From: Gammaproteobacteria bacterium
GTDB lineage: Bacteria > Pseudomonadota > Gammaproteobacteria > UBA4575
Length of the DNA: 64,000 bases
NCBI GenBank assembly: GCA_022824965.1
Contig: JAJDYY010000008.1
Coordinates: 320,284-384,283 of the forward strand
Reading direction: 5' to 3'
Shown here: piece after piece, positions 1-64,000 of the stretch
How the letters are laid out: every line of letters starts with the position of its first letter
How positions within the stretch are numbered: the first letter of the stretch is position 1
Notes under the pieces: generated by a model
Databases searched by the model: none
What the model saw: the letters and a program-made list of their open reading frames with translations, nothing else
What the model was told of the DNA's origin: nothing
Translations under genes and position numbers: made by a program

Positions 1-2
1 CC

Positions 3-347
3 GAAGAGGAGGCCCTGCAGAAAATCTTCGTGCCGGTACACCGGCATGTCCAGCAAAACGAGTGCACCAAGGCCATTCTGGTCGGCCACAATGCCTTCTT
101 CGACCTGGGATTCATCAAGGCCGCGGTGGAGCGCACCGGCATCAAGAACAATCCCTTCCACCCGTTCAGCAACCTCGATACGGTCACGCTGGGCGCACTG
201 GCCTACGGCCAGACCGTGCTGTCAAGGATTGCCGTGGCGGCCGATCTCGACTGGGAAAGCAGTAGTGCGCACTCAGCCGTCTACGATGCCGAAAAGACCG
301 CCGCCATATTCTGCGAGGTGATGAACCGCTGGGAGATGCAGGCCTGA
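3..347 (+). CDS. rnt: Ribonuclease T, C-terminal part (5' end lies outside the window)
   Basis: The translation ([27 protein letters not shown]...[21 protein letters not shown]) matches the conserved C-terminal DEDD exonuclease region of RNase T. The frame is open from the window edge. Confidence 0.85.
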
Positions 348-375
348 ACGTGGCCCGCCCGCCAGGGCATGCCGT

Positions 376-717
376 CTAGTCGCTGCCGGCGGCCGCACTC
401 ACCATCTTCTGCAACTCGCCCCGTTCGTGCAGGTCCAGGGTAATGTCGCACCCGCCTACCAGCTCGCCCTGGATATAGAGTTGCGGGAAAGTGGGCCAGT
501 CGGCGAACTGCGGCAGGTTTTCGAAGATCTCCGGGTCCATCAGGACATTCACGTAGGCAAACTCGTGACCGCAGGCCTTGAGTGCCTCGGCGGTACGGCT
601 CGAAAAACCGCATTGAGGCATCTGCGGCGTGCCTTTCATGTACAGGATGACAGGATTCGACTCCACCTGTTCCTTGATTCGCTCCAATACTTCCATTGCC
701 ACACTCTCCTGAAACAA
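376..717 (-). CDS. grxD: Monothiol glutaredoxin (Grx4/GrxD family)
   Basis: CGFS active-site motif (PQCGFS), about 110 aa. The layout resembles E. coli GrxD (ILYMKG...CGFS...WPTFPQL...GGCDI). Confidence 0.9.
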   Translation of the reverse strand: MFQESVAMEVLERIKEQVESNPVILYMKGTPQMPQCGFSSRTAEALKACGHEFAYVNVLMDPEIFENLPQFADWPTFPQLYIQGELVGGCDITLDLHERGELQKMVSAAAGSD

Positions 718-751
718 TTCGCTGGTGAACTTCTATTGTACTGCGAGGCGG

Positions 752-2539
752 CTAGCTGGCAAGCGCTGTATCCACATTGCGCTGCAGCCAGAGCTCGAGC
801 AGGGCCAGATGCCACAGCTTGCTGCCCCGAAGCGGGGTCATGTGCTGTTCCGGCTCCCCCAGCAGACGCTCGACATAATCGGACTGAAACAGTCCGCGCT
901 GCCGACAGGCCTGCGAATGCAGCACGGCGCGCATGAATTGCTCGAATTCGCCGCGGATGTACTTCAGGGCAGGCACCGGGAAATAGCCCTTTTCGCGATC
1001 GATCACCTTCGCCGGCAGAAGGTCCCTGGCAATCTGCTTGAGGATGTACTTGCCGCCTTGCGCCAGCTTGAACTTGGCGGGCATCTGCATGGCAAGCTCC
1101 ACCAGCTCATGATCCAGAAACGGCACCCGGGCCTCCAGCCCGTGGGCCATGGTCATGTTGTCGACGCGTTTCACGGGGTCATCGACGACCAGCGTCGTGA
1201 CATCCATGTGCAAAACGGCCTGCACGAACTCCTGTGTGCCGGCCCGTTTCAGCAAGCGCTGTACGGTCTGCGAGGTGAAATCCTCACTGACCAGGTCCGG
1301 GGACAGCGTGTCCTGCATTTCGGTGTGGCTGCGATCGAAATAGTGCCTGGCGAAACTCCCCACCGCGAACGAGGCCTCGGCCTGCATCCTCGGATACCAG
1401 AAGTAGCCGCCGAAGACTTCATCGGCCCCCTGGCCGGACTGGACTACCGTGATGTGCCGGCTGACCTGCTCGCCCAGCAGGTAAAAGGCAATCGCATCCT
1501 GGCCCACCATGGGTTCTGCCATGTGTTCCACGGCCTCGGGCAGGCGCTCCAGCACTTCGCGGTTGCCGATCTGAAACTTGTGGTGGCGTGTGGAGAAGTG
1601 CTCGGCTACCGCATCCGAGTATTCGAACTCGTTGCCCCGCTCCTCGGGCTGGTCTTCGAATCCCACGGAGTAGGTGCGCAGCTCGGAGACTCCGGACTCG
1701 GCCAAAAGCCCCACCAGCAGGCTCGAGTCCAGGCCTCCCGACAGCAGTACGCCCACCGGCACATCGGCCACGTGCAGGCGTTTTTCCACCGCCTCGCACA
1801 ACGCGGTCCGTATGGCCTGCTGCCATTCGCGCTCGCTTCTCTGGCGCCCCGGGGAACCGGCCTGCAGTTGCCAGTAGGATTGTGATTCGGGTGCCCCCTG
1901 GAGCGGAACCCGCAGGGTGTGCCCCGGCGCCAGCTTTTTCAGCCCGCGCAGGATCGTTGCGGGGGCCGGCACCACGCCGTGCAGGCTCAGGTGATGGTGC
2001 AGGCCAACCGCATCGATACCGGTATCCATCCCGCCGCTGCGCAACAGGGCCTGCGAGTTCGAGGCAAAGCGGAAAAAGCCTTTCTCCTGCGTATAGTACA
2101 GAGGCTTGATGCCGAGGCGGTCGCGGGCCAGAAACAGCTCCTTCGCCTGCACGTCCCAGATGGCAAAGGCAAACATTCCGGTCAGCCTTTCGACGCAGGA
2201 CGGCCCCCACTGCGCATACGCCTTGAGGATGACCTCGGTATCTCCCTGGGAACGGAACGTGTGGCCCTGTGCGATCAGCTGCTCGCGCAGTTGCGGATAG
2301 TTGTAAATGGCGCCGTTGAACACGATCGCCCGTTGCGTGTCGGCATCGAACATCGGCTGGTTGGCCTTCGCCGAGAGGTCGATAACGGACAGCCGCCGGT
2401 GACCGAGACCGACCGCCCCGGAAAAATAGCTGCCCTCGTGATCGGGCCCGCGACGGCGCAGGGCCTGCAGCATCGCCTCGATCGTGCCCGGGTCCGGTAC
2501 CGTACCGTCCAGGCGCAACTCGCCGCAGATTCCACACAT
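752..2539 (-). CDS. asnB: Asparagine synthetase, glutamine-hydrolysing
   Basis: N-terminal MCGICG glutamine-amidotransferase class-II nucleophile. 595 aa with an AsnB-like synthetase domain. Confidence 0.88.
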   Translation of the reverse strand: MCGICGELRLDGTVPDPGTIEAMLQALRRRGPDHEGSYFSGAVGLGHRRLSVIDLSAKANQPMFDADTQRAIVFNGAIYNYPQLREQLIAQGHTFRSQGDTEVILKAYAQWGPSCVERLTGMFAFAIWDVQAKELFLARDRLGIKPLYYTQEKGFFRFASNSQALLRSGGMDTGIDAVGLHHHLSLHGVVPAPATILRGLKKLAPGHTLRVPLQGAPESQSYWQLQAGSPGRQRSEREWQQAIRTALCEAVEKRLHVADVPVGVLLSGGLDSSLLVGLLAESGVSELRTYSVGFEDQPEERGNEFEYSDAVAEHFSTRHHKFQIGNREVLERLPEAVEHMAEPMVGQDAIAFYLLGEQVSRHITVVQSGQGADEVFGGYFWYPRMQAEASFAVGSFARHYFDRSHTEMQDTLSPDLVSEDFTSQTVQRLLKRAGTQEFVQAVLHMDVTTLVVDDPVKRVDNMTMAHGLEARVPFLDHELVELAMQMPAKFKLAQGGKYILKQIARDLLPAKVIDREKGYFPVPALKYIRGEFEQFMRAVLHSQACRQRGLFQSDYVERLLGEPEQHMTPLRGSKLWHLALLELWLQRNVDTALAS

Positions 2540-2545
2540 CAGGAT

Positions 2546-4081
2546 TCAGTCGGGAATGCCCCAGCCTCCCCCGCCGGGTGACTCGATGCGAAGGCAGTCC
2601 CCGGCGCGCACCTCGCGCCAGACCTTGCCGGGCATCGGCTCATCGTTCAGGAAATTCGCACCGGGCAAGGCTTCCGTGCCGCCCTGCAGCCCCCAGGGGC
2701 TGCGGGTGCGCCGTTCCGACAGGATCGTCAGCGTCGCAGGCTCAAGGAACTCGAGTTCCCGGACCAGGCCATCCCCGCCCGGCTGGCGGCCCGGACCGCC
2801 CGAGCCCTTGCGGATGGCGTAGCGCCGGATTCGCAGCGGATAGTTGATCTCCAGGACCTCCACCGGGGTGTTTTGCGTATTGGTCATGTGGGTCTGCACG
2901 CCGGACAGGCCAGGGGCATGTTTCGAACCGCCCATGCCTCCGGCAATGGTTTCATAGTATCCCCAGGGCGTGGCACCCGAACTGCCCAGGGCCAGGTTGT
3001 TCATCGTGCCCTGGCTGCAGGCCGGAACGGCATCGGGCAGTGCCTGCCCCAGGGCACCGAGCACCGCATCGACGATGCGCGAGCTGGTCTCCACGTTGCC
3101 GGCCGCGACGGCGGCCGGGCGCCTGGCATTCAACAGGGATCCGACCGGGGCCTTGAGCCTGAACGGGGCGAAGCTGCCGGCACAGGCCGGGGTCTCGTTC
3201 GGCATCAGGCACCGGAACACGTAAAACACGGCGGCCGCCGTCACCGACAGGGGGCAGTTGACGTTGCCCGCAGCCTGTCCGGCCGTTCCGGCGAAGTCGA
3301 CCTCGATACCCTCATCGCCGACGTGCAGCGAAACACAGATGGCCAGGTCGGTGCCGCCCTGCCCGTCGTCATCCATGTAATCCCTGAATGTGTAGTGGCC
3401 GTTTGGAATTTTTGCAATCATGGAGCAGGCAATCTGTCGGCCGTAGTCGTTGAGTTCCTGCAGGGCCTGCGAGAACTGCATCTCGCCGGTTTTCTCGACC
3501 AGTTCCTCAAGGCGCCGGATACCGCGCCGGTTTGCACTGCACTGTGCCGCCATGTCCCCCAGCGTGTCGCGCAGGTTCCTGGCATCCCGGAACAGCTCGG
3601 TGATCGCCTGCTGGTCGATTTCACCACAGCGGCCGATCGCGGTCGGAGGAATCACCACGCCCTCTTGCGAAAGGTCCGTCGACACGGGCATCGAGCCCGG
3701 TGTTTCCGCACCGATGTCCGCGTGGTGTGCCCGATTGGCCACAAACCCCATCAACTGCTCGCCGATGAACACCGGGCAGACCACTGTCACGTCGGGCAGA
3801 TGGGTGCCCCCAAGGTAGGGATCATTCAGGGCGACAAAGTCACCGGGCTCCCAGGTTCTTTGAGTGACAATCTGCTGCATGGCGTAGGCCATGCTGCCCA
3901 GATGCACCGGAATATGTGCGGCCTGGGCACACAGTCCGCCCTGCGCATCGAACACGGCGCAGGAGAAATCGAGGCGGTCGCGGATGTTCGGGGAAAAGGC
4001 CGCAAACCGCAGTTGCGCGCCCATCTCCTCACACACCGCATCGATTCTGCGGGCAAAAATGCTGAGCTCGATCGGGTTCAT
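2546..4081 (-). CDS. Hydantoinase B / 5-oxoprolinase B-subunit family protein
   Basis: 511 aa with a C-terminal GGGGWGIP motif and overall Hydantoinase_B-like sequence. It sits immediately upstream of asnB on the same strand (7 nt gap). No HyuA partner is adjacent. Confidence 0.75.
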
Positions 4082-4196
4082 GCCATACCAATAAATGGTT
4101 AAGTTTAACGGGCGGATTGGTTATAATTACACTGTACAATAAGTCAAAACGACAGTTTCGAACAGTCAGCGGAAAGCTATTGAATAGGAGTATTGC

Positions 4197-4781
4197 ATGA
4201 ACCCCCTGAACTCAATTACAGGCACAATCGTTGCGGGCGTCGTCGTTGCAATCTTGATTGGTCTTGGTTTTGCACCTCCTATTGAGCTGGTGGCATGGTC
4301 CCTGGCCGTGTGGCTGCACGTCCTGGCCGGCATCGTCTGGATCGGTCTGCTGTACTACTTCAATTTCGTACAGGTTCCAGCCATGGGCGAAGCTGCGGCG
4401 GATTCGTCCGGACCGGGTCCGGCAGCGATCGGCAAGTATGTGGCCCCCCGCGCACTCCTCTGGTTTCGCTGGGGTGCCGTCGTCACCTGGCTGACCGGCG
4501 CCTGGGCGCTTGAGTATGTCGGCGGCTTCAACCAGAACTTTTTCGCGACCGAGGGCATCACGGCGATTGGCGTCGGTGCATGGCTGGGCACCATCATGAT
4601 CTTCAATGTCTGGGTGCTGATCTGGCCCAACCAGAAAAAAGTCCTGGGCATGGTGCAGGCCAGCGATGACGAGAAGGCCAAGGCAAAACAGGTGGCCTTC
4701 ATGGCTTCGCGAACCAATACTCTCCTTTCGATCCCCATGCTGGCGTGCATGGTTGCAGCTGGCCATGGTTTCTTTATCTGA
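4197..4781 (+). CDS. Polytopic inner-membrane protein of unknown function (HemJ/CopD-like His-containing helix)
   Basis: 194 aa with about 5-6 hydrophobic helices. The motif HVLAGIVWIGLLYYFNFVQVP resembles the conserved His helix of HemJ/CopD/PuuD-type membrane proteins. A perfect 12-bp stem hairpin lies downstream at 4790..4819. Confidence 0.5.
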   Translation: MNPLNSITGTIVAGVVVAILIGLGFAPPIELVAWSLAVWLHVLAGIVWIGLLYYFNFVQVPAMGEAAADSSGPGPAAIGKYVAPRALLWFRWGAVVTWLTGAWALEYVGGFNQNFFATEGITAIGVGAWLGTIMIFNVWVLIWPNQKKVLGMVQASDDEKAKAKQVAFMASRTNTLLSIPMLACMVAAGHGFFI

Positions 4782-4922
4782 AACAAGGCGAACGGCAGGT
4801 CGCGCCTGACCTGCCGTTCGCGCCTGGCTTTCACTGATCGCCTGACAACCGCGTGAACATGCATCCCGGCGGCCCAAGTGGCTGCCGTTTTTATTTATAT
4901 ATGAAAAACCGTGTGACAGACC

Positions 4923-6137
4923 GTGATGGACAGTAAACATTTGATGAGCACCTATGCGCGCAAGCCGGTCGCGTTTGAACGCGGCGACGGGGTTTGGCTG
5001 TATACCGGCGATGGCGAGGACGAGCGTTACCTCGACGCCCTGTCTGGACTTGCGGTCTGCGGGTTGGGCCATGCCCACCCGGCCGTGACGGCGGCCATTG
5101 CCGAGCAAAGCGCAAAACTCATGCACACTTCCAACATCTACGCCATCCCGTTGCAGGAGATGCTGGCTGCACGGCTTTGCCAGGTGTCGGGACTGGATGC
5201 CGCTTTTTTCTGCAACTCCGGTGCCGAGGCCATCGAGGCCGCGATCAAACTGGCCCGGTTGCATGCCCATGCCGACAACCCGGCGGATGCCCGGATCATC
5301 GTTACCGAAAACAGCTTCCATGGACGTACCCTGGCAGCCCTCACGGCGACTGCAAATCCGGCGTTCCAGTCCGGATTCGAACCCCTGGTGCCCGGTTTTG
5401 TACGGGTGCCCTTTGATGACCTGGACGCCGTACAGGCGGCCCTGGAGGAATATCCGGTGGGCTCGGCCGTACTGGTAGAGCCGATCCAGTGCGAGGGCGG
5501 GATCAACATTCCGGCCCCGGGCTACCTGTCCGGCCTGCGCAGCCTGTGTGACCGCCATGGAGCCCTGCTGATCCTGGATGAGGTACAGACCGGCAGTGCG
5601 CGCACCGGAAAGTGGTTTTGCTACCAGCACGAAGCCGTGCTTCCGGACATCGCGGTCACGGCCAAGGGGCTGGCCAACGGGGTGCCGATCGGGGTCTGCC
5701 TGGCCCGCCGGCACGTGGCCGAGCTGTTCTCGCCCGGTGCCCACGGCTCCACGTTCGGCGGAAATCCGCTGGCCTGTCGGGCTTCGCTTGCGACGCTGGA
5801 CACCATCGAGGACCAGGATTTGTGTGCGCGGGCGGGTGAACTGGGAAACTACCTGCTGGGTGCGCTTCGCACCCGGCTTTCCGGCTGCGGCCTGGTCCGC
5901 GAAATTCGCGGCAAGGGCCTGATCCTCGGGATCGAACTGACGCAGCCCTGCAGGGAACTGGTCGATCTGTGCCTGGAGCACAAGCTGCTGATCAACGTGA
6001 CGGTCGAACACACCATCCGGCTGCTGCCGCCGCTGATCATGGAACAGGACCAGGCCGACCAGATGGTCGAGACCCTGGGCGGGTGCATCGAACGCTTTGC
6101 CGAATCCAAAACACCGGGTAACGGGGAGCCGTCATGA
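4923..6137 (+). CDS. argD: Acetylornithine aminotransferase (class III PLP aminotransferase)
   Basis: [23 protein letters not shown] and TAKGLANG (PLP lysine) motifs. The stop overlaps the argF start by 4 nt. Confidence 0.88.
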
Positions 6138-7072
6138 GCGCACGGCACTTTCTCAGCCTGCTGGATCTGGCCCCCGAGACACTGGAGGACCTGCTGGTGC
6201 GCGCGGTCGAGCTCAAGCAATGGCTGCGGGCCGGCAAGGCCCACACCCCGCTGGCGCAAAAGACGCTGGCCATGGTCTTTGACAAGTCCTCCACCCGTAC
6301 CCGCGTGTCGTTTGAAACGGGCATGATCCAACTGGGCGGCCAGGCCCTGTTCCTCTCGCCCCGGGATACCCAGTTTGGACGCGGCGAGCCCATCGAGGAC
6401 AGTGCGCGGGTGCTGTCTCGAATGGTGGATGCCGTTTTGATTCGCACCTATGAGCATGCCCACGTCGAGACGTTTGCCGCACACTCCTCGGTGCCCGTCA
6501 TCAACGGGCTCACGGACCGCTTCCACCCGTGTCAGCTGCTCGCCGACATGCAGACCTGGCTGGAGCATCGGGGCAGCATCCGCGGGGCCACGGTCGCCTG
6601 GGTCGGAGATGGCAACAACATGTGCCATTCCTACATCAATGCGGCGCGCCAGTTCGACTTCAAACTGAACATTGCCTGCCCGAAGCAGTACTCTCCGAAG
6701 GCCTCTGTCCTGGAGCCCGCCGGGGAGCGCGTCCGTCTGATGGATGAGGCTGGCGCTGCGGTGGACCGGGCTGACCTGGTCGTCACCGACGTATGGGCCA
6801 GCATGGGCCAGGAACAGGAAGCGGACGAGCGCCTGGACGTGTTCAGGGCCTACCAGGTGAACGAGTCCCTGATGGAACTGGCCAGCGACGATGCGCTGTT
6901 CATGCACTGCCTGCCTGCGCACCGGGGCGAAGAAGTGACCGAAGGGGTGCTGAACGGCCCGCAAAGCGTGGTCTGGGATGAAGCGGAAAATCGCCTCCAC
7001 GCGCAAAAGGCCCTGCTGGAGATGCTGATGGGAGTGAGCCCATCCCCGGGGTCCTCAACGCCTGTTGGCTAG
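6134..7072 (+). CDS. argF: Ornithine carbamoyltransferase
   Basis: STRTR carbamoyl-phosphate motif, HPCQ and HCLP motifs. 312 aa, translationally coupled to argD. Confidence 0.9.
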
Positions 7073-8044
7073 CACCAGCGAAAAATACTCATCGCCGGGT
7101 TCGAAGTGCATGTGCTCTGCGAGGGCGCTGCCGTCGAGCAGCCGTCGAATGGAGTCCCGGGTGTACTTTCGGCTGATTTCGGTCAGGATCGCCTCACCCG
7201 CCTGTATATTCAGGGTCTCGTTGATCTCCGCCAGGGTGACCTGCTGGGCGTCCCGGGCCACCAGGTACATCTCGATCTGTTCCAGCACCTCCTGGTAGAC
7301 GGCGCGGTGTGAGAAATTCTCAAGCGTGAAATTTCCACCCAGGCGTGTGTTCAGCACCTGCAGCACGTTCAGGTTGAACTGGGCCGTGATGCCCTCGGCA
7401 TCGTCATAGGCCTGCTCAAGGACCTGCCGGTCCTTGACCCGGTCCAGGCCCAGCAACAAGGCATCCCCGGGGTTCATGATCCCGGATAGCCCGGTGAGCA
7501 GCTCCTTCGACTCGGTCTCGGTGAAATTGCCGATCGAGCTGCCGATGAAAACGAACAGCACCGGCCCGTCGAGCCTGGGCAGGGCTTGCAGGGCACTGAG
7601 GTACTCGCCTGCCACGGCCTCAATCTGCAATCCGGGATAGCGGTGCAGCAGGCGTGCGGCGGACTCGATCAGCATCTCCTCGCATACATCGATCGGTGCA
7701 TAGGTGAAGGATCGTGAACCGGCGGTCAGCCTGGAGAGCAGGATTTCAGTCTTCACGGAGGTACCTGCACCCAACTCCACGCAGGCCTGCGGCTGCACGG
7801 CTGCGATGATCTCGTCCGCATGCCGTTCCAGCAGTGCGGACTCGGTGCGTGTCAGGTAGTAGTGCTGGGTCTTGCAGATGGCATCGAACAGCCTTGAGCC
7901 GGCTTCGTCGTAGAAGTACTTGGGTGGCAGGCTGCGCGGTGCGCACAACATGCTGTCCTGAACGTCGTGCTTTAGGGTTTGCAGTGCGTCCTGGCGGGAT
8001 AACGCCCTGATCCGGAAGCGCTCACGGGGCAGGTCCATGTCCAT
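7055..8044 (-). CDS. EgtD-family SAM-dependent methyltransferase (histidine N-alpha-methyltransferase-like, Methyltransf_33)
   Basis: [32 protein letters not shown] matches the EgtD N-terminal signature. The start is chosen at the MDMD ATG at 8044; the ORF track begins upstream at a probable non-start. The 3' end overlaps the argF 3' end by 18 nt (convergent). Confidence 0.7.
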
Positions 8045-8220
8045 TCGATATACTCTCGATTTCAGAGTAGCATTGCAAGCAGGACTGTCTGACCGGAAGT
8101 GGACAGGCTGTGCCTGCAATGACCGACATGACCGGCCCCCTCGTTCGGTCCGTTCATGAGGAACCCGTACGTTGCCGAGCACAAACAAAACCCAGTGACT
8201 AACGTATAGCAGGGGCAGCC

Positions 8221-9552
8221 ATGGAATTACTACATTCACTTCTGGGGCAGTTGAGCAGCTTCATCTGGGGACCTGTGATGCTGACCCTCCTGCTCGGCGT
8301 CGGGGTCTATCTCACGCTCGGTCTGAAACTGATTCCATGGAGAAAGATCGGGCTTGGCTTCGCGCTGCTTGTGTCCGGCAAGGCAGACAAGGACCAAGGT
8401 GAAATCAGCCCATTCCAGGCCCTGATGACGGCACTTTCGGCCACCATCGGAACGGGCAACATTGCGGGTGTGGCGACCGCCATCTTTCTCGGCGGGCCCG
8501 GTGCCATTTTCTGGATGTGGGTGACGGCCTTGTTCGGTATGGCCACCAAGTACGGCGAGGCCGTACTGGCCGTCAAGTACCGGGAAGTGGATGAGCGGGG
8601 CCGTCGGGTTGGCGGTCCCATGTACTACATCAAGAACGGCCTGGGCGAGAACTGGAAGTGGCTGGGCTTCCTGTTTGCACTGTTTGGCACGATTGCAGCC
8701 TTTGGCATCGGCAACATGGTGCAGTCCAATTCCGTATCCGATGCTCTACAGTCCAACTTCGGGGTGAGCCCGGTCCTGACCGGAATCGTGCTGGCCGTCC
8801 TGGTCGGCCTGGTGATTCTCGGCGGAGTCCAACGCATTGGAGTGGTGGCGGGCAAGCTGGTTCCCATCATGGCCATCGCCTACGTGCTCGGCTCACTGAT
8901 CATCATCTTTGCGAATTTTGGACAGGTTGGCCAGGCCCTGGGGCTGATCTTCACCAGCGCCTTCACCGGCACGGCAGCCACCGGGGGATTTGCCGGGGCG
9001 GCCATGGTCGCGGCCATCCGATTCGGTGTCGCGCGCGGCATCTTCTCGAACGAGGCCGGCCTCGGCAGTGCACCGATCGCGCATGCTGCAGCGCAGACCA
9101 ATGATCCGGTGCGCCAGGGCATGATCGGCATGCTGGGCACGTTCATCGATACCCTGATCGTCTGTACCATGACGGCACTGGTGATTCTGCTGACCGGGGC
9201 CTGGACCAGTGGCGAGACCGGGGCCTCGCTGTCGACACTGGCCTATGGCCAGGGCATCAGCGGCGGAAATTACATCGTCACCTTCGGCCTTGTGGTATTT
9301 GCCTTCACCACCTTGCTCGGCTGGAGCTACTACGGCGAACGCTGTGCCGAATTCATCTTCGGTGTGCGGGTCATCACGCCGTACAGGATCCTGTGGGTGG
9401 TTGCCATCTTGACCGGGGCACTCATCAAGCTGGACCTGGTATGGCTGCTTGCCGACGTCATGAACGGATTCATGGCCATACCCAACCTGATTGCCCTGGC
9501 CCTGCTCAGTCCAGTGATCTTCAGGGTCACCCGGGATTATCTGTACAAATAG
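8221..9552 (+). CDS. Alanine/glycine:cation (sodium) symporter, AGCS family
   Basis: 443 aa polytopic membrane protein with the AGCS-family signature (ALMTALSATIGTGNIAGVATAI, GGPGAIFWMW). Confidence 0.85.
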   Translation: MELLHSLLGQLSSFIWGPVMLTLLLGVGVYLTLGLKLIPWRKIGLGFALLVSGKADKDQGEISPFQALMTALSATIGTGNIAGVATAIFLGGPGAIFWMWVTALFGMATKYGEAVLAVKYREVDERGRRVGGPMYYIKNGLGENWKWLGFLFALFGTIAAFGIGNMVQSNSVSDALQSNFGVSPVLTGIVLAVLVGLVILGGVQRIGVVAGKLVPIMAIAYVLGSLIIIFANFGQVGQALGLIFTSAFTGTAATGGFAGAAMVAAIRFGVARGIFSNEAGLGSAPIAHAAAQTNDPVRQGMIGMLGTFIDTLIVCTMTALVILLTGAWTSGETGASLSTLAYGQGISGGNYIVTFGLVVFAFTTLLGWSYYGERCAEFIFGVRVITPYRILWVVAILTGALIKLDLVWLLADVMNGFMAIPNLIALALLSPVIFRVTRDYLYK

Positions 9553-9574
9553 CCTGCGGTGCAGAGGTCTGGAA

Positions 9575-10423
9575 ATGAATCCTGATGTCCATGATGAGGA
9601 TGCCCTGAAGGCCATCTGGCACAGCGTGCGGGCTGCCCTGAAAGAGGACATTGGCCACGGGGATTTGACCGCGTCGCTGTTCGACACCGGAGAGCAGGCT
9701 CGGGCCGTGGTGATCTGTCGCGAGGAGGCAGTCCTGTGCGGCCAGCACTGGTTCAACGAAACCCTGCACCAGCTGGATACCGACCTGCGTGTCGACTGGA
9801 AAAAGCAGGACGGTGATCTCATCGAAAAAGATGCCACCGTCTGTACGATGGCAGGGACGGCACAGGCCATTCTCAGCGGGGAGCGCACCGCCTTGAACTT
9901 CCTGGCGACCCTGTCAGCCACGGCCAGCTGCACCCGGCAATACGTGGAGCGCATCTCGGGGACCTCCGCACAAATCCTGGACACCCGCAAGACCCTGCCG
10001 GGGATGCGCTATGCACAGAAGTATGCCGTGCAATGCGGAGGTGGACTGAATCACCGGATGGGACTGTACGACGCCATCCTCATCAAGGAGAATCACATCG
10101 CGACTGCGGGCTCGATTCACCAGGCGGCGGACTTGGCCAAACAGCATTTCCCGGCGCTGAAGATTGAAATCGAGGTGGAGAGCTGCGAGCAGCTCGAAGA
10201 GGCCCTGGAAACCGCAGCCGATACGATCTTGCTGGACAACTTTTCCCTGTCCGAATTGCAGGCAGCCGTCGCCCTGAACGAGGACCGCAAAAAACTGGAA
10301 GCTTCCGGAAGCATCAACCTGGACAATGTCCGCGAGGTGGCGAAAACCGGGGTGCACTACATTTCCGTCGGCGCTCTCACCAAGAACGTCCAGGCGGTGG
10401 ACTTCTCCATGCGCTTCGAGTGA
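9575..10423 (+). CDS. nadC: Nicotinate-nucleotide pyrophosphorylase (quinolinate phosphoribosyltransferase)
   Basis: 282 aa QPRTase-like (LDTRKTLPGMR, ILIKENH, ILLDNFS). Confidence 0.88.
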   Translation: MNPDVHDEDALKAIWHSVRAALKEDIGHGDLTASLFDTGEQARAVVICREEAVLCGQHWFNETLHQLDTDLRVDWKKQDGDLIEKDATVCTMAGTAQAILSGERTALNFLATLSATASCTRQYVERISGTSAQILDTRKTLPGMRYAQKYAVQCGGGLNHRMGLYDAILIKENHIATAGSIHQAADLAKQHFPALKIEIEVESCEQLEEALETAADTILLDNFSLSELQAAVALNEDRKKLEASGSINLDNVREVAKTGVHYISVGALTKNVQAVDFSMRFE

Positions 10424-10441
10424 TGTCGCGAGACTGCGAGG

Positions 10442-11215
10442 CTACGCGAGCTTGGCAGCCTGCCAGGCCTGTTCCATTTCTTCCATGGAACAGTCGGCCA
10501 GACGTTTCCCCTGCTGCGCCATCTGCCGCTCCACTTCGCGAAAACGGCTCAGGAATTTTTCATTGCTCTTGCGCAGTGCCTCTTCTGCACTGATATCCAG
10601 GTGCCGACCCAGATTCACTGCGGAAAACAGCAGGTCTCCCAGTTCTTCCACCAGGCGGTCTTGTGCATCCTCCGCGGCCAATGCCTCACCGAGTTCGTCG
10701 AGTTCCTCGGTGATTTTCGCGAGCACCGGGCGGGTCTCCTGCCAGTCGAAGCCGACCGAGGCCGCGCGTTCCTGAACCTTCCAGGCGCGCAACAGTTGCG
10801 GCAACGCCTCCGGAATATCGTCCAGCAAGCTGCCTGATCCCTGTTTTGCCTTGCGCTCGGCCGCCTTGATGTCGTCCCAGGTGGCCATGTCCGGCGCAGT
10901 TTCCTCCTCAAAGATTTTCGGGTGACGGCGAACCAGCTTGTCACTGATACTTCGCGCCACGTCATCAATATCAAACAGGTCCTGCTCTCTTGCCATCTGC
11001 GCATAGAAGACGATTTGCAGCAGCAAATCCCCCAACTCCTCCCTGAGTAGGGAGAAATCCTGCTTGTCGACGGCCGCTGCCACCTCGTAAACCTCCTCTA
11101 TGGTGTAGGGCACCAGCGAGGCGAAGGTCTGGCGGTTGTCCCAGGGGCAGCCATCTTCCGGGTCGCGCAGCAGCTGCATGAGGTTGATCAGTCGGTACAG
11201 GTTATCCATCGCCAA
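10442..11215 (-). CDS. mazG: Nucleoside triphosphate pyrophosphohydrolase MazG
   Basis: Tandem MazG domains (CPWDNRQTFASL...EEVYEV, then a second EELGDLLF repeat). Confidence 0.88.
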   Translation of the reverse strand: MAMDNLYRLINLMQLLRDPEDGCPWDNRQTFASLVPYTIEEVYEVAAAVDKQDFSLLREELGDLLLQIVFYAQMAREQDLFDIDDVARSISDKLVRRHPKIFEEETAPDMATWDDIKAAERKAKQGSGSLLDDIPEALPQLLRAWKVQERAASVGFDWQETRPVLAKITEELDELGEALAAEDAQDRLVEELGDLLFSAVNLGRHLDISAEEALRKSNEKFLSRFREVERQMAQQGKRLADCSMEEMEQAWQAAKLA

Positions 11216-11544
11216 ATCCGCATATGAGTTTGACGTGCAGTGTGTTCTATTCCGGGTACGGTTTCCAATAAAATTGCAGAATCATCAGCGAACCCTGCGC
11301 TCACGAGACGGAATCCGGCGCCCCGTTACGGATGCATGCAAGTGCATCTGAAATACGCAATTTCCCATATACGCATGTCTCTTTAGGGATAGGAATCCGG
11401 CAAACGCACGGATAAAAATTTGTTTGAGGCTTATATATTTACCTTCACTATGTATAATTAGGAGTTCTGATTTTTATATTCGGTGACTACCATCAGTATT
11501 GCCGGATCCAATTCACGATTATTGAATTTACAGGGAATTTTGAG

Positions 11545-13302
11545 ATGACAACGAAGAATGATGCCCTCGCAAAGTGGGTAGACGAAGTGGCGGCGCATAC
11601 CAAGCCGGACAGGATTGTCTGGTGCGACGGCAGCGATGCCGAGTTCGACACGATGGTAGACCAGATGCTGGACACCGGCACACTGATGAAACTGAACGAG
11701 GAGACGCATCCCAACTGCTATCTGCACCGTTCAGACCCCTCGGACGTGGCGCGCGTGGAGCACCTGACCTTTGTTTGCACCAAGGACCAGGAAGATGCCG
11801 GACCGAACAACAACTGGATGGACCCGGATGAAGCGCATGCGAAACTGCACGAGTTGTTTGCAGGCTGCATGCAGGGCCGAACCATGTACGTGATCCCGTA
11901 TTGCATGGGGCCGATCGACTCTCCGCTGTCGCGAAACGGAGTCGAAATCACCGACAGCCCCTACGTGGTAGCCAACATGAAGATCATGGCACGCATCGGC
12001 GCACCGGCCTTGGAACGGATTGAAAGAGAAGGGACCTTTGTCAGGGGACTGCATTCCACCGGCGACCTGGACCCGGAAAAACGTTTCATCATGCACTTCC
12101 CCGAAGAGCTGTACATTATGAGCATCGGCTCCGGCTACGGCGGCAATGCGCTGCTTGGCAAGAAGTGCCATGCCCTGAGAATTGCAAGCTGGCAGGCGCG
12201 CACGGAAGGCTGGCTGGCCGAACACATGCTGATCGTCGGGCTGGAAAGCCCGCAGGGAGAGACGCACTACATCGCGTGTGCATTCCCATCTGCATGCGGA
12301 AAAACCAACCTCGCCATGCTGATTCCGCCGGAACAGTACAAGGGATGGAAAGTCACCACGGTAGGTGATGACATCTGCTGGCTGCACTTGCGTGACGACG
12401 GGCGGCTTTGGGCCATCAATCCCGAATCCGGTTATTTCGGAGTCGTGCCCGGCACCAACGAATGGTCCAACAAGAACGCGTACGACACCCTGAAAAGCGA
12501 TGCCATTTTTACCAACGTCGGGGTCACGGCCAATAACGAGCCCTGGTGGGAAGAAAAGGATGACGGCGATACGCCGGCGCTGGACTGGAAAGGCAACCCC
12601 TACGATGCCGAGGTTGGTCCTGCGGCCCACCCCAACTCACGATTTACCGTGCCCGCCAAGAACAACCCGGTCTACTCCCCGATGGCGGACAACCCGGACG
12701 GTGTACCGATTTCAGCCGTGGTATTCGGCGGTCGCCGCAAGGAGCTGGCACCGTTGGTCTTCGAGGCCAAGGACTGGGCCCACGGGGTACTGGTCGGAGC
12801 TTCCTGTGCCTCTGAGATGACGGCTGCCGCGATTGGCGGAGCCGGGCAGATCCGGCGCGACCCCATGGCCATGAAGCCGTTCTGCGGATACAACTTCGGT
12901 GACTACTTTGCCCACTGGCTCAGCTTCCAGGGCAAGTCGGACAAACTGCCCAAGATCTTCCATTGCAACTGGTTCCGACGTGACCAGGACGGCAAGTTCA
13001 TGTGGCCGGGCTTTGGTGAAAACATGCGGGTTCTGGCCTGGATCGTGGGGCGTTGTCAAGGCAAGCTTGATGCAAGAGAAACGCCGATCGGGTTCCTGCC
13101 CAATGTCGAGGATATCGATATCAACGGTATCGATGTCTCCCCTGAAACGATGCAGGCATTGCTGTCTGTCGATCCGGCCAAGTGGGAAGAGGAAACCGTG
13201 GCCATCGGCGAATACTTTGAGGAGTTTGGTGATCGTATGCCCGAGGCCATCCTGGCTGAGCTGGCGAAGATCTCTTCTGCCCTGCAAAGCAAGGCTGCCT
13301 AA
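11545..13302 (+). CDS. pckG: Phosphoenolpyruvate carboxykinase (GTP)
   Basis: 585 aa with the GTP-type PEPCK signature (GSGYGGNALLGKKC, CGKTN P-loop-like kinase motif). Confidence 0.9.
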   Translation: MTTKNDALAKWVDEVAAHTKPDRIVWCDGSDAEFDTMVDQMLDTGTLMKLNEETHPNCYLHRSDPSDVARVEHLTFVCTKDQEDAGPNNNWMDPDEAHAKLHELFAGCMQGRTMYVIPYCMGPIDSPLSRNGVEITDSPYVVANMKIMARIGAPALERIEREGTFVRGLHSTGDLDPEKRFIMHFPEELYIMSIGSGYGGNALLGKKCHALRIASWQARTEGWLAEHMLIVGLESPQGETHYIACAFPSACGKTNLAMLIPPEQYKGWKVTTVGDDICWLHLRDDGRLWAINPESGYFGVVPGTNEWSNKNAYDTLKSDAIFTNVGVTANNEPWWEEKDDGDTPALDWKGNPYDAEVGPAAHPNSRFTVPAKNNPVYSPMADNPDGVPISAVVFGGRRKELAPLVFEAKDWAHGVLVGASCASEMTAAAIGGAGQIRRDPMAMKPFCGYNFGDYFAHWLSFQGKSDKLPKIFHCNWFRRDQDGKFMWPGFGENMRVLAWIVGRCQGKLDARETPIGFLPNVEDIDINGIDVSPETMQALLSVDPAKWEEETVAIGEYFEEFGDRMPEAILAELAKISSALQSKAA

Positions 13303-13327
13303 CCACGCCAAGCCATTGTCTATCAAG

Positions 13328-13360
13328 CCCCGTGACGGAATTGTCACGGGGCTTTTTTTT
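13328..13360 (+). terminator. Rho-independent terminator after pckG
   Basis: CCCCGTGAC-ggaatt-GTCACGGGG stem-loop followed by T8. Confidence 0.75.
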
Positions 13361-13374
13361 GCGCCCCGCCGACC

Positions 13375-13875
13375 ATGTCTCGGGTGACTTCACGCCCCGT
13401 GCACCCTCTCGAGAAAATCATCTCGGGCGGGCAGACCGGGGTCGACCGGGCTGCACTGGATGCTGCGCTGGATCACCGCTTCCCGTGTGGCGGTCACTGT
13501 CCAAAAGGCCGCAAGGCCGAGGATGGAGTCATACCCGGGCGCTATCCGCTCACAGAGCACGCCAGTGCGGATTATGCAAAGCGCACGCTTGCCAACATCG
13601 TCCACAGTCATGGCACATTGATCATTTACGCACAGGTGTTGAAAGGTGGCACCGCCCTCACCGCCGACTATTGCAGGCAGCGTGAAAGGCCCTTGATCCT
13701 GATTGATGCCGAGCGCCAGCACAGCGAGCAGGCCGCGGACCTGGCGTTGGAATTTTTCCGAAAGTTTGATGTCAGATGTCTGAATGTCGCGGGTCCCCGT
13801 CACAGCCAGTGGCCCGAAGGCTACCGCTACGCGTACCATTGCATGGACCACATCCTCAAGGCGTGCCTGCGATGA
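13375..13875 (+). CDS. SLOG-superfamily protein, putative molybdenum-carrier-like
   Basis: N-terminal IISGGQTGVDRAALDAAL motif typical of the MoCo-carrier/YpsA-like Rossmann SLOG fold. Confidence 0.45.
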   Translation: MSRVTSRPVHPLEKIISGGQTGVDRAALDAALDHRFPCGGHCPKGRKAEDGVIPGRYPLTEHASADYAKRTLANIVHSHGTLIIYAQVLKGGTALTADYCRQRERPLILIDAERQHSEQAADLALEFFRKFDVRCLNVAGPRHSQWPEGYRYAYHCMDHILKACLR

Positions 13876-13951
13876 AACGAGGGTCTTCCATGTTAGACCC
13901 GTACAAGGATTCTGCTACACTAACTGCACACACCCGATGCCAGAGGACAGC

Positions 13952-14659
13952 ATGCCAAGACACACCCTGATTCGCCTGATTCTCGCAGGCCTGTTTTCAA
14001 TACTCAGCTTACAGAATGCACACGCCAGTGAGATCGATACCCATGCACTGGTGGATGCCGCTGTAAAATCGGTGGATACGTTTGCCATCGACCCGGACAT
14101 GGAGTGGCTGCACCACAACATGCATAGAGCCCGGGGTATTTTGATTGTCCCCCAGCTGGTCAAGGGCGGTTTCATTTTTGGCGGATCCGGAGGTAGCGGC
14201 GTGCTGCTTTCCAAGGGAGAGGACAATATCTGGAGCTATCCCGCCTTTTACACGATGGGTTCCGGAACCATCGGATTCCAGGCCGGGGTCGAGGTCGCAG
14301 AACTGGTCTTGATCATCATGACGGATCGAGGCGTGGATGGATTGCTGACCTCTTCATTCAAGCTGGGAGGCGATATCAGCATTGCCACCGGTCCCATAGG
14401 TGCCGGCGCAAAAGCCCAGTCCCTGGATATCCAGGACAAGTCTGTCGATATCCTGGCATTCTCAAGGACCAAGGGGATTTACGGCGGCGTGAGTGCAGAG
14501 GGTGCCGTGCTCAAAGTCCGCGAGGATCTCAACAACGCCTATTACGGCAACGACACCAAAAGTCCGCGCACCATACTCATCGAGCACACGGTCAGTAACC
14601 CGCACGCCGATCCGCTGCGCGAGGCCGTGGCCCACCTCGCGGAAAAAAGCGGCTTGTAA
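13952..14659 (+). CDS. SYLF (Ysc84/DUF500) lipid-binding domain protein, secreted
   Basis: Signal peptide (MPRHTLIRLILAGLFSILSLQNAHA) followed by the Gly-rich SYLF core (GGFIFGGSGGSGVLL...GFQAGVE...GGDISIATGPIGAG). The start is moved to the ATG at 13952. Confidence 0.7.
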   Translation: MPRHTLIRLILAGLFSILSLQNAHASEIDTHALVDAAVKSVDTFAIDPDMEWLHHNMHRARGILIVPQLVKGGFIFGGSGGSGVLLSKGEDNIWSYPAFYTMGSGTIGFQAGVEVAELVLIIMTDRGVDGLLTSSFKLGGDISIATGPIGAGAKAQSLDIQDKSVDILAFSRTKGIYGGVSAEGAVLKVREDLNNAYYGNDTKSPRTILIEHTVSNPHADPLREAVAHLAEKSGL

Positions 14660-14937
14660 TTCCGCCGGTCGGGGAGGAAGTTTCCCCTGAGGTGCGGATG
14701 GTGGCGATGCAGACCACCACTTCCAGAACACACTCAATGACCCCGCGCGACTCAAGCGCCGCCTTTCTCGCGTGCTGGTTAAAAGGCTCCATCAGGCAGG
14801 CTGATCTGCCCTGTCCTCAGCTTATTGCCAAGTAGCTGGTATCCATTCTCTAATGCGCACAACGTACTCAACTAAGGGTGCCAAGACCTGCACACTGACT
14901 AGGCGTTCCCGATGGACGGCTACGGCTACGGTTGCGG

Positions 14938-15462
14938 CTATACGGCCTTTACCAGTACCTCGGCGTTGCGTTCGAGGCAGGTGTGCGTGCGGTATGACTC
15001 CGGCAGCATACCGCTGGTGACTACCGTGAAACCGTTTTTGACGAACCAGTCCCGGGTCTGGGCGGTCAGGACGAACAGGTGATCAAAGCCCACCTCCCGG
15101 GCAGCATCTTCCGCTGCCGCCAGCAGCTTACCGCCAATGCCGTTCGCACTGCCGCGGTATACAGGATGCACGGCAACGCAGGCGAGTTCTGCGCCTGTGC
15201 CGGCCGGCAGCAGTGCGCAGCAGCCGGCAACGATGCTGTCCAGCCTGGCAACGAGAAAGTGCTCCAGTTCACGTTCCAATTGGTCACGCGAGCGCTTGCA
15301 CAGCACACCGGCATCCTCGAGCGGGCGAATGATTTCGACAATGCCCGCTACGTCACGGGCCTCGGCACGGCGCACCCGAGTGCGGGCAGCCTGGGGGCTC
15401 GTGCAGACGGTATAGGTTGCCCCCTGACCTTTACAGGGCTTGGCTTCCTTGGGTGATTTCAT
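14938..15462 (-). CDS. GNAT-family N-acetyltransferase (ArgA C-terminal-like)
   Basis: The acetyl-CoA binding motif region (VAVHPVYRGSANGIGGKLL) resembles the GNAT domain of N-acetylglutamate synthase. The start codon is uncertain. Confidence 0.6.
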   Translation of the reverse strand: MKSPKEAKPCKGQGATYTVCTSPQAARTRVRRAEARDVAGIVEIIRPLEDAGVLCKRSRDQLERELEHFLVARLDSIVAGCCALLPAGTGAELACVAVHPVYRGSANGIGGKLLAAAEDAAREVGFDHLFVLTAQTRDWFVKNGFTVVTSGMLPESYRTHTCLERNAEVLVKAV

Positions 15463-15597
15463 GGGACCGCTTGGCCTACTTACTTCAACAACATCAACAT
15501 TTTGGATTATAGGGGACTTTTTTGTACATTACAGAACGGGCAGAGGGATACACGAAGGTGTTCCACAGTTTGAGGATCCTCAGCAGTCAAAACGTAC

Positions 15598-16506
15598 TTG
15601 CAACGCATGCAAACAGTCCTGATCGTCGGCGGAACCGGAACCTTCGGGTTCAAGATTGTCCGGGCCATGACCTACCGGCCGGAGGCCAAAATCCGCGTGC
15701 TGGTTCAACCGGATTCCATTGCTGAATCAGACCGTGCCAACCTTCGATGGCTGGCAAGCCGGGGCGTCGAAATCTTTGAGGGCGACCTCAAGGATCCCTG
15801 TTCCCTGAACACGGCAGTCAAGGGTGCTCATGCCGTGATCTCGGCCGTGAAAGGCGGGCCCCAGGTCATGCTGGACGGCCAGAAGAATCTGCTCGACGTG
15901 TCCGTGGCTCATCACGTCTCCCGGTTCATACCCTCGGACTACACGCTGGATTACTCCAGGCTGGACCCGGCCGATCATGGCGAACTCGCGTTGAAGGCCA
16001 GGTTCGCTTCTATCCTGAAAAGCGAATCCATCGAACACACATTCCTCTTCAACGGTATCTTCATGGAAGACCTGTTTTCGGCCTCGATGGGTATTTTCGA
16101 TTTCCGGTCCCGGGCAGTGCGGTACTGGGGAGACGGAGAAACCCGCATGGATGTGACACGTTCAGACGATGCGGCAGAATACGTTGCGGAAGCCGTTTTC
16201 GACCCACACGCAGCCAATATGCGCTTGAACCTGGTGGGCGACACCGTGACCCTCAATGAAATTATCGCCCGCTTTGACGAAGCGACGGAATACAGGTTCG
16301 AACGGCACTGCAGGGGCACAATCGATGCGCTGAAAGCAGCACTGGCGGATCGAAGAAGGCAAAGTCAACTCGATCCCGAATATATCGCGTTGCAATGCCA
16401 ATGGGTACTGTTTTCCGGGACTGCAAAGCTTGGTGATCTGGATAACCAGCGCTATAAAAACGTGTATCCGACCATCCTGCTGGATTACATCTCCATCGAG
16501 CTGTAG
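15598..16506 (+). CDS. NmrA-like NAD(P)-binding protein
   Basis: N-terminal Rossmann motif (VLIVGGTGTFG) with an NmrA/atypical-SDR architecture. Confidence 0.75.
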   Translation: MQRMQTVLIVGGTGTFGFKIVRAMTYRPEAKIRVLVQPDSIAESDRANLRWLASRGVEIFEGDLKDPCSLNTAVKGAHAVISAVKGGPQVMLDGQKNLLDVSVAHHVSRFIPSDYTLDYSRLDPADHGELALKARFASILKSESIEHTFLFNGIFMEDLFSASMGIFDFRSRAVRYWGDGETRMDVTRSDDAAEYVAEAVFDPHAANMRLNLVGDTVTLNEIIARFDEATEYRFERHCRGTIDALKAALADRRRQSQLDPEYIALQCQWVLFSGTAKLGDLDNQRYKNVYPTILLDYISIEL

Positions 16507-16725
16507 GTTTGCCCAGGGGCTCGGAACCTTGAAATGCCGTGCAGGTCATGCATGCATAACATCCCCCGCGAGAGGCCGCCGAAGTGCGGATGGTATGGTT
16601 ACTACTGAAAGACAACTATAACTATTTGATATATTGATAGTAACCGATTAGAAGATAATCTAGTTGCCCCCAATGTTGCCCCCAGGTACCGCATGCCAAC
16701 AAGAAGCATTTAGGGGTTCCCTTTC

Positions 16726-18663
16726 TCAGGTCCATACAGTCAGTGAATTTCTGAGTTGTCCAATCGGAAGGAAGTTCTCTTCACACCAACGGAAAAGATA
16801 GTGCCTAGGCTTTGTGGTCAGTACCTGATAAAGCGAGGCTGCCCACTGTCCCCACTCACCGTCGCACCTAGCAAGAATCAACGTGCGAAACATAAGGTTT
16901 GTAGCCTTTAAAGTCTTGGCATCTATCGGAAAATTGCCTGCCCATACTATTGGCTGTGCATTGGCCCAAATTGTATTGACAAAATCTGCAACGATTTTTG
17001 TATTGGATTGAATATCTGCATTTTCTCCACCCACATAGGTACATAGAGCTTCCAGTTGATTCAAGTCTCGGCTTTCATCCTGCTCGAACACTGAAAGAAG
17101 CACTGTGGTGCTTACAGACACATATCCGTGCCGATGCTGCGCGAGATAGACAGCTGCTTCAGCGTAAGATTCGGCAGATATAGTTCCTGCCTGTTCTGCA
17201 CTAAATATTGCAGCTTGAATCCAGACACCCCTTGTGGAAAAGGCTTCTTGGGAATATTGCCGAATTGCAAGGTCCTCACTAACAAGAACGCGGGTCTCGC
17301 CAGCCATAACACCCACACTGAAGGCACCATCTGGAGGAACACGAATCAATCTCTCGCCAAGTTCCGAAAGATTGTTTGGCAATTGCACAGGCTCTACTGA
17401 GCAGTATTCCTCAATGCTTTTTATCAATGACTGCACCGCACTGATCCGTTTGTTCCGGTCTTCAGTGGTTTCAGCATGTCGAAAGAATTGCCCGTCTCGA
17501 AAGTCAAGGCACATCGTATCGCCTTCACCCAGACCAGCATGATCATCGATCATCTCTTTTAGTCGGTTTAGCTCATAAACAGGAATTGCCAAGGGACCAA
17601 GTCGCTCTTTTAACACTGGCAGTACTTTAAGAACTGCTGCATGCCAAGCCGTAAAAGCATCGAGAACTGCACCAGCACGCTCATGTTTCTGGATCACTCT
17701 CAGTGCTTTATCACACTCATCGTGTACACCGAAGCAAACCTTCACTTCTTCGTTTATGGAAACTAGGTATTGCGCAAACGCTATTGCACCGCCTGGCCAA
17801 TCTCCTGCGGCAACAACAAGCGGGACGCCATGTTGCAAGTAGAGATCCGCCTGCTGCCGTGCCATCGCGCTATACCGACGGACTTGCTCCAACACCGGCT
17901 CTATATCATCATCGGCAATGTTTAATGAGGCAAATCCATGTGCTTCAGGAAATCTTTGTCCGAAGTTAGCCGTGAGATGGTGAAATGCCTGTAACCACCA
18001 TGGCTTTAGTTCAGCTACCGACCATGTCTCTTTGACACCTAATGAATTGGTTTTTTCAAACTTATCTCCTATCCTTAACCCCAAACATTTCAAAATGAAT
18101 GAATTGCTATCCGTTTCCGCTTGACCCCATGGTCTGTCCTGAGACTCTCCAATCAATGCTTCGTAATCGCTTCCTTCTGCACTTGTCAGCCGGACCCACA
18201 TACCAGTGCTGACAGTATCACCGATGCCAAGCTCTTGGTCCGATGAAGTTGCCCTCAGTACGAGACCCATAAACTTGAGCACCAGTTCTACATTTGAAAG
18301 GTCTGTGACAAGCGCTTCGTAAGCGATATCGAGAGCACATGCAGGCTCTTCTGAAAAGTCAAAAAGAACATGACTAAGATCGATGCGGTCCATCGAAGCG
18401 CCTGTCAAATTCTCGACTTCCAAACCACTTACCAATTGCCTGATTGCATCCTGGTCATCTATGGCGAAGTATGCCCTTACCACACACAGTAACGTGTAAA
18501 TCTCAGGCCCCTCCTCAAATGCACTCAACAGCGGCGTGATCGCTTTCCCAAAATCACCTTTGTTGAAATGTAAAATTCCTTCCAGCTTCTGAAAGAAGGC
18601 ATTGCATCGAAGATCTGGTGCCAAATCAGAAAAAACCTGGTTGCCCGCTCCCGTACAGGGAAG
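16726..18663 (-). pseudogene. C-terminal portion of a giant Mrr-like nuclease / TPR-repeat protein (downstream frame)
   Basis: 632-aa ORF with helical TPR-like repeat content. Its frame is open upstream to 18663 and overlaps the preceding ORF's frame by about 135 nt that includes an A6/T6 run at 18630..18635. It is probably one gene with the next entry. Confidence 0.5.
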
Positions 18664-20624
18664 TCAAATGCAAGAGCCGTAGCTAGTGTACGAAGTTCCC
18701 CACTGTCACGATCAAGCGCTATCTGTCCATGCAGTGTTTCTATAGTTACATCCAGTAGCCCACGTGCAAGTGCCTCTTCGGCCAGTGTAAGACGGGCAAT
18801 GTATGTGTCATCACCATTCTGAAATGCCAGAGTTGCCGATTCGAATAGTAACTGGGAAATATCTTCTATTCCACGAGTACGTGCTGACTGTGCAAGCACA
18901 GTTAATGCACGTGTATTGCCTACAAAATCTCTACACCCCTTCTCCAGAACGTCACGCACATCCGCTGGCTCCGCCAATTCCATTCGTGCAATAACACCCT
19001 TTGCCTGGACGACACTCTTCTCTGGTTCCGGAAATTGATCCAGGTTTTCATCTGCAAATTCCAAAATTTTAGGCCAGTCCTTATTTGCTATTGCAATCTT
19101 GAACCGAGCAGTAATAACTCCTTCAACATTGTCAGCAAGCCCTGAAATAGTCTCTGAGGCTTGGGCCATATGACCTTGGTCAATTAATAGCGATGCGAGG
19201 TGAACTTTTATGGTTTCTTCGTCGGGAAACCGTCCATGGGCCTGCAGGCCTAGATTGACAGCAGCTTCACTGTTTCCAACAATATGGTACGCCGTCATTA
19301 GATTCATCGGTACCGAAGATAAATCCTTACTGCAGTATATACTTCTCTCTTGAACGCTCTCCCATAACGACTCATATATTGAGATGGCTTCATTCACATC
19401 ATCAACATTACCCAAGGGCTGCCCGCACATGTATCGCTCCCCACCCATAGCCCTTGAAAGCAAGGCATTAGCGCCAAGTTCTTGCAATGCCGCAATTTCA
19501 GGAAATTGACGATAAGCGGATATTGCCTCATCCCACCAGGAATACGGCTCTCCCCGTTCCATGAGCCACTGCACATGAGCCTCGGCAACTTCAGGTGTAT
19601 TCCGAGTTTCTTCAGGTATTCGTGAAATCGGATCGTCAATTGATTCATCATGAATCAGACTTTGGAGATAACACGCTGCAAGGCGTGCATTGCTGGGTTG
19701 ATTCTTTAATTCTTCCTCAGCAAAACTTCTCACGTAATCTCGGTTTCCCAAAAGCAGGAACCCCAGCGCCTTGTTTGCGATTGCTTTAGGATTCTCGGGA
19801 GCAAAATCCCAGGCAGAAATCAATCCAGTAGCCGCTTCCCTTTTCTGCCCAAGTTCCAAGTGACATGCAGCGATGTTTGTTTTGACCCGAAATCGGATAT
19901 GATTTGATGCATCGGAGGCAAGCCTTTTCTCAAGCTTTTGCAGTAATTCAAGGGCGGTTTCAGGCTTACTTTGAATTAGTTCTACATAATCGTTAATGTG
20001 TTTTTCGTGTTCTGAATGAATAGCAGCAGAGTCCGCTATCGCTATTTCACTACTTCTTAAGGAAGCTACTTCTTGGTGACCTACCTCAATTTGGGGAGAC
20101 AGCATATCTGATACCCTCTCGGGGATGTCTCTAATAGCACTTTCTATTTGATCTATCTGCGGCGTATGCGATGGGTCAAAGGCCTTGTGGGCTTCAGGGT
20201 GGCGTTGAATTTCGCGTTGTAATTTATCCCATCCAAAAATATGGATATTGAGATCTAGAGGTCTGGATTTACTTATCTCAAACGAAAGTTTATTTGCCAG
20301 ACTTTGGAGGTTCGCATCGTCAGGAGCGGTTGTGACAATTACATACTCCGTAAGTGGTGGTTCAAATTCTAATGCCTTATTAACCTCAGCACGAACTTCT
20401 TGCTCTAGAAGCTCGCGCCCAACTGCCTTTAATTTACATTGAATGCCAACCGGGCGAGATACATCGCCATCACGATGACCAAAAATATCCACGCCATGCT
20501 GACTTTGTCCTTTGCGGCCGTATTTGCTGGCCATTGGATCGTTCAATAAACAACGCCACAACACCTCATTGCAGTCTTCGAAATCTTGTTCATAAAGTGG
20601 CTTTGGAATCTGTATTGCCATCAC
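18525..20624 (-). CDS. N-terminal portion: Mrr-cat restriction-endonuclease-like domain fused to TPR/helical repeats
   Basis: The N-terminus (FEDCNEVLWRCLL...GQSQHGVDIFGHRDGDVSRPVGIQCKLK...YVIVTTAPDDANLQSLA) matches the Mrr-cat PD-(D/E)xK layout, with a D in GVDI and QCK. The rest is TPR-like helical repeats. No Walker A motif is present. Confidence 0.6.
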   Translation of the reverse strand: MMAIQIPKPLYEQDFEDCNEVLWRCLLNDPMASKYGRKGQSQHGVDIFGHRDGDVSRPVGIQCKLKAVGRELLEQEVRAEVNKALEFEPPLTEYVIVTTAPDDANLQSLANKLSFEISKSRPLDLNIHIFGWDKLQREIQRHPEAHKAFDPSHTPQIDQIESAIRDIPERVSDMLSPQIEVGHQEVASLRSSEIAIADSAAIHSEHEKHINDYVELIQSKPETALELLQKLEKRLASDASNHIRFRVKTNIAACHLELGQKREAATGLISAWDFAPENPKAIANKALGFLLLGNRDYVRSFAEEELKNQPSNARLAACYLQSLIHDESIDDPISRIPEETRNTPEVAEAHVQWLMERGEPYSWWDEAISAYRQFPEIAALQELGANALLSRAMGGERYMCGQPLGNVDDVNEAISIYESLWESVQERSIYCSKDLSSVPMNLMTAYHIVGNSEAAVNLGLQAHGRFPDEETIKVHLASLLIDQGHMAQASETISGLADNVEGVITARFKIAIANKDWPKILEFADENLDQFPEPEKSVVQAKGVIARMELAEPADVRDVLEKGCRDFVGNTRALTVLAQSARTRGIEDISQLLFESATLAFQNGDDTYIARLTLAEEALARGLLDVTIETLHGQIALDRDSGELRTLATALAFDFPVRERATRFFLIWHQIFDAMPSFRSWKEFYISTKVILGKRSRRC

Positions 20625-21038
20625 ATTCTCTAGATAAACTGTCTAAGTTTGTCCTAAAATTTTTTCACCAAACTCGCATTGTTCACGTATTAGAATCTTC
20701 GAAGTCGTTACAATTATTTTGGGAATAGAATGGCTTGGTGCAACTTGGCCCTACCAGCAGACAGCCTTCTGAAGGATAATATAAAAAATTGTAGTGTACC
20801 GAGTTATACATGAAAAGGTTGTAGTCATGGCTTGCTCATCAAGTTCTCACACTCTCCAGGACACACAAACAATGATTATTGACTGCGGATTTATTGCTTT
20901 CTTCAAAGGCAAAGACAATTGGCTAGCCTTAAGCCGGTGCCTCAACACCAAGAACTTTAGCAGGGGAGGTTTTACTTGGACAAAGGCTTTGTACTCGATT
21001 TTTGTATCCATGCTTTGGGAAATATGAAAGGATAATCT

Positions 21039-21992
21039 GTGGGCCATATTTCATTTCAAGAAAAAGAATTCCGATCTGCTGACGAATTATGGGATGCACT
21101 GAGCCCTACCAACAAACTTGTTAGGTCACCAGGCCAACTAATTTACCGTGGACAGGAAAATGCAGAATGGGGCCTCATACCCTCTGTGTTACGGAAAAGC
21201 CCAAGCAATCCTGCAACAATTGCATGGGGTGATAACATAACGGCTGACAACCAAATAAGCACAGAAATTGTGCTACTTGAAACCTTCGCGGGCTTCTGTG
21301 ACCAAGTCGGAGTTAAAATACCTAATGACTCGTTGAAATTTCGAAAAAACGTGCTCGCAGCTGAGAGGCAGGATGAGTATTTCACCAACCCACAATCATG
21401 GCCGAATCCAGCCCTGATTGAAGTGATGGCTCTGGCGCAACAGCACGGAGTGCCAACAAGATTGCTTGACTGGACAAAGAACCCTTATGCGGCCGTATAC
21501 TTTGCGGCTAGTGGAGCCCTCTCAAATGTTGGGAAATGGGGTGAAACTACGGAAACTGATAAATTGGCAGTATGGGTATTGAATATCGATCGAATTTCTG
21601 TATTCCACAGAGTGAATGTTGTCCAGCCTCCTGGTGCAATATCTCCCCACCTTGCTGCCCAGGCTGGCTTGTTCACAGTCTACCCTCACAGCGGGAGCCT
21701 CGGAGAGCCGTTCAATGTCGTTGGGCTTGAAAATCAATTTTCCATACTCCCAGATACTCCTTTGATGAAACTTACGATTCCTGTACAGCAAAGTGCCAGA
21801 TTAAACTGGTTGTGTGCCAAGATTGGGATCACTGGTGCAAGTATTTTCCCTGGTGCTGATGGAGCCGGAAGAGCTGTTATGGACACAGTCAACTCATGGG
21901 CAGCAGCCCGTCACAGTTTACTCTATAAAGCCATGAATCAAATATCAAACAGTCCTGATTGCCAAGATGCAAACAAATCGTCTATCACATAA
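21039..21992 (+). CDS. FRG-domain protein
   Basis: LIYRGQENAEWGLIPSVLR and QHGVPTRLLDWTKNPYAAVYFA match the two signature blocks of the FRG domain (PF08867). Confidence 0.65.
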   Translation: MGHISFQEKEFRSADELWDALSPTNKLVRSPGQLIYRGQENAEWGLIPSVLRKSPSNPATIAWGDNITADNQISTEIVLLETFAGFCDQVGVKIPNDSLKFRKNVLAAERQDEYFTNPQSWPNPALIEVMALAQQHGVPTRLLDWTKNPYAAVYFAASGALSNVGKWGETTETDKLAVWVLNIDRISVFHRVNVVQPPGAISPHLAAQAGLFTVYPHSGSLGEPFNVVGLENQFSILPDTPLMKLTIPVQQSARLNWLCAKIGITGASIFPGADGAGRAVMDTVNSWAAARHSLLYKAMNQISNSPDCQDANKSSIT

Positions 21993-22096
21993 AACATATA
22001 CACTGGAAATTTTCCTTTCGTATGCCTGTGTAGCTTTCCCCGCGACAGGCCTAAGGTGTAGATGATGGTTTACAGAAACTAGAAAAAGGAAATCAA

Positions 22097-22450
22097 ATGC
22101 AACGTGATGATGAATATATCAGAGACCTTCTTTTTGAAATTGAGAAGCAAGACAACTTCCTAGTGATGATTCTTGATACACTTGACGCTTCTCCTGCTGA
22201 AAGAAAAAAATTGTATCACGCTCAGCTTTTATGTGATGCAGGTTACATGATTCAGGTAAGTAATGCAGGCTATCGGTTGACATCTCAAGGACACGACTTC
22301 ATTTCGTCCATCAGGGACGAAGGTATATGGAATAAAACTAAGGCAGCAGTTGCTGAAACAGGTGGTAATGTAACCCTTGAGGTTATAAAAAGTCTTGCTT
22401 ATGGATTCCTCAAGAAGAAAATTTCTACTCATACTGATATAGAGTTATAA
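22097..22450 (+). CDS. DUF2513-family small protein
   Basis: 117 aa: MQRDDEYIRDLLFEIE...LYHAQLLCDAGY...LTSQGHDFISSIRDEGIWNKTK fits the DUF2513 family pattern. An RBS (AAAAAGGAAA) lies 7 nt upstream. Confidence 0.6.
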   Translation: MQRDDEYIRDLLFEIEKQDNFLVMILDTLDASPAERKKLYHAQLLCDAGYMIQVSNAGYRLTSQGHDFISSIRDEGIWNKTKAAVAETGGNVTLEVIKSLAYGFLKKKISTHTDIEL

Positions 22451-22500
22451 GCAGGAGAATGCTTTGCCACTGGCTGGATTAAATTTTTAGTGAGAGGAAC

Positions 22501-22902
22501 TTGAAAGACTGTTGCCGAAACTGCCATTTTCTTGCCCGAAAAAATTATCTGGATAACGTTGCAGGCAGGTATGAACAGGTTCCCTTCGAAAGACGAAAAT
22601 CATTGACCGGTCTTGGGTCATGCTGCTTTCACGGTGAATGGAATAGTACCGGCCTCGCAAGTGAGAGAATAAAGGAAGAGGATGTTCCAAAATTTCTGGA
22701 TCAATCGGGACGCGACTGTTTTTGGCCATACAAAGAAGGCATGTCCTTTGAAGCAGGGAAACTGCGTCAAAGAAAAGAGATTGAGGACAGCAGGACAAGG
22801 AAAAGTTTCTGCCTCATGAAGATAAGCATATTTCTTTCTGCTATAGCAGCACTCAGTGGACTTGTGTATGTCATTGATTTGATCAACACATGGAGTAGCT
22901 AA
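22501..22902 (+). CDS. Cys-rich small protein with C-terminal transmembrane anchor
   Basis: 133 aa with Cys clusters (DCCRNCHF, GSCCFHGEW, DCFWPY) and one C-terminal hydrophobic helix (ISIFLSAIAALSGLVYVIDLI). No family recognised. It lies 51 nt after the DUF2513 gene on the same strand. Confidence 0.45.
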   Translation: MKDCCRNCHFLARKNYLDNVAGRYEQVPFERRKSLTGLGSCCFHGEWNSTGLASERIKEEDVPKFLDQSGRDCFWPYKEGMSFEAGKLRQRKEIEDSRTRKSFCLMKISIFLSAIAALSGLVYVIDLINTWSS

Positions 22903-23004
22903 TCCAGAGACAAACAGCTCTTTCCACTTCACGCTCCAGAAACTTGCCGCAGTGTCAGTAGCAACCTTTACGGTATACCAAGTTATTTCAAAATTTTTCT
23001 GCTT

Positions 23005-23317
23005 ATGGGTACACAAAATTTAGAGGAAGATGACTCGACTTTATTGGAATTGACTAGTCAACAGCACGGCGTACTTGATATTTTGAAAGATAAAGAAACA
23101 GACAAGTACCCCTTGAGCAAGTGGTATCTGGATACACTTTATGCTCTAGATAATGATCTTAACCCGGATCGATTTTGCAAGCAGCCCATTCGCTAAAAGA
23201 GCTACAATAATTCAGGTAGGATTGGCCAGTGATGATGCAATGGTGAAGAGAAATACAAGACAGGCCTTGGAGAATTTGCTTGTATGTGGATATTCCAGTT
23301 TATCGGACTACAAGTAA
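23005..23317 (+). CDS. HEAT-repeat-like small protein, two overlapping ORFs (23005..23196 and 23153..23317); possible frameshifted gene
   Basis: ASDDAMVKRNTRQALENL and DKYPLSKWYLDTLYAL resemble PBS-lyase-type HEAT repeats. The two ORFs overlap in different frames. Confidence 0.3.
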
Positions 23318-23357
23318 AGGAAGATCAGATTCAACTACAGATTATATACAAAATACC

Positions 23358-26300
23358 TCACACCATTTCTTCGGATAACATCTTTGCCTGGGTTAGTACT
23401 AACTCAACCGCACCTTTCTGCTGATCGGGAGGGTATTTGTATTTCCGTAGTAACTGACGAATGAGAATTCTCAGTCTTGCCCGAACACTTTCACGAACTG
23501 CCCAATCCACAGTCAGGTTTTCCCGCAGTTTTTTTGCAATCTCCCTGGCTATCTCAACGAGCACGTCCTCGCCCATCAATTCCTGTGCAGACTCATTCTG
23601 AGCAAGGGCATCATAAAAAGCCTCTTCCTCATCCGACAGATCATGGGCTTCCCTTCGCTTCAGGTCTTCCTGGAATTGCTTCGCCATGGCGATGAGCTCT
23701 TCAATCACCTGTGCCGCTTCAATCGCACGGTTCGCGTACTTACCGATGGATTTCTCGAGAAGCTCACTGAATTTACGTTGCTTGACAACATTGGTGCGGA
23801 ACCTGGTTTTGACCTCGCCCTTAATGAGTCTTTGCAGAAGTTCTACTGCCAGATTCTTGTGCGGCATCTTCATCACTTCTTTCAGGAAATCATCCGAAAG
23901 AATGGAGATATCCGGAGACTCCAGGCCTGCGAGTCTGAAAACATCGGATACGCCCTCACCCACGATTGCCTGGGACAGCAATTGCCGTAATTCAAAGTCC
24001 GTATCTCGAGGTGGCTTCTCTCCGCTTCCGCCTTTTACGAGTGGTGCACGCACTGCCTGATGAAATGCCACTTCAGGGGCCAGTTCCATGGCTTCATCCA
24101 GGGTTCCGCACAATGCAAAGGCCTTAGTCAATTGCAGGACGGTATCGCAGTACCTGCGCTTGCCGTCTTCCTGTTCAAGCACATGATCCATGCAGGCCGG
24201 GATGATCTGAAGCGCGTTTATCCTGTACTCACTCCAGTCCACAGGGTGTAGCAGGTCTCGTGCGACCTGGATCTTCTCTTTAAGGATCCGTAACGCTTCA
24301 GATGAATCAATCGTCGGTCTGCCCTTCCCTTTTGCCGCACTGTAGGTTGCCAAAGCCTCCCTGAGTTGCGGGGCAATGCCGATGTAATCCACCACCAGCC
24401 CACCGGGTTTGTCCTTGAAGACACGATTCACCCTTGCAATGGCCTGTGCCAGATTCGCGCCCTGCATTGGTTTGTCGACATACATGGTCGCAAGACAGGG
24501 TGCATCAAACCCGGTCAGCCACATGTCTCGAACAATAACAATCTTGAGAGGGTCTGAAGGATCTTTGAAACGCTTCTCAAGGTCTTTCTTCTGTGCACGG
24601 CTGGTATGGTGAGGTTGAAGTTCCAGCTTGTCGGATGCAGATGCCGTCATGATGACTTTTATTGCTCCGGACATGTGATCATCAGAATGCCATTCAGGAC
24701 GCAGGGCCACGATCTGGTCATACAGCCTGGCACATATCATACGAGACATGGTCACGATCATGGCTTTGCCAGGCTGTGTCTGACTGCGCATCTCGTAGTG
24801 ATCGATCAGGTCAACCGCCACCTCCTTCAGGCGTGTATCCGTTCCAACGATTGCCTCCAATGCGGACCACTGGCTCTTGGCTTTCTCTTTCTCCTGCTCA
24901 TCCGCTGTCTCACTGTCCAGAATCTCTTCCACTTCCTCATCGATTTGAGGAAGCTCGGCCTGGTTCAGGTTGATCTTGGCCAAGCGTGATTCATAGTAGA
25001 TCGGAACGGTAGCGCCATCATCCACGGCCTGCTGGATGTCGTAGACTGAAACGTAGTTGCCAAAAACCGCTTGGGTGTCGCGATCATCCTGGGAAATAGG
25101 TGTTCCGGTGAACGCGAGGAACGTCGCATTGGGCAAGGCGTCACGCAGGGACTTGGCCAGACCATACTTGATGGCCCCACTCTCGCTATCAATTTTTGCT
25201 TTGAACCCATATTGAGTCCGGTGTGCCTCATCCGCGATCACCACAATATTGTGACGATCCGTGAGCACGGGGAATCGCTCCTCATCCGCATCCAGACCGA
25301 ATTTCTGCATGGTTGTAAAGAAGATGCCGCCCGAAGGCCGATCCATCAAATGTTCCCGCAGTTCTGCACGGGAATCAGCCTGTTTGGGCGTGTCGTTCAG
25401 TAGTTCGCCTGAATTCGCAAAGACATTAAACAACTGGCCATCCAGATCCCTTCTGTCTGTAACCATGACAATGGTGGGGTTCTCCAGCCGAGGCTCCGAG
25501 ATCAAGCGCCCGGCCAGACACGCCATTTCGATACTTTTTCCAGCACCTTGTGTATGCCAGACTACTCCGCCTTTCTTGTCACCCTCCACGTTGCTCGCAG
25601 TCACCACGCTCTCGACTGCTACTTGTACGGCATGGAACTGGTGATAGCCGGCAATCTTCTTGATGAGGGTTCCGTCATCTTCAAATAGACAGAAGTACCG
25701 CAGGTAGTTGAGGAAGATTTCCTTGTTGAAAACTCCCTGGATCAGGGTCTCGAGCTGCTGGTGCTGGCCTAGGGGGTCCAGTTCGACACCATCAATGGTG
25801 CGCCACCGCATGAATCGTTCCCTGTCTGCGGAGATTGACCCCAAACGTGCGTAGATACCGTCTGATATGACCATACAAACGTTATAGCTGAACAGGTCCG
25901 GGATATCCGCCTTGTAAGTCTGTAACTGATCGAATGCGGTCCAGATGTCCGCATCCTCATCCGCACCATTCTTGAGTTCAATGACGGAAAGTGGCAACCC
26001 GTTTACAAACACCAATACATCTGGCCTGCGGTTATGTTTGTGCCCTTGGATCGTGAACTGATTGACGACCAGCCAGTCATTGTTCTCCGGGTCTTCAAAG
26101 TCAATTACTTTGAGTTGTTTGCCGACTTCCTGGTTATCTTCGTGGAAAGTGACCTGGATGCCTTTGGTCAGCCACTCATGCACTTTCCGGTTGCAGGGCA
26201 TCAATGCCGGGATGTTCGGGTTAGTCAATTGAGAAAGTGCCGTGCTGATTGCAGATTTCGGGATATCAGGATTGATGCGAGTCAGTGCTTCCTGCAAGCG

Positions 26301-26447
26301 ATCTTGAAGAATGACTGAACGGTAGTCTTTGCGTTCCGGTTCCTGACCATCCGGGGCAATTTCATACCCGCACTTGTACTGATAGCCGAGTTCCTTAAAC
26401 CAGTCGATGCTTAACAGTTCAACTTGATCTTCGGTCACCAGCGCCAC
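23358..26447 (-). CDS. hsdR: Type I restriction enzyme R subunit
   Basis: 1029 aa with an N-terminal PD-(D/E)xK nuclease region (PDVLVFVNGLPLSVIELK) and SF2 helicase motifs (HTQGAGKS, VIADEAHR). Confidence 0.9.
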   Translation of the reverse strand: MALVTEDQVELLSIDWFKELGYQYKCGYEIAPDGQEPERKDYRSVILQDRLQEALTRINPDIPKSAISTALSQLTNPNIPALMPCNRKVHEWLTKGIQVTFHEDNQEVGKQLKVIDFEDPENNDWLVVNQFTIQGHKHNRRPDVLVFVNGLPLSVIELKNGADEDADIWTAFDQLQTYKADIPDLFSYNVCMVISDGIYARLGSISADRERFMRWRTIDGVELDPLGQHQQLETLIQGVFNKEIFLNYLRYFCLFEDDGTLIKKIAGYHQFHAVQVAVESVVTASNVEGDKKGGVVWHTQGAGKSIEMACLAGRLISEPRLENPTIVMVTDRRDLDGQLFNVFANSGELLNDTPKQADSRAELREHLMDRPSGGIFFTTMQKFGLDADEERFPVLTDRHNIVVIADEAHRTQYGFKAKIDSESGAIKYGLAKSLRDALPNATFLAFTGTPISQDDRDTQAVFGNYVSVYDIQQAVDDGATVPIYYESRLAKINLNQAELPQIDEEVEEILDSETADEQEKEKAKSQWSALEAIVGTDTRLKEVAVDLIDHYEMRSQTQPGKAMIVTMSRMICARLYDQIVALRPEWHSDDHMSGAIKVIMTASASDKLELQPHHTSRAQKKDLEKRFKDPSDPLKIVIVRDMWLTGFDAPCLATMYVDKPMQGANLAQAIARVNRVFKDKPGGLVVDYIGIAPQLREALATYSAAKGKGRPTIDSSEALRILKEKIQVARDLLHPVDWSEYRINALQIIPACMDHVLEQEDGKRRYCDTVLQLTKAFALCGTLDEAMELAPEVAFHQAVRAPLVKGGSGEKPPRDTDFELRQLLSQAIVGEGVSDVFRLAGLESPDISILSDDFLKEVMKMPHKNLAVELLQRLIKGEVKTRFRTNVVKQRKFSELLEKSIGKYANRAIEAAQVIEELIAMAKQFQEDLKRREAHDLSDEEEAFYDALAQNESAQELMGEDVLVEIAREIAKKLRENLTVDWAVRESVRARLRILIRQLLRKYKYPPDQQKGAVELVLTQAKMLSEEMV

Positions 26448-28057
26448 TAGATATCTACCTCTTCAAGAAACTTTTCGGCATCTGAAATGTGGAGTTCACC
26501 CGAGATAAGCCTAGGGAGGAGAATATCGCGGAGCTGGGAAAGACAGTCATTTTCTTGACTCGCAATCTTAATTTTTGCAAATATTGGAAAGCTGATTTCT
26601 TCATAAATTGACATCACGTAATCAGACGGGCGGATCAACTTAAACCTATCAATATCTGATTTACCCAAATGAATGACTGTGGTCGCCGTCTCTGTAGACT
26701 CAACTTCATAAAGCGGTCTTTCCAGCCCGAACTTAAGGAAAGCAGTGGGGATATTTGTATTTGGGATAAATTTACAGATTCGCTGGTTCATCCAAGAGTC
26801 CTTTCCTGTCCAGTAATAACACCTAAATTCACCATCCATCCCGACAACTAGGTCACCTGCTTTGATTAAAGTTCCTTTTGGATGTGCTTCTTCTGTAAAA
26901 ACTTCTGATCCACCTTTTGCAAGGTCTCTAATTCTCACAAGAGGCAATCCTCGCCTGTCAGAATTAAACAACTTGGACTTAAATGGCGCTCCATAAATTA
27001 CTTCACACAAATCGTAGATTGAAGCAATACTCCACCCCTTTGGGATCTCCCCAATCTCCGACTCCACCAAAGTATCAGGGAATAAATCACTGATTTCAGA
27101 CGGAAGACCCGTAGGATGGCCTTCTGCCTTTGCTCGGACAGGGTCAAAGTCAACAAACCATGATTTGAAGATTGCCTTGGCTATCTCTTCAAGGGTTTTG
27201 TTGGTTTTTTGGTTGAGTTCGATTTTGTCGTCGAGGGTGCCGAGGATATGGGCGATGGCACGTTGCTCGGAAAGAGGTGGAAGAGAAATAGCTATATGGT
27301 CTAAAGCTTCAGCAGGCACGCGTTGGCGCCCTGAAGTACCAGTCATCTGACCAATCGCATACTCACGAAACCTGTTCCATCTCGTCAGGTAGTAGGCGAA
27401 ACCACCATCTGTGACATCCGGGCGCCCACGGATAACTATAAATTCGGTAGAGCCATGTGCTGATATCATCTGCTTTGTAGCGTTGTAGCGAGCAATCTTG
27501 CCATTCTCAAGACATGGCGTGATTCGAGCCATGAGCGTGTCGCCATCTAGGAAGCGAGAGCCCCCACCTCTGAATTCACGCTCTTCTATTGCATACGTAT
27601 TTCTTGAATCTCCGTTGATAGCAGCCATGCCAACAAAAGGGTAGGTCTCGCCGCGGACAAGTTGCACCTTCGGATTAACCTCAACCGCTTGACTGAAAGG
27701 CACCTCACACCAATCTGAACTGCTTTCCGGGACAGGAAAAAGTGTTTTGTGCTCTTCTATAACCTGCCTAAAGCCACCACTGACTCGATTCATGTCCACG
27801 ACATCAACTGTATAAGGAAGGCTGGAGTCTTCGAAAGCATCCTGCAGTATATTGATCGTCCTGAAGTCCAACGGCGTATCGCCCTCGACTGCTAAATCAA
27901 GATCAGACGAATCTTTTGTTGTCCAAGTGGCACGGCTGCCAAATACCCATACCTTCACATCACTCGGCAAGTGAGTGCACAGGATATCCTGCACAATTTT
28001 CAAGTGGTCAGAACGAATATCAACGGAACTAACCAAGGGTCCGATTCTTCTTCTCAA
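26447..28057 (-). CDS. hsdS: Type I R-M specificity subunit HsdS with an in-frame N-terminal MNT-type nucleotidyltransferase (HI0073-like) domain
   Basis: Residues 1 to about 100 carry the NTase motif VFGSRATWTTKDSSDLDLAV plus LPYTVDVVD (MNT antitoxin-like). The remainder has two TRDs and the conserved HsdS central and C-terminal coiled-coil repeats. No stop or obvious internal start separates the two parts. Confidence 0.75.
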   Translation of the reverse strand: MRRRIGPLVSSVDIRSDHLKIVQDILCTHLPSDVKVWVFGSRATWTTKDSSDLDLAVEGDTPLDFRTINILQDAFEDSSLPYTVDVVDMNRVSGGFRQVIEEHKTLFPVPESSSDWCEVPFSQAVEVNPKVQLVRGETYPFVGMAAINGDSRNTYAIEEREFRGGGSRFLDGDTLMARITPCLENGKIARYNATKQMISAHGSTEFIVIRGRPDVTDGGFAYYLTRWNRFREYAIGQMTGTSGRQRVPAEALDHIAISLPPLSEQRAIAHILGTLDDKIELNQKTNKTLEEIAKAIFKSWFVDFDPVRAKAEGHPTGLPSEISDLFPDTLVESEIGEIPKGWSIASIYDLCEVIYGAPFKSKLFNSDRRGLPLVRIRDLAKGGSEVFTEEAHPKGTLIKAGDLVVGMDGEFRCYYWTGKDSWMNQRICKFIPNTNIPTAFLKFGLERPLYEVESTETATTVIHLGKSDIDRFKLIRPSDYVMSIYEEISFPIFAKIKIASQENDCLSQLRDILLPRLISGELHISDAEKFLEEVDI

Positions 28058-28466
28058 GCTGTATCAAGAGATAACGTGATTCTGCGAGAAAGTCAGGAGC
28101 ACTGTTTAAAACTTCTTGTGCCTTCTGTTCATCATACGTATGACTTGTGGTGCCTCTGTTGCGGCGATACTCTCTCCAAACAACAAGTTCAGCCTGCACT
28201 AACGACTGTTTGGATGCCTCACGTATCACATCATTAAAAGACATGTCGTCAACCTCTACAGGATTAGCAGAAGCTAGTTCCAGGTAGCGCTTAATCATTT
28301 TAAAGGACAACTCATAGGTAAATTCAAAAGCTTGAATTACAGCCGCCCTCATATGTCGCTTGAGACGAGGCTCAGCCATTGTCAACTCTGAATCATATAT
28401 CTCAAGAGCCTCTTCTAGTTGTGAAATGGCTTGTTTCAACGACGACAGGTCCAAAGGCAAAGGCAT
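28029..28466 (-). CDS. HepT-like HEPN toxin (HI0074 / NTase substrate-binding family)
   Basis: 145 aa with an intact Rx4HxY HEPN motif (RGTTSHTY) and HI0074-family N-terminus (LSSLKQAISQLEEALE). It overlaps the MNT::hsdS start by 29 nt. Confidence 0.7.
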   Translation of the reverse strand: MPLPLDLSSLKQAISQLEEALEIYDSELTMAEPRLKRHMRAAVIQAFEFTYELSFKMIKRYLELASANPVEVDDMSFNDVIREASKQSLVQAELVVWREYRRNRGTTSHTYDEQKAQEVLNSAPDFLAESRYLLIQLEKKNRTLG

Positions 28467-28544
28467 CTTTTATCTCCAATATGTAGGATATGAGCTAGTT
28501 GTTTCTCAAAAGTGATGCACGACTTATTTTCACGTCATCTCAGG

Positions 28545-30101
28545 CTATCCTGATCTTGCAAACCCCAACTTTTTTAGGTTTTCAGCGATAGTCTGATCAA
28601 GCTGAGCACCTTCAACCTGCTGCGTATGCAGTTGCGCAGCCAAGTGTCTCATCTTGTCTTCGAAAGGCTCACCGTCATCCTCTTGTGGCGCAGCCCCAAC
28701 ATAGCGTCCAGGTGTGAGGACAAATCCACTCTTCTCAATCTCATCAATGGATGCCGACTTACAAAAACCCAATACATCCTCGTACTCTTCTCCCTGCTTC
28801 CACGCATGCACTGTATCTGCAATCTTGGCAATGTCTTCGTCAGTCAGGACCCTGTTGACCCGTGTCTCCATCGTTCCCAGCTGACGCGCATCAATAAACA
28901 AGGTCTCCTCACGCCTGCCACGACCATTCGCAGTCTTGTCATTAGTCATAAACCACAGGCATACAGGAATCTGTGTGTTCAGAAACAACTGGCCCGGCAG
29001 TGCTACCATCACTTCCACCACATCACCACGGATCATTGCCTTACGAATCTGGCCTTCGCTGCTTGCGTTCGAACTCATGGAACCATTTGCAAGGACAACG
29101 CCGACCTGTCCTCCTGGTCGCAGCTTCCACAGCATGTGCTGCAGCCATGCGAAGTTTGCATTCCCCACAGGGGGTCTGCCGTATATCCAGCGAGGATCTT
29201 CCTCATACTTCTCTCCACCCCAGTCAGAAATGTTGAAGGGTGGATTTGCCATGATGTAATCGAACTTCAAATCCGGGAACTGGTCCCGTGCAAAGGTATC
29301 CGCGGGTTCTTTACCTAAATCTGCAGCAAATCCCCGAATCGCCAGGTTCATGGCGGCCAGCCGCCAGGTTGTAGGGTTGCTCTCCTGCCCGTAGATGGAG
29401 ATATCGTCCACCCGGCCACCATGTGACTGCACAAACCTTTCACTCTGAACGAACATCCCGCCTGACCCGCAACAAGGGTCATACACCCGACCAGTATGCG
29501 GCGAGAGGATGGCCACCAGGGTTTTCACTACATGTGAAGGGGTATAGAACTGCCCACCCTTCTTGCCCTCGGCTGAGGCAAACTGACCCAGGAAGTACTC
29601 GTAGACCTCGCCCAGCAAGTCACTGGAGTCGTATTTGTCACTGAATCCGATGGTGGAGATCAGATCAATCAGCTCACCCAGTACCCCCGGACCCAGCTGT
29701 GCCCGCCCGAAGCGTTTGTCCAGCTTCCCCCGCAGGGATGGATTTTCGTTCTCTATCAGGGTCATTGCCTTGTCCACAAGGGACCCAATATCAGGTTGCT
29801 TTGCCTTGGCTCTGAGAGATTCCCAACGTGCCTCTTGTGGCACCCAGAAGACATTGTCTTGTGTGTAATAGTCACGCTCCTCAAGCGCTTCTTCGAACTC
29901 AGCAGGGGTTTCGCTTAAAAAATATTCAGACGAGGGCTCTGACACCATGCGCCGGATTTCTTCCTGCTGCTTAATGAAGGTGTCTGAGATGTATTTGAGA
30001 AAGATGAGGCCCAGCACGATGTGCTTGTACTCCGCTGCATCCATCTGCGCGCGAAGCTTGTCCGCAGACGCCCATAACTTTTTCTTTAAGTCATCACCCA
30101 T
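28545..30101 (-). CDS. hsdM: Type I R-M DNA methyltransferase subunit (N6-adenine)
   Basis: HsdM N-terminal domain ([32 protein letters not shown]), AdoMet motif I (DPCCGSGGM) and NPPF catalytic motif. Confidence 0.92.
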
Positions 30102-30166
30102 ATCAGTATCCTCAAGTCACCTGTAACGAGATCAGGCAGGACAAGATAACTATTCAAAACAAGATA

Positions 30167-30722
30167 CTATGGGAATTTAGCCGAACTTCCTAGATCGGGA
30201 TTTTTCGAATGCCGTATGAAAGGCATCCTCAATGTCCTTTGCAGCCCCCTTGTAGCTGGCCCTGCCACGCCGACTTGGGTGTGGGACACAGAAGAGTGAG
30301 CCGGAAAAACGAAGGTGCTGCGCTGCCTTCTATGCCCACCGCCCCTGTGCGATCACGGCAACTGGCAGTGCAATATCCAACAACTGCTGGCAAAGAGGTA
30401 TATTTTCATTAATTGCCTTCATACTAGGCTTCTCACCATATGCTCCAAAAGCATTCCATGGGGTGATGACAGATTTGGGAATACCCAGCCGATCATAAAG
30501 CGATTTACACCATTTGGCCGTCGAATCATTATTTTCGACATCGACGAAGCCCGAAACCACTGCACCGGAACCAGGTGTATGGACATTGCCGCCGGGGTCT
30601 TGTAACAGACTAAAAATTCCACCAGGTGATTCAGCGTGACCTTTTCCGATACGTGGCATCACAATACCTCGTTGCTCAGCGCTTTGGACAATGATGGCAT
30701 TCAACTTATCGTGAACTGTCAT
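30167..30722 (-). pseudogene. UDG-superfamily (MUG/family-2-like) protein disrupted by a frameshift
   Basis: The 130-aa ORF 30330..30722 shows UDG-like blocks (HTPGSG, LGIPKSVITP, LPVAVIAQG). A second frame continues for 51 codons (…FVFPAHSSVSHT…, resembling the MUG VLPNPSGLS motif) to a stop at 30167..30169. The frames switch within a C4/G4 run at 30342..30345. Confidence 0.4.
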
Positions 30723-30890
30723 ACAGGTTGGTTAAATACAGGTTATGGTTTTGTTATTTTAGCAAGCTGATTAGTATCGGGGTGGGTGGAGCAGGTACTG
30801 CACAAACATCACAACCCAAAATTATCTACTACCCTTTGTTTCCGTTAATCAGAGTTGGTTCACCTAACGGGAGATGAGGCAAGATTACTC

Positions 30891-31940
30891 ATGTACAACA
30901 AGAACTATGAAGGTAAGGCATGTGATGCCGTCGTGAAAGCCATCGAGAAGCGAACGGGCAAAATACGTGCACACATTCGCCGTCCCGAGGTGGATGGAGT
31001 CGGTCCGCCGGTGGATTTGCGCTTGAAGATAGGAGCCCAGGAGTATGTGATCGAGCACACGCGAATCGAGCTGTTCGAGAATCAAATCAAGATGGAAGTA
31101 ACCATCAGAGAGATCCTTGACTACTTCAAGGAAAATCTCTCACTGCCATTCCCGAGCCCGGCGTACTACGAGTTGCAATACCCAATTGACGTTTCATTGC
31201 CAGACGGAAAAGTCAAACGCAATCGTGCTTTGAAGAGCCTCGCAGACTGGGTATGCATGAATGAAGGGTTGCTGCGAGACAAGATGATGTGTTGGCCCGA
31301 GGGACCCTATGATCTCTACTATTCTGATCATTCTGTGTGTGGCAAGCCGGATGGTTTTTATTGTGCATTCGAATTGCGTCGCTGGCCAGATGCCGTCTCT
31401 ATCAGACAAAAACCCGGTTCTCTTTGGTCAAGACCGATTTATCCGGAAGATATGAACCCTCTGATAAGAAAAAGGCTGATGCGGGCATTTTCCAGGAAAT
31501 GCAAAAAGCTTGAAGCGTGCAAGATGGATGGGGCGCGGACGGTCCTGGTACTGGAAAGCGGGGGTCCAGGACTCACACATTTTAAGTTCAGGGGTGACCT
31601 CCTTCCAGGGATATTGGCAGAACACAAAAATGCGCCGGATGAGATTTTTCTGGTGCAGACCTATCACGATCTCTGGGAGGTCGTTCCCTTGAAGCATGGC
31701 AACGGTCATTGGCCTGATACGGGCATGCCTGAACTAGGCGGGTCTTATTACAATCTAAACAACTCTGACATTCCAAAATGGTTGGACAGCCTGCCTCGAC
31801 CTATGCGTGAGGGCCTGCAGCTGGATCGAATGCACATACCCTATGAACAGGGATTTGCATTTGAAAGCTTTGAGAAAGGTGAACTGAGTGACCTGACCCA
31901 AGCGAGACGGACAGAAATACAGACAGGCAATGGCACATGA
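30891..31940 (+). CDS. Hypothetical protein of about 349 aa, no recognisable domain
   Basis: Long uninterrupted ORF with the start set at the ATG at 30891 (the ORF track starts at TTG 30855). The N-terminal EVDGVGPPVDLRLKIGAQEYVIEHTRIE could be a degenerate PD-(D/E)xK-like element, which is speculative. The C-terminal half is rich in Trp, Pro and His. Confidence 0.5.
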   Translation: MYNKNYEGKACDAVVKAIEKRTGKIRAHIRRPEVDGVGPPVDLRLKIGAQEYVIEHTRIELFENQIKMEVTIREILDYFKENLSLPFPSPAYYELQYPIDVSLPDGKVKRNRALKSLADWVCMNEGLLRDKMMCWPEGPYDLYYSDHSVCGKPDGFYCAFELRRWPDAVSIRQKPGSLWSRPIYPEDMNPLIRKRLMRAFSRKCKKLEACKMDGARTVLVLESGGPGLTHFKFRGDLLPGILAEHKNAPDEIFLVQTYHDLWEVVPLKHGNGHWPDTGMPELGGSYYNLNNSDIPKWLDSLPRPMREGLQLDRMHIPYEQGFAFESFEKGELSDLTQARRTEIQTGNGT

Positions 31941-32044
31941 CCCAAAACTCAAATTAACGAGAGCAGTGAAATACAGATCTAACTTAGATTAAAAATTTTG
32001 GCACCACTACACCTAATTTGCAGGATTGCATTTAATCCCCAACA

Positions 32045-32257
32045 TCACACCTGCTGCCTGGACTCGATCCATTGGATCACTGTGTGTTCATGCCAGCCGA
32101 CCGAGCGTGCACCGGTCAGCTTGATCTGTTTGGGAAAATCACCCTTGGCGATCTGGGCGTAAATCGTGGAGCGGGAAAGTCCGGTCATGCGCTGGACATC
32201 CTTCAGTCTTACAATCCTGTAGTTCATAGTAGGTTCCTCATACTTTTTTGGTTGCAA
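32045..32257 (-). CDS. alpA: AlpA-family prophage regulatory protein (excisionase-like)
   Basis: MNYRIVRLKDVQRMTGLSRSTIYAQIAKGDFPKQIKL shows the HTH typical of Phage_AlpA. The start may be the internal Met at 32227. Confidence 0.8.
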   Translation of the reverse strand: MQPKKYEEPTMNYRIVRLKDVQRMTGLSRSTIYAQIAKGDFPKQIKLTGARSVGWHEHTVIQWIESRQQV

Positions 32258-32266
32258 TCTTCACAG

Positions 32267-33133
32267 TCATCTTCCTAGGTAGGCTGTGCTGATCTGTTCT
32301 CTCTCGTGGCCGAGTTCCTGGCTGATCGTCATCCGGGCCTGGTGGTCCAGCTCCCGCTGTTCCGGGGTCAGTGACTTGCTATCGGGCCCACCTGCGGCTG
32401 GAGATTTCCAGCCAGTCAGTTCCTCGTAGCGTTCCTGTGCGTACGCATGGCGCAGCCCATGCATACTCGAAAGTCCGGCCCGGGTGGTGTTGCCTTCGTA
32501 GACTCTCAGCTGCTGTACATAGCTTCGGTGCGGCGGGATCAATGAGCCGAAGCCAGCCAAGGCCCGTGTGCGGTCAAGGATCGCTCTTTGATGTTCTGTT
32601 CGAACGGGGATCGTTCGGAGCTTGCCGCCCTTGGTCCAGCTGGCCTTGAGCCGGAGGTGATCCTTCTGATCCGCATAACTGGGCATGAACTTCATGGCCT
32701 CCTCGCGGCGCAGCCCAAAGGCCCGCTGCAGTTCGAGACTCATGCGCACATGAATGTCCTTGACCTTGCTGAGTTGGGTTTGGGTGATGTCCTTGGCTTT
32801 ACTCTCGTTGGTGACGAACCTTCGGTCCGGGATGCCATAGAATTCATTGGATCGGGCGATGACGTTCTGCTTGTTGACCTTGTCGGCCCACCATCTCAGT
32901 GCAGCCATCCGGTTCTTGATCGTCCCGATCGAGAGTTCCTTTTCCTGCCACTGCTTCACCAGCGCCTCGATGTGCTTGGGCTTGAGTGATTTTGACTGCA
33001 TCTTGCGGTAGCCCATCGCATGCAGCTCATTGGCCATCAGCGTCAGCATGCGCTCTCTATTTCGTTGCGTGGCATAGCTGCCTTCCCGGCAGTGCCGGCA
33101 AAGCTGTTTCAGCTGGTGATTAAGATTTCTCAT
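32267..33133 (-). CDS. Tyrosine recombinase / integrase-family protein (second recombinase of the island)
   Basis: HGLRHAYAQ (HxLRH box) and C-terminal STAYLGR (catalytic Tyr). The start is set at the MRNLNHQ ATG at 33133. Confidence 0.7.
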   Translation of the reverse strand: MRNLNHQLKQLCRHCREGSYATQRNRERMLTLMANELHAMGYRKMQSKSLKPKHIEALVKQWQEKELSIGTIKNRMAALRWWADKVNKQNVIARSNEFYGIPDRRFVTNESKAKDITQTQLSKVKDIHVRMSLELQRAFGLRREEAMKFMPSYADQKDHLRLKASWTKGGKLRTIPVRTEHQRAILDRTRALAGFGSLIPPHRSYVQQLRVYEGNTTRAGLSSMHGLRHAYAQERYEELTGWKSPAAGGPDSKSLTPEQRELDHQARMTISQELGHEREQISTAYLGR

Positions 33134-33514
33134 GGTTCCAAGCCTTTCCGTGTTCTTTCTCTTCGGTGAGTGTTTCTGGCCTTCTGTCCGCCTTGGCGGT
33201 TCAGGTTCGCTTTCGCGACATGGCTCCATGGGACACAACTCCCTCAATGACTTGAATGGGCCTCAGTCAGGCCACACAGGTCCTCTTCGGTCGAAGAGTG
33301 ACTCCGTGCCAGTCCAAGATGCCCCAAAGGGGCGACAGTTCAAGATGGTGATACCTCCTTTTCAGTCATGCGGATCGCTCCGCGGGATTTAAAAAATAGC
33401 CCGGTGCACAGCATTCCTGCCTGGTCCCGAAGACCAGACCGGGGTGCCGTTCACGGGCTTAGATAAATGTCACGTACAGGCGAACCCGCACGTGCCGACA
33501 GGCAGAATGCCTTG

Positions 33515-33638
33515 CGTTGAAGATGGACAAGCCCGAAGCCTGCCTGAAGTCCTGTCAGGACGTTGAAGATGGAAGCAGGCCAAAGACCTGAATCCTGATG
33601 CCTGGGTACCGCTGTACACAGGCTGGTATTGAAGATGG
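33515..33638. repeat. Three direct copies of (G/A)TTGAAGATGGA (iteron-like)
   Basis: Copies at 33515..33526, 33561..33572 and 33627..33638, with spacings of 46 and 66 bp, inside the 860-bp non-coding region between the two recombinase genes. Confidence 0.55.
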
Positions 33639-33872
33639 ATCGCAGCCTTGCGGCTGGGGCACCTGTTGCGCGATCCGGAGGCGCCTCGTTGCCGCTGATA
33701 TACCGTAGCGGCACCGGTACAAAACTGTTACGGGTCAGTATACCACCCGGCGCCTCTCAGTCACGGAAAATCTTCTTATCACTGAGCTAAATATTTCGAC
33801 ACCGTAATTTACGGGGCATTCAGCTCTCAAAAACGCACAGTACGGGGCTACCTGCCTCGGAGCCCTGCAGGC

Positions 33873-33922
33873 GGCCGTGTCACTCCTGCGTTTCACTTCG
33901 TTCACCAAGGAGTGACACGGCC
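33873..33922. promoter_or_regulatory. Perfect 14-bp inverted repeat (GGCCGTGTCACTCC / GGAGTGACACGGCC) with a 22-nt loop
   Basis: Seen directly in the sequence. A strong stem-loop or dimeric protein-binding site in the recombinase intergenic region. Confidence 0.5.
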
Positions 33923-34112
33923 TAGTACGTGAATGTCCAGCTCGTTGTATGACCTTTCCTAGCCTACGGTTGCACAGCAGACTTGCCGGGGCTACCAAGT
34001 CGCCTGCATACGGTATGGGGCTGTACACAAAAGAATGCGTTGGTTTTAGCGCGCGGCTATCGCTTGCCAGTCACGGTGCAGCTTACAGAGGGCAAGTTCG
34101 TGGAACAGATAT

Positions 34113-35303
34113 TCACGTGTCGGCTTTCAACTCGTCGAGATAGTCTGCCCATACCTGCATCATCTCTCTTCGCTCTGGCAGATGGGCAGTGCGGTTGTAA
34201 GCACGCCCGTTTGGATCACGCACACTGTGGGCAAGTTGGTGCTCGATATAGTCTGGACGAAACTTGAGCACCTCATCCAAGATCGTTCGTGCCATCGCCC
34301 GAAACCCATGGCCGCTCATCTCCTCCTTGCCAATCCCCAGGCAGCGCATAGCAGCCAGAATGGCGTTATTGCTCATTGGTCTGTCGCCCTTAGGACTCCT
34401 TGCGCTGGAAAATACATACTGACCATTTCCGGTCAAAGGTCTTAATTCCCGCAAAATCTCAACAGCTTGTCTTGAAAGAGGTACGATGTGTTGGGTCCGG
34501 GTTTTGGTCACCTGAAAACGCCACTCGGCATTATCCATATCCATATCCTCCCACTGTGCGTTGCGGAGTTCGCCAGGGCGTACAAAAACCAGCGGCGCAA
34601 GCCTAAGAGCGCAACGTACAGGGAGTGTTCCCTCGTAACCATCGAGTGTCCTCAGGAGTTTCCCTACTTCTTTGGGCTCAGTGACTGAAGCAAAGTGCTT
34701 CCCTTTCACAGGGGGCAATGCGCCCTTCAAGTCTCCCGAAGGGTTGTACGTGGCGCGACCAGTGGCAATCGCATAGCGAAAAACCTGGCTGCAGTAGCTT
34801 AGCACCCTATAAGCAGTTTCCAGTGCCCCACGCTGTTCGATCCGCTGAACTGTCTCAAGTAGTTGGGGTGCTGTAATTCTAGTAATCGGCCGACTGCCAA
34901 TCCATGGGAATACATCTCCTTTCAGTCTACTAATGACGCGAGTCGCATGGCCAGAAGACCAGTGGGGTGCATACTTGGCAAACCATTCATTTGCAAGGGC
35001 CTCGAAACTGTTCGTTGTCTCTTCAGCTTTTGCAGCTTTTTCTGCCTTGCGCTGCTCGCTCGGGTCGACTCCGTTCACTAGCAGCTTGCGGGCCTCATCA
35101 CGCCTAGTACGTGCATCCTTCAGCGTGACATCGGGATAAACACCTAGCGAGAGGCGCTTCTCCTTCCCTTCAAAACGGTACTTCAAACGCCACCACTTTC
35201 CTCCGTGGGGCGCAACTTCCAGGTACAGCCCACCGCCATCAAACAGCTTTCTAGCTTTTTCACCAGCCTTGGCATTTCGGATTGCAGCATTGGACAAGCT
35301 CAT
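34113..35303 (-). CDS. int: P4/CP4-57-type tyrosine integrase
   Basis: MSLSNAAIRNAKAGEKARKLFDGGGLYLEVAPHGGKWWRLKYRFEGKEKRLSLGVYP is the classic P4-integrase N-terminus. The C-terminal catalytic region carries HGFRAMARTIL and an LAHS tail. The gene is adjacent to the tRNA 3' end. Confidence 0.9.
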   Translation of the reverse strand: MSLSNAAIRNAKAGEKARKLFDGGGLYLEVAPHGGKWWRLKYRFEGKEKRLSLGVYPDVTLKDARTRRDEARKLLVNGVDPSEQRKAEKAAKAEETTNSFEALANEWFAKYAPHWSSGHATRVISRLKGDVFPWIGSRPITRITAPQLLETVQRIEQRGALETAYRVLSYCSQVFRYAIATGRATYNPSGDLKGALPPVKGKHFASVTEPKEVGKLLRTLDGYEGTLPVRCALRLAPLVFVRPGELRNAQWEDMDMDNAEWRFQVTKTRTQHIVPLSRQAVEILRELRPLTGNGQYVFSSARSPKGDRPMSNNAILAAMRCLGIGKEEMSGHGFRAMARTILDEVLKFRPDYIEHQLAHSVRDPNGRAYNRTAHLPERREMMQVWADYLDELKADT

Positions 35304-35466
35304 GGGGGCAACTTCCCTTATGAATGGTGTGCTTGCCCCCAATTCTGCCCCCAGTTGCCCCCGGATGTCAATAAATCTCAAAGGATCACTTTGGACGCAA
35401 TACCACTGTAAGTGTATGATTATATGAATATATTAGGATGTTATAGGACGTCTTTGGACTTTGACT

Positions 35467-35543
35467 TGGTGGCTATGGTTGGACTTGAACCAACGACCCC
35501 AGCATTATGAATGCTGTGCTCTAACCAACTGAGCTACATAGCC
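35467..35543 (-). tRNA. tRNA-Met (anticodon CAT, elongator-like)
   Basis: GGCTATGTAGCTCAGTTGGTTAGAGCACAGCATTCATAATGCTGGGGTCGTTGGTTCAAGTCCAACCATAGCCACCA on the minus strand. It has a cloverleaf with a CAT anticodon loop and an encoded CCA. Confidence 0.85.
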
Positions 35544-35598
35544 ACGTTCGGGAAAACCCGTGAACGGTACAGAAACGTCCGGGGAGATGTCAACAACC

Positions 35599-36690
35599 CT
35601 ATACATTGAAACGGAAATGCACAACGTCGCCTTCCTCGATCAGATAATGCTTTCCTTCGAGTCGCCACCGGCCCTGCTCTTTCGCGCCTGATTCACCGTT
35701 GGCATCCACATAGTCCTGGTAGCTGATGACTTCTGCCCGGATGAAGCCCCTTTCAAAATCCGTATGGATTTTTCCGCCCGCCTGCGGAGCCGTCGCACCT
35801 TGCTGCACCGTCCAGGCCCGGACCTCCTTGGGGCCCGCCGTGAAAAAAGTCTGCAGTTCCAGCAGCGCGTAGCCGGTGCGAATGACCCGGCTCAAGCCGG
35901 GCTCCTCCAGCTTGAGTTCGTCCAGGTAGGCCTGCCGGTCCTCTTCCTCCAGTTGCGCCAGCTCGGCTTCAATTTTCGCACACACCGCAATGACTGGCAC
36001 CGACTGCTGGCTCGCGAATTCCTGCAAACGGTCCAGATGCGGATTCCCCTCGAACCCGTCCTCCGAGACATTGGCGATATAGAATGCGGGCTTGCCGGTG
36101 AGCAGGTGCAGGGTCCTGAAATGATGCTGGTGCTCGTCCTCCACTTCGAACCCGTGTGCCGGGCACTCTTTCTCCAGGTGCTTTTGCAGGCGTTCGTACA
36201 GCCCCAGTCGTACAACCGCCTCCTTGTCTCCCGACTTGGCCGCACGTTCCGTCTTGCCGAGGGCCCTGTGCACGGTTTCCAGGTCCGCCAGGATCAGCTC
36301 GGTTGAAATCGTTTCAAGGTCTGAAAGGGGATCGACCCTGTCATCCACATGAATGACATTCTCATCGTCGAAGCAGCGGATCACGTGAGCAATCGCATCC
36401 GTTTCGCGGATGTGCCCGAGGAATTGATTTCCCAGCCCCTCTCCTTTCGAGGCACCGGCCACCAGACCGGCGATGTCCACAAACTCAATCGTCGTTGGAA
36501 TGGTTTTTTCAGGATTCGCGATGCGTGCGAGTGTGGCGAGCCTCGGGTCGGGTACGGCGACCACGCCGATATTCGGGTCGATGGTGCAGAACGGATAGTT
36601 CTCGGCCGCAATACGGGCTGAGGTTAGCGCATTGAACAGGGTGGATTTGCCGACATTGGGCAAGCCGACGATGCCACACCTAAACCCCAT
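35599..36690 (-). CDS. ychF: Ribosome-binding ATPase YchF
   Basis: GIVGLPNVGKSTLFNALT P-loop, 363 aa, TGS domain at the C-terminus. Confidence 0.92.
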   Translation of the reverse strand: MGFRCGIVGLPNVGKSTLFNALTSARIAAENYPFCTIDPNIGVVAVPDPRLATLARIANPEKTIPTTIEFVDIAGLVAGASKGEGLGNQFLGHIRETDAIAHVIRCFDDENVIHVDDRVDPLSDLETISTELILADLETVHRALGKTERAAKSGDKEAVVRLGLYERLQKHLEKECPAHGFEVEDEHQHHFRTLHLLTGKPAFYIANVSEDGFEGNPHLDRLQEFASQQSVPVIAVCAKIEAELAQLEEEDRQAYLDELKLEEPGLSRVIRTGYALLELQTFFTAGPKEVRAWTVQQGATAPQAGGKIHTDFERGFIRAEVISYQDYVDANGESGAKEQGRWRLEGKHYLIEEGDVVHFRFNV

Positions 36691-37276
36691 GCGCCGCCCG
36701 GGTGTGGAGTTGTCTCATCGCTGCTTCGGTATCGCCTTTGAGAAGCTCATCCAGGACATGGCAAGCCCGGTCAACCGCAGAATCAATCTCCCGGCGCTCC
36801 TCGGCACCCGGCTTTTTCAGCACATAGTCCGTGACGTCATCCTTGTGGCCCGGATGTCCGACCCCCAGGCGCAGGCGCAGAAAGTCCTGTCCCAGATGTT
36901 CGAAGGCGCTTCGCAAGCCGTTATGCCCGCCATGCCCGCCCGCATGTTTGATCCTCGCAGAACCATTGGGCAAGTCGATCTCGTCGTGGGCGACCAGCAG
37001 TTGCTGCACTGAGATCTTGTAGAACTGCGCAAACGCATGCAGCGACGCTCCGCTCCGGTTCATATACGTCTGCGGCTTGAGCAGCCAGACCTTTCCGTCC
37101 TCGAAACTGAAATGCGCCACCTCGCCCTTGAATTTTTCCTGGTAGCGGAATACTGCACCCCGTTGCGTGGCCACTGCATCCGCAAACCAAAACCCGGCAT
37201 TGTGCCGGGTCTGTACATATTTCTCTTCGGGATTGCCTAAACCGGCGATCAGCCGTATGCGGTGTTGGGCAGGCAC
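36680..37276 (-). CDS. pth: Peptidyl-tRNA hydrolase
   Basis: LIAGLGNPEEKYVQTRHNAGF signature. Confidence 0.9.
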   Translation of the reverse strand: MPAQHRIRLIAGLGNPEEKYVQTRHNAGFWFADAVATQRGAVFRYQEKFKGEVAHFSFEDGKVWLLKPQTYMNRSGASLHAFAQFYKISVQQLLVAHDEIDLPNGSARIKHAGGHGGHNGLRSAFEHLGQDFLRLRLGVGHPGHKDDVTDYVLKKPGAEERREIDSAVDRACHVLDELLKGDTEAAMRQLHTRAAHGV

Positions 37277-37289
37277 GGTGGACTAGAGA

Positions 37290-37973
37290 TCATGAGGCAT
37301 CATCTTGTGCAGAATCATCCTCATCTCCAGCCTGATCCTGATCGTCCGTTTCCGCCTCGTCTACTTCCTCCACTTCCTCGAGCTTTTCTTCAGCCCGCTT
37401 GGCATGCACGGATACCACGGTATGGTCATGCCCTTCACCGTGGGTCAGTTCCACAATGGTGACTCCCTCGGGTGCCTGCACGCCGCTGAGGTGGATGGAT
37501 TCGTTCAGCTTGAGATCCTGAATGTCGACTTCAATGAATTCCGGCAGGTCTTTTGGCAGGCAGGAAACTTCCAGCTCGACCATGTTGTGGCTGATGACCC
37601 CGCCGTCCAGCTTGACCCCGTGACAGGTGTCTTCATTGATGAAATGAATCGGGACATGCACATTGATACGCGTATCTTCTCGCACGCGCAGCAAGTCCAG
37701 GTGCAGTACGGTCGGTTTGTGAGGATGGCGTTGCAACTCGCGCAAGATCGCCTTCTGGGAAGTGCCTCCCACATCCACAGTCAGGATATGCGAATAGAAC
37801 GCCTCGTTTTCCAGGTTGTGCATCAGGGTGTCATGCTCAAACGTCACCTCTTCGGGAGGCTCCCCGCCTCCATAGATCACACCCGGCACCTTGCCAGCCG
37901 CCCGCAGTCTCCTGCTTGCATTTTTCCCGCGTTCATCGCGGGCATGGGCGGTTAACTTGAAATCGATACTCAT
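37290..37973 (-). CDS. rplY: 50S ribosomal protein L25 / general stress protein Ctc form with acidic C-terminal tail
   Basis: The N-terminus [35 protein letters not shown] matches the L25/Ctc family. The ORF-track start upstream is not used. A long Asp/Glu-rich tail follows. Confidence 0.85.
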
Positions 37974-38025
37974 GCTCTTCTCCGACTGTTTCAGAGGCGC
38001 CGGACGGGTCCGGCTGCCATCCCCG

Positions 38026-38961
38026 TTAATCCATGTAAAGGGTGCTGACTGACTCTTCCTGGTTGATCCTGCGCATGGACTCGGCAATCAGTGCCGAAAC
38101 CTCCAGCTGACGTATCCGGGAACACGCCCGGGCATCTTCGCGCAGGGCGATTGTATCAGTTACCACCAACTCATCCAGTTCTGAGTTCTCGATGTTCTTG
38201 ATGGCCTCGCCGGAGAGCACCGGGTGGGTGGCATATGCCCGCACCGCACTGGCACCATGCTCTTTCAGGGCGCTGGCCGCCTGACACAAGGTGCCCGCAG
38301 TATCTACCAGATCGTCAATGATAAAACAATCCTTGCCTTCCACCTCGCCGATGATGTGCATGACCTTGGTCTGGTTGGCTTGCGGACGGCGCTTGTCGAT
38401 GATGGCCAGGTCGGCGTCATCCAGGCGCTTGGCCAGGGCTCTTGCACGTACCACGCCGCCGACGTCCGGTGATACGACGATTAGGTTGGGGTGCTTGCGC
38501 TTGTAGATATCTCCAAGCAAAACCGGTGAGGCATACACATTGTCCACGGGAATATCGAAAAAGCCCTGAATCTGGTCGGCATGCAGATCAACGGTCAGGA
38601 CCCGGTTGGCCCCTACACTGGAGAGCAGGTTGGCCACGACCTTGGCCGATATGGGAACGCGTATCGAACGAACCCGGCGGTCCTGGCGCGAGTAGCCGAA
38701 ATAGGGAATCACCGTGGTGATCCGTTCTGCCGAGGCACGCCTCAAGGCATCGACAATGATCAGCAATTCCATGATGTGATCATTGGTCGGCATGCTGGTT
38801 GGCTGGACGATGAAGACATCCTTGCCGCGCACGTTCTCCTGAATCTCCACCTGCACTTCTCCGTCGCTGAAGCGACTGATCAATGCCTTCCCCAGGGGAA
38901 TGTTCAGGTAGTCGACGATATTCTGCGAGAGCGTCGGGTGTGCATTACCGGAAAATACCAT
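38026..38961 (-). CDS. prs: Ribose-phosphate pyrophosphokinase
   Basis: PRPP synthetase motifs ([34 protein letters not shown]). The start is set at MVFSGNAHP. Confidence 0.9.
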
Positions 38962-39036
38962 CAGGCTGTTGTCGACCGGCAGTTCTCGTTCACGAATCAT
39001 GTTGGTATAGCGCCTTGCTTGTGCAAATAGGTACCC

Positions 39037-39111
39037 TGGCTGGGCCGGCAGGATTCGAACCTGCGAATGCCGGGATCAAAACCCGGTGCCTTACCACTTG
39101 GCGACGGCCCA
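39037..39111 (-). tRNA. tRNA-Gln (anticodon TTG)
   Basis: TGGGCCGTCGCCAAGTGGTAAGGCACCGGGTTTTGATCCCGGCATTCGCAGGTTCGAATCCTGCCGGCCCAGCCA on the minus strand. It is very similar to the E. coli tRNA-Gln framework. Confidence 0.85.
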
Positions 39112-39128
39112 AAATCTTAGGTGCTGAA

Positions 39129-39998
39129 CTATACTTGATTATACCCGCATAGCGAATACACGGGCGAACGATTCATACCCTTCGCCACGAAAGCTGCAAA
39201 CTCCGCCGGACAATCCACGGCAATGCTCTGCGCCTGCTGCCGGGACTCGCAACAGGCAAACAGACCACTTCCCGAACCCGTCAGGCGCACAGGTGCATAC
39301 TGGCTCAGCCACTGCCACGCACGCTCCACGTCGGCGTGCGCCCGGGCGATCGGCTCGAATACGTTTTGCGTTTGCGCAAGCCGGAAGTCGCTTGCTGCGA
39401 TCGGTGTACAGTCGCGCACCAGGTCCCGGCTGGCAAACATTTTCCGGGTGTCGAGGTGCACACGGGGAAATAATGCAACGTACCAGGGTTCATGGAAATC
39501 CATCGCCTGCAGATGCTCGCCGATGCCCTCCACCCAACTGGCCTCCCCGCGGACAAACACCGGGACATCGGCCCCCAGTTGTACAGCGATTGCTTCCAGG
39601 TCCCCAACCTCCAGGCCGCAACCCCAGAGACGGTTGAGTGCCAGCAGCACCGTGGCCGCATCGGAGCTTCCGCCACCGAATCCTGCGCCGGTCGGAATGA
39701 CCTTCCTGAGCCGTATGTTCACCCCCTGGCGCGTGCCGCATTCGTGTTGCAACAGTTTTGCTGCACGCACGGTCAGGTCATCGTCACGGGCCAGGCCGTC
39801 ATTGGCGTCGGTACACTGGATCGCGCCATCCTCATTGACGTCGAAATTCAATTCATCGCAGACGTCAATGAACTGGATGGCCGTTTGCAGCAGGTGATAA
39901 CCGTCACCACGGCGACCCACGACATGCAGAAAAAGGTTCAGCTTGGCCGGTGCCGGCCATGTGCCATCAGCCCGGTCATCCTGTGTCTGGTTGTTCAA
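39129..39998 (-). CDS. ispE: 4-diphosphocytidyl-2-C-methyl-D-erythritol kinase
   Basis: GHMP kinase, PAKLNLFLHVVGRRGDGYH N-terminus. It sits in the conserved lolB-ispE-prs context. Confidence 0.88.
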   Translation of the reverse strand: MNNQTQDDRADGTWPAPAKLNLFLHVVGRRGDGYHLLQTAIQFIDVCDELNFDVNEDGAIQCTDANDGLARDDDLTVRAAKLLQHECGTRQGVNIRLRKVIPTGAGFGGGSSDAATVLLALNRLWGCGLEVGDLEAIAVQLGADVPVFVRGEASWVEGIGEHLQAMDFHEPWYVALFPRVHLDTRKMFASRDLVRDCTPIAASDFRLAQTQNVFEPIARAHADVERAWQWLSQYAPVRLTGSGSGLFACCESRQQAQSIAVDCPAEFAAFVAKGMNRSPVYSLCGYNQV

Positions 39999-40037
39999 TG
40001 TCGATCCTTCAATCCGTAGCGGTCCCCGTCGCCTGAT

Positions 40038-40652
40038 TCAGAACCATTGATCCACAATGATTTTTGCATCCAGGCGGGTGCTTGATATTTCAATCAGTGC
40101 AGGCAATGCAGGGGATCCCTCGTGGTAGCGATTATAGTCAATGCGCCATCCTGCCTGGCTGAGATGCTTCAGGCGACCCCGGGCATCAAGTTCCAGCGAC
40201 CGGACTTCATGACCGGGGTTTGGGACGCCACGCACCCAGTACCGCAGGCCGGTCACAGGCAGGGCGTAGCCGAATAAGTCCTGCAACAGGGTTTCCGGTT
40301 CTTTTGCCAGGTAATGTTCACCCCTGGAGGTCTGTACCTCGACCTTCCCTTCCCTCCCGGAGATGGCCGCCGTCTTGCGTCCCGATGGACCATGCAAATC
40401 GATACTGAATGACTGCAGGTGCTGTTCCCAGTACACGCCCGCCTGGAAGCCTTCACTGTCCGATTTTCCGGCCACCCGGCCCTTCAGGCCCCAGGTAGGT
40501 ATCTTCCCTAGATGTGCAAGGTGGGTCTCCCATGCCTGCTGGCGGGCCGCATCCGGGAGTGATGGAACGGGCGGCTCGCGAACGGTCGTGCACGCGGCCA
40601 GTACCAGCAGGGTCGCGCATAGAACACCGGATCGGCACATTGGACGATGCAC
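40038..40652 (-). CDS. lolB: Outer-membrane lipoprotein LolB
   Basis: Lipoprotein signal (LLVLAACTT), size and position upstream of ispE. Confidence 0.8.
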   Translation of the reverse strand: MHRPMCRSGVLCATLLVLAACTTVREPPVPSLPDAARQQAWETHLAHLGKIPTWGLKGRVAGKSDSEGFQAGVYWEQHLQSFSIDLHGPSGRKTAAISGREGKVEVQTSRGEHYLAKEPETLLQDLFGYALPVTGLRYWVRGVPNPGHEVRSLELDARGRLKHLSQAGWRIDYNRYHEGSPALPALIEISSTRLDAKIIVDQWF

Positions 40653-40655
40653 CTT

Positions 40656-42410
40656 CTACTGGAATTTTCTTTGCAGCTCTAGCAGGTACTCCTCATCGGG
40701 AAAGTGCTCCAGCACTTCCTGCATCATTTTTCTTGCCCCCTGGTGATCTCCCTGCGCCCAGAACAGCTCGACAAGATGTCCGCCGATTTCAGCATCCTTG
40801 AGCAGTCGGTAGGCCTTTCGCAGGTACTGCTCCGCCTGCTCATAATTGCCGAGGCGAAACTGCACCCAGCCCATGCTGTCGATAACCGCAGGATCATCCG
40901 GGCGGATTTCAAGGGCACGCTGGATGTATTCCAGGGCCTCGCCAATACGGGAGTTTCGATCGGCCAGGGTATAGCCCAGCGCGTTCAGCGCCGAGGCATT
41001 GTCGGGATCCTCGGCCAGGATAGCCCTGAGATCGGATTCAAGCAGATCGATACGGTCAATTTCTTCCGCCATCAAGGCCCGCGCGTACAGCAGTTCCTGA
41101 TGGCCCGGGAATTTCTGCAATCCTTCGCTGTACAGGTCGATCGCCGCGACATAGAGCTTGTGCTCGTGTAACAGCTGTCCCTCGATCAAAAACACCTGCA
41201 CCACATCCTCCGTCGAGTGCTGGTGAGTGCGAAGTTCAGCCAGGTACTGCTGCGCCCTGTCCAGGCCTTCGAGATCCGCATAAATGGAAGCGGTCCGGGC
41301 CCTGGCATCCAGGTAATACTGCCTTTTCTCCACTTTTTCGAATTCGGCGATGGCTGTCCGGAAATCCTTTTCCTCTTCTGCGATCCGTCCCAGGTAATAG
41401 TGCCCCTCATCCTTGCGCTGGTCCTCCTGGACCAGGCGGGTGAAGTCCTCCCGGGCGGCCTCATACTGTTCTTGCTGTAAATGCAGCAGTCCAAGGGTAT
41501 AGATCAATTCGCTGTCCCCGGGACTTTCTGCATGCAGGGTCTGGAACTCCGCTTCGGCCTCCTCGTAGCGTTTTGCGGTCAGCAGCGTACGTGCATATGA
41601 CATGCGCAACTCGCGGTTTTGCGGGGCCTCCTCGGCAAGAATCTTCATGTCCGTGAGGGCATCATCGGTCTCCTCTAGCCCCAGCAAGGCCTGGACCCGC
41701 AGGATACGCGCCTCGGTCAGGTCCGGCCCGAATCCGATCGCCAGCTCACTTTCATCCAGTGCACGCAGATAGTCCCCGGCCTGCAGGGCAAAGCCGGCAA
41801 GTGTGAGATGTCCATAGGGGTTTTCAAAATGCTCGTTGACCAGCTTCTCGAGCAGTTGCATGGCTGCTTCGGAATCCGGTTCCCGGGTCAGTATGGCGCC
41901 AATGATGCCAAAGCCCTTTTGCGGGCTATCCCCGGAAGCCTGCATGATCTTTTCGAATTGCACCACCGCCTGGTCGACATTGCCGTTTCGCAGCTCAAGC
42001 ACACCGAGAATCTGGGGCAGCTTCGGATCGTCGCCTGCCAGTTCCGACCAGCGGTGCGCCGCGCGCAGGCCCACCTCCCAGTTCTTGGCCACCATGGCAA
42101 TCCGTGTCGTGCGTTCGGCCAGCTGCGGGTCATCGCTGAGCTCGGTGGCGCGCACGTAATGCTCCAGTGCCTGGTCGACGTCATTGAACTGGCCGGATAA
42201 CTCGCCCAGGAGGATTTCATACAGCAGGTCTGAGTGGGCGCTGTACTCGGAGGCAGGCGCCTGGCTGATCGCTAGTGACGGATCAGGGGCCGGTGGATGT
42301 TCGGCCTCGGACGTTTCGACCGGTGGGGTGGCGCAACCGGACAGCCCGTGTACGGCCAGGAGCAGTATTGGCCATCCAAACACCCTCAGGATAGTGAACA
42401 CGATTGCCAA
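40656..42410 (-). CDS. TPR-repeat lipoprotein
   Basis: Signal peptide with lipobox (LSGC) followed by many TPR repeats. Position next to lolB is as in pseudomonads. Confidence 0.75.
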   Translation of the reverse strand: MAIVFTILRVFGWPILLLAVHGLSGCATPPVETSEAEHPPAPDPSLAISQAPASEYSAHSDLLYEILLGELSGQFNDVDQALEHYVRATELSDDPQLAERTTRIAMVAKNWEVGLRAAHRWSELAGDDPKLPQILGVLELRNGNVDQAVVQFEKIMQASGDSPQKGFGIIGAILTREPDSEAAMQLLEKLVNEHFENPYGHLTLAGFALQAGDYLRALDESELAIGFGPDLTEARILRVQALLGLEETDDALTDMKILAEEAPQNRELRMSYARTLLTAKRYEEAEAEFQTLHAESPGDSELIYTLGLLHLQQEQYEAAREDFTRLVQEDQRKDEGHYYLGRIAEEEKDFRTAIAEFEKVEKRQYYLDARARTASIYADLEGLDRAQQYLAELRTHQHSTEDVVQVFLIEGQLLHEHKLYVAAIDLYSEGLQKFPGHQELLYARALMAEEIDRIDLLESDLRAILAEDPDNASALNALGYTLADRNSRIGEALEYIQRALEIRPDDPAVIDSMGWVQFRLGNYEQAEQYLRKAYRLLKDAEIGGHLVELFWAQGDHQGARKMMQEVLEHFPDEEYLLELQRKFQ

Positions 42411-42577
42411 TATACTATGTTGAGGTGATAGCTCGGTTAGACTATAGCGGATATTACTTCAGTTAACTGGGCATTACACATGCATTTTGGCAGAATCGAC
42501 AGTGACTAGGACTGACCTTATCATGCCTGTATTCCAACCTGTACGACCCCGATTTGCAGTGAACGTTCCCTGTTCCC

Positions 42578-43855
42578 ATGTCTTTACTCACGCTCGGCAT
42601 TAACCACACGACCGCACCGGTTCAGGTGCGCGAACTGGTCGCCATCAGCGAGCAGAACCTGCGAGCGGCCCTGCGAAAACTGATCGAGGTCCCCCAGGTC
42701 AGTGAGGCCCTGATCGTTTCAACCTGCAACAGAACCGAGTTGCACTGCGAGGTGACGCAGATGCAGGAAGGCAAAAAGGGCATCATGAACTGGCTGAACA
42801 CCTTCCACAACCTGAGGTCCGAGCACACGGCGCCGTACCTGTATGACTACCAGGACCGTTCCATGGTACACCATATCTTTCGCGTTGCCTGCGGGCTGGA
42901 CTCGATGGTGCTCGGAGAGCCGCAAATACTGGGGCAATTGAAAACCGCCTATCAGGATGCCTCGCAGGCAGGCACGGTGGGACGCAACCTCAACCAGCTT
43001 TTCCAGCACGCCTTCAGCGTCGCCAAGGAAGTGCGAACGAGCACGGAGATCGGCGCGAACCCCGTGTCCGTGGCATCAGCGGCAGTCTCGCTGTCGAAAA
43101 AGATTTTCGGGGAACTGCAGCATCATTCTGCCCTGCTGATTGGCGCGGGGGAGACCATCGAGCTTGCCGCCGACCACCTGAAAGCGGCCGGCATCCGCAA
43201 AATCGTGGTGGCCAATCGCAGTATCGAACGCGCGGAAAACATCGCCGGTCGGGTCGGCGGGCAAGGCGTGGGCCTGAGCCTCGTCAATGACGTCCTGCCC
43301 GCGTCCGAGATTGTGATTACGGCCACGGCCAGCACGCTGCCGATTCTTGGCAAGGGGCTGGTAGAGCGCGCCCTGAAAAGGCGCAGGCACAAACCCATCT
43401 TCATGGTGGACCTTGCCGTACCCAGGGACATCGAACCCGAGGTTGCCGGGCTTCCCGACATCTACCTGTATACCGTCGACGACCTGCAGGATGTCATCCA
43501 GCACAACCTGCAGTCCCGCCAGAAAGCCGCCGAGGCCGCCGAGGAAATCATTGCGAGGGAAGTCGAAAAATTCTTTCTGCGACAGCGTGGGCAGGGGGTC
43601 GTTGACACCGTACGGGCCTTTCGTGAAAAAACCGAGTCACAACGTGATGATGTGCTGGAAAAAGCCAGGAAAATGCTGGAGCAGGGAAAATCGGTCGAGG
43701 AAACCCTGGACTACCTGGCGTACGCCCTGAGCAACAAGTTCATGCATGATCCCAGCGAAGCGCTGAACCAGGCGGCCAAGGAGGGCAAGAACGAGTTGAT
43801 CGATGCCGCGCGAATCCTGTTAAATTTACCGCCCGAAGGCCCCAATGAGTACTAG
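42578..43855 (+). CDS. hemA: Glutamyl-tRNA reductase
   Basis: [19 protein letters not shown]...[10 protein letters not shown] signature. Confidence 0.92.
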
Positions 43856-43947
43856 GCAGGCCCGCCTGGCACCCGCATGACCGGCCCGGCAACCGGGGCA
43901 TCCCGTACGCTGCGACCGGCTTCCGTTCCCGGACCACAGTCCTCACC

Positions 43948-45033
43948 ATGAAAGATTCAATTCTCCACAAGCTCGAGACCATCCAGGAGCGACATGAGGA
44001 AATTTCCATCTCGCTTTCGGACGCTGAAATTATCAAGGACCCGGATCGGTTTGCAGCGCTTTCCAGAGAATATGCGCATCTGGAACCCATCGTGAAAAAA
44101 TTTGCCGAGCACCAGCGCCTCATGGAAGACCTTTCCTATGCACAGGAACTGTTGGGCGACCAGGACGAAAGCATGAAAAAAATGGCCCAGGAGGAGACGA
44201 AAGCCACCTCTCAGCGCATCGATCAGCTCGAGGGGGAACTGCAGGTCCTCCTGCTGCCCCAGGACCCGCATGACCAGGGCAATGTGTTCCTGGAAATCCG
44301 CGCGGGTACCGGCGGCGATGAGGCCGCCATTTTCGCGGGTGACCTGTTCCGCATGTATTCCCGTTACGCAGAAACCAGGAAATGGAAACTGGAAGTGCTC
44401 CACAAGAGCGAGGGAGACCATGGAGGCTACAAGGAAATCATTACCAAAATTTCAGGTACGGACGTCTATTCAAACCTGAAGTTTGAATCCGGGGCACACC
44501 GGGTGCAGCGCGTGCCGGTCACCGAATCCCAGGGACGTATACACACCTCCGCGGCCACGATTGCCATCATGCCGGAGGTCAGTGAAATCGATGATGTCGA
44601 AATTGACAATGCCGACTTGCGCATCGACATATTCCGGGCTTCCGGTGCAGGCGGCCAGCATGTCAACAAGACGGACTCTGCCATTCGCATCACGCATCTT
44701 CCCAGCGGCATCGTGGTGGAGTGCCAGGATGAAAGATCGCAGCACAAGAACCGTGCACGTGCCTTGTCGTTGCTCAGCGCACGCCTGCTGGACCTGGAAC
44801 GAAAAAAACAATTCGAGCAGCAGGCGGAAACCCGCCGCAACCTGGTCGGCAGCGGCGATCGCTCGGAACGCATCCGTACCTATAATTTTCCGCAGGGCCG
44901 CATCACGGACCACCGAATCGGCCTGACCCTGTACAAACTGGATGAAGTCATGCAGGGCGACATGGATTCGGTCATCCAGCCTCTGCGAAACGAGTACCAG
45001 GCAGACCAGCTCGCCACCCTGAGTGAACCGTAA
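43948..45033 (+). CDS. prfA: Peptide chain release factor 1
   Basis: [11 protein letters not shown] motif and RF-1 tripeptide region. Confidence 0.93.
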
Positions 45034-45045
45034 CGGGCACAGGCG

Positions 45046-45885
45046 ATGACGCGTCAGCAGGCGGTGGACTTTGCCGCAGCCAAACTGGTCCAGATCAGTG
45101 ACAACCCCAGACTGGATGCACAGCTTCTGGTCTGCCACGCCTGCGATATCGGGCAAGCCGAGCTGTATGCCCATCCCGAGACCCTGCTGTCCGAGCGCGA
45201 AGAACGCTTTTTCAGATCCTGCTGTTCAAGTCGCTTCCAGGGCATACCCCTCGCCCAGATTTCTGGCAAAAAGGAATTCTGGTCCCTGGAGTTCACCGTC
45301 AACGAACACGTACTGGTTCCCCGACCTGAAACGGAACTGCTCGTGGAGACCGCGCTACAGTGCATCGCGGAGCAGGAGGGCGCGAAGATCCTTGATCTCG
45401 GCACCGGCTGCGGGGCCATCGCCATTGCCATTGCCAGGGAACGCAGCGATTGCACGGTGGTCGCTGCCGATGTCTCCTTGCCGGCCCTGGAGGTTGCACG
45501 CATGAACGCGACACGCCATGGCACCGACATCCTTTTTGTTCACAGCGACTGGTACGGGAATATCGGTCACCGCCGGTTCGATGCGATCGTCTCCAACCCG
45601 CCCTATGTCGCAAAAGGGGACCCGGACCTGGATCCCCATGTGGCGCAATTCGAGCCGGCCATGGCACTGATCAGCGGGGAGTCCGGGCTGGAGGCTCTCG
45701 AGAAGATCATCGGTCAAGCGCACCCGTACCTGGCCCCGCGAGGGCACATCGTGCTCGAACATGGCTTCATGCAGGGAGGCGAAACCCGCAAACTGCTCAG
45801 CCAACACGGGTTTGTGCAGATCCGGACGTACCCAGACCTTGCGGGCCAGGACCGTGTCAGTTGTGCGCGCTTGAGTACTTGCTAG
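45046..45885 (+). CDS. prmC: Release-factor glutamine N5-methyltransferase
   Basis: NPPY motif (SNPPYV), HemK family, immediately after prfA. Confidence 0.9.
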   Translation: MTRQQAVDFAAAKLVQISDNPRLDAQLLVCHACDIGQAELYAHPETLLSEREERFFRSCCSSRFQGIPLAQISGKKEFWSLEFTVNEHVLVPRPETELLVETALQCIAEQEGAKILDLGTGCGAIAIAIARERSDCTVVAADVSLPALEVARMNATRHGTDILFVHSDWYGNIGHRRFDAIVSNPPYVAKGDPDLDPHVAQFEPAMALISGESGLEALEKIIGQAHPYLAPRGHIVLEHGFMQGGETRKLLSQHGFVQIRTYPDLAGQDRVSCARLSTC

Positions 45886-45906
45886 GCGCTGCAAACCCCA
45901 AAAGAG

Positions 45907-47343
45907 CTACCCCAGCTTCTTCCTCAGCAGGTCATTGACCTGTTTCGGATTGGCCTTTCCCCCGGACTGCTTCATGACCTGGCCCACAAAGAAACCGAAC
46001 ACCTTGTCCTTGCCCGAGCGGAATTGCTCCACCTGTTTCGGGTTGTCCTGCAGGACCTGGTCCACCAGAGTCTCCAGTTCCGAGTCATCGGTAATCTGGC
46101 GAAGGCCGCGGGACTCAATGATGGAATCTGCATCCCCTTCCCCCGTCCACATGGACCGGAACACGTCCTTGGCGATCTTGCCGGAGATGGTGCCGTCTTC
46201 GATGCGGTTCAGAAGGCCTGCCAGCATGGTGCTCGAGACAGGGCTTTCGGTAATTTCCAGATGATCCTGGTTCAGGGCTGCACTGAGCTCGCCGGTGATC
46301 CAGTTGACCGCCAGCTTGGCATCGGCATCGGTATGCTTTGCAGTGCGCTCGAAGTACTCGGCAAGTTCACGGCTCATGGCCAGGGTCTCGGCATCATGCC
46401 CCTTGAGCCCGTATTCCGTACTCAAGCGTGAGGCTTTCTCCCAGGGCAGCTCGGGCAACTGTGCCCGGATGGCATCTACCATGTCCTGCGCGATGACCAC
46501 GGGCAGCAGGTCGGGATCGGGGAAATAGCGGTAGTCGTTGGCCTCTTCCTTGCTTCTCATCGAGCGGGTTTCGCCCGTGCCGGCATCATACAGCCGGGTC
46601 TCCTGCACGACCTCTCCTCCGTCTTCAAGCACCCCGATCTGGCGCTCGATTTCAAAATCGATCGCCCGCTCCACAAACCTGAACGAGTTCAGGTTCTTGA
46701 TTTCCGTACGTGTGCCATAGGCGTCTTCGCCTGCAGGACGCATGGACACGTTGGCATCACACCGAAACGAACCCTCCTGCATGTTGCCGTCGGAAATCCC
46801 CAGGTAACGTACGATCGAATGGATCTTTTTCATGTACAGGATGGCCTCTTTAGCCGAACGCATGTCGGGCTCCGACACGACCTCGATGAGCGGGGTGCCG
46901 GCACGGTTCAGGTCGACCGCGGTAAAGTCTTCAAACTCCTCGTGCAGGGATTTCCCGGCATCCTCCTCAAGGTGTGCGCGTGTGATGCCGATGACTTTTT
47001 GCACCTCGTTTTCCAGGGTGATTTCCAGGCGGCCGCGCTCCACGATGGGCAACTCGTACTGGCTGATTTGATACCCCTTTGGCAGATCGGGGTAAAAATA
47101 ATTTTTCCGGGCGAAGACACTGCGCTGTGCAATCGTGGCATCAATGGCAAGACCAAACATGATGGCCATGCGCACTGCTTCGAGATTCAGCACGGGCAAC
47201 ACGCCGGGCAGCCCGAGGTCCACGGCGCAGGCCTGGGTATTGGGCTCGGCCCCGAAAGCCGTGGAAGCCGCCGAGAAAATCTTGCTCCGCGTGTCCAGCT
47301 GTACGTGGATTTCCAGCCCGATGACTGCCTCCCACGCAGTCAT
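45907..47343 (-). CDS. gatB: Asp/Glu-tRNA amidotransferase subunit B
   Basis: The start is set at [16 protein letters not shown]. GatB signature. Confidence 0.9.
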
Positions 47344-48809
47344 TCGCCGTGGCTCCCCTGCATGCACCCGGGAGGGCACTGGCGATGCCAGTCCGTTGCC
47401 AGCTGGTACTGGTGCGCAAAATTCAACAGTCTGCCCTCGGTGAGATAGTTGCCGATCAGCTGCATGCCGACGGGCAGGCCCTCATGCATGCCGCATGGAA
47501 CCGAGACCGCCGGCAGGCCGGCCAGATTGACCGAGATGGTATAGATGTCCGACAAGTACATGGTCACCGGGTCATCGGTCTTTTCACCGATCTTGAAAGC
47601 AGGCTCCGGTGCTGTCGGCCCCAGGATAAAATCGACCGTCTCGAATGCCTTGCTGAAATCCGTGCTGATCAGGCGGCGGATCTGCTGGGCCTTCAGGTAG
47701 TAGGCATCGTAATACCCGGTGGACAATGCGTAGGTTCCAATCATGATGCGGCGCTTCACTTCCGTACCGAAACCCTCGCTGCGACTGCGACGGTACAGGT
47801 CATGCAAATCCTTAGGAGCCTGGCAGCGGTGTCCGAACCGGATGCCGTCAAAACGCGACAGGTTCGAGGAACATTCTGCCGTGGCGATCACGTAATAGGC
47901 CGGGATGGCCAGTTCCGTGTTCGGCAAACGGATGGGCTGGACGATGCATCCCTGCCCTTCGGCCCAGGCAATGGCGCGGGCCATGATGTCTTTCACCTCG
48001 GGCCTCAGGCCGGTGCCGAAATATTCATCGGGGATGCCGATGACCCGCCCCTGCAGCGGCTCGTCCAGAACCTGCGTATAAGCCGGCACCGGTTCATCCA
48101 TGCAGGTCGAATCCCTGGCGTCGAAACCGGCCATAGCCTGCAGCAGGTAGGCGCAGTCATGGGCCGATTTCGCCAGGGGCCCGGCCTGGTCCAGGCTCGA
48201 TGCATAGGCAATCATGCCGTAACGCGATACGCGGCCATAGGTCGGTTTCAGTCCCGTGATTCCACAAAATGCCGCCGGTTGCCGGATGGACCCGCCGGTG
48301 TCCGTGCCCGTTGCCAGAGGGACCAGCCGTGCCGCTACGGCAGCCGCCGACCCGCCGGACGATCCCCCCGGCACATGCCCGGGATTCCAGGGATTTTTCA
48401 CCGGGCCGAAGTAACTGTTCTCATTGGATGAGCCCATCGCAAACTCGTCCATGTTGGTCTTTCCCAAAACCACACATCCGGCCTGCTCAAGCTTTCGCAC
48501 CACGGTCGCATCGTAGGGTGCCACAAAGTTGTCCAGCATTCTGGACCCGCACGATGTCTTGGTGCCGTCCATGCAGAAGATATCCTTGTGGGCCAGGGGT
48601 ATGCCGGTCAGCGGACCATGCTTTTTTTCCTTGATCCGCTGATCGGCGCGACGTGCCTGCAAGATTGCAGGCTCTTCCATTTCGGTGATGAAGGCATTCA
48701 GTTCCCGATGGGCCTGCATGCGGTGCAGGAAGTGCCGGGTGAGCTCCTCACTGGAGAATTCCCCGCGGTCCAAGCCTGCTGCAAGCTGCGAAACGGAAAG
48801 GTCTTGCAT
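47340..48809 (-). CDS. gatA: Asp/Glu-tRNA amidotransferase subunit A (amidase)
   Basis: Amidase signature [12 protein letters not shown]. The start is set at MQDLSVSQL. The 3' end overlaps the gatB start. Confidence 0.9.
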
Positions 48810-48848
48810 CGATGTGACAGTGGGTCCCTGCAATGCCCGGACAAAAAG

Positions 48849-49136
48849 CTATTCGATCACCTTGGGCACCAGGTACAGACCCCTGTCCGTACGTGGCGCT
48901 ACGGTCTGGAACTTTTCACGCTGGTCCGTTTCGGTGACCTCGTCCTCGCGCAGACGCTGGACGACGTCAAGGGGGTGCGCCATCGGCACGACTCCCCGGG
49001 TGTCCACCTGGTTCATCTGCTGCACCCAGGCCAGAATTTTTGACAAGTCTGCAGCATACTGCCCGGCCTGCTCTTCATCGATGTGCAATCTGGCCAGGTG
49101 GCTGATGCTGAGAATTTCCTCAAGTGATATGGACAT
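48849..49136 (-). CDS. gatC: Asp/Glu-tRNA amidotransferase subunit C
   Basis: MSISLEEILSISHLARLHIDEE GatC N-terminus, 95 aa. The upstream ORF-track extension is not used. Confidence 0.85.
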   Translation of the reverse strand: MSISLEEILSISHLARLHIDEEQAGQYAADLSKILAWVQQMNQVDTRGVVPMAHPLDVVQRLREDEVTETDQREKFQTVAPRTDRGLYLVPKVIE

Positions 49137-49264
49137 GGCAGGATCTTGGAGTTGACTGGACCGGTTGATGGACAAGCGTTCGTCCTGTGGGGAAGGATGA
49201 TAGCAGCACAAGCTACCATACTTGCATATGGCCTTGCTCAAAATTTTAGCCACTGCTAGAGTAG

Positions 49265-50347
<1,083 letters not shown>

Positions 50348-50512
50348 CGCAACAAAGCGCTGAAGCCCGGTACCGTTCGGCGGACAACACGGATGTCTGC
50401 TATGATCAAACCCTGAAACCCTGGGATACTGGCCTGTCGTTCAGGGGAGGTTGCCATCAAGCCGCTGTTTGTCCTTAGCCCGTCCGCATCCGCGAAACTG
50501 ATCCTCCTGGCC

Positions 50513-51322
50513 ATGCTGTCCATCGGCATGATGGTCACTGACTACCACTACAATTACCTGGGTTTCCTGCGCTCGGGCATCAGCGTGGTGGTGTATCCCG
50601 TCAAGTACGTGGCCTCCCTGCCCGCAAAAATCTACAACGCGGGCTCAGAATCCCTGGCCAGCCGTAAAAAACTGCTGGATGAAAACACCCGGCTGCGCAC
50701 GAACCAGATCCTGCTTGGTCTGCAGTTACAGAAACTCGCAGTCCTGGAACAGGAAAATGTACGCCTGCGCGACCTTCTGTCTTCCGCCAAGCAACTCCAG
50801 GAAGAGCAGATACTCATCGCAGAACTGCTTTCCATCGATCTCGATCCGTACCGTCACCAAATTGTCCTGAACAAGGGAACACAAGACGGTGTGTTTGAGG
50901 GGCAACCCCTGCTGGGAGCCAAGGGGATCATTGGCCAGGTGGACAAGGCAGGCCCTGTCAGCTCCATCGCGATCCTGATATCGGATCCCAACCATGCCCT
51001 GCTGGGTGTCATCGCCCGCAGCGGCCAGCGCAGCCTGGTGGTAGGCACGGGAAACAATGAAAAACTGGAGCTTCGACATCTGGTGAACACCACGGACATC
51101 CAGGTTGGCGACCTGATCACGACTTCAGGCCTGGACGGTCGTTACCCACCCAACTACCCGGTTGCAGAGATTACCAGTATCCAGCCGATTCCTGGGGGGG
51201 CCTTTGTAAAAGTCGAAGCCAAACCCCTGACGAACCTCAGTACCATTCGGGAAACCCTATTGCTGCGCAACAGTGAAGAACAATTCCCGAAAACGGCAGA
51301 AACCCGTACGAAAACGCGATGA
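50513..51322 (+). CDS. mreC: Rod-shape determining protein MreC (the true start is probably about 20 codons upstream, at a non-ATG codon)
   Basis: Coiled-coil region (ENTRLRTNQILLGLQLQKLAVLEQENVRLRDLL) then a beta-rich domain. The upstream in-frame IKPLFVLSPSASAKL aligns with the E. coli MreC N-terminus. Confidence 0.85.
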   Translation: MLSIGMMVTDYHYNYLGFLRSGISVVVYPVKYVASLPAKIYNAGSESLASRKKLLDENTRLRTNQILLGLQLQKLAVLEQENVRLRDLLSSAKQLQEEQILIAELLSIDLDPYRHQIVLNKGTQDGVFEGQPLLGAKGIIGQVDKAGPVSSIAILISDPNHALLGVIARSGQRSLVVGTGNNEKLELRHLVNTTDIQVGDLITTSGLDGRYPPNYPVAEITSIQPIPGGAFVKVEAKPLTNLSTIRETLLLRNSEEQFPKTAETRTKTR

Positions 51323-51798
51323 GCCGCCAGCTTTCACACATACTCTATGGCATGGGCGGCACCTTGCTGGCTGCCTTGATCCTGATGCTGATCCCGCTGC
51401 CGGACTGGGCCGGTCCCTGGCGTCCGGACTGGCTGGCGATCACGCTGATCTACTGGTGCATGGCCCGGCCTGAGCATCTGGGTGTCGGAATCGCATGGCT
51501 GCTGGGCCTTCTGGTCGACGTCGTGTACGGCACGCTGCTGGGGCAGTATGCCCTGGGTTTTGCCATCCTTGCCTTTATCACGATCCGGTTTCACACCCGG
51601 GCCAGGAATTACCCGATACACCAGCAGGCCATCTTTGTCGGGGTCACCCTGTTGCCTTACATGAGCATTTTGCTTTGGATCCAGGGCGTACAGGGAGAGG
51701 ATCCGAAATCGTGGACGTACTGGGCACCGGTGCTTACCAGCATGCTGCTGTGGCCGGTAGTCTACAATGTATTGCGCGCGGTCCGAAGAGCCAGCTGA
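51319..51798 (+). CDS. mreD: Rod-shape determining protein MreD
   Basis: 159 aa polytopic membrane protein, overlapping the mreC stop. Confidence 0.85.
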   Translation: MSRQLSHILYGMGGTLLAALILMLIPLPDWAGPWRPDWLAITLIYWCMARPEHLGVGIAWLLGLLVDVVYGTLLGQYALGFAILAFITIRFHTRARNYPIHQQAIFVGVTLLPYMSILLWIQGVQGEDPKSWTYWAPVLTSMLLWPVVYNVLRAVRRAS

Positions 51799-51836
51799 GC
51801 CGGGCGCACATACCGCTAAGCGACCGTCTTTTCCCT

Positions 51837-52835
51837 TTATTCGGTGTCTTGTCTGCGCAAGTTCTGCAACTGGCGCCTGAACTTCTCACAGGGATCCTCA
51901 CGCGTATGGCTGGGTGTGAAATACAGGATATCGTAGGCATCATGTGCGTCCTGCAGGTAGTCCCCGGGCCTGAGGGCATCGGGATGCACCGGGAACAGCG
52001 CGACCGACAGCAGGGAATCGTGGTGGTACGCATTGCGTAGCTGCACCGGTACGGCATAGTCGTTGCGGATGTGTCCGCGACCGGCTATGAGCACTGCGGG
52101 CGCCAGGCTGTCCACCAGTGCCGAAGCCATGGCACGGTCCCTTTGCAGTTGGGCTTCGACCATGAACGGGAGATGGCCAGGATCAACGTAGCCGCAATGG
52201 GATTCGGCAATTTCCTGCTCCAGTCGCCTGAGGCCTTGATCCGGTATCGAATATCGCGCACTCAACTCCTTGCGCCAGTCCGGCCCGGTCTCCTGTATTC
52301 GGGCATGCAGGGTCTTGCGCTTCACATTGCCTGCCACCAGCTCCAGGCCATGGTCCACCACGCTCTGCAAAATGGGCGCATACAGGTCCCACGGCCAGCG
52401 CTCGTCCTGTGCCGCAGCCTGCCGTTGCAGCAGTTCAAGATCTGTCCAGAAGGCCGGCTGGTCCTGCCAGGCTTCCCGGGCCAGCATTTCCATGACGACG
52501 GCAGGCTTTTGACCCGCGCCTGCAAGTCCGTTCAGGATCTGTGCCTGCAACCGGTGATGATCGGGGTTGTCGTGGGTTTCTCCCAGCAAAACGAGCTTGT
52601 ATTCCTGCACTGCGGCATGCAGGCGCCGTTCCGTGATCCAGCGGTTTTCCCGCGTGTCCCAGATTTTCCCCACCAGTACGTGACTTTGGTAAAAGGGAGA
52701 CTGCCAGTCCCGGGCATGGGCGGGATTTGCAGATAACGTCAGGCAGCCTGCGTACAGCAGGTACCGGCACACACGATAGGCCAAACGGCGACTTGCCGTT
52801 ACACTGTCGGGAATGGAAATTGAAATCATCGACAA
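51837..52835 (-). CDS. ChaN-family (DUF399/Tiki-like) periplasmic lipoprotein
   Basis: Signal peptide and VLLGETHDNPDHH motif. Confidence 0.65.
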   Translation of the reverse strand: MSMISISIPDSVTASRRLAYRVCRYLLYAGCLTLSANPAHARDWQSPFYQSHVLVGKIWDTRENRWITERRLHAAVQEYKLVLLGETHDNPDHHRLQAQILNGLAGAGQKPAVVMEMLAREAWQDQPAFWTDLELLQRQAAAQDERWPWDLYAPILQSVVDHGLELVAGNVKRKTLHARIQETGPDWRKELSARYSIPDQGLRRLEQEIAESHCGYVDPGHLPFMVEAQLQRDRAMASALVDSLAPAVLIAGRGHIRNDYAVPVQLRNAYHHDSLLSVALFPVHPDALRPGDYLQDAHDAYDILYFTPSHTREDPCEKFRRQLQNLRRQDTE

Positions 52836-53916
52836 TCTGGATCAGTTGGAGGCCTTTTGTACGCATGCGGTCCGCCAGGACTGGGTTTGCGCTGACACCG
52901 AGTTCATGCGCGAGGACACGTACTACCCCAAGCTGTGTTTGATGCAAATCGCTACGGAAACCCGGATCGTTTGTATCGATACGCTCATCATAAAGGACTT
53001 GTCGGTGCTGAATAAGCTTTTTGCCTCGAAAACCATCACGAAAGTTTTCCACGCCGCTCGCCAGGATCTCGAAATCCTGTTCATGATCAACGGGGAAATC
53101 CCGTATCCCGTCTTCGATACCCAGATCGCCGCCAGCGCACTGGGCTATGGTGATCAGATCAGCTATGCGCAGCTCGTTGAAAGATTGTGCGGTGTGCCTC
53201 TCGACAAGTCCCTGGCCCGCTCGGTCTGGACCCGGCGCCCCTTGCCCGAGAAGGCCATCCAGTATGCCGCCAATGATGTGCGGTACCTGTCGCAGATCTA
53301 CGCGCTATTGAAAAAGGAGCTCGAAGACAAGGGGCGGACACACTGGGTGGAAAGCGAATGCCGGCAGCTGAATGATGTGAACAAGTACAGGACCGATGCT
53401 CAAAGCCTGTGGAAATCGGTGAAGGGAGCCAGAAAACTGTCATCGAAACAGCTGAATGTCCTCAAGTGGCTTGCGCGCTGGCGGGACCACGAGGCCATGC
53501 AGCAAAACCGGCCAAGGCAATGGATCCTGCGGGACGAGACCTTGCATGAGCTTGCAGTCAAGCAACCTGTCAGTGCCGCATCCCTGGCAAAGGTGGAACT
53601 GTTGACCCGCAAACAGCGGGGGCGGTATGCCGAGAAGCTGCTCGCTTGCATGGACAAGGCCATGCAGACCCCCAAAGGGGACTGGCCAGAGTCGATCGCA
53701 ACCTCCGCACTGTCGCGCCAGCAGCGCAAACTGCTCAAGCAGGTCAAAGCCTTTGTCCGCGAACGTGCCGAACAACTTGGCATCACGCCCAACTTTTTGG
53801 CCACCCGCAGCATGCTGGAAACACTGGTCTGTAAACCGGAAGAATTGCACAAGCTGCAGAGCTGGCGCCTGAACCTGATCGGCAATGGTCTGAAACAGCT
53901 CCTCGGAGAAGAATAA
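52813..53916 (+). CDS. rnd: Ribonuclease D
   Basis: DEDDy exonuclease motifs (CADTEFMREDTYYPKLCLMQIA, YAANDVRYL) and HRDC domain. Confidence 0.88.
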   Translation: MEIEIIDNLDQLEAFCTHAVRQDWVCADTEFMREDTYYPKLCLMQIATETRIVCIDTLIIKDLSVLNKLFASKTITKVFHAARQDLEILFMINGEIPYPVFDTQIAASALGYGDQISYAQLVERLCGVPLDKSLARSVWTRRPLPEKAIQYAANDVRYLSQIYALLKKELEDKGRTHWVESECRQLNDVNKYRTDAQSLWKSVKGARKLSSKQLNVLKWLARWRDHEAMQQNRPRQWILRDETLHELAVKQPVSAASLAKVELLTRKQRGRYAEKLLACMDKAMQTPKGDWPESIATSALSRQQRKLLKQVKAFVRERAEQLGITPNFLATRSMLETLVCKPEELHKLQSWRLNLIGNGLKQLLGEE

Positions 53917-54006
53917 TGAAAATCAGGTGTGCAACCGGGTATAATTCCGGGCTTGGCACAGGTTTTTCAAAAGCCTGACGGAATGCCGCAGGAGGCCTGT
54001 TATCGT

Positions 54007-54252
54007 ATGCATGCAGAAGAAATCAAGAGCTTGATTGAACAGGGTGTGCCCGACTCGCAAGCCATTGTCAGTGGCACCGAGGGCAAGTATGAGGCAACCG
54101 TGATCAGTGAATGCTTCGAGGGCATGAGCATGGTGAAGGAACACCAGCTCGTCTACTCGACTGTCAAATCACAAATTGCCAGTGGCGCCCTGCATGCGCT
54201 GAGCATCAAGACCTTTACGCCGTCGGAATGGGAGCAGCAGGCGGCCAACTGA
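54007..54252 (+). CDS. BolA-family protein
   Basis: About 81 aa with an ALHALSIKTFTPSEW C-terminus typical of BolA/IbaG. Confidence 0.7.
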   Translation: MHAEEIKSLIEQGVPDSQAIVSGTEGKYEATVISECFEGMSMVKEHQLVYSTVKSQIASGALHALSIKTFTPSEWEQQAAN

Positions 54253-54463
54253 TCAAAGTAGGTATTTACCTCCCAGGCCGCATGCCCACAATTTTCGGAC
54301 TCTTTCAATCAGGATATAGAGCTTGCCATATTTTTCACGTTAGATTGACAAGGACCGGTGACTGCTATAACTACATACCCCCGTAAATTTCCAGGATCCA
54401 AAGCTGTTTTTTTGTCCAGATCAGAGCATCGCAGGGTCTTGTCTTTTTTAAGGAAACCCGTTC

Positions 54464-55738
54464 ATGAAAATTGAAACTCTTGCCATACACAGTGGCTACT
54501 CGCCCGAGGCAACCACCAAGGCGGTGGCTGTACCGATCTACCAAACCTCGTCTTATGCGTTTGACAACACCCAGCATGGTGCCGACCTGTTTGACTTGAA
54601 GGTCGAGGGAAACATTTACACGCGCATCATGAATCCGACCACCGCGGTGCTGGAACAGCGCATTGCAGCGATGGAGGGGGGTATCGGCGCGCTGGCCCTG
54701 TCCTCCGGAATGGCGGCCATTTCCCTGGCAATTTTTGCGATCGCGGAACGCGGAGACAACATCGTTTCGGTAACCACCTTGTACGGGGGCACGTATAACC
54801 TGTTTGCGCATACCCTGCCAAAACTCGGGATTGATGTCCGGTTCGTGGATTACCGCGACATGGACGCCATTGCCACTGCCATCGATGAGAACACAAAAGT
54901 CGTTTTCTGTGAGTCTCTCGGAAACCCTGCCGGCAACATCATCGATCTGGAAAAAACGGTCGAGGTTGCCCACGCGCAGGGAGTCCCGGTTATGGTGGAC
55001 AACACCGTACCGAGCCCGTACTTATGCCGGCCCTTCGAGTTCGGGGCGGATATCGTCATTCATTCACTGACCAAGTACATGACCGGCCACGGCACAACCA
55101 TCGGGGGGATTGTCGTGGACTCTGGGAACTTCCCGTGGGCCGACCACAAGGAGCGGTTCCCCATGCTTAATGAGCCGGATCCCTCCTATCACGGGGTGGT
55201 CTACACGGAAGCGCTGGGCCAAGCCGCATACATCGGCCGGGTCCGGGTCGTACCGCTGCGCAACATCGGGCCTGCGATTTCGCCCATGAACAGTTTCCTG
55301 GTATTGCAGGGGGTGGAAAGCCTGCCGGTGCGCATGGACCGTCACTGTGAAAATGCACTGGCCGTGGCCGAGCATCTGGAAAAGCACCCAAATGTCACCT
55401 GGGTCAACTATGCCGGTCTGCCCACGCATGAGGACTACCCTCTGGTGGAAAAATATTGCAGCGGGCGGGCTTCCGGAATCCTGAGTTTCGGAATCAAGGG
55501 AGGACTCGATGCCGGTGTGAAATTCATTGATGCCCTGAACCTGATCGTTCGGCTGGTCAACATTGGTGACGCCAAGTCGCTGGCCTGCCATCCGGCCACC
55601 ACCACGCATCGCCAGCTGTCCAAGGAAGAGCAGAAAGTTGCCGGTGTAAGTGATGACCTGGTAAGACTGTCGATCGGGATCGAGCATATTGATGACATCC
55701 TGGAAGACATCGATCAGGCCCTTGAAAAATCTGGCTAG
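54464..55738 (+). CDS. metY: O-acetylhomoserine aminocarboxypropyltransferase (sulfhydrylase)
   Basis: Cys/Met-metabolism PLP enzyme, 424 aa, SLTKYMTGHG (PLP Lys). Confidence 0.9.
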   Translation: MKIETLAIHSGYSPEATTKAVAVPIYQTSSYAFDNTQHGADLFDLKVEGNIYTRIMNPTTAVLEQRIAAMEGGIGALALSSGMAAISLAIFAIAERGDNIVSVTTLYGGTYNLFAHTLPKLGIDVRFVDYRDMDAIATAIDENTKVVFCESLGNPAGNIIDLEKTVEVAHAQGVPVMVDNTVPSPYLCRPFEFGADIVIHSLTKYMTGHGTTIGGIVVDSGNFPWADHKERFPMLNEPDPSYHGVVYTEALGQAAYIGRVRVVPLRNIGPAISPMNSFLVLQGVESLPVRMDRHCENALAVAEHLEKHPNVTWVNYAGLPTHEDYPLVEKYCSGRASGILSFGIKGGLDAGVKFIDALNLIVRLVNIGDAKSLACHPATTTHRQLSKEEQKVAGVSDDLVRLSIGIEHIDDILEDIDQALEKSG

Positions 55739-56630
55739 GCCGTAACGGGAGCCGGCTTTTGCCGGACGGCCGATACCCGAACGCGCACGCCTCTGGCGGC
55801 AAGTGCCCTTACTCTTGCCCGACCCGCTCCCAGCCGCTCAGGTCCTGCGGAGCACTGTGTTCTTCCAGCTGGTCCCAGACAATGTAACCAGAATCCTGTT
55901 CATACACGGCCCTGGCGGCATCTTCGGGGGTCGGAAAGGTCAGCGTCGGCATGCCATCGATCCACAGGTCCCACAGGCCCAGCGGTTCTTGCCGGATTAC
56001 AAATTCAGAAACATCTGTTTGTAATCTATACTCCATGGACTCGATTGTAGCGCACCCCTTTCTTGCATGGCTCAAGCGACTTTCTTTTTCCACGGCTTGT
56101 TCCCCGACGGCGGGAATGCCGGCAGGTGCAGGGGCCAGCCAAGCTGCAAAGTGCTGTTTGATGCGGAATTTGAAGGAAGTTTCCACTCCCACCTGCTGGC
56201 TGACCTGGAGACCGTGGTCGGAGATGACAAGGCATTGGCCTTCGAGGTGCGCCACGCCCTGCCCTTCGAGTGCCCCGAATTCCCGCAAGCTGCGGTCCGC
56301 TACTACCGTCAGGTCATGGGACCCCAGTCGACCACCGTCAGCCCGAGCGGACCCAAAGGCCCGACTCCCGGCCAACGTGCTTATCAAGTGCAGTGGGAAG
56401 TCTCCCTGCAAGCCCGCCGCAGAATCACTGGCCCACCGGTTTCGGGGTAGGGATCAGACCGTGTGGCCCCGCCATGCTGCCGGGCGAGGGATCGACTGAC
56501 TAAAATAGTTGCATACTGACAGGCATTTTTGATAAAAATCCCCGGCTGGCACAAGCGTTGTGCAGCCGTTTTATTTCAATACTTGAGAAGGTGATTTGCC
56601 AGTATTTGGCGCTAAGAAAAGGACCCAGCT

Positions 56631-56849
56631 ATGAGTACAGAAAACTTGGTGCGCCAGGCCACGGATCCCGGCTATATCATTGCCTGGAAATACAAATACG
56701 AATTTGAAACGGGCAGGTTCTCGGACGAGACGATGACCTATGGAGAGGCGCGCGAAAAATGTGAGGCGCTGAACCAGGAAAACCCGGACAAGACGTACTG
56801 GCCGGAAAAACAGAAACCGGACCCCGAGTGGCACCTGGTCTATGAATGA
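56631..56849 (+). CDS. Small hypothetical protein (72 aa)
   Basis: Good RBS (AAAAGGA) 7 nt upstream of the ATG and non-repetitive composition. No homolog recognised. Confidence 0.4.
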   Translation: MSTENLVRQATDPGYIIAWKYKYEFETGRFSDETMTYGEAREKCEALNQENPDKTYWPEKQKPDPEWHLVYE

Positions 56850-56875
56850 AACCTGACGTGCAGATCCTGCACGAT

Positions 56876-57526
56876 TCAGGGAGACAGTCTTTCGAGCTTC
56901 CACTCCCTGTCTGAGGACAGCGTGTAGCGCAGGCGATCGTGCAGCCGATTCGGGCGTCCTTGCCAGAACTCGAACTGGTCCGGGATGATCCGGTAACCTC
57001 CCCAGTGTTCCGGACAGGGGATTTCCTGCCCCTGGTAGCGCTGGCGCAGCTGTTTGTATGACTGTTCCAGTACCGAGTAGTCTCCGATCACCTGACTTTG
57101 CTGCGAGGCCAGGGTACCCAGCTGGCTGCCTCTGGGGCGTGAACGAAAATATTCAGCGGAATCCGCCGCCGGTATTTTCTCGACCTGGCCTGATATCCGT
57201 ACCTGCCGGTACAGCTTGTCCCACCAGAAACAAAGTGCAGCTGTCCGGGTAGCGAGCAAATCCTGGGCCTTGCTGCTGTTGTAATTGGTAAAGAAAACAA
57301 ATCCGGCTTCATCGAAGCCCTTCAGCAGGACCATGCGCGAAGATACTCCGCCCGTGCGACTGACCGTCGCAAGATTCATCGCATGGGGCTCCTTGAACCC
57401 AGAAGCAAGCATCTCATCGAACCATTGCCGGAACTGATCAAAAGGGTTCCTTGCAACAGTTTGCTCGTCCAGCGTTGCAGTTAGATAGGGACTCTCGGAC
57501 CCCTCGGTATCGTTCTTTCCTGGCAT
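56876..57526 (-). CDS. pdxH: Pyridoxamine 5'-phosphate oxidase
   Basis: PdxH signature (RMVLLKGFDEAGFVFFTNYNSSKAQDL; C-terminal YRIIPDQFEFWQGRPNRLHDR). Confidence 0.9.
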   Translation of the reverse strand: MPGKNDTEGSESPYLTATLDEQTVARNPFDQFRQWFDEMLASGFKEPHAMNLATVSRTGGVSSRMVLLKGFDEAGFVFFTNYNSSKAQDLLATRTAALCFWWDKLYRQVRISGQVEKIPAADSAEYFRSRPRGSQLGTLASQQSQVIGDYSVLEQSYKQLRQRYQGQEIPCPEHWGGYRIIPDQFEFWQGRPNRLHDRLRYTLSSDREWKLERLSP

Positions 57527-57546
57527 CGGGCTTTCTCGTTGCAGGG

Positions 57547-58170
57547 TTACATCAATGAAACCCCGGTACCGCCCAGTCCGCAGTAGCCATTCGGGTTCTT
57601 TGCCAGGTATTGCTGATGGTAGTCCTCTGCATAGTAAAATTCCGAGGCTTCAACAATTTCGGTCGTGATGGGCGAATGGCCTTGCCGGGCCAGCGCCTGC
57701 TGGTATTGCTGGCGGGTCTGCTCGGCAACGGCTCTCTGCTCCTCGTCATACACATAGATGCCCGAGCGATACTGGGTGCCCATGTCGTTCCCCTGACGCA
57801 TCCCCTGGGTCGGGTCGTGCGACTCCCAGAACAGCCGGACCAGACGGGCATAGCTGACAAGGTCCGGCGGATACACGATGCGCACGACCTCGTTGTGTCC
57901 CGTCATACCGGTACAGACTTCCCGATAGGTCGGGTTTGGAGTAAATCCGCCGGAGTAACCCACAGAAGTTGAATACACCCCTGCCAACTCCCAGAACTTT
58001 TTCTCGGCCCCCCAGAAACAGCCCAACCCGAACATGGCCAGGGCCATGCCGTCAGGAAAAGGCGGGGACAGCGGATTGCCGTTCACGTAGTGCCGGTTGG
58101 TTACCGGCATCGCCTCCAGTCGTCCGGCCAGTGCCCGATCGCTGGTCACCAGCTGTAATTTCCGAATCAC
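57547..58170 (-). CDS. msrA: Peptide methionine sulfoxide reductase MsrA (start uncertain)
   Basis: GCFWGAE active site. The ORF-track start at 58317 would overlap the thiC 3' end by 120 nt, so the start is probably internal. Confidence 0.85.
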
Positions 58171-58195
58171 CGCAACTTCTCCCGAGGTGTCCCGG

Positions 58196-60103
<1,908 letters not shown>

Positions 60104-60154
60104 CTAAGTACTCGTATCGCAGCAGAGCAAAAGCGCATCCCAAGAAATTTCTGC

Positions 60155-60250
60155 ATTTAAGCTTCCCTCCGCCAGCATGATCTGGTTCAGGTTCCAAGGG
60201 TCACTCTCAGCCCGTGATCCACAGCGGGGCACCCCCAGCCTCAGAGCCTG
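60155..60250 (-). ncRNA. TPP (THI-box) riboswitch in the thiC leader
   Basis: The minus-strand sequence GGGGTGCCCC...GGGCTGAGAGTGACCCTTGGAACCTGAACCAGATCATGCTGGCGGAGGGAAGC contains the CTGAGA, ACCTGA and GCTGGCGGAGGGAA THI-element cores, upstream of the thiC ATG. Confidence 0.85.
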
Positions 60251-60356
60251 TAATACTAAAGGATCAGGCCGGTTTTGTGTATACACAATGTGCCTGCGAC
60301 AAGGCTTGCTCCAACAGGCCGCTGCCAGTACGCTGTTATCCGGTAGCCAGATTGTA

Positions 60357-61331
60357 ATGGATGCAACGCCCTTCAATATTGCCGTGGTGGGACCCGCCAG
60401 AAGCCTGCAGGGCACGGGCCCCTACATCACAAGGGCCTTTCACCAGTTGGGCTGCGATATCCGTGCCGTGGTCAGCAGTTCCCTCCAGTCCGCCACCGCT
60501 GCTGCAAATCATCTGGATAAAGAGTACGGCATTGGCTGCCAGGCCTTTGCCTCAATTGAAGAGCTCCTTGAAGCTGTACCGATTGACATCGTGGCGATCT
60601 GTTCTCCGCCCACTACACACCATCGATACCTGCAAGCCGCCATGGATGCCGACTGCCACATTTTCTGCGAAAAACCGCTGTGGTGGCCTGAACAGGAAGT
60701 TCGAACGCCCGAGTGTGCACAGCACCTCGCCGACGAGACCCTGCGCCTGGTCCAGCGTGCCCGCAGGCGTAACATCAACCTGCAACTGAACACGCAATGG
60801 GTCTACACACTGCCGGGCTTTTATGCACTGCATTGCCAACAGAATCCGGCGCCTCAGACCATCAAAACATTCTCCATGTGGCTGTCCCCGCAAAGTACGG
60901 GGAAGCAGATGATCATCGATGCCGTACCTCATGCACTCAGCATGCTTTATGCGATATTCGGTGCCGGGCGCATCCAGGAGCTCCGCTGTGACTCTCCAGG
61001 CGATAACCCGGATCAGGACCTCCAAATTCTGTTTGACTACCTGCATGCCACAGGTGACTGCACGGTTTCCCTCGACTTGAATTCGACGGATGTCCTGCCA
61101 AAGCCCGCGGCCTATGCCCTTAACCGGCAACGGGTCGACAGACATGTCGAACTCCCGGATTACCTGATATCATTGCGGTCTTCCGGCAAACAGGTGCCGA
61201 TCATGGATCCGCTGACGTGCTCGGTTAAGAACTATTTGGGTTCCATATATTCCGGATGCGGCGTAGACGAGACTGCACTGGTCGACGGGATGGAGCACTT
61301 GTTGCAAATTTATCTAGCTATAGACGCATAA
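60357..61331 (+). CDS. Gfo/Idh/MocA-family NAD(P)-dependent oxidoreductase
   Basis: Rossmann N-terminus (FNIAVVGPARSLQGTG...). The start is set at MDATPF. Confidence 0.65.
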   Translation: MDATPFNIAVVGPARSLQGTGPYITRAFHQLGCDIRAVVSSSLQSATAAANHLDKEYGIGCQAFASIEELLEAVPIDIVAICSPPTTHHRYLQAAMDADCHIFCEKPLWWPEQEVRTPECAQHLADETLRLVQRARRRNINLQLNTQWVYTLPGFYALHCQQNPAPQTIKTFSMWLSPQSTGKQMIIDAVPHALSMLYAIFGAGRIQELRCDSPGDNPDQDLQILFDYLHATGDCTVSLDLNSTDVLPKPAAYALNRQRVDRHVELPDYLISLRSSGKQVPIMDPLTCSVKNYLGSIYSGCGVDETALVDGMEHLLQIYLAIDA

Positions 61332-61339
61332 CCAGGCCC

Positions 61340-62731
61340 ATGGAAAAAATACATTCCGAAAGCGGCGAGGTGCTGATCAAGGTTTCGCCATTGATCAACT
61401 ACAGCAAGTTCGGTCTGCGATCGAACCCGGACGCTGTCCCGCAACCTTTGCACGTAAAAACCGCGGAACACCAGGTTGAGAAACAGACCGAGTTGTCTCC
61501 GCTGCATGACTTCATGGGCAAACTCCGCCAACCCGAGGTACTGGAAAACCTGAAAGAGTACGTGCGCTGGCAGGTACAGTGGCGCGAGGGCTATGCGGCA
61601 GATGCCATGACCCTCGAGCAGGCACTGGAAAGTGCGCCCCGACATGCACCGGTTTCCATCAACCTGGATGTGACCACCGCCTGCAACTACCGCTGCGATC
61701 ATTGTGTGGACATGGATATTCTGAACAAGAACATCAACTACGAGCATGAACTGCTCAAGGATTCCCTGACCCAGCTGGTAAACCATGGGTTGCGTTCCGT
61801 GATCATCATTGGCGGCGGTGAACCCACGGCCTACAAGGGATTTGAGGATGTTGTGCGCCACCTGAAGGCCATGGACGTGCAGATCGGCGTGGTCACCAAT
61901 GGCAGTATGATGAGAAAGATCCACGCGGTCGCCGACGTATTTCAAAAGCGTGACTGGGTGCGGCTTTCACTGGACTCCGGCACTAATGAAACCTTCCGCG
62001 CCATGCACAAGCCGGGCAGCAAAAAGTGCACGCTGGAGTGGATTTGCGAACACATCCCGCCCATCAAGCAACTGAACCCTGAACTCATGATCGGTTTCAG
62101 CTACATCATCGTGTGGCAAGACTGTGAAACCAACGATACGGGGATCATCGAGAATGTCGATGAAATGGTGGCGGCGGCACGACTGGCCAAGCAGCACCGG
62201 TTCGACTACATCTCCTACAAGCCGTTTCTCACGCGTTCCGAACTGAACAATGCCGAAGTGGTCGGCATTGAAAAGAGGCAAGAACACGTGGCCTCGACGA
62301 TGGCCAAGATCCGCAATGCCATCCACGAAGCTCAAAAACTGGAAGATGAAAACTTTGCAGTCGTGGAAAGCACCAACCTGCGGGTGCTGGAAAACGGCAC
62401 GTACATGAACTACAGCCAACAGCCCCACAATTGCCACATGCAGTATTTCAGGCAGGTGGTCAGCCCGCTCGGCATCTTCAACTGCCCGGTGTACCGCCAT
62501 GTCCCCCAGGCGCTGATCGGAGGCAAACACGCCTATGCCACGCCGGACAGCCTGCTGACCGCACAGAGGAATACCTTGCGTCTGATCGAGACGTTCGATG
62601 CTACCGAGGAATGCAAGGACGTGACCTGTCTGTACAACCACGCCAACTGGTTTATCGAGGATTTGATCAATCACCCGGAAAAACTGGACCAGCTGGGCGC
62701 CAGTTTTGACCGTGCGGACTATTTTCTCTAG
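61340..62731 (+). CDS. Radical SAM enzyme (about 463 aa, about 100-aa N-terminal extension)
   Basis: CNYRCDHC (CxxxCxxC) motif. Additional C-terminal Cys pairs (NCHMQY...FNCPVY) could form an auxiliary cluster. The start is set at MEKIHSE. Confidence 0.7.
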   Translation: MEKIHSESGEVLIKVSPLINYSKFGLRSNPDAVPQPLHVKTAEHQVEKQTELSPLHDFMGKLRQPEVLENLKEYVRWQVQWREGYAADAMTLEQALESAPRHAPVSINLDVTTACNYRCDHCVDMDILNKNINYEHELLKDSLTQLVNHGLRSVIIIGGGEPTAYKGFEDVVRHLKAMDVQIGVVTNGSMMRKIHAVADVFQKRDWVRLSLDSGTNETFRAMHKPGSKKCTLEWICEHIPPIKQLNPELMIGFSYIIVWQDCETNDTGIIENVDEMVAAARLAKQHRFDYISYKPFLTRSELNNAEVVGIEKRQEHVASTMAKIRNAIHEAQKLEDENFAVVESTNLRVLENGTYMNYSQQPHNCHMQYFRQVVSPLGIFNCPVYRHVPQALIGGKHAYATPDSLLTAQRNTLRLIETFDATEECKDVTCLYNHANWFIEDLINHPEKLDQLGASFDRADYFL

Positions 62732-63756
62732 GCCGGCCTGGTCCCCAGCAACTCTCTTGCACTCTCATAGACCCGCTGTACCGCAATGTCGCGCAGGCAA
62801 TTGTAGTGTCCGTAAGGACACTGCTTTTCCCAGCAGGGACTGCACTCCAGGTCCAGGTACTGGGTTCGTGCAATACTCGATAATGGCGGCGTGTACTCGG
62901 GCGTGATGGAACCGTAGATGGCCACTACCGGCCGGCCGACCGCGCTGGCGATATGCATCAGTCCCGAGTCGTTCGTGATGGCAACGCTTACCAGTGAAAG
63001 CAGGTCGACCACCTCTTCAAGACTGGTCTGCCCACATAGATTTTTAGCGCTTCCGCCCGAAGCGCTGACTACCTCCTGCCCGATGTCACGATCCTTGGAA
63101 GAGCCAAACACGTAAATCTCAAATCCCTCCTGCCTGAACCGCTTGGCCAGCTTGCCGAAATATTCGGCCGGCCAGCGTTTGGAGGGTCCGAACTCTGCCC
63201 CGGGCATCAATGCGATACTGGGCGTCGCCTCGCGGATCCCGAGCCGCGCGGCAGCCTTGCGACGCTTGCCTTCATGCACCCGTAGCTTGGGAAAACGGAT
63301 CTCGGGGGGATGGTGCGGCTGTGATGGGTCAGCGCCCAAATTCACATACCGTTCCACGGCCTTGTACGTGACCTCCGTATCGAGTACCCGCATATCGTTG
63401 ATGACCCCGTAACGCATTTCTCCGCGGTAGGCGGTTCGCTGCGGGATACCGGCAAAGTAGGGTATCAGCGCGGACTTGAAGGATCTTGGCAAAACAATGG
63501 ACTGGTCGTATCGGTCGCGCAACGTCCGGCCGATCCGCCTGCGCTTGAGCAGGCCCAGCTCGCCATGGTTCAAGTCCACTTCCACGATATTCCTGACTTC
63601 AGGCATGCGGGCAAGCACCGGAGCGGACCATGCCGGTGCAGCCACGTCTATGACATTGTCCGGGTTTTGGTGTTTCAGAGCCATGAACAAGCTCTGCACC
63701 ATCACCATGTCACCCACCCAGGCTGGGCCGATGATCAGAATTTTCCTCGCGCTCAA
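62728..63756 (-). CDS. waaF: ADP-heptose:LPS heptosyltransferase II
   Basis: N-terminus (L)SARKILIIGPAWVGDMVMVQSLF aligns with E. coli WaaF MKILVIGPSWVGDMMM. This implies a TTG start at 63756. Confidence 0.8.
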   Translation of the reverse strand: MSARKILIIGPAWVGDMVMVQSLFMALKHQNPDNVIDVAAPAWSAPVLARMPEVRNIVEVDLNHGELGLLKRRRIGRTLRDRYDQSIVLPRSFKSALIPYFAGIPQRTAYRGEMRYGVINDMRVLDTEVTYKAVERYVNLGADPSQPHHPPEIRFPKLRVHEGKRRKAAARLGIREATPSIALMPGAEFGPSKRWPAEYFGKLAKRFRQEGFEIYVFGSSKDRDIGQEVVSASGGSAKNLCGQTSLEEVVDLLSLVSVAITNDSGLMHIASAVGRPVVAIYGSITPEYTPPLSSIARTQYLDLECSPCWEKQCPYGHYNCLRDIAVQRVYESARELLGTRPA

Positions 63757-63937
63757 GGGTATTTGCGGTACCGCACCGGATTCATGAAACCTGTTTGTTT
63801 TTCCAGTATATTGCCGTGCATCGGCGGGCCTGTGGCTCATGCACGGATGATGTTGATATAGTTTACAAACGCCTGCCGAAGAATATACGAATCAGAGTAT
63901 AAATAGGCCCGTGGATATCGAACAAGCCAGATTTAAC

Positions 63938-64000
63938 ATGATCGAGCAGCAGATACGTCCCTGGGACGTTCTGGATACGGGTGTGTTGGAAGTGATCAGG
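63938..64000 (+). CDS. Start of a probable protein-L-isoaspartate O-methyltransferase-like gene (runs off the window)
   Basis: MIEQQIRPWDVLDTGVLEVIR resembles the Pcm N-terminus (…VLEVIRRTPRH). Only 21 codons are visible. Confidence 0.3.
   Translation, partial: MIEQQIRPWDVLDTGVLEVIR

What the first reader, a model, noticed from the sequence alone, without database searches (positions are those of the whole stretch)
16726..20624. Giant gene of about 1300 aa (Mrr-cat nuclease N-terminus plus long TPR/helical repeats) split by a frameshift at a T6 run
ORFs 18525..20624 and 16726..18624 are co-oriented. Their reading frames overlap for about 135 nt and both are open there, and the overlap contains an A6/T6 homopolymer at 18630..18635. 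The upstream part begins with a clear Mrr-like PD-(D/E)xK domain (GVDIFG…IQCK). Both parts are TPR-like helical repeats with no P-loop, so this is not an Avs/STAND protein. It could be a single-chain nuclease plus repeat-sensor defense protein. The frameshift could be a sequencing error, a phase-variable switch or a pseudogene.
Basis: partly seen in the sequence, partly recalled or inferred. Interest (0 to 1): 0.75.

Follow-up and report, generated by a model that had tools for sequence, protein, structure and literature searches.

The report
Frameshifted nuclease–TPR–GreA/B-C–PIN defence gene

Summary
ORFs 18525..20624 and 16726..18624 (- strand) overlap in two open frames around a T6 run at 18630..18635.

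Restoring one T gives a 1298-aa protein. It aligns end to end with about 100 single proteins of 1280-1310 aa. The closest relative (90% nt identity) has T7 at exactly this spot, and that is the only frame-breaking difference in 3.9 kb.

The protein belongs to the TPR–GreA/B-C–PIN ("TGP") family defined by Kaur et al. 2021, in the variant with an N-terminal restriction-endonuclease-fold effector:
- **Nuclease:** PD-(D/E)xK fold, with the Avs4 nuclease domain as best PDB match.
- **Repeats:** TPR-like helical repeats.
- **GreA/B-C domain:** fold matches to GreA, GreB, Gfh1 and Rnk.
- **PIN domain:** Pfam PF20698, 56.7 bits.
- **C-terminus:** a helical domain.

The homopolymer is not conserved in the family, although the Phe-Phe it encodes is. 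No RNA structure follows it. The downstream half shows no decay (dN/dS 0.26, no stop codons). The break is therefore very recent or an assembly error, and only the reads can decide. It is not programmed recoding.

The gene lies in a low-GC island at tRNA-Met beside a type I R-M system. An intact 75%-identical paralogue is probably in the same genome. Interest is low to moderate.

The parts
16726..20621 (-). One interrupted gene for a 1298-aa REase-TPR-GreA/B-C-PIN (TGP-family) protein. The start is ATG 20621 and the stop is 16726..16728. It reads through only if one T is added to the run at 18630..18635.
   Evidence: The conceptual fusion matches about 100 single proteins of 1280-1310 aa at 99-100% coverage, the best being P0001 at 89% identity. 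Homologue N-termini align with MAIQIPKP.
18630..18635 (-). T6 run, the site of the frameshift. It encodes the invariant Phe663-Phe664, and the ancestral state is T7 (TTT TTT TCT = Phe-Phe-Ser).
   Evidence: L001 (90% nt identity) has T7 here, and this is the only gap in 3.9 kb that is not a multiple of 3. The intact paralogue L050 also has T7. F663 and F664 are invariant in 38 sequences.
20172..20621 (-). N-terminal PD-(D/E)xK (restriction-endonuclease fold, Mrr-like) effector domain, aa 1-150. The putative catalytic residues are E15, D45, Q61 and K63.
   Evidence: The AF2 model has pLDDT 90. Foldseek against PDB: Avs4 nuclease domain 8dgf_B (TMq 0.55, prob 1.00), then NucS, EcoO109I, Cap4, Can2 and SgrAI. 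E15, D45 and Q61 are invariant and K63 is at least 90% conserved. Mrr_cat_2 is hit in 16 of 38 relatives.
18256..19979 (-). TPR-like helical repeat region, about aa 215-789. The frameshift falls inside it.
   Evidence: Pfam TPR_19 and TPR_14 hits are weak in this protein but significant in relatives (TPR_14 1.5e-12, TPR_2 3.9e-09, TPR_19 in 36 of 38). The alignment is continuous across the junction.
18001..18216 (-). GreA/B C-terminal-type (FKBP-like) domain, aa 803-874. By analogy it is the predicted RNA-polymerase-binding module.
   Evidence: The AF2 model of aa 790-1175 has pLDDT 82. Foldseek against PDB gives GreA, GreA/GreB 2pn0, Rnk 3bmb, Gfh1-RNAP 3aoi and GreB 2p4v, all with prob 1.00 over 82-87 columns. 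Pfam GreA_GreB is hit in 5 of 38 relatives, best E 1.6e-6.
17248..17667 (-). PIN RNase domain of the TGP type, aa 986-1125. The conserved acidic residues D988, E1116 and D1117 are present.
   Evidence: Pfam PF20698 PIN-TPR-GreABC, E 4e-15, 56.7 bits against a cut-off of 27.8. It is hit in 38 of 38 relatives. Fold matches to PIN domains 3ix7, 1v8p, 3i8o and SMG6. Residues were checked.
16729..17247 (-). Conserved C-terminal helical domain, aa 1126-1298, with no assigned family.
   Evidence: It is conserved to the end in full-length homologues (nearly invariant columns up to W1279). No Pfam hit.

Best explanation
The two ORFs are a single gene for a stand-alone anti-phage-type protein of the TPR-GreA/B-C-PIN (TGP) family, in the variant headed by a restriction-endonuclease-fold nuclease. 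It has lost one T from an ancestral T7 tract (TTT TTT TCT, Phe-Phe-Ser), so the frame breaks after residue 664 and the predicted product is a 698-aa nuclease+TPR fragment lacking the GreA/B-C, PIN and C-terminal domains.

Shown: the gene is one unit, the lesion is a 1-nt homopolymer contraction, and all four domain types are present with their conserved residues.

Inferred about timing: the lesion is very recent, because the downstream 632 codons are still open and look selected. It is either a true null allele (my estimate about 55%) or a consensus error in the metagenome assembly (about 40%). Only the reads can separate these.

Inferred about function, from the family model of Kaur et al. 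2021 and the Bab/Agp experiments: the intact protein would dock through its GreA/B-C domain on RNA polymerase, sense phage takeover with help from the TPR array, cut transcripts with the PIN domain, and/or release the N-terminal DNase as an abortive-infection effector.
For: One gene: the fusion hits about 100 single proteins at 99-100% coverage; 43 of 48 genomic homologues are in one frame; the alignment is continuous across the junction with invariant F663 and F664.

Lesion: L001 has T7 where the window has T6, and this is the sole frame-breaking gap in 3.9 kb. The paralogue L050 also has T7.

Recency: dN/dS against L001 is 0.18 upstream and 0.26 downstream, with no stop in the 632 downstream codons.

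Domains: PF20698, 56.7 bits; GreA/Gfh1/Rnk and PIN fold hits; REase fold, best match the Avs4 nuclease domain; Mrr_cat_2 and GreA_GreB Pfam hits in relatives.

Family description, including REase heads: PMC8195603. Experimental member: Agp gives anti-T5 abortive infection, and a GreA/B-C mutation abolishes signalling: bioRxiv 10.1101/2024.11.07.622273.

Defence context: a low-GC island next to an integrase and tRNA-Met, carrying type I R-M, FRG and DUF2513 genes. Relatives lie next to CBASS HORMA/Trip13 genes and an SMC-like ATPase.

Favouring a real mutation: the assembly keeps other runs of 7 nt or more in frame inside intact genes, and no other homopolymer-split gene is seen in 64 kb. Independent frame breaks occur in Illumina isolate genomes of the family, L036 and L042. 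An intact paralogue, probably in the same genome, would make loss tolerable.
Against: No reads are available, and the only two records carrying this allele come from one sample, so the deletion has no independent confirmation. The complete absence of decay downstream is equally what an assembly error would give. The window branch has somewhat more amino-acid changes downstream than the L001 branch (33 vs 18, synonymous 22 vs 17), but I ran no statistical test on these counts and treat them as not decisive either way. PADLOC has no model for this protein. No REase-headed TGP protein has been tested experimentally, so the mechanism is by analogy only. RNA polymerase binding by the GreA/B-C domain of any TGP protein is still inferred.
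Confidence: 0.9

Rival explanations
1. Assembly or sequencing artefact: the organism carries an intact T7 gene, and the consensus dropped one T in the homopolymer.
For: The lesion is exactly the commonest type of consensus error. The downstream 632 codons are open with dN/dS 0.26. Other split family members are found on low-coverage long-read contigs (L055 '1x', L056). The allele exists only in records from a single sample.
Against: None of the other 40 homopolymers of 6 nt or more in the window, including nine of 7-8 nt, lies in the overlap of two large co-oriented ORFs. The window contains no N. The record is named as a scaffold, which I take as a hint of a short-read assembly, where T6/T7 errors are rare; this is my inference from the naming, not a verified fact.
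Confidence: 0.4
2. Functional recoding or a phase-variable switch: the T tract toggles between T6 and T7, or ribosomes or RNA polymerase slip by -1/+1 on it, to keep a toxic abortive-infection protein at a low or switchable level.
For: A -1 ribosomal slip on U6, or one extra U in the transcript, would regenerate exactly the ancestral Phe-Phe-Ser reading. T7 is retained in both close relatives. The Agp/Bab pair is toxic when overexpressed.
Against: The tract is not conserved. Across 43 loci the Phe-Phe codons give T runs of 2-7, and TTCTTC is the commonest. The heptamer G UUU UUU is not a canonical X XXY YYZ slippery site in the upstream frame (sequence). The 121 nt starting at the run fold no better than shuffles (z = -0.40). 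The flanks are almost identical in L001, where the gene is simply in frame. From general knowledge, 6-7 nt A/T tracts are shorter than typical contingency loci and than tracts giving efficient transcriptional slippage (at least 8-9 nt).
Confidence: 0.05
3. [quoted passage not shown]
For: Both ORFs are long and open. A gene caller annotated products of 698 aa and 555 aa.
Against: Homologues are single chains. The break lies inside a conserved helical repeat at an invariant Phe-Phe. Neither candidate start of the second ORF (TTG 18624, ATG 18393) has a clear Shine-Dalgarno sequence, and the called start would delete 77 conserved residues. Breaks in other members occur at other positions.
Confidence: 0.02

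Closest known systems
TPR-GreA/B-C-PIN ('TGP') conflict-system proteins, REase-headed variant (Kaur, Iyer, Burroughs & Aravind, eLife 2021, PMC8195603; Pfam PF20698)
   Same: Same constant core in the same order: TPR repeats, a GreA/B-C domain, then the PF20698-type PIN domain. The N-terminal effector slot is variable, and REase is explicitly listed among 13 alternatives. It is a stand-alone gene with few conserved neighbours, found in defence islands.
   Different: Nothing architectural. This copy is frameshifted. The subfamily (about 1300 aa, found in Alphaproteobacteria, Acidobacteriota, Latescibacterota, Longimicrobiales, Chloroflexi, Nitrospirota and this Gammaproteobacteria-like MAG) has no experimental data.
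Agp of the Bab/Agp abortive-infection system, E. coli ECOR25 (bioRxiv 10.1101/2024.11.07.622273)
   Same: The same TPR-GreA/B-C-PIN core. It is the only member shown to protect against phage (T5 and relatives), and a GreA/B-C mutation (S628L) abolishes signalling.
   Different: Agp has an N-terminal BASS11 amyloid motif that activates a separate pore-type partner, Bab. Here the N-terminus is itself an enzyme (a PD-(D/E)xK nuclease) and no Bell/Bab-type partner gene is adjacent. I did not align this protein with Agp directly.
Avs4 (AVAST type 4) N-terminal Mrr-like nuclease effector, PDB 8dgf
   Same: It is the best solved-structure match to the N-terminal domain (TMq 0.55, prob 1.00). The logic is also shared: a nuclease effector fused to a large TPR-type sensor array.
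   Different: Avs4 is a STAND NTPase. This protein has no Walker A motif or NTPase domain and instead carries GreA/B-C and PIN domains. It is not a member of that family.
GreA/GreB/Gfh1/Rnk secondary-channel factors of RNA polymerase
   Same: The aa 803-874 domain has the GreA/B C-terminal fold. In the Gre factors this is the domain that anchors them on the RNA polymerase beta' rim helices (PMC8195603).
   Different: There is no N-terminal coiled-coil finger, so transcript-cleavage stimulation of the Gre type is not expected. Here the domain is embedded in a 1300-aa multidomain protein.

Membership tests
TPR-GreA/B-C-PIN (TGP) family (Kaur et al. 2021) | C-terminal PIN domain of the family-specific type (Pfam PF20698) | tested here: met
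   E 4e-15, 56.7 bits against a gathering score of 27.8, covering ORF2 aa 320-459 and profile positions 1-137 of 138. All 38 aligned relatives hit it. PIN fold matches in PDB.
TPR-GreA/B-C-PIN (TGP) family (Kaur et al. 2021) | GreA/B C-terminal-type domain between the TPR array and the PIN domain | tested here: met
   Model of aa 790-1175 (pLDDT 82): GreA, GreB, Gfh1 and Rnk C-terminal domains at prob 1.00 over 82-87 columns. Pfam PF01272 is hit in 5 of 38 relatives, best E 1.6e-6. There is no direct Pfam hit in this sequence.
TPR-GreA/B-C-PIN (TGP) family (Kaur et al. 2021) | TPR repeat array upstream of the GreA/B-C domain | tested here: met
   TPR_19 and TPR_14 are below the gathering score in this protein, but TPR families are significant in aligned relatives (TPR_19 in 36 of 38, TPR_14 at 1.5e-12), and the region aligns throughout.
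TPR-GreA/B-C-PIN (TGP) family (Kaur et al. 2021) | Variable N-terminal effector or adaptor domain (REase is one of 13 listed) | tested here: met
   PD-(D/E)xK fold with conserved E15, D45 and Q61-x-K63. The paper text lists REase.
TPR-GreA/B-C-PIN (TGP) family (Kaur et al. 2021) | Mostly stand-alone gene with few conserved neighbours, in a defence context | tested here: met
   The FRG neighbour is kept only in the closest relative L001 and is absent from the other 47 loci. Neighbours differ in L050 and L051. The window locus lies beside a type I R-M system in an integrase-bearing island.
TPR-GreA/B-C-PIN (TGP) family (Kaur et al. 2021) | Anti-phage activity and RNA polymerase engagement | not testable with these tools
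   Only Agp has been tested. RNA polymerase binding is a prediction even for Agp.
Mrr_cat / Mrr_cat_2 restriction endonuclease families (Pfam PF04471, PF13156) | Sequence match to the family profile at or above the curated threshold | tested here: inconclusive
   No hit at E<=1 for this protein. 16 of 38 relatives hit Mrr_cat_2 (best E 1.4e-4) and 4 of 38 hit Mrr_cat (best E 0.0065). The PDB profile search found nothing. The fold and the D...QxK motif agree. It is best described as PD-(D/E)xK, Mrr-like.
Avs / STAND NTPase defence proteins | Central STAND (P-loop) NTPase module | tested here: not met
   No [AG]xxxxGK[ST] motif in the 1298 aa. No NTPase family in the Pfam scans of this protein, nor among the 25 families most often matched in the scan of 38 relatives.
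Programmed -1 frameshift / contingency (phase-variable) locus | Conserved slippery or repeat tract at the site, with a stimulatory element downstream | tested here: not met
   The T-run length ranges from 2 to 7 across 43 loci while Phe-Phe stays invariant. Downstream RNA fold z = -0.40. The orthologue is in frame with near-identical flanks.

The most novel reading that the evidence does not exclude
The T6/T7 tract could be a functional low-rate switch. In a genome that keeps a second, intact TGP paralogue, this copy would be held 'off' by a one-base contraction. It could revert through T-tract slippage, or be expressed at a trickle through -1 ribosomal or transcriptional slippage that regenerates the exact ancestral Phe-Phe-Ser reading. 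That would dose or bet-hedge a toxic abortive-infection nuclease.
Probability: 0.05. Interest if true: 0.55.

Novelty: new member of a known kind. Interest (0 to 1): 0.25.

Why it matters
The finding adds a correctly reconstructed, though frameshifted, member to the REase-headed branch of the TGP family. It also shows that this branch is widespread: 48 genomic loci across at least six phyla, and about 100 full-length proteins in metagenomes. That branch has never been tested experimentally.

The practical value lies in annotation. The 698-aa and 555-aa 'hypothetical proteins' in the public record should be merged and flagged as a frameshifted TGP gene. PADLOC 2.0 has no model for this family.

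The family poses an open and interesting question: is hijacked RNA polymerase sensed through a Gre-like domain? This particular locus does not make that question more testable than its intact relatives do (P0001, P0003).

Tried and rejected
- **PADLOC scan of both ORFs:** no hit.
- **NCBIfam:** only sub-threshold TPR matches.
- **Profile search of the N-terminal domain against PDB sequences:** nothing at E<=10. The fold search was needed instead.
- **FRG-domain neighbour as a partner gene:** rejected. It is present only in the closest relative L001 and absent from 47 other loci. The FRG+DUF2513 pair also occurs without a TGP gene (L053).
- **Independent copies of this allele:**
  - The exact 698-aa and 555-aa products occur only in the source sample's two records.
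  - A T6/T7-tolerant DNA pattern found nothing in JGI metagenomes.
  - The HsdR and FRG cluster mates lie in other contexts.
- **BioSample SAMN22237329 in the paper library:** no paper, so the sequencing platform is unknown.
- **Stimulatory RNA structure after the T run:** none.
- **Direct repeat of the tRNA-Met end at the far island boundary (16.0-17.0 kb):** no exact match of 12 nt or more.
- **Same-site breaks in other truncated family members (P0116, P0109):** the breaks are at other positions, on long-read-style contigs, one of them labelled 1x.
- **Literature search for further tested TGP systems:** the hits were irrelevant, because 'grea' also matches 'great'.
Full report
**Observation.** The window holds two co-oriented ORFs on the - strand exactly as described: 18525..20624 (699 aa) and 16726..18624 (632 aa). 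The - strand reads ...GCA ACC AGG TTT TTT CTG ATT TGG..., so the T6 run occupies 18635..18630. The downstream frame is open from 18663 and the upstream frame ends at 18525, which leaves both frames open over 139 nt. Among the 41 homopolymers of 6 nt or more in the 64 kb, this is the only one lying in the overlap of two large co-oriented open frames. Adding one T gives a single 1298-aa product reading ...RERATRFF|SDLAPDLRCNAFFQKLEGILHFNKG....

**One gene, and the exact lesion.**
- The conceptual fusion hits 198 proteins. About 100 of the best 120 are single chains of 1280-1310 aa covering 99-100% of the query. The best is P0001 (1295 aa, 89% identity).
- In a 38-sequence alignment the junction is seamless. 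F663 and F664 are invariant, and the consensus continues RFFExL....R.L..FQ.LEGILHFNRG into what the window encodes in the second frame.
- The DNA of P0001's gene (L001) is 90% identical over 3.9 kb. The only gap that is not a multiple of three is one T: L001 has AGG TTTTTTT CTG (T7) where the window has T6, with near-identical flanks.
- The 75%-identical paralogue (L050) also has T7 (AAG TTT TTT TCC).
- The lesion is therefore a T7 to T6 contraction in Phe-Phe-Ser codons.
- Of 48 loci in species-representative genomes, 43 encode the protein in one frame. Three (L036, L041, L042) change frame at other positions that are not homopolymers, and two of these are Mesorhizobium isolate assemblies.

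**Programmed recoding or phase variation is unlikely.**
- Across 43 loci the Phe-Phe dipeptide is conserved, but the T run it creates ranges from 2 to 7 nt. TTCTTC is the commonest form. Selection therefore acts on the protein, not on a slippery tract.
- In the upstream frame the site reads G UUU UUU C, which is not a canonical X XXY YYZ heptamer (sequence).
- The 121 nt from the run onward fold no better than shuffled controls (z = -0.40).
- A -1 slip would restore the ancestral reading, so trace read-through cannot be excluded. Nothing suggests it has been selected for.

**Age of the lesion.** Against L001, dN/dS is 0.18 upstream and 0.26 downstream of the break, and the 632 downstream codons contain no stop. 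With L050 and L051 as outgroups, the window branch has 33 amino-acid and 22 synonymous changes downstream, against 18 and 17 on the L001 branch. This is at most a weak hint of relaxed selection, and I did not test it statistically. The break is either very young or not real.

**Real or artefact?**
- The window is identical to ENA ERZ23491646 KELL22-1_SAMN22237329_METAG-scaffold_9. The same products are also on an NCBI MAG contig of 798,446 bp.
- The gene caller there split the gene into 698-aa and 555-aa products.
- No other record carries either product, and no near-identical intact allele exists in the protein collection: the top hit is 89% identical. Independent confirmation is therefore lacking.
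- For a real mutation: the assembly keeps other runs of 7-8 nt in frame and shows no other homopolymer-split gene in the 64 kb. Genuine frame breaks occur in isolate genomes of the family. An intact paralogue, P0003, is reported on a contig of the same length (798,446 bp) and in the same metagenome, so the genome probably retains a working copy.
- For an artefact: this is the classic type of consensus error, the downstream half shows no decay, and other split members sit on low-coverage long-read contigs.
- My estimate is about 55% real, 40% artefact and 5% functional switch.

**What the protein is.**
- **N-terminal domain (aa 1-150).** An alignment-based AlphaFold model has pLDDT 90. Its best PDB matches are PD-(D/E)xK nucleases: the Avs4 nuclease domain 8dgf_B (TMq 0.55, prob 1.00), then NucS, EcoO109I, Cap4, Can2 and SgrAI. 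E15, D45 and Q61 are invariant and K63 is nearly so. This protein gives no Pfam Mrr_cat hit, but 16 of 38 relatives hit Mrr_cat_2 weakly.
- **TPR-like region (aa about 215-789).** The hits are weak here and significant in relatives.
- **GreA/B-C domain.** A model of aa 790-1175 (pLDDT 82) matches the C-terminal domains of GreA, GreB, Gfh1 and Rnk at prob 1.00 for aa 803-874.
- **PIN domain.** The same model matches PIN domains (3ix7, PAE2754, SMG6) in its second half. Pfam PF20698 'PIN domain associated with the TPR-GreAB-C-PIN system' scores 56.7 bits against a cut-off of 27.8 at aa 986-1125. The conserved acidic residues D988, E1116 and D1117 are intact.
- **C-terminal domain (aa 1126-1298).** It is conserved but has no assigned family.
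- **No P-loop.** There is no Walker A motif.

**Comparison with what is known.**
- This is the architecture that Kaur et al. 2021 (PMC8195603) defined: a constant TPR-GreA/B-C-PIN core with one of 13 alternative N-terminal effectors, explicitly including REase. They describe it as a mostly stand-alone gene.
- The one tested member, Agp, has an amyloid motif in place of an enzyme head. Together with Bab it confers abortive infection against T5, and a GreA/B-C point mutation abolishes signalling.
- All testable defining features of the family are met here (see the membership table).
- Relatives lie in variable defence neighbourhoods: CBASS HORMA/Trip13/Cap8 genes in L051, an SMC-like ATPase in L050, and R-M genes in L001 and L056.

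**Context in the window.**
- The gene sits at the edge of a low-GC (43-53%) island spanning about 16.6-35.5 kb, in a 58-62% GC genome.
- The island is bounded by a tyrosine integrase (34113..35381) next to tRNA-Met (35467..35543).
- It carries a type I R-M operon (hsdR 23358..26447, hsdS fusion 26447..28057, hsdM 28545..30101), a DUF2513 gene, and an FRG gene transcribed divergently from the TGP gene.
- L001 has the same integrase, FRG and TGP genes at 83-90% nt identity but different R-M cargo. Its host flanks gave no nucleotide match to the window's flanks in the default blastn run, so the island appears to be mobile.

**Verdict.** The protein is not a new architecture, and the frameshift is a trivial one-base homopolymer contraction of uncertain reality. 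Novelty: a new member of a known, computationally defined family. Interest is low to moderate.

Noticed in passing
window 16600..35543: A low-GC (43-53%) genomic island lies in a 58-62% GC genome. It has a tyrosine integrase (34113..35381) adjacent to tRNA-Met (35467..35543) and a second integrase-like gene (32267..33247). L001 shares the integrase, FRG and TGP genes at 83-90% nt identity but carries different restriction-modification cargo. No exact att repeat of 12 nt or more was found at the 16.0-17.0 kb end.
   Followed up: partly
window 21039..22450; L053 4409..5819: An FRG-domain gene (317 aa) followed by a DUF2513 gene (117 aa) recurs as a pair in an unrelated defence island (L053), next to GmrSD and type IIG enzymes and without a TGP gene. 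This may be a small defence module of its own.
   Followed up: partly
window 26447..28466; L054 5740..7787: The type I R-M specificity subunit is fused at its N-terminus to a Pol-beta-type nucleotidyltransferase domain. It is preceded by a small NTase_sub_bind (HEPN-like) gene at about 28029..28466. This looks like an MNT/HEPN-type toxin-antitoxin pair embedded in the hsd operon, and the same arrangement occurs in another organism (L054).
   Followed up: no
L050 8001..11891 (same metagenome; probably the same 798,446-bp MAG contig): An intact 1296-aa paralogue (P0003, 75% identical) of the frameshifted gene lies in its own low-GC patch, next to an SMC_N/AAA_23 ATPase gene. It also has T7 at the Phe-Phe-Ser site.
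   Followed up: partly
L036 ~7590..7611; L042 ~6436..6519; L041 ~3637..3661: Three other family members in species-representative genomes change frame at different positions that are not homopolymers. Two are Mesorhizobium isolates. This suggests recurrent natural inactivation of these genes.
   Followed up: partly
proteins P0106, P0047, P0048: Some relatives covering 99-100% of the query carry extra modules. P0106 (1373 aa) has HNH domains (PF01844, PF14279). P0047 (2086 aa) and P0048 (1610 aa) have much longer TPR regions.
   Followed up: no
window 22501..22902: A 133-aa ORF with no Pfam match lies between the DUF2513 gene and hsdR. Its status as a gene is unknown.
   Followed up: no

What the first reader, a model, noticed from the sequence alone, without database searches (positions are those of the whole stretch)
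21039..23317. Same-strand cluster FRG – DUF2513 – Cys-rich membrane protein – HEAT-like ORFs: candidate uncharacterised anti-phage module
Four small genes sit head-to-tail with gaps of 51 to 104 nt. They lie between a giant Mrr-nuclease/TPR gene and a complete type I R-M system, inside a tRNA-integrated island. An FRG-domain protein, a DUF2513 protein and a 133-aa Cys-rich protein with a single C-terminal TM helix all have no assigned function. The tight, co-oriented arrangement inside a defense island is the classic signature used to discover new immune systems. The Cys-rich membrane protein could act as a membrane-disrupting effector, which is speculative.
Basis: partly seen in the sequence, partly recalled or inferred. 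Interest (0 to 1): 0.8.

Follow-up and report, generated by a model that had tools for sequence, protein, structure and literature searches.

The report
Patchwork of unrelated defence-island gene cassettes
The four neighbouring small genes are not one immune system: they are separately mobile pieces stacked in a defence island, namely an already-catalogued candidate defence gene (FRG), a common small DNA-binding-type gene that sometimes travels with it, an undescribed small membrane protein, and a stretch with no supported gene.

Summary
The ORFs exist as described. FRG (21039-21992), DUF2513 (22097-22450) and the Cys-rich tail-anchored protein (22501-22902) are real genes under purifying selection (dN/dS 0.15-0.24). 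The two "HEAT-like" ORFs (23005-23317) have no homologue or domain hit and are unsupported.

The cluster is not a conserved module.
- The FRG-DUF2513-CysTM triplet occurs nowhere else.
- FRG+DUF2513 is a 1.5-kb block (20948-22451) shared at about 88% nucleotide identity with three other contigs, and the flanks differ in two of them.
- DUF2513 at the same divergence also occurs without FRG.
- None of 80 species-level FRG loci carries DUF2513 or CysTM.
- The CysTM gene (22478-22903) turns up on its own in four other contexts.

FRG is not unassigned. It matches PADLOC's single-gene candidate PDC-S15 (E 6e-34), and the literature classes it as an ADP-ribosyltransferase-fold predicted NADase effector. 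My fold search agrees only weakly.

CysTM belongs to an undescribed family of about 110 clusters (CxxCH…C…C domain plus C-terminal transmembrane helix). It has no Pfam or PDB match, and this family is the only new item.

Verdict: an ordinary defence-island mosaic, of low to moderate interest.

The parts
20948..22451 (+). FRG+DUF2513 co-mobile 1.5-kb block. It starts about 75-90 nt upstream of the FRG start and ends exactly at the DUF2513 stop codon.
   Evidence: blastn finds 87-90% nt identity to L116, L124 and L125 over exactly this span. The flanks are unrelated in L124 and L125.
21039..21992 (+). FRG-domain protein, 317 aa, GTG start with AAGGA ribosome-binding site. It matches PADLOC PDC-S15 and has an ART-like fold, so it is a predicted NAD+-targeting effector. 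The last ~30 codons (21891-21985) are absent from most homologues and belong to the sequence upstream of DUF2513.
22097..22450 (+). DUF2513 protein, 117 aa. The Pfam match covers the N-terminal part. The C-terminal stretch is strongly conserved (IRDEGIW-KTK-AVAETGG…LKKKIS-HTG).
   Evidence: Pfam DUF2513 1.7e-14; phrog_585 9e-23; 45 close homologues. It is shared on its own with L117 (22082-22492) and L118 (22078-22462). dN/dS is 0.15-0.21.
22478..22903 (+). CysTM cassette: gene 22501-22902 (133 aa, TTG start) plus 23 nt carrying the ribosome-binding site. The protein has a CxxCH…C…C cytoplasmic domain and a single long helix ending in a C-terminal transmembrane segment (tail-anchored).
   Evidence: This span alone is 93% nt identical to L004 and L005, and the flanks are unrelated. 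Homologues P0121, P0122 and P0168 and a family of 111 representatives exist. The ribosome-binding site and the TTG/ATG start are conserved. AF2 pLDDT is 92. In the family, 109 of 112 members have a C-terminal TM helix and 95 of 112 have the CxxC motif. There is no Pfam, NCBIfam, PADLOC or PHROG hit.
22904..23357 (.). Spacer between the convergent CysTM and hsdR genes. It holds two short overlapping ORFs (23005-23196 and 23153-23317, in different frames). There is no evidence of a gene here, so it is probably non-coding or a decayed remnant.
   Evidence: No family hits. The 63-aa product is a singleton cluster. tblastn of the fused peptide finds nothing in plasmids. Rfam finds nothing.
16726..20624 (-). 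Context: TPR + PIN (PIN-TPR-GreABC) giant conflict gene. In this window it is broken into two ORFs by a frameshift near 18630-18663.
   Evidence: Pfam. L116 has an intact 1311-aa gene, and tblastn shows a frame change from -3 to -2 in the window.
23358..30101 (-). Context: type I R-M system made of hsdR 23358-26447, hsdS with an N-terminal nucleotidyltransferase domain 26447-28057, a HEPN-like NTase_sub_bind gene 28029-28466, and hsdM 28545-30101.
   Evidence: Pfam.
34113..35543 (-). Context: island integrase (34113-35381) next to tRNA-Met (35467-35543).
   Evidence: ARAGORN, Pfam, GC profile.

Best explanation
The 2.3-kb stretch is a mosaic built by successive insertion or recombination in the variable cargo slot of a tRNA-Met-linked defence island. 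That slot lies between a TPR-PIN conflict gene and a type I R-M system. It holds three evolutionarily independent units.

(1) FRG with DUF2513. FRG is a stand-alone, single-gene candidate defence protein (PADLOC PDC-S15) with an ADP-ribosyltransferase-like fold. Inferred mechanism: on infection it consumes or transfers ADP-ribose from NAD+, which aborts phage replication. It arrived together with a small DUF2513 protein on a 1.5-kb block. FRG does not require DUF2513. Inferred role for DUF2513: a promiscuous winged-helix-type DNA-binding protein or regulator that also lives in phages, plasmids and housekeeping operons.

(2) A separately acquired, ORF-sized cassette. It encodes a tail-anchored membrane protein with a putative four-Cys zinc-binding cytoplasmic domain, from an undescribed family. 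It brings no promoter of its own, so it is probably read through from DUF2513. Its function is unknown. My best guess is a small membrane-acting exclusion or abortive-infection effector, or a toxin-like accessory gene of mobile elements.

(3) A 455-nt leftover with no real gene.

Shown here: gene reality, domain and family assignments, block boundaries, and lack of co-occurrence. Inferred: every biochemical activity and the defence role.
For: Independent mobility:
- The FRG+DUF2513 block 20948-22451 recurs with different flanks in L124 and L125.
- DUF2513 alone recurs in L117 and L118, in plasmids beside varied genes, and between pheS/pheT and gcvPA/gcvPB.
- CysTM alone recurs in L003, L004/L005, L130 and L131/L132.

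No co-occurrence:
- 0 of 80 FRG loci have DUF2513 or CysTM, and 0 of 30 metagenome DUF2513 loci have FRG.
- With filters off, the only hit is one marginal match (E 0.011) in L078.
- No neighbour family recurs in more than 7 of 80 FRG loci.
- The nearest independent FRG (62% identity) stands alone beside hsdR.

FRG identity:
- PDC-S15 6e-34.
- The ART-superfamily NADase prediction is in PMC9503650 and PMC12522546.

Gene reality: dN/dS is 0.15-0.24.

CysTM family and structure.

No terminator is predicted between DUF2513 and CysTM.
Against: - FRG+DUF2513 does recur in three flank contexts, which could mean functional coupling.
- No experimental anti-phage activity for FRG/PDC-S15 was found in the searchable literature.
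- Only five independent CysTM contexts were seen, so a partner gene further away or in other lineages could have been missed.
- The DUF2513 HMM used for the co-occurrence test is subfamily-level, so very distant DUF2513 relatives next to FRG could escape it.
Confidence: 0.6

Rival explanations
1. FRG and DUF2513 form a genuine two-gene system, a regulated variant of PDC-S15. DUF2513 would be the transcriptional regulator, sensor or antitoxin of the FRG effector. CysTM would be unrelated.
For: - The 1.5-kb block with both genes is inherited as a unit in window/L116, L124 and L125, with sharp common boundaries.
- The 104-nt intergenic region is conserved.
- In L078, one distant FRG is followed by an ORF with a marginal DUF2513-like match (E 0.011).
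- In L117, DUF2513 follows another putative effector, an HSDR_N-like nuclease. This suggests it may pair with interchangeable effectors.
Against: - 0 of 80 species-level FRG loci have a clear DUF2513.
- The closest independent FRG (62% identity) lacks it.
- DUF2513 at equal divergence (dS about 0.4) exists without FRG.
- In L118 only a remnant of FRG remains, yet DUF2513 is intact.
- The same DUF2513 subfamily is stably embedded between pheS and pheT in a whole clade.
Confidence: 0.2
2. All four or five ORFs form one operon-encoded anti-phage system with the Cys-rich membrane protein as effector.
For: The genes are co-oriented with short gaps, no terminator is predicted between them, and the location is a defence island.
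Against: - The triplet is found nowhere else.
- CysTM homologues never sit beside FRG or DUF2513 in 1.28 Mb of fetched FRG and DUF2513 neighbourhoods.
- The sister island L116 diverges right after the DUF2513 stop.
- The last two ORFs have no support as genes.
Confidence: 0.03
3. None of the three genes is an immune gene. They would be ordinary mobile-element cargo: FRG an ART-like toxin or NAD-metabolising enzyme with another role, DUF2513 a generic regulator or nucleoid-type protein, and CysTM a small membrane toxin, addiction gene or entry-exclusion gene.
For: - No experimental defence data exist for FRG.
- Distant FRG loci did not show type I R-M or island integrase neighbours.
- DUF2513 occurs in housekeeping operons and is common in phages (phrog_585) and plasmids.
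- CysTM relatives lie among toxin-antitoxin pairs and transposases.
Against: - FRG was selected as a PADLOC defence candidate and is predicted to be an immunity effector by comparative genomics.
- In this lineage and the nearest one it sits beside R-M, AbiE, GmrSD and Schlafen-like genes.
- Inactivating mutations (a nonsense codon in the L116 FRG, a frameshift in the giant gene here) are typical of costly defence genes.
Confidence: 0.15

Closest known systems
PADLOC PDC-S15 (single-gene phage-defence candidate; FRG-domain proteins, Pfam PF08867)
   Same: Full-length HMM matches (6e-34 and 7e-29). The size is the same, about 290-320 aa. The behaviour is single-gene, with no conserved neighbour in 80 species.
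   Different: This copy has a lineage-specific tail of about 25 aa, and in this lineage it is linked to a DUF2513 gene. PDC-S15 is itself only a candidate, with no published validation found.
ADP-ribosyltransferase (ART) superfamily NADase/ADP-ribosylating immune effectors (e.g. RES, DarT, Tpt1/KptA-like)
Small wHTH regulators that accompany diverse defence systems (e.g. BrxR/CapW type)
   Same: DUF2513 is a small protein with a Pfam DUF match that I recall as HTH-clan. It lies beside varied defence genes: FRG, an HSDR_N-like nuclease, large methyltransferases, and a UvrD-like helicase.
   Different: It has no WYL or ligand domain. It lies downstream of its neighbours rather than upstream. It also sits inside the pheST and gcvP operons and is common in phages. 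Its fold was not tested here.
Small single-pass membrane abortive-infection or superinfection-exclusion proteins
   Same: CysTM is short, has a single transmembrane helix, is carried on mobile islands, and occurs as a lone gene.
   Different: It has a conserved CxxCH…C…C cytoplasmic domain with no Pfam or PDB counterpart and a tail-anchored topology. No functional data exist, so the resemblance is by analogy only.

Membership tests
Pfam FRG (PF08867) / PADLOC PDC-S15 | Sequence match to the family HMMs above threshold | tested here: met
   Pfam 67.4 bits against a cut-off of 25. PADLOC PDC-S15 models score 6.2e-34 and 7.1e-29, the latter over residues 25-281.
Pfam FRG (PF08867) / PADLOC PDC-S15 | Acts as a single gene, with no obligatory partner | tested here: met
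   No neighbour family is present in more than 7 of 80 species-level loci. DUF2513 and CysTM are absent from all 80.
Pfam FRG (PF08867) / PADLOC PDC-S15 | Protects against phage | not testable with these tools
   Needs plaque assays. No published test was found.
ART (ADP-ribosyltransferase) superfamily | Split beta-sheet ART core fold | tested here: inconclusive
ART (ADP-ribosyltransferase) superfamily | NAD+-binding catalytic motif (H-Y-E or R-S-E) and NADase/transferase activity | not tested
   Invariant residues are listed (R37, G38, R52, D88, S98, T140, R141, D144, W145, Y154, Q208), but they were not mapped onto an ART active site. Activity needs biochemistry.
Pfam DUF2513 (PF10711) | HMM match above the gathering score | tested here: met
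   54.4 bits against a cut-off of 29.6, residues 3-90. Also phrog_585 at 9e-23.
Two-gene toxin-antitoxin or effector-regulator pair (FRG + DUF2513) | The partners co-occur across the families' diversity | tested here: not met
   The pair is seen only in one lineage at 82% aa identity or above. It is absent in 80 FRG loci and in more than 35 other DUF2513 loci.
Integron gene cassette (considered because the units are ORF-sized) | attC-type imperfect palindrome at the cassette end, and an integron integrase nearby | tested here: not met
   No suitable inverted repeats flank the units. The island integrases are phage-type tyrosine recombinases (Phage_integrase/Arm-DNA-bind_3 and Integrase_1).
Any described family for the Cys-rich TM protein | Match to Pfam, NCBIfam, PADLOC or PHROGs, or a solved structure | tested here: not met
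HEAT-repeat proteins (last two ORFs) | HEAT/ARM repeat profile match; a conserved ORF | tested here: not met
   No Pfam hit at E 0.1 or better. The ORF is a singleton and the two ORFs overlap in different frames.

The most novel reading that the evidence does not exclude
The Cys-rich protein represents an undescribed, widespread family: about 110 clusters at 50% identity, a CxxCH…C…C putative zinc domain, and a tail anchor. The novel reading is that this family is a stand-alone membrane-acting phage-exclusion or abortive-infection effector that hops between defence and toxin-antitoxin islands as a promoter-less, ORF-sized cassette. A parallel reading is that DUF2513 is a similarly ORF-sized mobile gene able to lodge between co-translated housekeeping genes (pheS/pheT, gcvPA/gcvPB).
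Probability: 0.15. Interest if true: 0.6.

Novelty: new member of a known kind. Interest (0 to 1): 0.3.

Why it matters
Tight, co-oriented small genes in a defence island are often taken as a new system. This case shows that such adjacency can come from stacking of independent cassettes. It removes a false four-gene candidate and points experiments at the right units: FRG alone, FRG+DUF2513, and CysTM alone. FRG/PDC-S15 remains an untested predicted NADase effector that is worth a simple plaque and NAD+ assay. The Cys-rich tail-anchored family has a confident predicted structure and no database description, so it could be registered as a new family. The behaviour of DUF2513 inside housekeeping operons is a small open question in its own right.

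Tried and rejected
- Sequence search of PDB with the FRG and DUF2513 profiles gave only chance-level hits.
tblastn of CysTM against plasmids found nothing.
- I looked for a partner of CysTM. The ~181/186-aa membrane proteins downstream in L003 and L130 are not homologous.
- I looked for integron-like attC sites, repeats, promoters, terminators and Rfam RNAs in 20.5-23.5 kb. Nothing exceeded chance.
- I looked for a direct repeat of the tRNA-Met end at the left island border. There was no exact match of 12 nt or longer.
- I tested whether FRG is generally linked to type I R-M. It is in L126-L129 but in none of the 80 distant loci.
- Literature searches for DUF2513, TPR-GreAB-C-PIN and FRG+integron returned nothing useful.
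- I tried to rescue the last two ORFs by fusing them across the frame change. The fused peptide had no homologue.

Full report
**What is there.** The window is a metagenome scaffold (KELL22-1 scaffold_9). A low-GC segment (0.42-0.53 against about 0.59) runs from roughly 16.6 to 35.5 kb and ends at an integrase next to tRNA-Met. It carries:
- a TPR + PIN (PIN-TPR-GreABC) giant gene on the minus strand;
- the plus-strand ORFs of the finding;
- a complete type I R-M system with an embedded nucleotidyltransferase/HEPN-like pair;
- a second integrase.

A related genome (L003) has a different island at the same chromosomal site, so this is a true integration hotspot.

**Are the ORFs genes?**
- FRG has over 400 homologues and DUF2513 has 45 close ones.
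- The Cys-rich ORF was not called by two automatic annotations of this same sequence. It nevertheless has homologues at 93%, 56% and 50% identity and a family of 111 representative clusters with full-length matches.
- Its TTG (or ATG) start and GGAG-type ribosome-binding site are conserved.
- Pairwise dN/dS is 0.15-0.24 for all three genes.
- The last two ORFs (23005-23196 and 23153-23317) overlap in different frames and hit no family. The 63-aa product is a singleton among 15 billion proteins, and a frame-fused peptide has no tblastn match. "HEAT-like" is not supported, and I treat 22904-23357 as spacer or remnant.

**Is it one module?** No. blastn against related contigs shows three separate units with sharp borders.

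*(a) The FRG+DUF2513 block.* Window 20948/20964-22451 covers FRG, its upstream 75-90 nt, the intergenic region and DUF2513 up to its stop.
- The block is 87-90% identical in L116, L124 and L125.
- The flanks differ in L124 (downstream: a 171-aa gene and a Schlafen/AlbA_2 protein) and in L125 (upstream: CoiA-like and others; downstream: GmrSD).

*(b) DUF2513 on its own.* It is shared with L117 (22082-22492, 84% aa) and with L118 (72% aa).
- In L117 the upstream gene is an HSDR_N-like nuclease.
- In L118 only a ~95-nt remnant of the FRG 3' end survives upstream.

*(c) The Cys-rich gene on its own.* Span 22478-22903 is 93% identical in L004/L005, and both flanks are unrelated.
- More distant members are lone genes in L003 (right after the island integrase, near DarTG and a type ISP R-M), in L130, and in L131/L132 (among BrnTA, HicAB and transposases).
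- Their downstream ~180-aa membrane proteins are not homologous to each other.

Even the sister island L116, which shares the giant gene at 90% nt, diverges immediately after the DUF2513 stop.

**Systematic co-occurrence test.**
- I fetched 80 FRG loci from different species, each with ±6 kb, and 30 DUF2513 metagenome loci.
- HMMs for the three families found no DUF2513 or CysTM in any FRG locus and no FRG in any DUF2513 locus.
- With filters off and E up to 10, the only hit was one marginal DUF2513-like match (E 0.011) in a 378-aa ORF after FRG in L078.
- Clustering of all neighbours showed no family in more than 7 of 80 FRG loci.
- The nearest independent FRG (62% identity; L126-L129) stands alone, convergent with a type I hsdR.
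The FRG-DUF2513 pair recurs only within one recent lineage.

**What the parts are.**

*FRG.*
- It matches PADLOC's single-gene candidate PDC-S15 over its full length and phrog_4962.
- Two papers place FRG in the ADP-ribosyltransferase superfamily and predict a NADase-type antiviral effector (PMC9503650, PMC12522546).
- I found no experimental test of FRG/PDC-S15.

*DUF2513.*
- It matches Pfam DUF2513 and phrog_585.
- It lies in plasmids beside a large methyltransferase, an HNH/S8-peptidase/ATPase set, or a UvrD-like helicase.
- Unexpectedly, in at least 10 metagenome loci it sits between pheS and pheT with a GTGA start/stop overlap. In one locus it sits between gcvPA and gcvPB.
- It is therefore not a dedicated FRG partner.
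- Its winged-helix nature is from my memory of the Pfam clan and was not tested here.

*The Cys-rich protein.*
- It belongs to a family with invariant C8, C42 and C73 and near-invariant C5 and H9. An amphipathic segment and a C-terminal transmembrane helix follow, with a median of 6 residues after the helix.
- The AF2 model (pLDDT 92) shows a small mixed N-terminal domain and one helix of about 50 residues.
- It has no Pfam, NCBIfam, PADLOC or PHROG match and no PDB analogue.
- Zinc binding, cytoplasmic orientation and any effector role are inferences.

**Most likely story.** The slot between the TPR-PIN gene and hsdR accumulates cargo. An FRG+DUF2513 block and, separately, a promoter-less CysTM cassette were stacked there. 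The cassette carries only 23 nt upstream of its start, and no terminator is predicted before it, so CysTM is probably transcribed by read-through. Adjacency here reflects island dynamics, not a shared mechanism. FRG is the credible defence gene, with a predicted NAD+-directed abortive mechanism. The alternative that DUF2513 regulates or neutralises FRG keeps some probability (about 0.2) because the pair moved together three times.

**Novelty and score.** FRG is a new member of a catalogued candidate family, and DUF2513 is a known DUF. The four-gene system is not real. The only new items are the undescribed CxxCH tail-anchored family and the odd operon-internal placement of DUF2513. Interest is 0.3.

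Noticed in passing
window 16726-20624 (-), frameshift near 18630-18663: The TPR + PIN (PIN-TPR-GreABC) conflict gene is a single 1311-aa ORF in the sister contig L116. In this window it is split into two overlapping ORFs by a frame change (-3 to -2). This is either a pseudogene or an assembly error. No Mrr domain was detected.
   Followed up: partly
L116 4354-5247 (homologue of window 21039-21992): In the sister island the FRG gene carries an in-frame stop at codon 53, replacing the invariant R52, while the giant TPR-PIN gene there is intact. This window shows the reverse pattern, which suggests alternate inactivation of costly genes.
   Followed up: partly
L086-L091, L095-L097, L099 (e.g. L097 2783-7681); L110 4658-7949: The same DUF2513 subfamily (39-56% identity) sits between pheS and pheT in at least 10 metagenome loci, with its GTG start overlapping the pheS stop (GTGA). 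PheS is 72-90% identical across these loci and DUF2513 only about 50%. In L110 the gene lies between gcvPA and gcvPB. A variable extra gene, such as a 270-aa hydrolase-like ORF, can follow it.
   Followed up: partly
window 26447-28466 (-): Inside the type I R-M operon, the hsdS ORF (536 aa) carries an N-terminal Polbeta/NTP_transf_2 nucleotidyltransferase domain fused in frame to the specificity domains. A HEPN-like NTase_sub_bind gene overlaps its start. This looks like an MNT-HEPN toxin-antitoxin pair with the MNT half fused to HsdS.
   Followed up: no
window 21891-21985 and L118 9619-9715: The last ~30 codons of this FRG ORF are absent from most FRG homologues, which are 288-300 aa. The same sequence is found as an isolated remnant upstream of DUF2513 in L118. 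The FRG reading frame therefore runs into sequence that belongs to the DUF2513 unit, which marks a recombination joint.
   Followed up: partly
L003 8419-20393: A different island occupies the same ychF/pth/tRNA site. It has a related integrase, then the CysTM homologue directly after it, then two unknown genes (a 181-aa multi-TM protein and a 242-aa protein), a second integrase, a type ISP-like R-M and DarT-Macro (DarTG).
   Followed up: no
L126-L129 (e.g. L126 8001-16882): The closest independent FRG homologues (62% identity) lie convergent with, and 42 nt from, a type I hsdR that has a C-terminal Schlafen/AlbA_2 domain. AbiE or AAA_15+DUF4276 pairs are inserted between hsdS and hsdM.
   Followed up: no
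window 30855-31940 (+): A 361-aa ORF lies between hsdM and the second integrase. The gene caller called it as 349 aa. It has no Pfam, NCBIfam or PHROG match.
   Followed up: no
L078 4065-6246: One distant FRG gene is followed, 110 nt downstream on the same strand, by a 378-aa ORF with a marginal DUF2513-like match (E 0.011). This is the only hint of FRG-DUF2513 linkage outside the close lineage.
   Followed up: no
window 21039-21992 vs phrog_4962: FRG matches positions 168-458 of a 467-position phage protein family (phrog_4962, E 6.5e-60). Phage or prophage versions therefore carry an extra N-terminal region of about 165 residues that is absent here.
   Followed up: no

Follow-up and report, generated by a model that had tools for sequence, protein, structure and literature searches.

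The window, that is, the whole 64,000-nucleotide stretch of DNA that was analysed, contains an island at approximately 16-32 kb with a G+C content of 43-53%, against about 58-62% in the flanks. The gene under study is located in this low-GC island, which is borne by a P4-type integrase at the tRNA-Met/ychF site, and is flanked by FRG-domain and DUF2513 genes on one side and by a type I restriction-modification (RM) operon on the other (Table 1). Transcription of the ORF may come from the DUF2513 gene, which has the same orientation and ends 50 nt ahead of it; hsdR is convergent with the ORF at a distance of 455 nt. A HEPN-type/nucleotidyltransferase pair is embedded in the RM operon (26447-28466). 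The tRNA-Met is the sole known RNA element in the island, and no att repeat of this tRNA was found at the far island end.

Table 1. Coordinates of the gene, its protein segments and the surrounding island features (positions in the window)
Feature	Position	Strand	Remarks
TPR/PIN-TPR-GreABC pair	16726-20624		island
FRG-domain protein	21039..21992	+	Pfam FRG, E 2e-18; PADLOC candidate PDC-S15, E 6e-34
DUF2513 protein	22097..22450	+	Pfam DUF2513, E 1.7e-14; phrog_585
Conserved leader, 22 nt	22479..22500	+	holds ribosome-binding site AGGAAC, 0 nt gap to TTG
ORF (CDS)	22501..22902	+	TTG start, 133 aa, four conserved Cys, tail-anchored protein
Residues 1-82, small beta-rich Cys domain, predicted cytoplasmic	22501..22746	+	conservation (212 homologues), AlphaFold
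Conserved codons C5, C8, H9, C42, C73	22513-15; 22522-24; 22525-27; 22624-26; 22717-19	+	
Residues 83-103, charged juxtamembrane helix	22747..22809	+	runs straight into membrane helix; AlphaFold, conservation
Residues 104-129, single C-terminal hydrophobic (transmembrane) helix	22810..22887	+	hydropathy, family statistics, AlphaFold
Last four residues and stop codon	22888..22902	+	after hydrophobic helix
Type I RM operon	23358..30101	-	Pfam; convergent with ORF
hsdR	23358-26447	-	Pfam
Nucleotidyltransferase and hsdS	26447-28057	-	Pfam
HEPN-type NTase_sub_bind protein	28029-28466	-	Pfam
hsdM	28545-30101	-	Pfam
Island mobility end	32267..35543	-	
Integrase_1	32267-33247	-	
P4-type tyrosine integrase	34113-35381	-	
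tRNA-Met	35467-35543	-	
Core gene ychF	35599-36690		past island end

The first-pass annotation had placed the gene exactly, with its 133-aa length, and the TTG start and forward strand are as listed. It counted eight cysteines in the product; the sequence has seven, at positions 4, 5 and 8 (CCxxC), 41 and 42 (CC), 73, and 104. The reading frame needed support, as two ORFs (103 and 132 aa) overlap the gene on the opposite strand. A search of 5.8 billion protein clusters returned P0001 (133 aa, 93% identical) and P0002 (130 aa, 50% identical), and the genes of both have a TTG start and an AGGAAC ribosome-binding site, as in the window gene. The dN/dS ratio between the window ORF and the 93% identical copy is 0.20. 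Given the relatives with matching start and ribosome-binding site, this ratio and the relatives found by profile search (below), the ORF is not a chance frame; it is a real gene under purifying selection. The G+C content of the ORF region is 43.5% vs 55.7% for the whole window. No sigma-70-like site is present directly upstream of the ORF, and neither a convincing promoter of its own nor a terminator was found flanking it; because the conserved cassette contains no promoter, expression of the ORF in the window depends on upstream genes.

When 1.84 billion representative proteins were searched exhaustively with a HMMER profile, 111 full-length relatives were recovered at E<=1e-3, nearly all of 125-160 aa, with P0002 matched at E = 3.9e-69. 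A second profile search gave 185 clusters of 1-13 sequences each, every one of them unnamed or "hypothetical" and without a Pfam domain. Nearly all of the homologues are 120-175 aa long and have a CxxCHF motif near residue 5, one hydrophobic helix at the end, and a tail of about 4 residues. Residues conserved in the 212-member alignment (window numbering) are C5, C8, H9, F10, R32, C42, W47, R71, C73, M81, A86, and L89. The four cysteines among these, together with H9, are 95-100% conserved across the 212 homologues, and the family signature includes only these four of the seven cysteines; C4, C41, and C104 are lineage-specific. The family consensus opens with M-K-x-x-C-R-N-C-H-F-L at the very N-terminus and has C-x-x-G-V-W centrally; R-x-x-C-F-F-x-Y-x-x-G-M-x-F-x-A-A-x-E-L-Q-K-R-E then leads into the charged helix. 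The juxtamembrane helix has the consensus F.AA.ELQKRE.EN.QLKRS, and the hydrophobic helix I-G-L-W-I-A-A-x-A-L. The window protein has the C-x2-C-H-F motif, the central C-x2-G-[VIE]-W, the C-[FY]-x-x-x...G-M-x-F-x-A-A helix start, R32, and R71. It is a genuine member of a horizontally mobile protein family hitherto undescribed.

The curated libraries bear out the earlier description of the protein as having no recognisable family. Pfam, NCBIfam, and PADLOC contain no match to it, and it has no sequence match in the PDB, where the family profile returned 0 sequences at E<=1. When 92 relatives were scanned against Pfam and PADLOC, no relevant model was matched, and the sole PHROGs match to the window ORF (phrog_3973, E = 0.015) is meaningless. 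No relatives were detected among the viral contigs (2.9 million), phage genomes (50,697), and plasmids (72,556) searched. The family is represented neither in Pfam, NCBIfam or PADLOC nor in these phage and plasmid collections, and current defence-finding pipelines therefore miss it. The literature search found no paper joining "tail-anchored" with "anti-phage". Metagenome-assembled genomes placed in Planctomycetota, Betaproteobacteria, and Nitrospira contain proteins that are 84-92% identical, and more remote members come from Alpha- and Gammaproteobacteria, Methylomirabilia, Chloroflexi, Latescibacterota, Desulfobacteraceae, and Syntrophus. Every one of the family hosts is uncultured, their genomes having been assembled from environmental samples. 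The names attached to the PEPCK protein cluster of the window's host likewise place it in an uncultured gammaproteobacterial lineage.

The hydrophobic helix that had been noticed at the extreme C-terminus is real: Kyte-Doolittle averages over 19-residue windows reach 2.0-2.26 across residues 104-128, with 4-5 residues beyond. The N-terminus has no hydrophobic segment and the single C-terminal helix is followed by very few residues, so that the protein has the tail-anchored architecture originally proposed. A terminal hydrophobic 19-mer (KD>=1.6) is present in 199 of the 209 members that have the CxxC[HY]F motif, and the tail beyond it has a median length of 4 residues. Lysine and arginine number 4.0 in the 15 residues before the terminal helix vs 1.1 after it in the family, and this charge bias, together with the terminal helix, fits an N-in, C-out topology. 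A few members (e.g. P0019 and P0033) carry an extension of 130-160 aa past the helix, consistent with a genuinely membrane-spanning helix.

The structure was modelled with confidence using AlphaFold and a 92-sequence alignment (pLDDT 93.8, pTM 0.77), and the model supports this architecture, with a single continuous helix over residues 83-132 (pLDDT 94-98). The Cys domain (residues 1-82; pLDDT 82-95) is modelled with strands at 11-15, 23-26, and 40-42 and a helix at 59-66. A model built from 3 sequences only was uninformative (pLDDT 59). Conservation in the long helix was tested for coiled-coil heptad periodicity and gave no clear peak. A basic, nucleic-acid-binding N-domain was also considered and received no support, the median net charge being about +1.

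C5, C8, C42, and C73, with H9 adjacent, best fit a structural Cys4 metal site, for which zinc is the most likely metal, and such a site would hold the compact cytoplasmic domain together. Given the invariant adjacent histidine, the predicted site may instead be of a Cys3His or Fe-S kind. The likeness to a zinc-ribbon or treble-clef fold put forward in the first-pass annotation was not supported. The domain is small and beta-rich, and its CxxC knuckle would give two ligands of the probable Cys4 site, as in those folds; unlike them, it has only one conserved CxxC, and the other conserved cysteines of the window protein (C42 and C73) are isolated and form no second knuckle. No zinc-finger Pfam model matches the 92 members, and a Foldseek search of the model gave best E-values of 5.7 in the PDB and 0.98 in BFVD, that is, no match in either, with the power of such a search being low for an 80-residue domain. 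The fold is thus either new or too small for recognition.

The Cys domain also occurs outside tail-anchored proteins. At one locus (L028), a gene immediately downstream of an MmeI-like gene encodes P0227, a 587-aa protein without a transmembrane helix that consists of a TIR_2 domain (E = 3.5e-16), the Cys domain, and a C-terminal domain of about 320 aa matching the PADLOC candidate PDC-S65 (E = 2e-50) and without a sequence match in the PDB. Its Cys domain has every signature residue and is clearly homologous to residues 1-95 of the window protein, with CxxCHF at 159, CxxG[VI]W at 199, and CFF at 227. The order TIR_2, Cys domain, PDC-S65 C-domain, with all three motifs kept, recurs in at least 15 protein clusters with identities down to 55%. 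Approximately 100 SIR2-type PDC-S65 clusters, which are the majority, lack the Cys domain, and their homology starts after it. Three further loci of the TIR type adjoin Eco57I/MmeI-type genes, so that all four examined have such genes within 6 kb. At another locus (L023), the Cys domain is followed by a soluble unannotated domain of 165 aa instead of the anchor; this domain has an R-x6-H motif and no match in Pfam or the PDB.

As the membrane helix is swapped for TIR and the PDC-S65 C-domain, or for the 165-aa domain, the Cys domain behaves as a portable sensor/regulatory module. Its position between the effector and the putative sensor in the TIR fusions suggests that it may instead be an adaptor or oligomerisation module. 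These fusions also bear on a c-type haem, which the CXXCH spacing brings to mind and which was rejected: haem attachment happens in the periplasm, the motif begins at residue 5 and no signal sequence precedes it, the charge bias points to a cytoplasmic N-domain, and the same domain is internal to TIR proteins without a transmembrane segment. One family member with a weak match to an MtrC domain is a motif artefact.

The gene travels alone as island cargo. Homology (blastn) to the contigs with P0001 (L002 and L003) is confined to window positions 22479-22904, which comprise the ORF with its 22-nt leader and the 2 nt past the stop codon, and the flanks in the window are unrelated to those in the other two contigs. 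In L001, the gene for P0002 immediately follows an integrase of the kind seen in the window, again at ychF, and the island there also has DarTG and a type ISP RM system; another relative (L019) directly follows ychF. Across approximately 46 independent loci, which were gathered with a 19-sequence sub-alignment, no conserved partner gene was found upstream or downstream when the neighbours were compared all-against-all using BLAST and phmmer (E<=0.01). An integron cassette was considered and rejected, as homology stopping 2 nt past the stop codon leaves no shared attC-like element and no meaningful flanking repeats were present.

RM genes are the only recurrent neighbours, with roughly 12-13 of the approximately 46 independent loci adjoining type I, MmeI/type IIG or other RM genes. 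Type I hsdR, hsdS, and hsdM neighbours are found in the window and in four other loci (L012, L029, L057, and L059), in one of which (L057) the family gene is one ORF after hsdR. MmeI-like/type IIG neighbours are found in L014, L022, L028, and L037, and the MmeI-like gene in L022 is 23 nt upstream of the family gene on the same strand. In L009, an MmeI_C remnant overlaps the start codon of the family gene by 4 nt, in L040 and L049 a methyltransferase-Mrr fusion is located 19 nt downstream, and L005 has a C5 methylase. Further neighbours, likewise associated with defence, are AbiEii, FRG, and DUF4145 genes (L005), AAA_21-DUF4435 (L006), Schlafen/AlbA_2 (L007), RhuM (L009), DUF4238 (L037), and a TIR protein (L048). 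A transposase (Y1_Tnp) is beside the family gene in L004, and some family copies are small insertions among housekeeping genes. In roughly half of the loci the neighbours are housekeeping or unannotated only, many of the contigs being too short to judge. A 147-aa protein in L002 has an R-x4-H motif by eye and may be HEPN-like; it matches no PADLOC model. Defence genes inside or adjoining type I RM loci are a documented pattern (PMC11411939; bioRxiv 10.1101/2024.01.29.577857).

The reading that we prefer, and to which we give an even chance, is that of a stand-alone defence-island protein with a cytoplasmic Cys4 sensor/regulatory domain and a membrane effector helix. The Cys domain would keep the protein inert until a cue associated with infection is detected; the helices may then come together within the membrane and disrupt its integrity or dissipate the proton-motive force, and the infection would be aborted, as with other small membrane effectors of defence systems. 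This single-gene model of the abortive-infection type is favoured by the putative metal-site domain, the exchange of the helix for TIR, the lone mobility of the gene, and its residence in defence-rich integrase islands. On its genomic context, the gene is plausibly a candidate immunity gene, and for the protein itself we infer metal binding, topology, toxicity, and a role in defence. Counting against such a role, residence in a defence island need not mean that a gene is a defence gene, and no PADLOC model matches the family. The window gene is a good candidate for experiment rather than an established system.

The main alternative, which we regard as unlikely, makes the protein an accessory or guard of RM. 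Its Cys domain would keep watch on a restriction enzyme of type I or type IIG (MmeI/Eco57I-like), or on the blocking of that enzyme by anti-restriction proteins of phages, and the membrane or TIR effector would fire only when restriction fails, a logic known from PrrC with EcoprrI. It draws on RM enzymes being the sole recurrent neighbours, on the tight same-strand arrangements (L022, L009, L040, L049, and L057), on the Eco57I/MmeI-type genes near every TIR fusion locus examined, and on the upstream neighbours being mostly on the same strand while the shared cassette has no promoter. However, the partner may be type I, MmeI-like or methyltransferase-Mrr and is found at differing distances and in differing orientations, including a convergent one in the window and in L014; for most loci, no nearby RM gene was found; and RM systems are the commonest systems in defence islands, so that adjacency is expected for any island cargo. 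Less likely again is the particular form in which a new-fold CxxCH Cys4 domain guards restriction by sensing the state of a type I or type IIG/MmeI-like enzyme, or its neutralisation by phage, and activates whichever effector is attached, a pore-forming tail-anchor helix or a TIR NADase. The recurrent place beside type I and MmeI-type restriction genes makes this "guard of restriction" hypothesis directly testable.

Lower still in probability, we place a selfish or addiction-type membrane toxin, or neutral island cargo, spread by recombination and with no role in phage defence. The homology block confined to the gene itself, the 84-92% identical proteins across Planctomycetota, Betaproteobacteria, and Nitrospira bins, the rarity of the clusters (1-13 members), and the copies beside transposases (L004) or amid housekeeping genes would all suit such an element. 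Against it, no cognate antitoxin or conserved partner gene is found among the neighbours, purifying selection extends across the whole protein including the structured soluble domain, the domain recombines with TIR and PDC-S65 modules, as is usual among immune proteins, and the plasmid, phage, and viral collections searched contain no copy.

The least probable reading is a housekeeping or stress function, as a membrane redox/metal sensor, a zinc-binding anti-sigma factor, a small Fe-S/haem protein or an ElaB/YqjD-type tail-anchored ribosome/membrane protein; the conserved CxxCH with two further cysteines, the tail anchor, and the loci among metabolic genes would agree with it, but the family is patchy, horizontally transferred, and found in low-GC islands, has no sigma factor or other conserved neighbour, matches neither zf-HC2 nor any other Pfam model, and, lacking a signal peptide and sharing its domain with cytoplasmic TIR proteins, cannot carry covalent c-type haem.

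If the preferred reading of an immunity gene is correct, the gene would be among the smallest single-gene defence modules known, with one soluble domain and one helix in about 135 aa. It would define a new metal-binding domain without a fold match in the PDB, shared by membrane and TIR effectors, and would offer a minimal system for how a sensor domain gates a membrane-disrupting helix. If the restriction-guard reading is true, the family would provide a second layer of immunity, coupled to RM systems in many phyla of uncultured bacteria.

Among known systems, ZAS anti-sigma factors (zf-HC2, PF13490) resemble the family in having an N-terminal cytoplasmic Cys/His metal-binding domain, which is predicted here, and a single transmembrane helix. 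Their motif is H-x3-C-x2-C vs C-x2-C-H at the extreme N-terminus plus two distant cysteines in the window family, which, unlike them, has essentially no extracytoplasmic part. The assignment was rejected, as PF13490 matched neither the ORF (E<=0.1) nor the 92 members and no ECF sigma factor gene is a neighbour in the approximately 46 loci.

Small membrane effectors are used by abortive-infection and signalling defence systems, among them the transmembrane effectors of Pycsar, CBASS, and retrons and the RexB-type proteins. As in the window family, these are short proteins with a soluble regulatory domain and one or more membrane helices, encoded in defence islands, and the transmembrane module of the window family is interchangeable with TIR in its relatives. 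Unlike these effectors, which have N-terminal multi-helix modules, the family has a single C-terminal helix and no partner cyclase or sensor gene, and there is no similarity in sequence or fold, the PycTM match of one member (E = 0.023) being noise.

PrrC, the anticodon nuclease whose gene lies within EcoprrI, a type I RM locus, is a soluble ABC-ATPase-like RNase. The window gene resembles it as a stand-alone gene, putatively of defence, in or beside a type I RM operon, for which a "guard of restriction" model is possible; it differs in that the two proteins share no homology and that a coupling of the window gene to hsdRMS would be purely hypothetical.

PDC-S65 is a "guilt-by-embedding" candidate for phage defence in PADLOC, and PDCs are explicitly candidates only (bioRxiv 10.1101/2024.01.29.577857); no paper naming PDC-S65 was found in the literature. 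Its models (PDLC05060/05061) are matched by neither the window protein nor its 92 relatives, and the PADLOC models leave the Cys domain uncovered. Unlike the TIR subgroup of PDC-S65, the window protein has neither the TIR domain nor the C-domain of about 320 aa and ends in a transmembrane helix instead, whereas the Cys domain is common to both, and both adjoin RM genes.

The gene for the 133-aa tail-anchored protein is immediately preceded on the same strand by genes for an FRG-domain protein, which matches the PADLOC phage-defence candidate PDC-S15 (E 6e-34), and a DUF2513 protein, which matches phrog_585; the three genes may be co-transcribed. Between the tail-anchored gene and the end of hsdR, the restriction gene of the type I RM operon, lies a gap of 455 nt (window 22903-23357) that may be a decayed gene. 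It contains no ORFs except two short ones, at 23005-23196 and 23153-23317, which are read in different frames and match no family in Pfam or PADLOC. Within the operon, hsdM and hsdS flank an embedded gene pair, of which one member is HEPN-type (NTase_sub_bind) and the other a nucleotidyltransferase. The nucleotidyltransferase and hsdS form a single 536-aa ORF in frame, either as a true fusion or merely for want of a stop codon between them.

Features near the tail-anchored gene and its relatives, with coordinates specific to each locus
Feature	Location	Strand	Source
Two overlapping large genes	window 16726-20624	-	Pfam
FRG-domain protein, then DUF2513 protein	window 21039-22450	+	Pfam, PADLOC, PHROGs
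HEPN-type (NTase_sub_bind) and nucleotidyltransferase pair	window 26447-28466	-	Pfam
Gene for a 147-aa protein, downstream of the copy with 93% identity	L002 2216-2659	-	
Cys domain and 165-aa unannotated soluble C-terminal domain	L023 3328-4155		Syntrophus metagenome-assembled genome
TIR_2, CxxCH Cys domain and PDC-S65 C-terminal domain	L028 5386-7290		
TIR_2, CxxCH Cys domain and PDC-S65 C-terminal domain	L062, L063 and L065, each from 6001 onward		

The two overlapping genes, which lie at the island's low-coordinate end, look like a PIN-TPR conflict system: one encodes a 699-aa TPR protein and the other a 632-aa protein with a Pfam match (E 4e-15) to the "PIN domain associated with the TPR-GreAB-C-PIN system". 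The ychF gene adjoins both this island and that of the 50% homologue (in the regions window 32267-36690 and L001 7032-13574), and the two islands have integrases of the same types (Arm-DNA-bind_3/Phage_int_M/Phage_integrase and Phage_int_SAM_2/Integrase_1). At a further locus (L019 1240-2861), ychF is followed directly by a family member. A search of the opposite end of the window island for an att repeat derived from the tRNA was negative.

The Cys domain also occurs in proteins without a membrane helix. The TIR_2 fusions to PDC-S65, another PADLOC candidate, are about 570-604 aa long, and all four loci have Eco57I/MmeI-type methyltransferase-restriction genes within a few kb. The Cys domain is missing from the SIR2-type PDC-S65 proteins, which are commoner than the TIR_2 type. 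In the Syntrophus protein the helix is replaced by the 165-aa soluble domain, which has no Pfam or PDB match but whose R-x6-H motif (RHFRNVVH) recalls HEPN. The 147-aa protein encoded downstream of the copy with 93% identity has no PADLOC match; an R-x4-H motif (KRSKLAHG) in its sequence hints at a HEPN domain.

Family proteins whose source genomes were assigned by binning to Planctomycetota, Betaproteobacteria and Nitrospira (L013, L014 and L015; gene at about 6001-6411 in each) share 84-92% mutual identity, which implies either recent inter-phylum transfer or binning errors. In a single case (L033 72-1150), a 190-aa ORF resembling a class III nucleotidyl cyclase by eye precedes a same-strand family member, with 93 nt between the two. 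At this one locus, the putative cyclase and family gene recall the cyclase and TM-effector layout of Pycsar.

Follow-up and report, generated by a model that had tools for sequence, protein, structure and literature searches.

The window analysed here is a stretch of 64,000 nucleotides from a gammaproteobacterial contig. Its minus strand carries what reads as a four-gene type I restriction–modification (R-M) operon (hsdM, a HEPN gene, MNT::hsdS and hsdR) on a tRNA-Met-linked defence island, with predicted restriction and methylation activity (Table 1). The features of a type I system are present: an HsdM with N6-adenine methyltransferase and N-terminal domains, an HsdS with two target-recognition domains (TRDs) and a co-oriented, three-domain HsdR. 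The hsdM product is 55–59% identical to that of all related loci, and the GTG start of hsdR and the stop codon of hsdS have one base in common (TAGTG). An initial annotation, made from the sequence alone, had proposed this gene order, with an MNT nucleotidyltransferase at the start of the reading frame that continues into HsdS; Pfam and NCBIfam profile matches place all of these genes where it put them. No minus-strand terminator was found inside the operon. The scan for promoters and terminators across the operon returned no more candidates than shuffled controls and is uninformative about a separate promoter for the toxin–antitoxin genes.

Table 1 Features of the hsd operon in the window
Feature	Coordinates	Strand	Evidence or remark
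hsdM, type I methyltransferase subunit, 518 aa	28545..30101	minus	PF02384 (N6_Mtase) 7e-106; PF12161 (HsdM_N) 9e-25
HEPN gene, HepT-like HI0074-family predicted RNase toxin, 145 aa	28029..28466	minus	PF08780 3.3e-31; TIGR01987
HEPN catalytic/AMPylation motif R-x4-H-x-Y, RGTTSHTY, aa 104–111	28134..28157	minus	read from sequence
8-nt overlap of HEPN stop (TAG) with likely TTG start, TTGGTTAG	28029..28036	minus	also seen in relatives
MNT::hsdS, single ORF, MNT + 12-aa linker + two-TRD HsdS	26447..28036 (529 aa)	minus	most likely start TTG 28036
MNT (minimal nucleotidyltransferase), HI0073/MntA-like	27749..28036	minus	PF18765 2.9e-11; PF01909 9e-8
GSx10DxD motif, GSRATWTTKDSSDLD, aa 40–54	27896..27940	minus	read from sequence
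VDVVD, third acidic residue, aa 84–88	27794..27808	minus	read from sequence
Inter-domain linker, aa 104–115 of 536-aa numbering, HKTLFPVPESSSD region	27713..27748	minus	no stop, no usable start
HsdS moiety: TRD1, central conserved region, TRD2, distal helix, stop codon	26447..27712	minus	Methylase_S 7e-20, two stretches
hsdR, 1029 aa	23358..26447	minus	TIGR00348 630 bits (cut-off 284.55); HSDR_N, SWI2_SNF2, T1RH-like_C

The HEPN protein passes the cut-off of the TIGR01987 (HI0074) model (84 bits against 55.8), and an SD-like GGAGA lies just upstream of its ATG. The catalytic motif that the initial annotation had described as intact is indeed so, and none of the 20 distinct HEPN partner genes that were checked has lost it. 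PF08780 is the sole domain match, and the ABC/Rad50-like ATPase part of PrrC- and RloC-type proteins is absent; the position of the gene between hsdM and hsdS resembles PrrC and RloC in layout rather than in family membership. No PADLOC model matches the HEPN protein.

The closest solved relatives by sequence are HI0073 and HI0074 of Haemophilus influenzae (1NO5 and 1JOG), members of the same small two-gene HEPN/MNT family, with which the initial annotation had suggested an alignment: the HEPN protein matches 1JOG at 5.5e-22 and the MNT domain matches 1NO5 at 1e-17, with about 41% identity. HI0073 is free-standing and about 114 aa long, whereas here the same domain forms the N terminus of a 529-aa HsdS and the pair lies inside the hsd operon. 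The Polbeta/NTP_transf_2 matches cover aa 20–106 of the 536-aa open reading frame (ORF). In the AF2 model of the whole fusion (mean pLDDT 87), two independently folded domains are joined by a linker with pLDDT below 50 at residues 111–113. The MNT domain (pLDDT 77–94) retrieves 1NO5 in Foldseek (TM 0.86, rmsd 1.5 Å), as well as the MNT antitoxin 8XEO/8XEH, MntA (7BXO), 6M6U, 7AE9 and 5YEP. It scores 40.9 bits against the NCBIfam MntA equivalog model NF047752, below the cut-off of 60; by sequence it is a relative of the HI0073 type rather than a close orthologue of MntA. The remainder bears out the proposed two-TRD HsdS: PADLOC recognizes it as Specificity_I (3e-89), the model has long helices at 262–302 and 479–519, and its fold matches 1YF2 (1.5e-21), 3OKG, 5YBB and 2Y7C in Foldseek.

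The listed ORF of 536 aa (26447..28057, minus strand) begins at the first TTG, at 28057. The likely start is instead the TTG at 28036, which gives 529 aa. It is favoured because it produces an 8-nt overlap with the HEPN stop codon (CCCTTGGTTAG), as in the closest relatives (CCCTTGACTAG), because it was picked by the gene calls on three other assemblies, and because a near-identical MNT in the related protein P0021 begins MVSSVDIR. The identical TTG overlap of 8 nt occurs in five related loci (L001, L008, L011, L012 and L034), and in all 20 distinct HEPN partners checked the HEPN stop overlaps the MNT start, by 4–53 nt. This arrangement suggests translational coupling of the two genes. The order is toxin first (HEPN, then MNT), a point that the initial annotation did not raise; the typical order reported for MNT–HEPN pairs is the reverse (PMC3710099). 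It is this toxin-first order that brings the C terminus of MNT next to hsdS.

The in-frame MNT–HsdS fusion is real and not an artefact. The ORF is continuous, and three other assemblies, which come from different samples, contain the 2,020-base stretch without a single base difference. Some related loci from low-coverage long-read assemblies (L008, L010 and L030) are visibly broken, but if the long ORF here came from a frameshift introduced in sequencing or assembly, or from a pseudogene in decay, that identity would be hard to explain, as would the intact catalytic and structural motifs, the confident AF2 model and the hundreds of fused relatives; an origin of this kind is effectively refuted. 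It is also highly improbable that HsdS is made separately from an internal start and free MNT by termination or processing, so that the fusion exists only on paper. In-frame start codons near the junction, where the initial annotation had called for a search around codon 100, are limited to an ATG at aa 89, which falls within the MNT core, and a GTG at aa 119. The GTG could in principle serve, but it lacks a properly spaced SD and its use would remove the invariant W116. HsdS relatives that are not fused begin with M-x3-4-W, 3–5 aa before W116, whereas the fused relatives have no conserved Met, Val or Leu before it; only 6 of 101 have a Met within 8 aa of the conserved W. No stop codon follows MNT, and gene callers on four assemblies return one product of 529 aa.

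The fused form is present in 100 of the 120 closest relatives in a MAFFT alignment, so a stop codon between MNT and HsdS, which would have spoken against the fusion, is not the norm among homologues. Relatives have a linker segment of 19 to 52 aa (from a conserved F to the conserved W) that is rich in G, L, P and S and is always in frame. GSx10DxD is present in the fused relatives, with P0042 alone failing the pattern. A profile search of 1.84 billion representatives gave 348 matches at E ≤ 1e-30. Of the 150 best, nearly all continue from MNT into HsdS; scored with a purpose-built HMM, 102 of these 150 contain the central conserved region of HsdS, and the others are mostly fragments that run from MNT into a TRD. 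At the level of genome loci, 27 are fused, 1 is cleanly split and 2 are decayed. The conserved operon in related loci is hsdM, a PF08780 HEPN gene, MNT::HsdS, optional inserts and hsdR. The taxa represented are Chloroflexota, Acidobacteriota, Gemmatimonadota, Alpha- and Gammaproteobacteria, Rhodothermales and Latescibacterota. MNT::HsdS is a large, old, multi-phylum family, with hundreds of 50%-identity clusters in at least six phyla, mostly from uncultured organisms. The description of the fusion as unusual holds in that it is absent from textbook HsdS proteins and from the searchable literature, but it is recurrent and not a peculiarity of this genome. P0021 is instructive: its MNT differs by 4 substitutions in the first 94 aa, and it has a 33-codon insertion in the linker and a different TRD2, yet it is still one ORF, which argues for selection on the reading frame.

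Variation around this design is informative. Among 46 loci, none has HEPN without MNT, whereas three fused loci (L028, L031 and L032) have no HEPN gene within 6 kb; a HAD-like gene takes its place in one of them, and the other two carry an ImmA-like gene. A toxic HEPN and a protective MNT would be expected to give such an asymmetry. The three loci also indicate that MNT::HsdS can persist without the toxin in cis, and that MNT might have another role. Some relatives have two tandem MNT domains before HsdS. Free-standing HEPN→MNT pairs that are 65–69% identical occur outside R-M loci, so the module is able to exist on its own. Unfused versions embedded in R-M loci are found on an Acetobacter ascendens plasmid and in a Rhodothermales MAG, and L048 is of this kind; co-residence without fusion is therefore possible (L048; Acetobacter ascendens plasmid). 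On plasmid NZ_CP015170.1 of A. ascendens LMG 1591 the order HEPN, MNT, hsdS, hsdR (WP_070325478, WP_003630865 and WP_070325477 among the products) and the orientation are the same as in the window, but MNT (100 aa) and hsdS are parted in the same frame by a stop codon and 12 nt, hsdS has its own ATG and RefSeq annotates three ordinary genes. This version is only about 31% identical to the window protein. Programmed read-through at the in-frame stop of the unfused loci L048 and L054 was considered and rejected: two in-frame junctions out of two would arise by chance with a probability of 1/9, and that of Acetobacter resembles a recombination joint (AT-rich, with a truncated MNT tail). A megablast of the whole operon gave no match in E. 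coli genomes and, in plasmids, only three fragments of about 80 bases with 81–83% identity; this near-empty result indicates that the element does not come from a well-sampled cultured lineage. Viral contigs scanned with an MNT-junction profile yielded no relatives and no evidence for phage carriage.

Several characterized systems resemble parts of this locus. Type VII HepT/MntA systems (Shewanella oneidensis SO_3166/SO_3165 and the Aphanizomenon flos-aquae HEPN/MNT pair) have in common with it an Rx4HxY HEPN, a GSx10DxD MNT and adjacent, overlapping genes. In the work of Yao 2020 and Songailiene 2020, the HEPN toxin is reportedly neutralized by oligo-AMPylation of the tyrosine. The present system, known from sequence, differs in that the toxin gene comes first and the antitoxin, which falls below the MntA cut-off, is covalently attached to a subunit of the R-M system instead of being a small protein of its own. 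The best functional analogy is PrrC of the EcoprrI type Ic hsd locus, a toxin that is physically tied to a type I enzyme: this HEPN-superfamily RNase is encoded between hsd genes, silenced by the R-M complex and freed when Stp of phage T4 attacks (PMC3710099). PrrC, however, is a large ABC-ATPase–HEPN protein that lacks an enzymatic antitoxin and is masked through non-covalent binding, whereas here HEPN is a stand-alone protein and the covalent MNT::HsdS fusion provides the link to R-M. In the pneumococcal type I tvr/SpnIV locus, the toxin–antitoxin-like pair tvrAT (Phd–Doc) lies between hsdM and hsdR (PMC6265443). It belongs to a different toxin–antitoxin family, has separate genes and no HsdS fusion, and regulates a recombinase rather than acting in addiction.

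The best explanation, which we hold with moderate confidence, is that a type VII (HepT/MntA-like) toxin–antitoxin module has been hard-wired to the R-M complex. A HepT/MntA-type pair of the HI0074/HI0073 family would have inserted directly upstream of hsdS, and loss of the stop codon between antitoxin and hsdS would have produced one polypeptide in which a short flexible linker connects an MNT adenylyltransferase to a complete HsdS. By homology with the Shewanella HepT/MntA and Aphanizomenon HEPN/MNT systems, HEPN alone would be toxic, cleaving RNA and arresting growth when unmodified, and MNT would neutralize it by AMPylating the tyrosine of the RGTTSH-T-Y motif (Y111) in the HEPN dimer, which would keep the RNase silent. 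The architecture implies that an MNT may sit on every M2S1 or R2M2S1 complex, made 1:1 with it. Because MNT is part of HsdS, the neutralization of newly made toxin would depend on the continued synthesis and integrity of the specificity subunit. Such wiring could provide a second line of defence by abortive infection, called on when host expression is shut off by a phage or when the phage attacks or occupies the R-M complex, by analogy with PrrC and EcoprrI. Alternatively, it could addict the cell to a type of R-M system that would otherwise be lost easily. The data are compatible with both purposes; we slightly favour the abortive back-up. Nothing about the linker, which is variable and disordered, points to allosteric communication between HsdS and MNT.

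Two other readings of function deserve weight. The fusion could be passive, a toxin–antitoxin pair that came to lie beside hsdS, lost its stop codon and was tolerated because the N terminus of HsdS is free, with MNT and HsdS acting independently. The pair would then do no more than stabilize the island as an ordinary addiction module, with no functional cross-talk to restriction. The variable and disordered linker, the occurrence of the same pair as a free module and the unfused embedded arrangements all fit this account, tvrAT offers a precedent, and a neighbour-joining tree of 182 MNT domains with at least 20 switches between fused and stand-alone forms suggests easy gain and loss. Some of these switches are, however, probably truncation artefacts of low-coverage assemblies, and the fused form predominates across a very large family of many phyla and has survived linker indels and TRD swaps, a persistence beyond what a neutral accident predicts; we judge the passive account somewhat unlikely. 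Rather improbable in our view is the original proposal for HI0073/HI0074, in which the pair is not a toxin–antitoxin system but a two-subunit nucleotidyltransferase, here tethered to HsdS with HEPN as the substrate-binding subunit and acting at the DNA site on DNA ends, a phage protein or HsdM/HsdR. PF08780 is named for that role, and the loci without HEPN and the tandem MNT domains are in keeping with it. Against it, every HEPN partner retains the RNase motif Rx4H and the tyrosine that is AMPylated in characterized systems, proven HEPN toxin/MNT antitoxin complexes are among the closest relatives of known structure, and HEPN never occurs without MNT.

A more specific form of the hard-wired module is conceivable, although we consider it unlikely: MNT::HsdS could be a guard device, in which occupation, distortion, depletion or degradation of the type I complex would stop the AMPylation of new HEPN, and the RNase would then abort the infection. 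Candidate triggers would be DNA-mimic anti-restriction proteins (such as Ocr or ArdA), Stp-like peptides and host shut-off. A guard device, if true, would represent a widespread form of ‘anti-anti-restriction’ in which innate immunity is covalently wired to suicide or dormancy.

Type I R-M systems and HEPN/MNT toxin–antitoxin pairs are both well known, and HEPN genes have been noted near R-M loci before. The covalent fusion of antitoxin and specificity subunit represents a new variant relative to the searchable open-access literature, in which we found general HEPN/R-M clustering, PrrC and tvrAT but no description of an MNT::HsdS fusion (absence there is not proof). The fusion is a ‘Rosetta-stone’ link, which argues that the two systems act together physically. 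HEPN toxins in immunity loci have been noted by Makarova et al. to lack an antitoxin (PMC3632139), which a guard device would supply, and coupling of immunity to suicide has been hypothesized for R-M loci (PMC3632139, PMC3506569). That hypothesis had no identified antitoxin partner; MNT::HsdS offers a concrete and testable molecular route, with parts that are small and enzymatically tractable.

PADLOC recognizes the fusion protein only as Specificity_I and does not catalogue the arrangement as a defence system. MNT::HsdS proteins are annotated simply as ‘restriction endonuclease subunit S’, and the label ‘type I restriction enzyme S subunit’ is sometimes given in error to free MNTs.

Four consecutive minus-strand genes with no terminators between them (hsdM, HEPN, MNT::hsdS and hsdR) make up the operon in the window. 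The initial annotation, which placed a HepT/MNT pair inside a type I restriction–modification (R–M) operon and read the MNT nucleotidyltransferase as fused in frame to HsdS, is correct in its gene order and in its description of the fusion, as the domain matches, motifs and open reading frames (ORFs) show. The HEPN protein carries the motif RGTTSHTY (R104, H109 and Y111), both GSRATWTTKDSSDLD and VDVVD are present in the nucleotidyltransferase part, and the hsdS stop shares one base with the GTG start of hsdR (TAGTG).

Genes and other features of the operon and its surroundings (window positions).
Feature	Position	Strand	Description
TPR gene and PIN–TPR–GreABC gene, overlapping ends	16726–20624	minus	two large genes: 699 aa; 632 aa (4e-15)
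FRG-domain gene, then DUF2513 gene	21039–22450	plus	317 aa, PADLOC candidate PDC-S15 (6e-34); 117 aa
hsdR	26447..23358	minus	1029 aa; TIGR00348, 630 bits
MNT::hsdS (long ORF)	28057..26447	minus	first ~100 residues Polbeta/NTP_transf_2; remainder Methylase_S, two matches
HEPN gene	28466..28029	minus	145 aa; PF08780, 3e-31; TIGR01987 'HI0074 family', 84 bits (cut-off 55.8 bits)
hsdM	30101..28545	minus	518 aa; N6_Mtase, 7e-106
361-aa ORF	30855–31940	plus	between hsdM and the integrase/AlpA genes
AlpA gene	32045..32257
Second integrase gene	32267..33247		Phage_int_SAM_2/Integrase_1
P4-type integrase gene	34113..35381	minus	adjoins tRNA-Met
tRNA-Met	35467..35543	minus	end of low-GC stretch

The fusion withstands a search for an internal hsdS start. 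The ORF contains no stop codon between its MNT and HsdS parts, and the 2,020-base stretch spanning HEPN and the fusion ORF recurs without a single difference in contigs from three other samples. Near the junction, in-frame start codons are limited to an ATG at aa 89, which falls within the MNT core, and a GTG at aa 119, which lacks a suitably spaced Shine–Dalgarno (SD) sequence and would lose the invariant W116; neither is a usable restart. Unfused HsdS relatives begin M-x3-4-W exactly where the linker of the window protein ends, and a Met lies no more than 8 residues from the conserved W in just 6 of 101 fused relatives. The first TTG in the ORF listing is at 28057; however, the TTG at 28036 is much more likely to be the true start, because it overlaps the HEPN stop by 8 nt (CCCTTGGTTAG), follows a purine-rich stretch 10 nt upstream (GAGAAGAAG) and yields the 529-aa product of the gene calls in three other assemblies, and because residues 1–9 have a pLDDT below 50 in the AlphaFold2 model. 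The same 8-nt overlap occurs in the closest relatives (L001, L008, L011, L012 and L034; CCCTTGACTAG), and no SD-like sequence precedes TTG 28057.

The AlphaFold2 model (mean pLDDT of 87) consists of two parts joined by a low-confidence linker. Residues 16–103 form a compact alpha/beta MNT domain that Foldseek matches to HI0073 (1NO5; TM of 0.86, r.m.s.d. of 1.5 Å and 41% identity), as well as to the MNT antitoxin 8XEO/8XEH and MntA (7BXO/6M6U). The second part is a classical HsdS, with fold matches to 1YF2, 3OKG, 5YBB and 2Y7C.

The fusion is not a one-off. A search for other nucleotidyltransferase–HsdS fusions found that 100 of the 120 top-scoring database relatives of the full-length protein are fused (about 520–570 aa), the remainder being ordinary HsdS proteins of 414–460 aa; a pattern search located GSx10DxD in every fused relative among these 120 except P0042. 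Between the conserved F in the final MNT helix and the conserved HsdS W lie 19–52 residues (shortest, at 19, in the window protein), with many G, L, P and S; this segment is always in frame. The MNT of one relative, P0021, differs from that of the window by 4 substitutions in the first 94 residues, with a 33-residue insertion in the linker, a TRD1 that is ~70% identical and an unrelated TRD2; this points to specificity domains that have been reshuffled by recombination behind a constant MNT, with the frame still kept. We scored 1.84 billion cluster representatives with a profile of MNT, linker and the beginning of HsdS and obtained 8,760 matches with E ≤ 1e-3, of which 348 reach E ≤ 1e-30. The HsdS central conserved region is present in 102 of the best 150, most others are truncated fragments in which MNT still runs into some TRD, and TRD1 types are diverse. 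Some relatives (P0239, P0241, P0248, P0255 and P0284) have two tandem MNT domains ahead of the HsdS part; as MNT antitoxins are usually dimeric, these may supply an intramolecular dimer on a monomeric HsdS.

We compared three metagenomic loci and 42 from species-representative genomes. Fused loci have the order hsdM, PF08780 HEPN, MNT::HsdS, 0–4 inserted genes and hsdR, with HsdM 55–59% and HsdR about 49% identical to those of the window. The host records are metagenome-assembled genomes (MAGs) of Dehalococcoidia/Chloroflexota, Vicinamibacterales, Gemmatimonadota (Ca. Palauibacter), Alphaproteobacteria/Rickettsiales, Arenicellales, Rhodothermales and Latescibacterota. A stop codon does not normally separate MNT from HsdS: the genome loci comprise 27 fused (including a second HEPN'/MNT' lineage, far more divergent, in L033, L036, L039 and L041), 1 cleanly split (L048; a stop, 6 nt and then an ATG for hsdS), 2 decayed (L010 and L030) and 12 with plain hsdS and neither MNT nor HEPN. 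We examined 20 distinct HEPN partner genes: R-x4-H-x-Y is intact in every one, and each overlaps the start of MNT by 4–53 nt. In L033 (Latescibacterota; 4196–7431), hsdM is followed by a stand-alone HEPN–MNT pair and then by a divergent HEPN' and an MNT' fused to HsdS. In L001 (Dehalococcoidia MAG; 8638–11184), four inserted genes separate MNT::hsdS from hsdR, among them KwaA (Kiwa) and one for a ThsB-like TIR protein; here the hsd operon is a landing pad for other defence genes.

Searches with the MNT domain alone recovered stand-alone MNTs of 93–175 aa that are up to 69% identical. The two inspected each form part of a free HEPN→MNT pair that overlaps by 20 nt and is surrounded by metabolic genes, far from any R–M system; their HEPN proteins are 66% identical to that of the window. 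The toxin-first order is therefore a property of this HI0074/HI0073 subfamily and places the MNT C terminus next to hsdS. A neighbour-joining tree of 182 MNT domains requires that fused and stand-alone forms interchanged at least 20 times, a count that is biased upwards, some short proteins being truncation artefacts. The plasmid of Acetobacter ascendens LMG 1591 (L054) provides a cultured, unfused embedded case (HEPN, a 100-aa MNT, a stop plus 12 nt, hsdS and hsdR), annotated in RefSeq as three ordinary genes. In both cleanly unfused embedded versions (L048, 6290–6310; L054, 6301–6316), MNT and hsdS are in the same frame, separated by one stop plus 6 or 12 nt (chance probability of 1/9). The junction in Acetobacter is AT-rich and resembles a joint left by recombination. 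Two free MNTs of about 103 aa (P0206 and P0218) bear the JGI label 'type I restriction enzyme, S subunit', presumably a mis-annotation propagated by profiles trained on fused MNT::HsdS.

Across all 46 loci, HEPN never occurs without MNT, and three loci have MNT::HsdS with no HEPN within 6 kb. L028 (5200–6000) encodes a HAD-like hydrolase directly upstream of the fusion, and L031 (5000–6000) and L032 (2300–3200) encode an ImmA/IrrE-like HEXXH peptidase upstream of it; the genome of L031 also holds L029, which carries HEPN. Such an asymmetry would follow from a harmful HEPN and a protective MNT. It adds to the intact motifs and to the homology with solved HEPN-toxin/MNT-antitoxin complexes in supporting a type VII-like mechanism, in which the HEPN motif tyrosine would be AMPylated by MNT and the RNase thereby silenced. 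The MNT scores 40.9 bits against the MntA equivalog model, under the cut-off of 60.

Makarova et al. (PMC3632139) pointed out that an antitoxin was lacking from immunity loci with HEPN toxins; in the window operon the predicted antitoxin is present, as a part of HsdS. It would be a stoichiometric, attached part of every methylase and restriction complex, with a supply that depends on translation of hsdS. Functionally, the nearest parallel is PrrC: the EcoprrI hsd locus encodes this HEPN anticodon nuclease, which the R–M enzyme masks and the T4 Stp peptide releases (PMC3710099). The arrangement could be a back-up that aborts infection when the R–M complex is attacked or depleted; it could instead stabilise the R–M island post-segregationally; or the fusion could be passive and involve no cross-talk. 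Loose coupling is favoured by the variable, disordered linker and by the unfused versions that exist; selection is favoured by how dominant and persistent the fused form is. A distinctive function of the fusion is hypothetical.

HEPN/MNT pairs, type I R–M systems and the clustering of HEPN genes or toxin–antitoxin homologues with R–M loci are already known (PMC3710099, PMC2701414 and PMC6265443). Full-text literature searches found no description of the MNT::HsdS fusion, and PADLOC has no model for it. The arrangement is real, widespread, unstudied and readily testable, and combines known kinds rather than constituting a new kind of system.

The operon lies within a low-GC stretch (about 16–35.4 kb; 43–53% compared with 56–65% outside) that is a mobile defence island. 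The 361-aa ORF has no Pfam or PADLOC match. The TPR and PIN–TPR–GreABC genes, also without a PADLOC match, represent the 'TPR-GreAB-C-PIN' type of predicted conflict system. The FRG-domain and DUF2513 genes are further candidate defence genes adjoining the R–M operon.

Follow-up and report, generated by a model that had tools for sequence, protein, structure and literature searches.

A long open reading frame (ORF) located beside the type I restriction-modification (R-M) genes of a Gammaproteobacteria bacterium raises the question of whether its product belongs to the R-M system, serves the mobile element that carries both, or is a defence protein in its own right. The sequence-only reading of this DNA had regarded the gene as an orphan and as a possible single-gene defence candidate. 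The window that we analysed is the whole stretch of 64,000 nucleotides, in which the target gene extends on the plus strand from an ATG at position 30891 to a stop codon at 31938-31940. The coding sequence (30891-31940) specifies 349 amino acids (about 40.2 kDa, pI 7.1), exactly as had been read from the sequence, and belongs to the long forms of a large family that lacks annotation. Among 5.8 billion proteins searched, 232 homologues were disclosed at E<=1e-3. Because the homologues listed are 43-90% identical to the target and conserved in length (nearly all 330-350 amino acids), the ORF can be taken as a real coding gene under selection. An in-frame TTG at 30855, upstream of the ATG, would yield a product of 361 amino acids, but was rejected as a start site since the alignments of the homologues begin at the ATG. 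A Shine-Dalgarno-like sequence (GGGAG) is present 10-20 nt 5' of this ATG, and the 168-bp divergent intergenic region (30723-30890) between the target and a 130-aa ORF presumably contains the promoter and ribosome binding site of the gene. Promoter and terminator scans at the target gave only weak promoter-like matches, which were not above those of shuffled sequence; inverted and direct repeats flanking the gene matched at chance level only, and an Rfam scan yielded no match at the locus.

As cargo, the gene belongs to an island of low GC content that measures approximately 19 kb (roughly 16.7-35.4 kb) and adjoins a tRNA-Met gene. With 49.9% GC in the gene and 48.8% in the island, as against 60.4% and 57.7% in the flanks, the AT-rich context that had been noted exists in relative terms. 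Read from right to left, the island begins with an integration module on the minus strand (32045-35543), which comprises the tRNA-Met gene at the island edge (35467-35543), a P4-type integrase (34113-35381), an integrase-like gene (32267-33247) and AlpA (32045-32257). The target follows, and then the 130-aa ORF (30330-30722, minus strand), to which no family could be assigned and which is conserved only in one related locus (L002), where it is split. Behind it lies the type I R-M operon (23358-30101, minus strand) with hsdM (28545-30101), a HEPN-like gene (28029-28466), an hsdS gene in which an MNT nucleotidyltransferase reads in frame into HsdS (26447-28057), and hsdR (23358-26447). The remaining part (16726-22450) harbors further conflict-type cargo, namely genes for a DUF2513 protein, an FRG-domain protein, a TPR protein and a PIN protein of the PIN-TPR-GreABC type. 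No att repeat of the 3' end of tRNA-Met was found at the far end of the island. We conclude that we are dealing with a defence island, which is located on an integrative element. The target adjoins its type I R-M side on the opposite strand, hsdM, hsdS and hsdR all being encoded on the minus strand, so that both the position and the strand had been described correctly before. A role as a subunit of the type I R-M system was rejected on account of the lack of similarity to Hsd proteins, the opposite orientation and the lack of an obligatory co-occurrence.

To call the gene an orphan was right insofar as it is unannotated, but it is not a lone oddity. A profile search against 1.84 billion cluster representatives retrieved 1277 clusters (50% identity) at E<=1e-3, of which 778 also passed E<=1e-10. 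No Pfam domain and no name beyond "hypothetical protein" was found among the homologues listed, and for the target itself Pfam, PADLOC, NCBIfam, PHROGs and the PDB sequences were all without a match, in agreement with the earlier statement that no motif could be assigned. The target and five diverse homologues did not match any defence or PDC model of PADLOC-DB v2 at E<=0.01, ten distant family members had no Pfam match, and the family carries no PHROG, NCBIfam or PADLOC assignment. Literature searches by accession numbers did not reveal a paper on the family. When 49 N-terminal fragments were compared with Pfam at E<=10, no nuclease family emerged; a recurrent weak match of residues 4-33 to DUF2997 (five of the 49 fragments, best E value 0.006) was dismissed as uninformative.

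Distant members are mostly shorter (280-300 aa) and aligned to profile positions 1-275 only. Because most of them span just this part, the family core corresponds to residues 1-275. The C-terminal extension of approximately 70 amino acids (31716-31937, plus strand; HWPDTGMP..., acidic, pI 4.6) is confined to the long-form subfamily and missing from the short forms of 280-300 amino acids. Within the long-form subfamily, W274, G278, M279 and P280 are invariant or nearly so. The pI of family members is neutral to acidic. An internal duplication was not detected, as hhalign comparisons of residues 1-104 with residues 105-228 and with residues 186-275 gave probabilities of 1-2%. A protein of 575 amino acids (P0285) was rejected as an informative domain fusion; in this chimera, an MmeI-like type IIG N-terminus is joined to a 5'-truncated family member.

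Which residues could form an active site was deduced from an alignment of 114 diverse relatives. About 30 positions are conserved in at least 80% of them, and the pattern is dominated by glutamate, aspartate, histidine, lysine and cysteine, which is typical of a catalytic site. Conserved residues in the N-terminal part include E7, C11, D12, E19, R26, P32, [D/E]42, E55, H56, T57, E60 and W120; in the C-terminal part of the core they are K203, K206, L207, E222, D225, P249, D250 and W262. Helix alpha-1 (residues 7-22; 30909-30956, plus strand) carries E7 (96%), C11 (96%), D12 (81%) and E19 (95%). It is followed by a beta-hairpin motif (31014-31070, plus strand; strands 43-47 and 50-59), which is made up of the acidic position 42, E55-H56-T57 and E60. 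Position 42 is always aspartate or glutamate (E63/D50), while E55 and T57 each occur in 113 of the 114 relatives, H56 in 112 (98%) and E60 in 99. The stretch D...E-x-x-I-E-H flagged by the sequence-only reading is part of this motif (D42...E51-Y-V-I-E55-H56 in the target); it is present far beyond chance and makes up the most conserved element of the family. A further block (31497-31565, plus strand) consists of the helix end K203-x-x-K206-L207 and the strand TVLVLES with E222; here K203 and E222 are found in 111 of 114 relatives, K206 in 110 and D225 in 103. The strand P249-D250-E251-I-F-L-V together with W262 (31635-31676, plus strand) is the last conserved block of the core.

At two positions the target deviates from its relatives. 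It has G225, where about 90% of the relatives have aspartate, and I192, where most have arginine. G225 is restricted to the target and three of 111 aligned homologues, one of which is the 90%-identical protein P0001. By the substitutions D225G and R192I the target copy may be weakened or impaired. A recent decay of the gene is argued against by the intact ORF and by the fact that P0001 has also G225.

The sequence-only reading had proposed that the flagged stretch might be a degenerate nuclease element. The AlphaFold2 model of the target, which was computed with 112 sequences, is compact and confident (pLDDT 89.3, pTM 0.84). Its N-terminal elements (H7-22, E26-30, E43-47, E50-59, H65-82, E92-98) follow the order alpha-beta-beta-beta-alpha-beta, which is the order of elements, in terms of secondary structure only, in the PD-(D/E)xK core. 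The acidic residue 42 is situated just before strand beta-2 and E55-H56-T57 within strand beta-3 of the hairpin, and the register of the predicted hairpin would place residues 42 and 55 on one side of it. The order of the elements and the acidic pair fit the proposal. Against it stands the threonine that, in 113 of 114 relatives, occupies the position of the PD-(D/E)xK lysine (T57), so that the catalytic signature is not preserved, and all profile and fold searches were negative. The lysine could possibly be supplied from elsewhere in the sequence, by K203 or K206. The invariant cysteine (C11) is unusual for PD-(D/E)xK nucleases and counts against a nuclease chemistry.

Foldseek, which had been named earlier as a check on this gene, did not uncover a significant structural neighbour of the full model. 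In the PDB nothing better than E=0.027 was obtained, and the PD-(D/E)xK entries (Hjc, AF1548, SfsA, R2) reached E values of about 0.5-0.9 with TM scores below 0.3. There was no significant neighbour in BFVD either; the best match was local, comprising 82 columns of an AAA/RecA-like protein (probability 0.66, E=0.03). When residues 1-104 were modelled alone (pLDDT 87), strand 4 (92-98) was not formed, and because of this loss the N-terminal 104 residues do not behave as an independent domain. The only nuclease that matched this model in the PDB was RecU/PrfA at rank 42 (E=5). Neither the full nor the N-terminal model found anything at E<=0.001 (both compared with the PDB, the full model also with BFVD), and PDB profile searches with the family gave nothing relevant to nucleases; a TAL-effector match obtained there was discarded as a repeat artefact. 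A P-loop or RecA-like ATPase was also rejected, since neither the target nor the family consensus possesses a Walker A motif (GxxxxGK[ST]); fold matches to RAD51, KaiC and DnaB had TM scores of about 0.1-0.17. Because topology and motif geometry are all that back it, we treat the nuclease idea as the leading mechanistic guess and not as a family assignment.

The same data allow for a non-nuclease enzyme, either a Cys-His hydrolase or transferase using C11, which lies close to the beginning of a helix, and H56, which is situated on a strand, or an enzyme whose metal site is made up of Cys, His and Glu and whose substrate is a protein, a nucleotide or a small molecule. C11 and H56 are conserved (96% and 98%) like the carboxylates, the nuclease motif lacks its lysine, the fold is without nuclease neighbour, and the AAA/RecA-like BFVD match hints at a Rossmann-like nucleotide-binding module in the C-terminal half. 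Yet there is no Walker A and no recognisable peptidase or transferase motif, no Pfam family of this kind was matched, and the cross-strand acidic pair with the further invariant glutamate and aspartate residues fits metal-ion catalysis better than thiol catalysis. We consider this explanation rather improbable.

The genomic neighbourhood of the long forms was studied in a scan of one genome per species, in which 37 loci were found. Almost all of them reside in metagenome-assembled genomes (MAGs), with up to three copies per genome, and their hosts belong to Gammaproteobacteria, Arenicellales, Latescibacterota, Gemmatimonadota, Acidobacteriota, Alphaproteobacteria, Thermodesulfobacteriota and Binatia. 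The family is distributed patchily across phyla at 45-55% identity, and identical family proteins were found in several species. A partner conserved up- or downstream of the gene could not be detected across 37-47 loci by all-against-all BLAST of the neighbours and comparison of the upstream ORFs, and jackhmmer searches with AlpA, an HTH_17 protein and the DUF3800 partner described below did not disclose a family-wide partner. A type II toxin-antitoxin pair was therefore rejected, as the flanking ORFs are not homologous across loci and a conserved small co-oriented partner is missing; the DUF3800 gene, which accompanies one subfamily, was the sole partner that recurred.

Two loci are closely related to the window. 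The first (L001; 80% identity) has the AlpA/integrase/ychF side in common with it and a different R-M allele. The second (L002; 74% identity) has hsdM, the 130-aa ORF and the target in common at 80% DNA identity, while on its opposite flank a gene for an SNF2 helicase of 1014 amino acids lies directly downstream of the target homologue; this helicase is the likely source of the ZorD match mentioned below. Because each of the two shares a different side with the window, the target is the constant element between changing flanks. The linkage to type I R-M is retained in both loci though the opposite flank differs in each, and the three are related islands and not independent observations. Altogether, type I genes were located within 10 kb of a family gene in six of approximately 47 loci, namely the window, L001, L002, L020, L021 and L025, with hsdM near the homologue in L021 and L025. 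Around about 35 long-form loci, the conflict-type and mobile neighbours included Mutator transposases (5), HSDR_N (3) and Gp49 toxins (2), all as raw counts, and in addition N6_Mtase/HsdM, an MmeI-type IIG enzyme, methyltransferases, the ZorD match, DruA and integrases. Mutator-family and DDE transposases are frequent neighbours of family genes; cadherin and ankyrin proteins occur there as well. At approximately two thirds of the loci, the neighbours are metabolic, transporter or surface-protein genes and no recognised defence gene is found within 4 kb.

This last figure is the main argument for an ordinary accessory or housekeeping protein whose adjacency to the R-M genes results from incidental hitch-hiking in a variable region and whose copy in the window may be decaying. 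The neutral-to-acidic pI of the family and the substitutions D225G and R192I in the target are in line with it. Such a protein would hardly be expected to occur patchily across phyla at 45-55% identity and in multiple copies per genome, to be identical in several species, to move between islands as a tight cassette (see below) and to recur beside unrelated defence systems. Recent decay is further opposed by the intact ORF and the G225 common to the target and P0001 at 90% identity. We regard this explanation, too, as rather improbable. Moreover, the sequence-only reading would have given up its proposal if the protein were clearly homologous to a phage structural or housekeeping protein. Such homology was looked for and was absent from PHROGs, the phage records and IMG/VR, and the family is patchy and multi-copy. 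In phages, tblastn did not give a match in 50,697 records and IMG/VR contained none; on sequenced plasmids the family is rare, with three matches in 72,556 records.

Divergent members of the family were found in a variety of mobile contexts. On the Sphingobium plasmid pYBL2-3 the homologue is flanked by a Hachiman system (DUF1837 and helicase) on one side and by an SLFN_AlbA_2 gene on the other. In Bradyrhizobium it adjoins a PrlF antitoxin and traC/traD on a conjugative plasmid, and in Microvirga it is near RepC and an integrase. A Mrr_cat_2-helicase gene is located directly downstream of the homologue in another locus (L047). One subfamily heads a conserved segment of integrative and conjugative elements (ICEs) together with Toprim_3/DUF7146, ParB_N and Prok_Ub/E2. 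In two MAGs, a family member opens a segment of at least 11 kb, of which each genome has two to three copies.

The short forms provided the most informative case. A Sphingomonas island with a short-form homologue contains AAA_23, nSTAND3, SLFN and TIR genes, and a Rhizobium/Agrobacterium island contains a P4-type integrase, a type IIG R-M enzyme, HNH, SIR2 and AAA_23. The only DNA common to the two islands is a 2-kb block of 74.6% identity, in which the short-form homologue overlaps the start of a DUF3800 gene of 368 codons and is translationally coupled to it. With E values of 1e-96 to 1e-99, the 368-aa partner matched PDC-S51, a candidate of PADLOC, and many homologues of this partner bear the annotation DUF3800 (PF12686). 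We know of no experimental test of PDC-S51, and the literature that was searched contained no paper on it. The pairing is not obligate, because Bradyrhizobium and Roseobacter possess DUF3800 homologues with no family member nearby; the 64-kb window is devoid of a DUF3800 gene. In type VII retrons, DUF3800 is an RNase-H2-like effector (PMC7736814).

Do these contexts mean that the protein serves the mobile element itself? It might help integrative and conjugative elements to be maintained, to become established or to counter defence, its targets being for example incoming DNA, the DNA of the host or the defence factors of the host. The link to mobile elements is no weaker than the link to defence genes: the target and its homologue in L001 adjoin AlpA and integrases, the Microvirga homologue is accompanied by RepC and an integrase and the Bradyrhizobium homologue by traC/traD and a PrlF antitoxin, one subfamily heads the ICE segment, and the repeated segments of at least 11 kb in two MAGs and the frequent Mutator/DDE transposase neighbours point in the same direction. 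The placement of that subfamily, similar to an ICE backbone gene, fits element maintenance or anti-defence as well as it fits defence. On the other hand, the protein does not resemble any known family of anti-restriction, partition or replication proteins, the family was matched only three times in 72,556 plasmid records and not at all in phages, many loci have no visible element genes within 4 kb, and the 2-kb block that travels between islands couples the homologue to a defence-type DUF3800 gene and not to transfer genes. On balance we deem a service to the element unlikely, with a small but appreciable chance of being right.

By sequence or fold the family matches none that is known, whereas lone unannotated genes in defence islands are as such familiar and include many candidates. 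With the PD-(D/E)xK nucleases of the Hjc type, the family has the predicted alpha-beta-beta-beta-alpha-beta order, the glutamate residues of helix 1, the acidic position 42 at strand 2 and E55 in strand 3 in common. The spacing of acidic residues in Hjc-type enzymes is close to that of the target. It differs in the E-H-T motif with threonine in place of lysine, in the invariant cysteine and histidine, and in a core that reaches to approximately residue 275 and contains a second cluster of invariant lysine, glutamate and aspartate. Like the PDC-S candidates (PDC-S51/DUF3800), the target is a lone gene that resides in variable islands along with R-M genes and genes of other defence systems, and a short-form homologue moves with a PDC-S51 gene as the 2-kb block between unrelated islands; unlike them, it is not homologous to PDC-S51 or any PADLOC model, and each of the two genes also occurs alone. 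Type IV and solitary restriction endonucleases resemble it in size (about 300-350 aa), in being solitary with no cognate methyltransferase of their own beside R-M genes, and in their fast divergence outside a small catalytic core. The target, however, is without a recognisable Mrr, McrA, McrB, GmrSD or SRA domain, and its family shows a much stronger conservation of length and sequence than typical restriction enzymes do, most members being located away from R-M genes. Recombination-promoting nucleases of the Rpn/YhgA-like type are multi-copy PD-(D/E)xK proteins of approximately 300 amino acids with a patchy distribution and an N-terminal nuclease-like region, and in these respects the target is similar to them. 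The motifs of the two differ, and the target family has no Pfam match at all.

Taken as a whole, the family is conserved, foldable, unannotated and horizontally mobile, its single genes reside on islands, ICEs and plasmids and beside unrelated defence systems, it has no obligate partner, and it is not encoded by phages. The earlier suggestion of a single-gene defence candidate gains from the lack of a partner, the absence from phages, the occurrence in defence islands and on mobile elements and the co-transfer with PDC-S51, and it loses from the many loci with metabolic neighbours only; we rate its contextual support as moderate and the target as a reasonable candidate for a new enzyme of defence or conflict that would act by itself. 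Tentatively, and with somewhat less than an even chance of being correct, we interpret the target as a horizontally mobile single-protein conflict module that acts by metal-dependent hydrolysis, most plausibly of nucleic acid; the nuclease detail is less probable than the interpretation as a whole. The protein would be a stand-alone mobile accessory enzyme, carried as cargo of the integrative defence island at tRNA-Met. Its active site may be formed by E7, C11 and E19 of helix alpha-1, by [D/E]42, E55, H56 and T57 of the hairpin, and by K203, K206, E222, D225 and D250. The enzyme would probably act as a metal-dependent hydrolase on nucleic acid in the manner of a nuclease or phosphodiesterase, and the conflict could consist in defence against phages or mobile elements or in an addiction-type toxin activity. 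In the long forms, the extension of approximately 70 amino acids may be a built-in regulatory or sensor part that replaces a partner gene.

In a farther-reaching version, which we hold to be doubtful but conceivable, the target is the founding long-form member of an unrecognised single-protein immune or conflict family with a new catalytic fold (signature E-x3-C...E...[D/E]...E-H-T...K-x-x-K...E-x-x-D...P-D), which has spread horizontally across at least six phyla and acts alone with its built-in C-terminal module or, in the case of the short forms, with the RNase-H-like partner DUF3800/PDC-S51. If the protein is concerned with element maintenance or is ordinary cargo, the value of the finding would be limited to annotation. 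As an annotation blind spot, the family is large and confidently foldable, yet Pfam and NCBIfam lack an entry for it and a structural neighbour is missing; once defined, it would help to annotate a large number of genomes and MAGs. Should the protein be a defence or conflict enzyme, it would constitute a widespread effector of more than 1000 clusters in many phyla, whose fold and active-site signature lie outside the current databases, and PDC-S51/DUF3800 would gain a possible functional partner.

Within the type I R-M operon of the island, an MNT-type nucleotidyltransferase (residues 15-106) lies in frame ahead of a full HsdS specificity subunit, to which it is apparently fused, in one ORF (window 26447-28057, - strand). 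The start of this MNT-HsdS ORF is overlapped by a HEPN-like gene (28029-28466, -), the partner of the MNT. Thus, the type I R-M operon encloses an MNT/HEPN pair (26447-28466, -). A similar ORF of 539 aa was found at L001, a locus in another genome harboring a homologue of the 349-aa target with 80% identity. At L002, where the homologue is 74% identical, HsdS comprises 430 aa and does not contain the nucleotidyltransferase.

Divergently oriented to the target is an ORF of 130 aa (30330-30722, -), which gave no match in any of the libraries scanned. Its conservation is limited to L002, with the copy there broken into two frames. The ORF could be a genuine small gene or one in decay.

Two tandem integrase genes, accompanied by AlpA, adjoin the tRNA-Met gene (32267-35543, -). 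One integrase is of the P4 type, composed of the domains Arm-DNA-bind_3, Phage_int_M and Phage_integrase, and the other belongs to the PF12834/PF12835 type. A direct repeat of the tRNA-Met 3′-end that might represent an att site was searched for in the window and not found. At the far end of the island, a gene for a 699-aa TPR protein precedes and overlaps one for a 632-aa protein, which carries the PIN domain of the 'TPR-GreAB-C-PIN' system (PF20698, E=4e-15); the pair (16726-20624, -) looks like a predicted conflict system. Between this pair and hsdR, additional cargo genes of the island (21039-22450, +) encode a 317-aa protein with an FRG domain and a DUF2513 protein of 117 aa. Outside the island, a TPP riboswitch was detected at 60147-60246 (-; Rfam RF00059, 65.9 bits).

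Elsewhere, a long DNA segment whose first gene is a homologue of the target is present three times in one genome (OZ241875; L006/L007/L009) and twice in another (CBDBEV010000001; L004/L008), the repeats being approximately 92% identical. The segment starts about 430 bp upstream of this gene and continues for at least 10 kb on its downstream side, where genes for a 239-aa HTH_17-like protein and for giant cadherin-like/Calx-beta proteins come next. The segment may be an uncharacterised multi-copy element. P0285, a chimeric ORF of 575 aa from a metagenome, combines an MmeI-like type IIG N-terminus, containing a D…ExK nuclease and the methylase motif 'GEYYTP', with a family member from residue ~60 to its end. 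This chimera probably arose by rearrangement inside a defence island.

Short-form homologues, which lack the C-terminal extension, were found translationally coupled to a DUF3800 gene matching the candidate defence model PDC-S51 (L048 and L055, each at 6001-7982). Since this 2-kb pair is the only DNA common to two otherwise unrelated defence islands, one of Sphingomonas and one of Rhizobium/Agrobacterium, the data suggest that the two genes form a mobile module.
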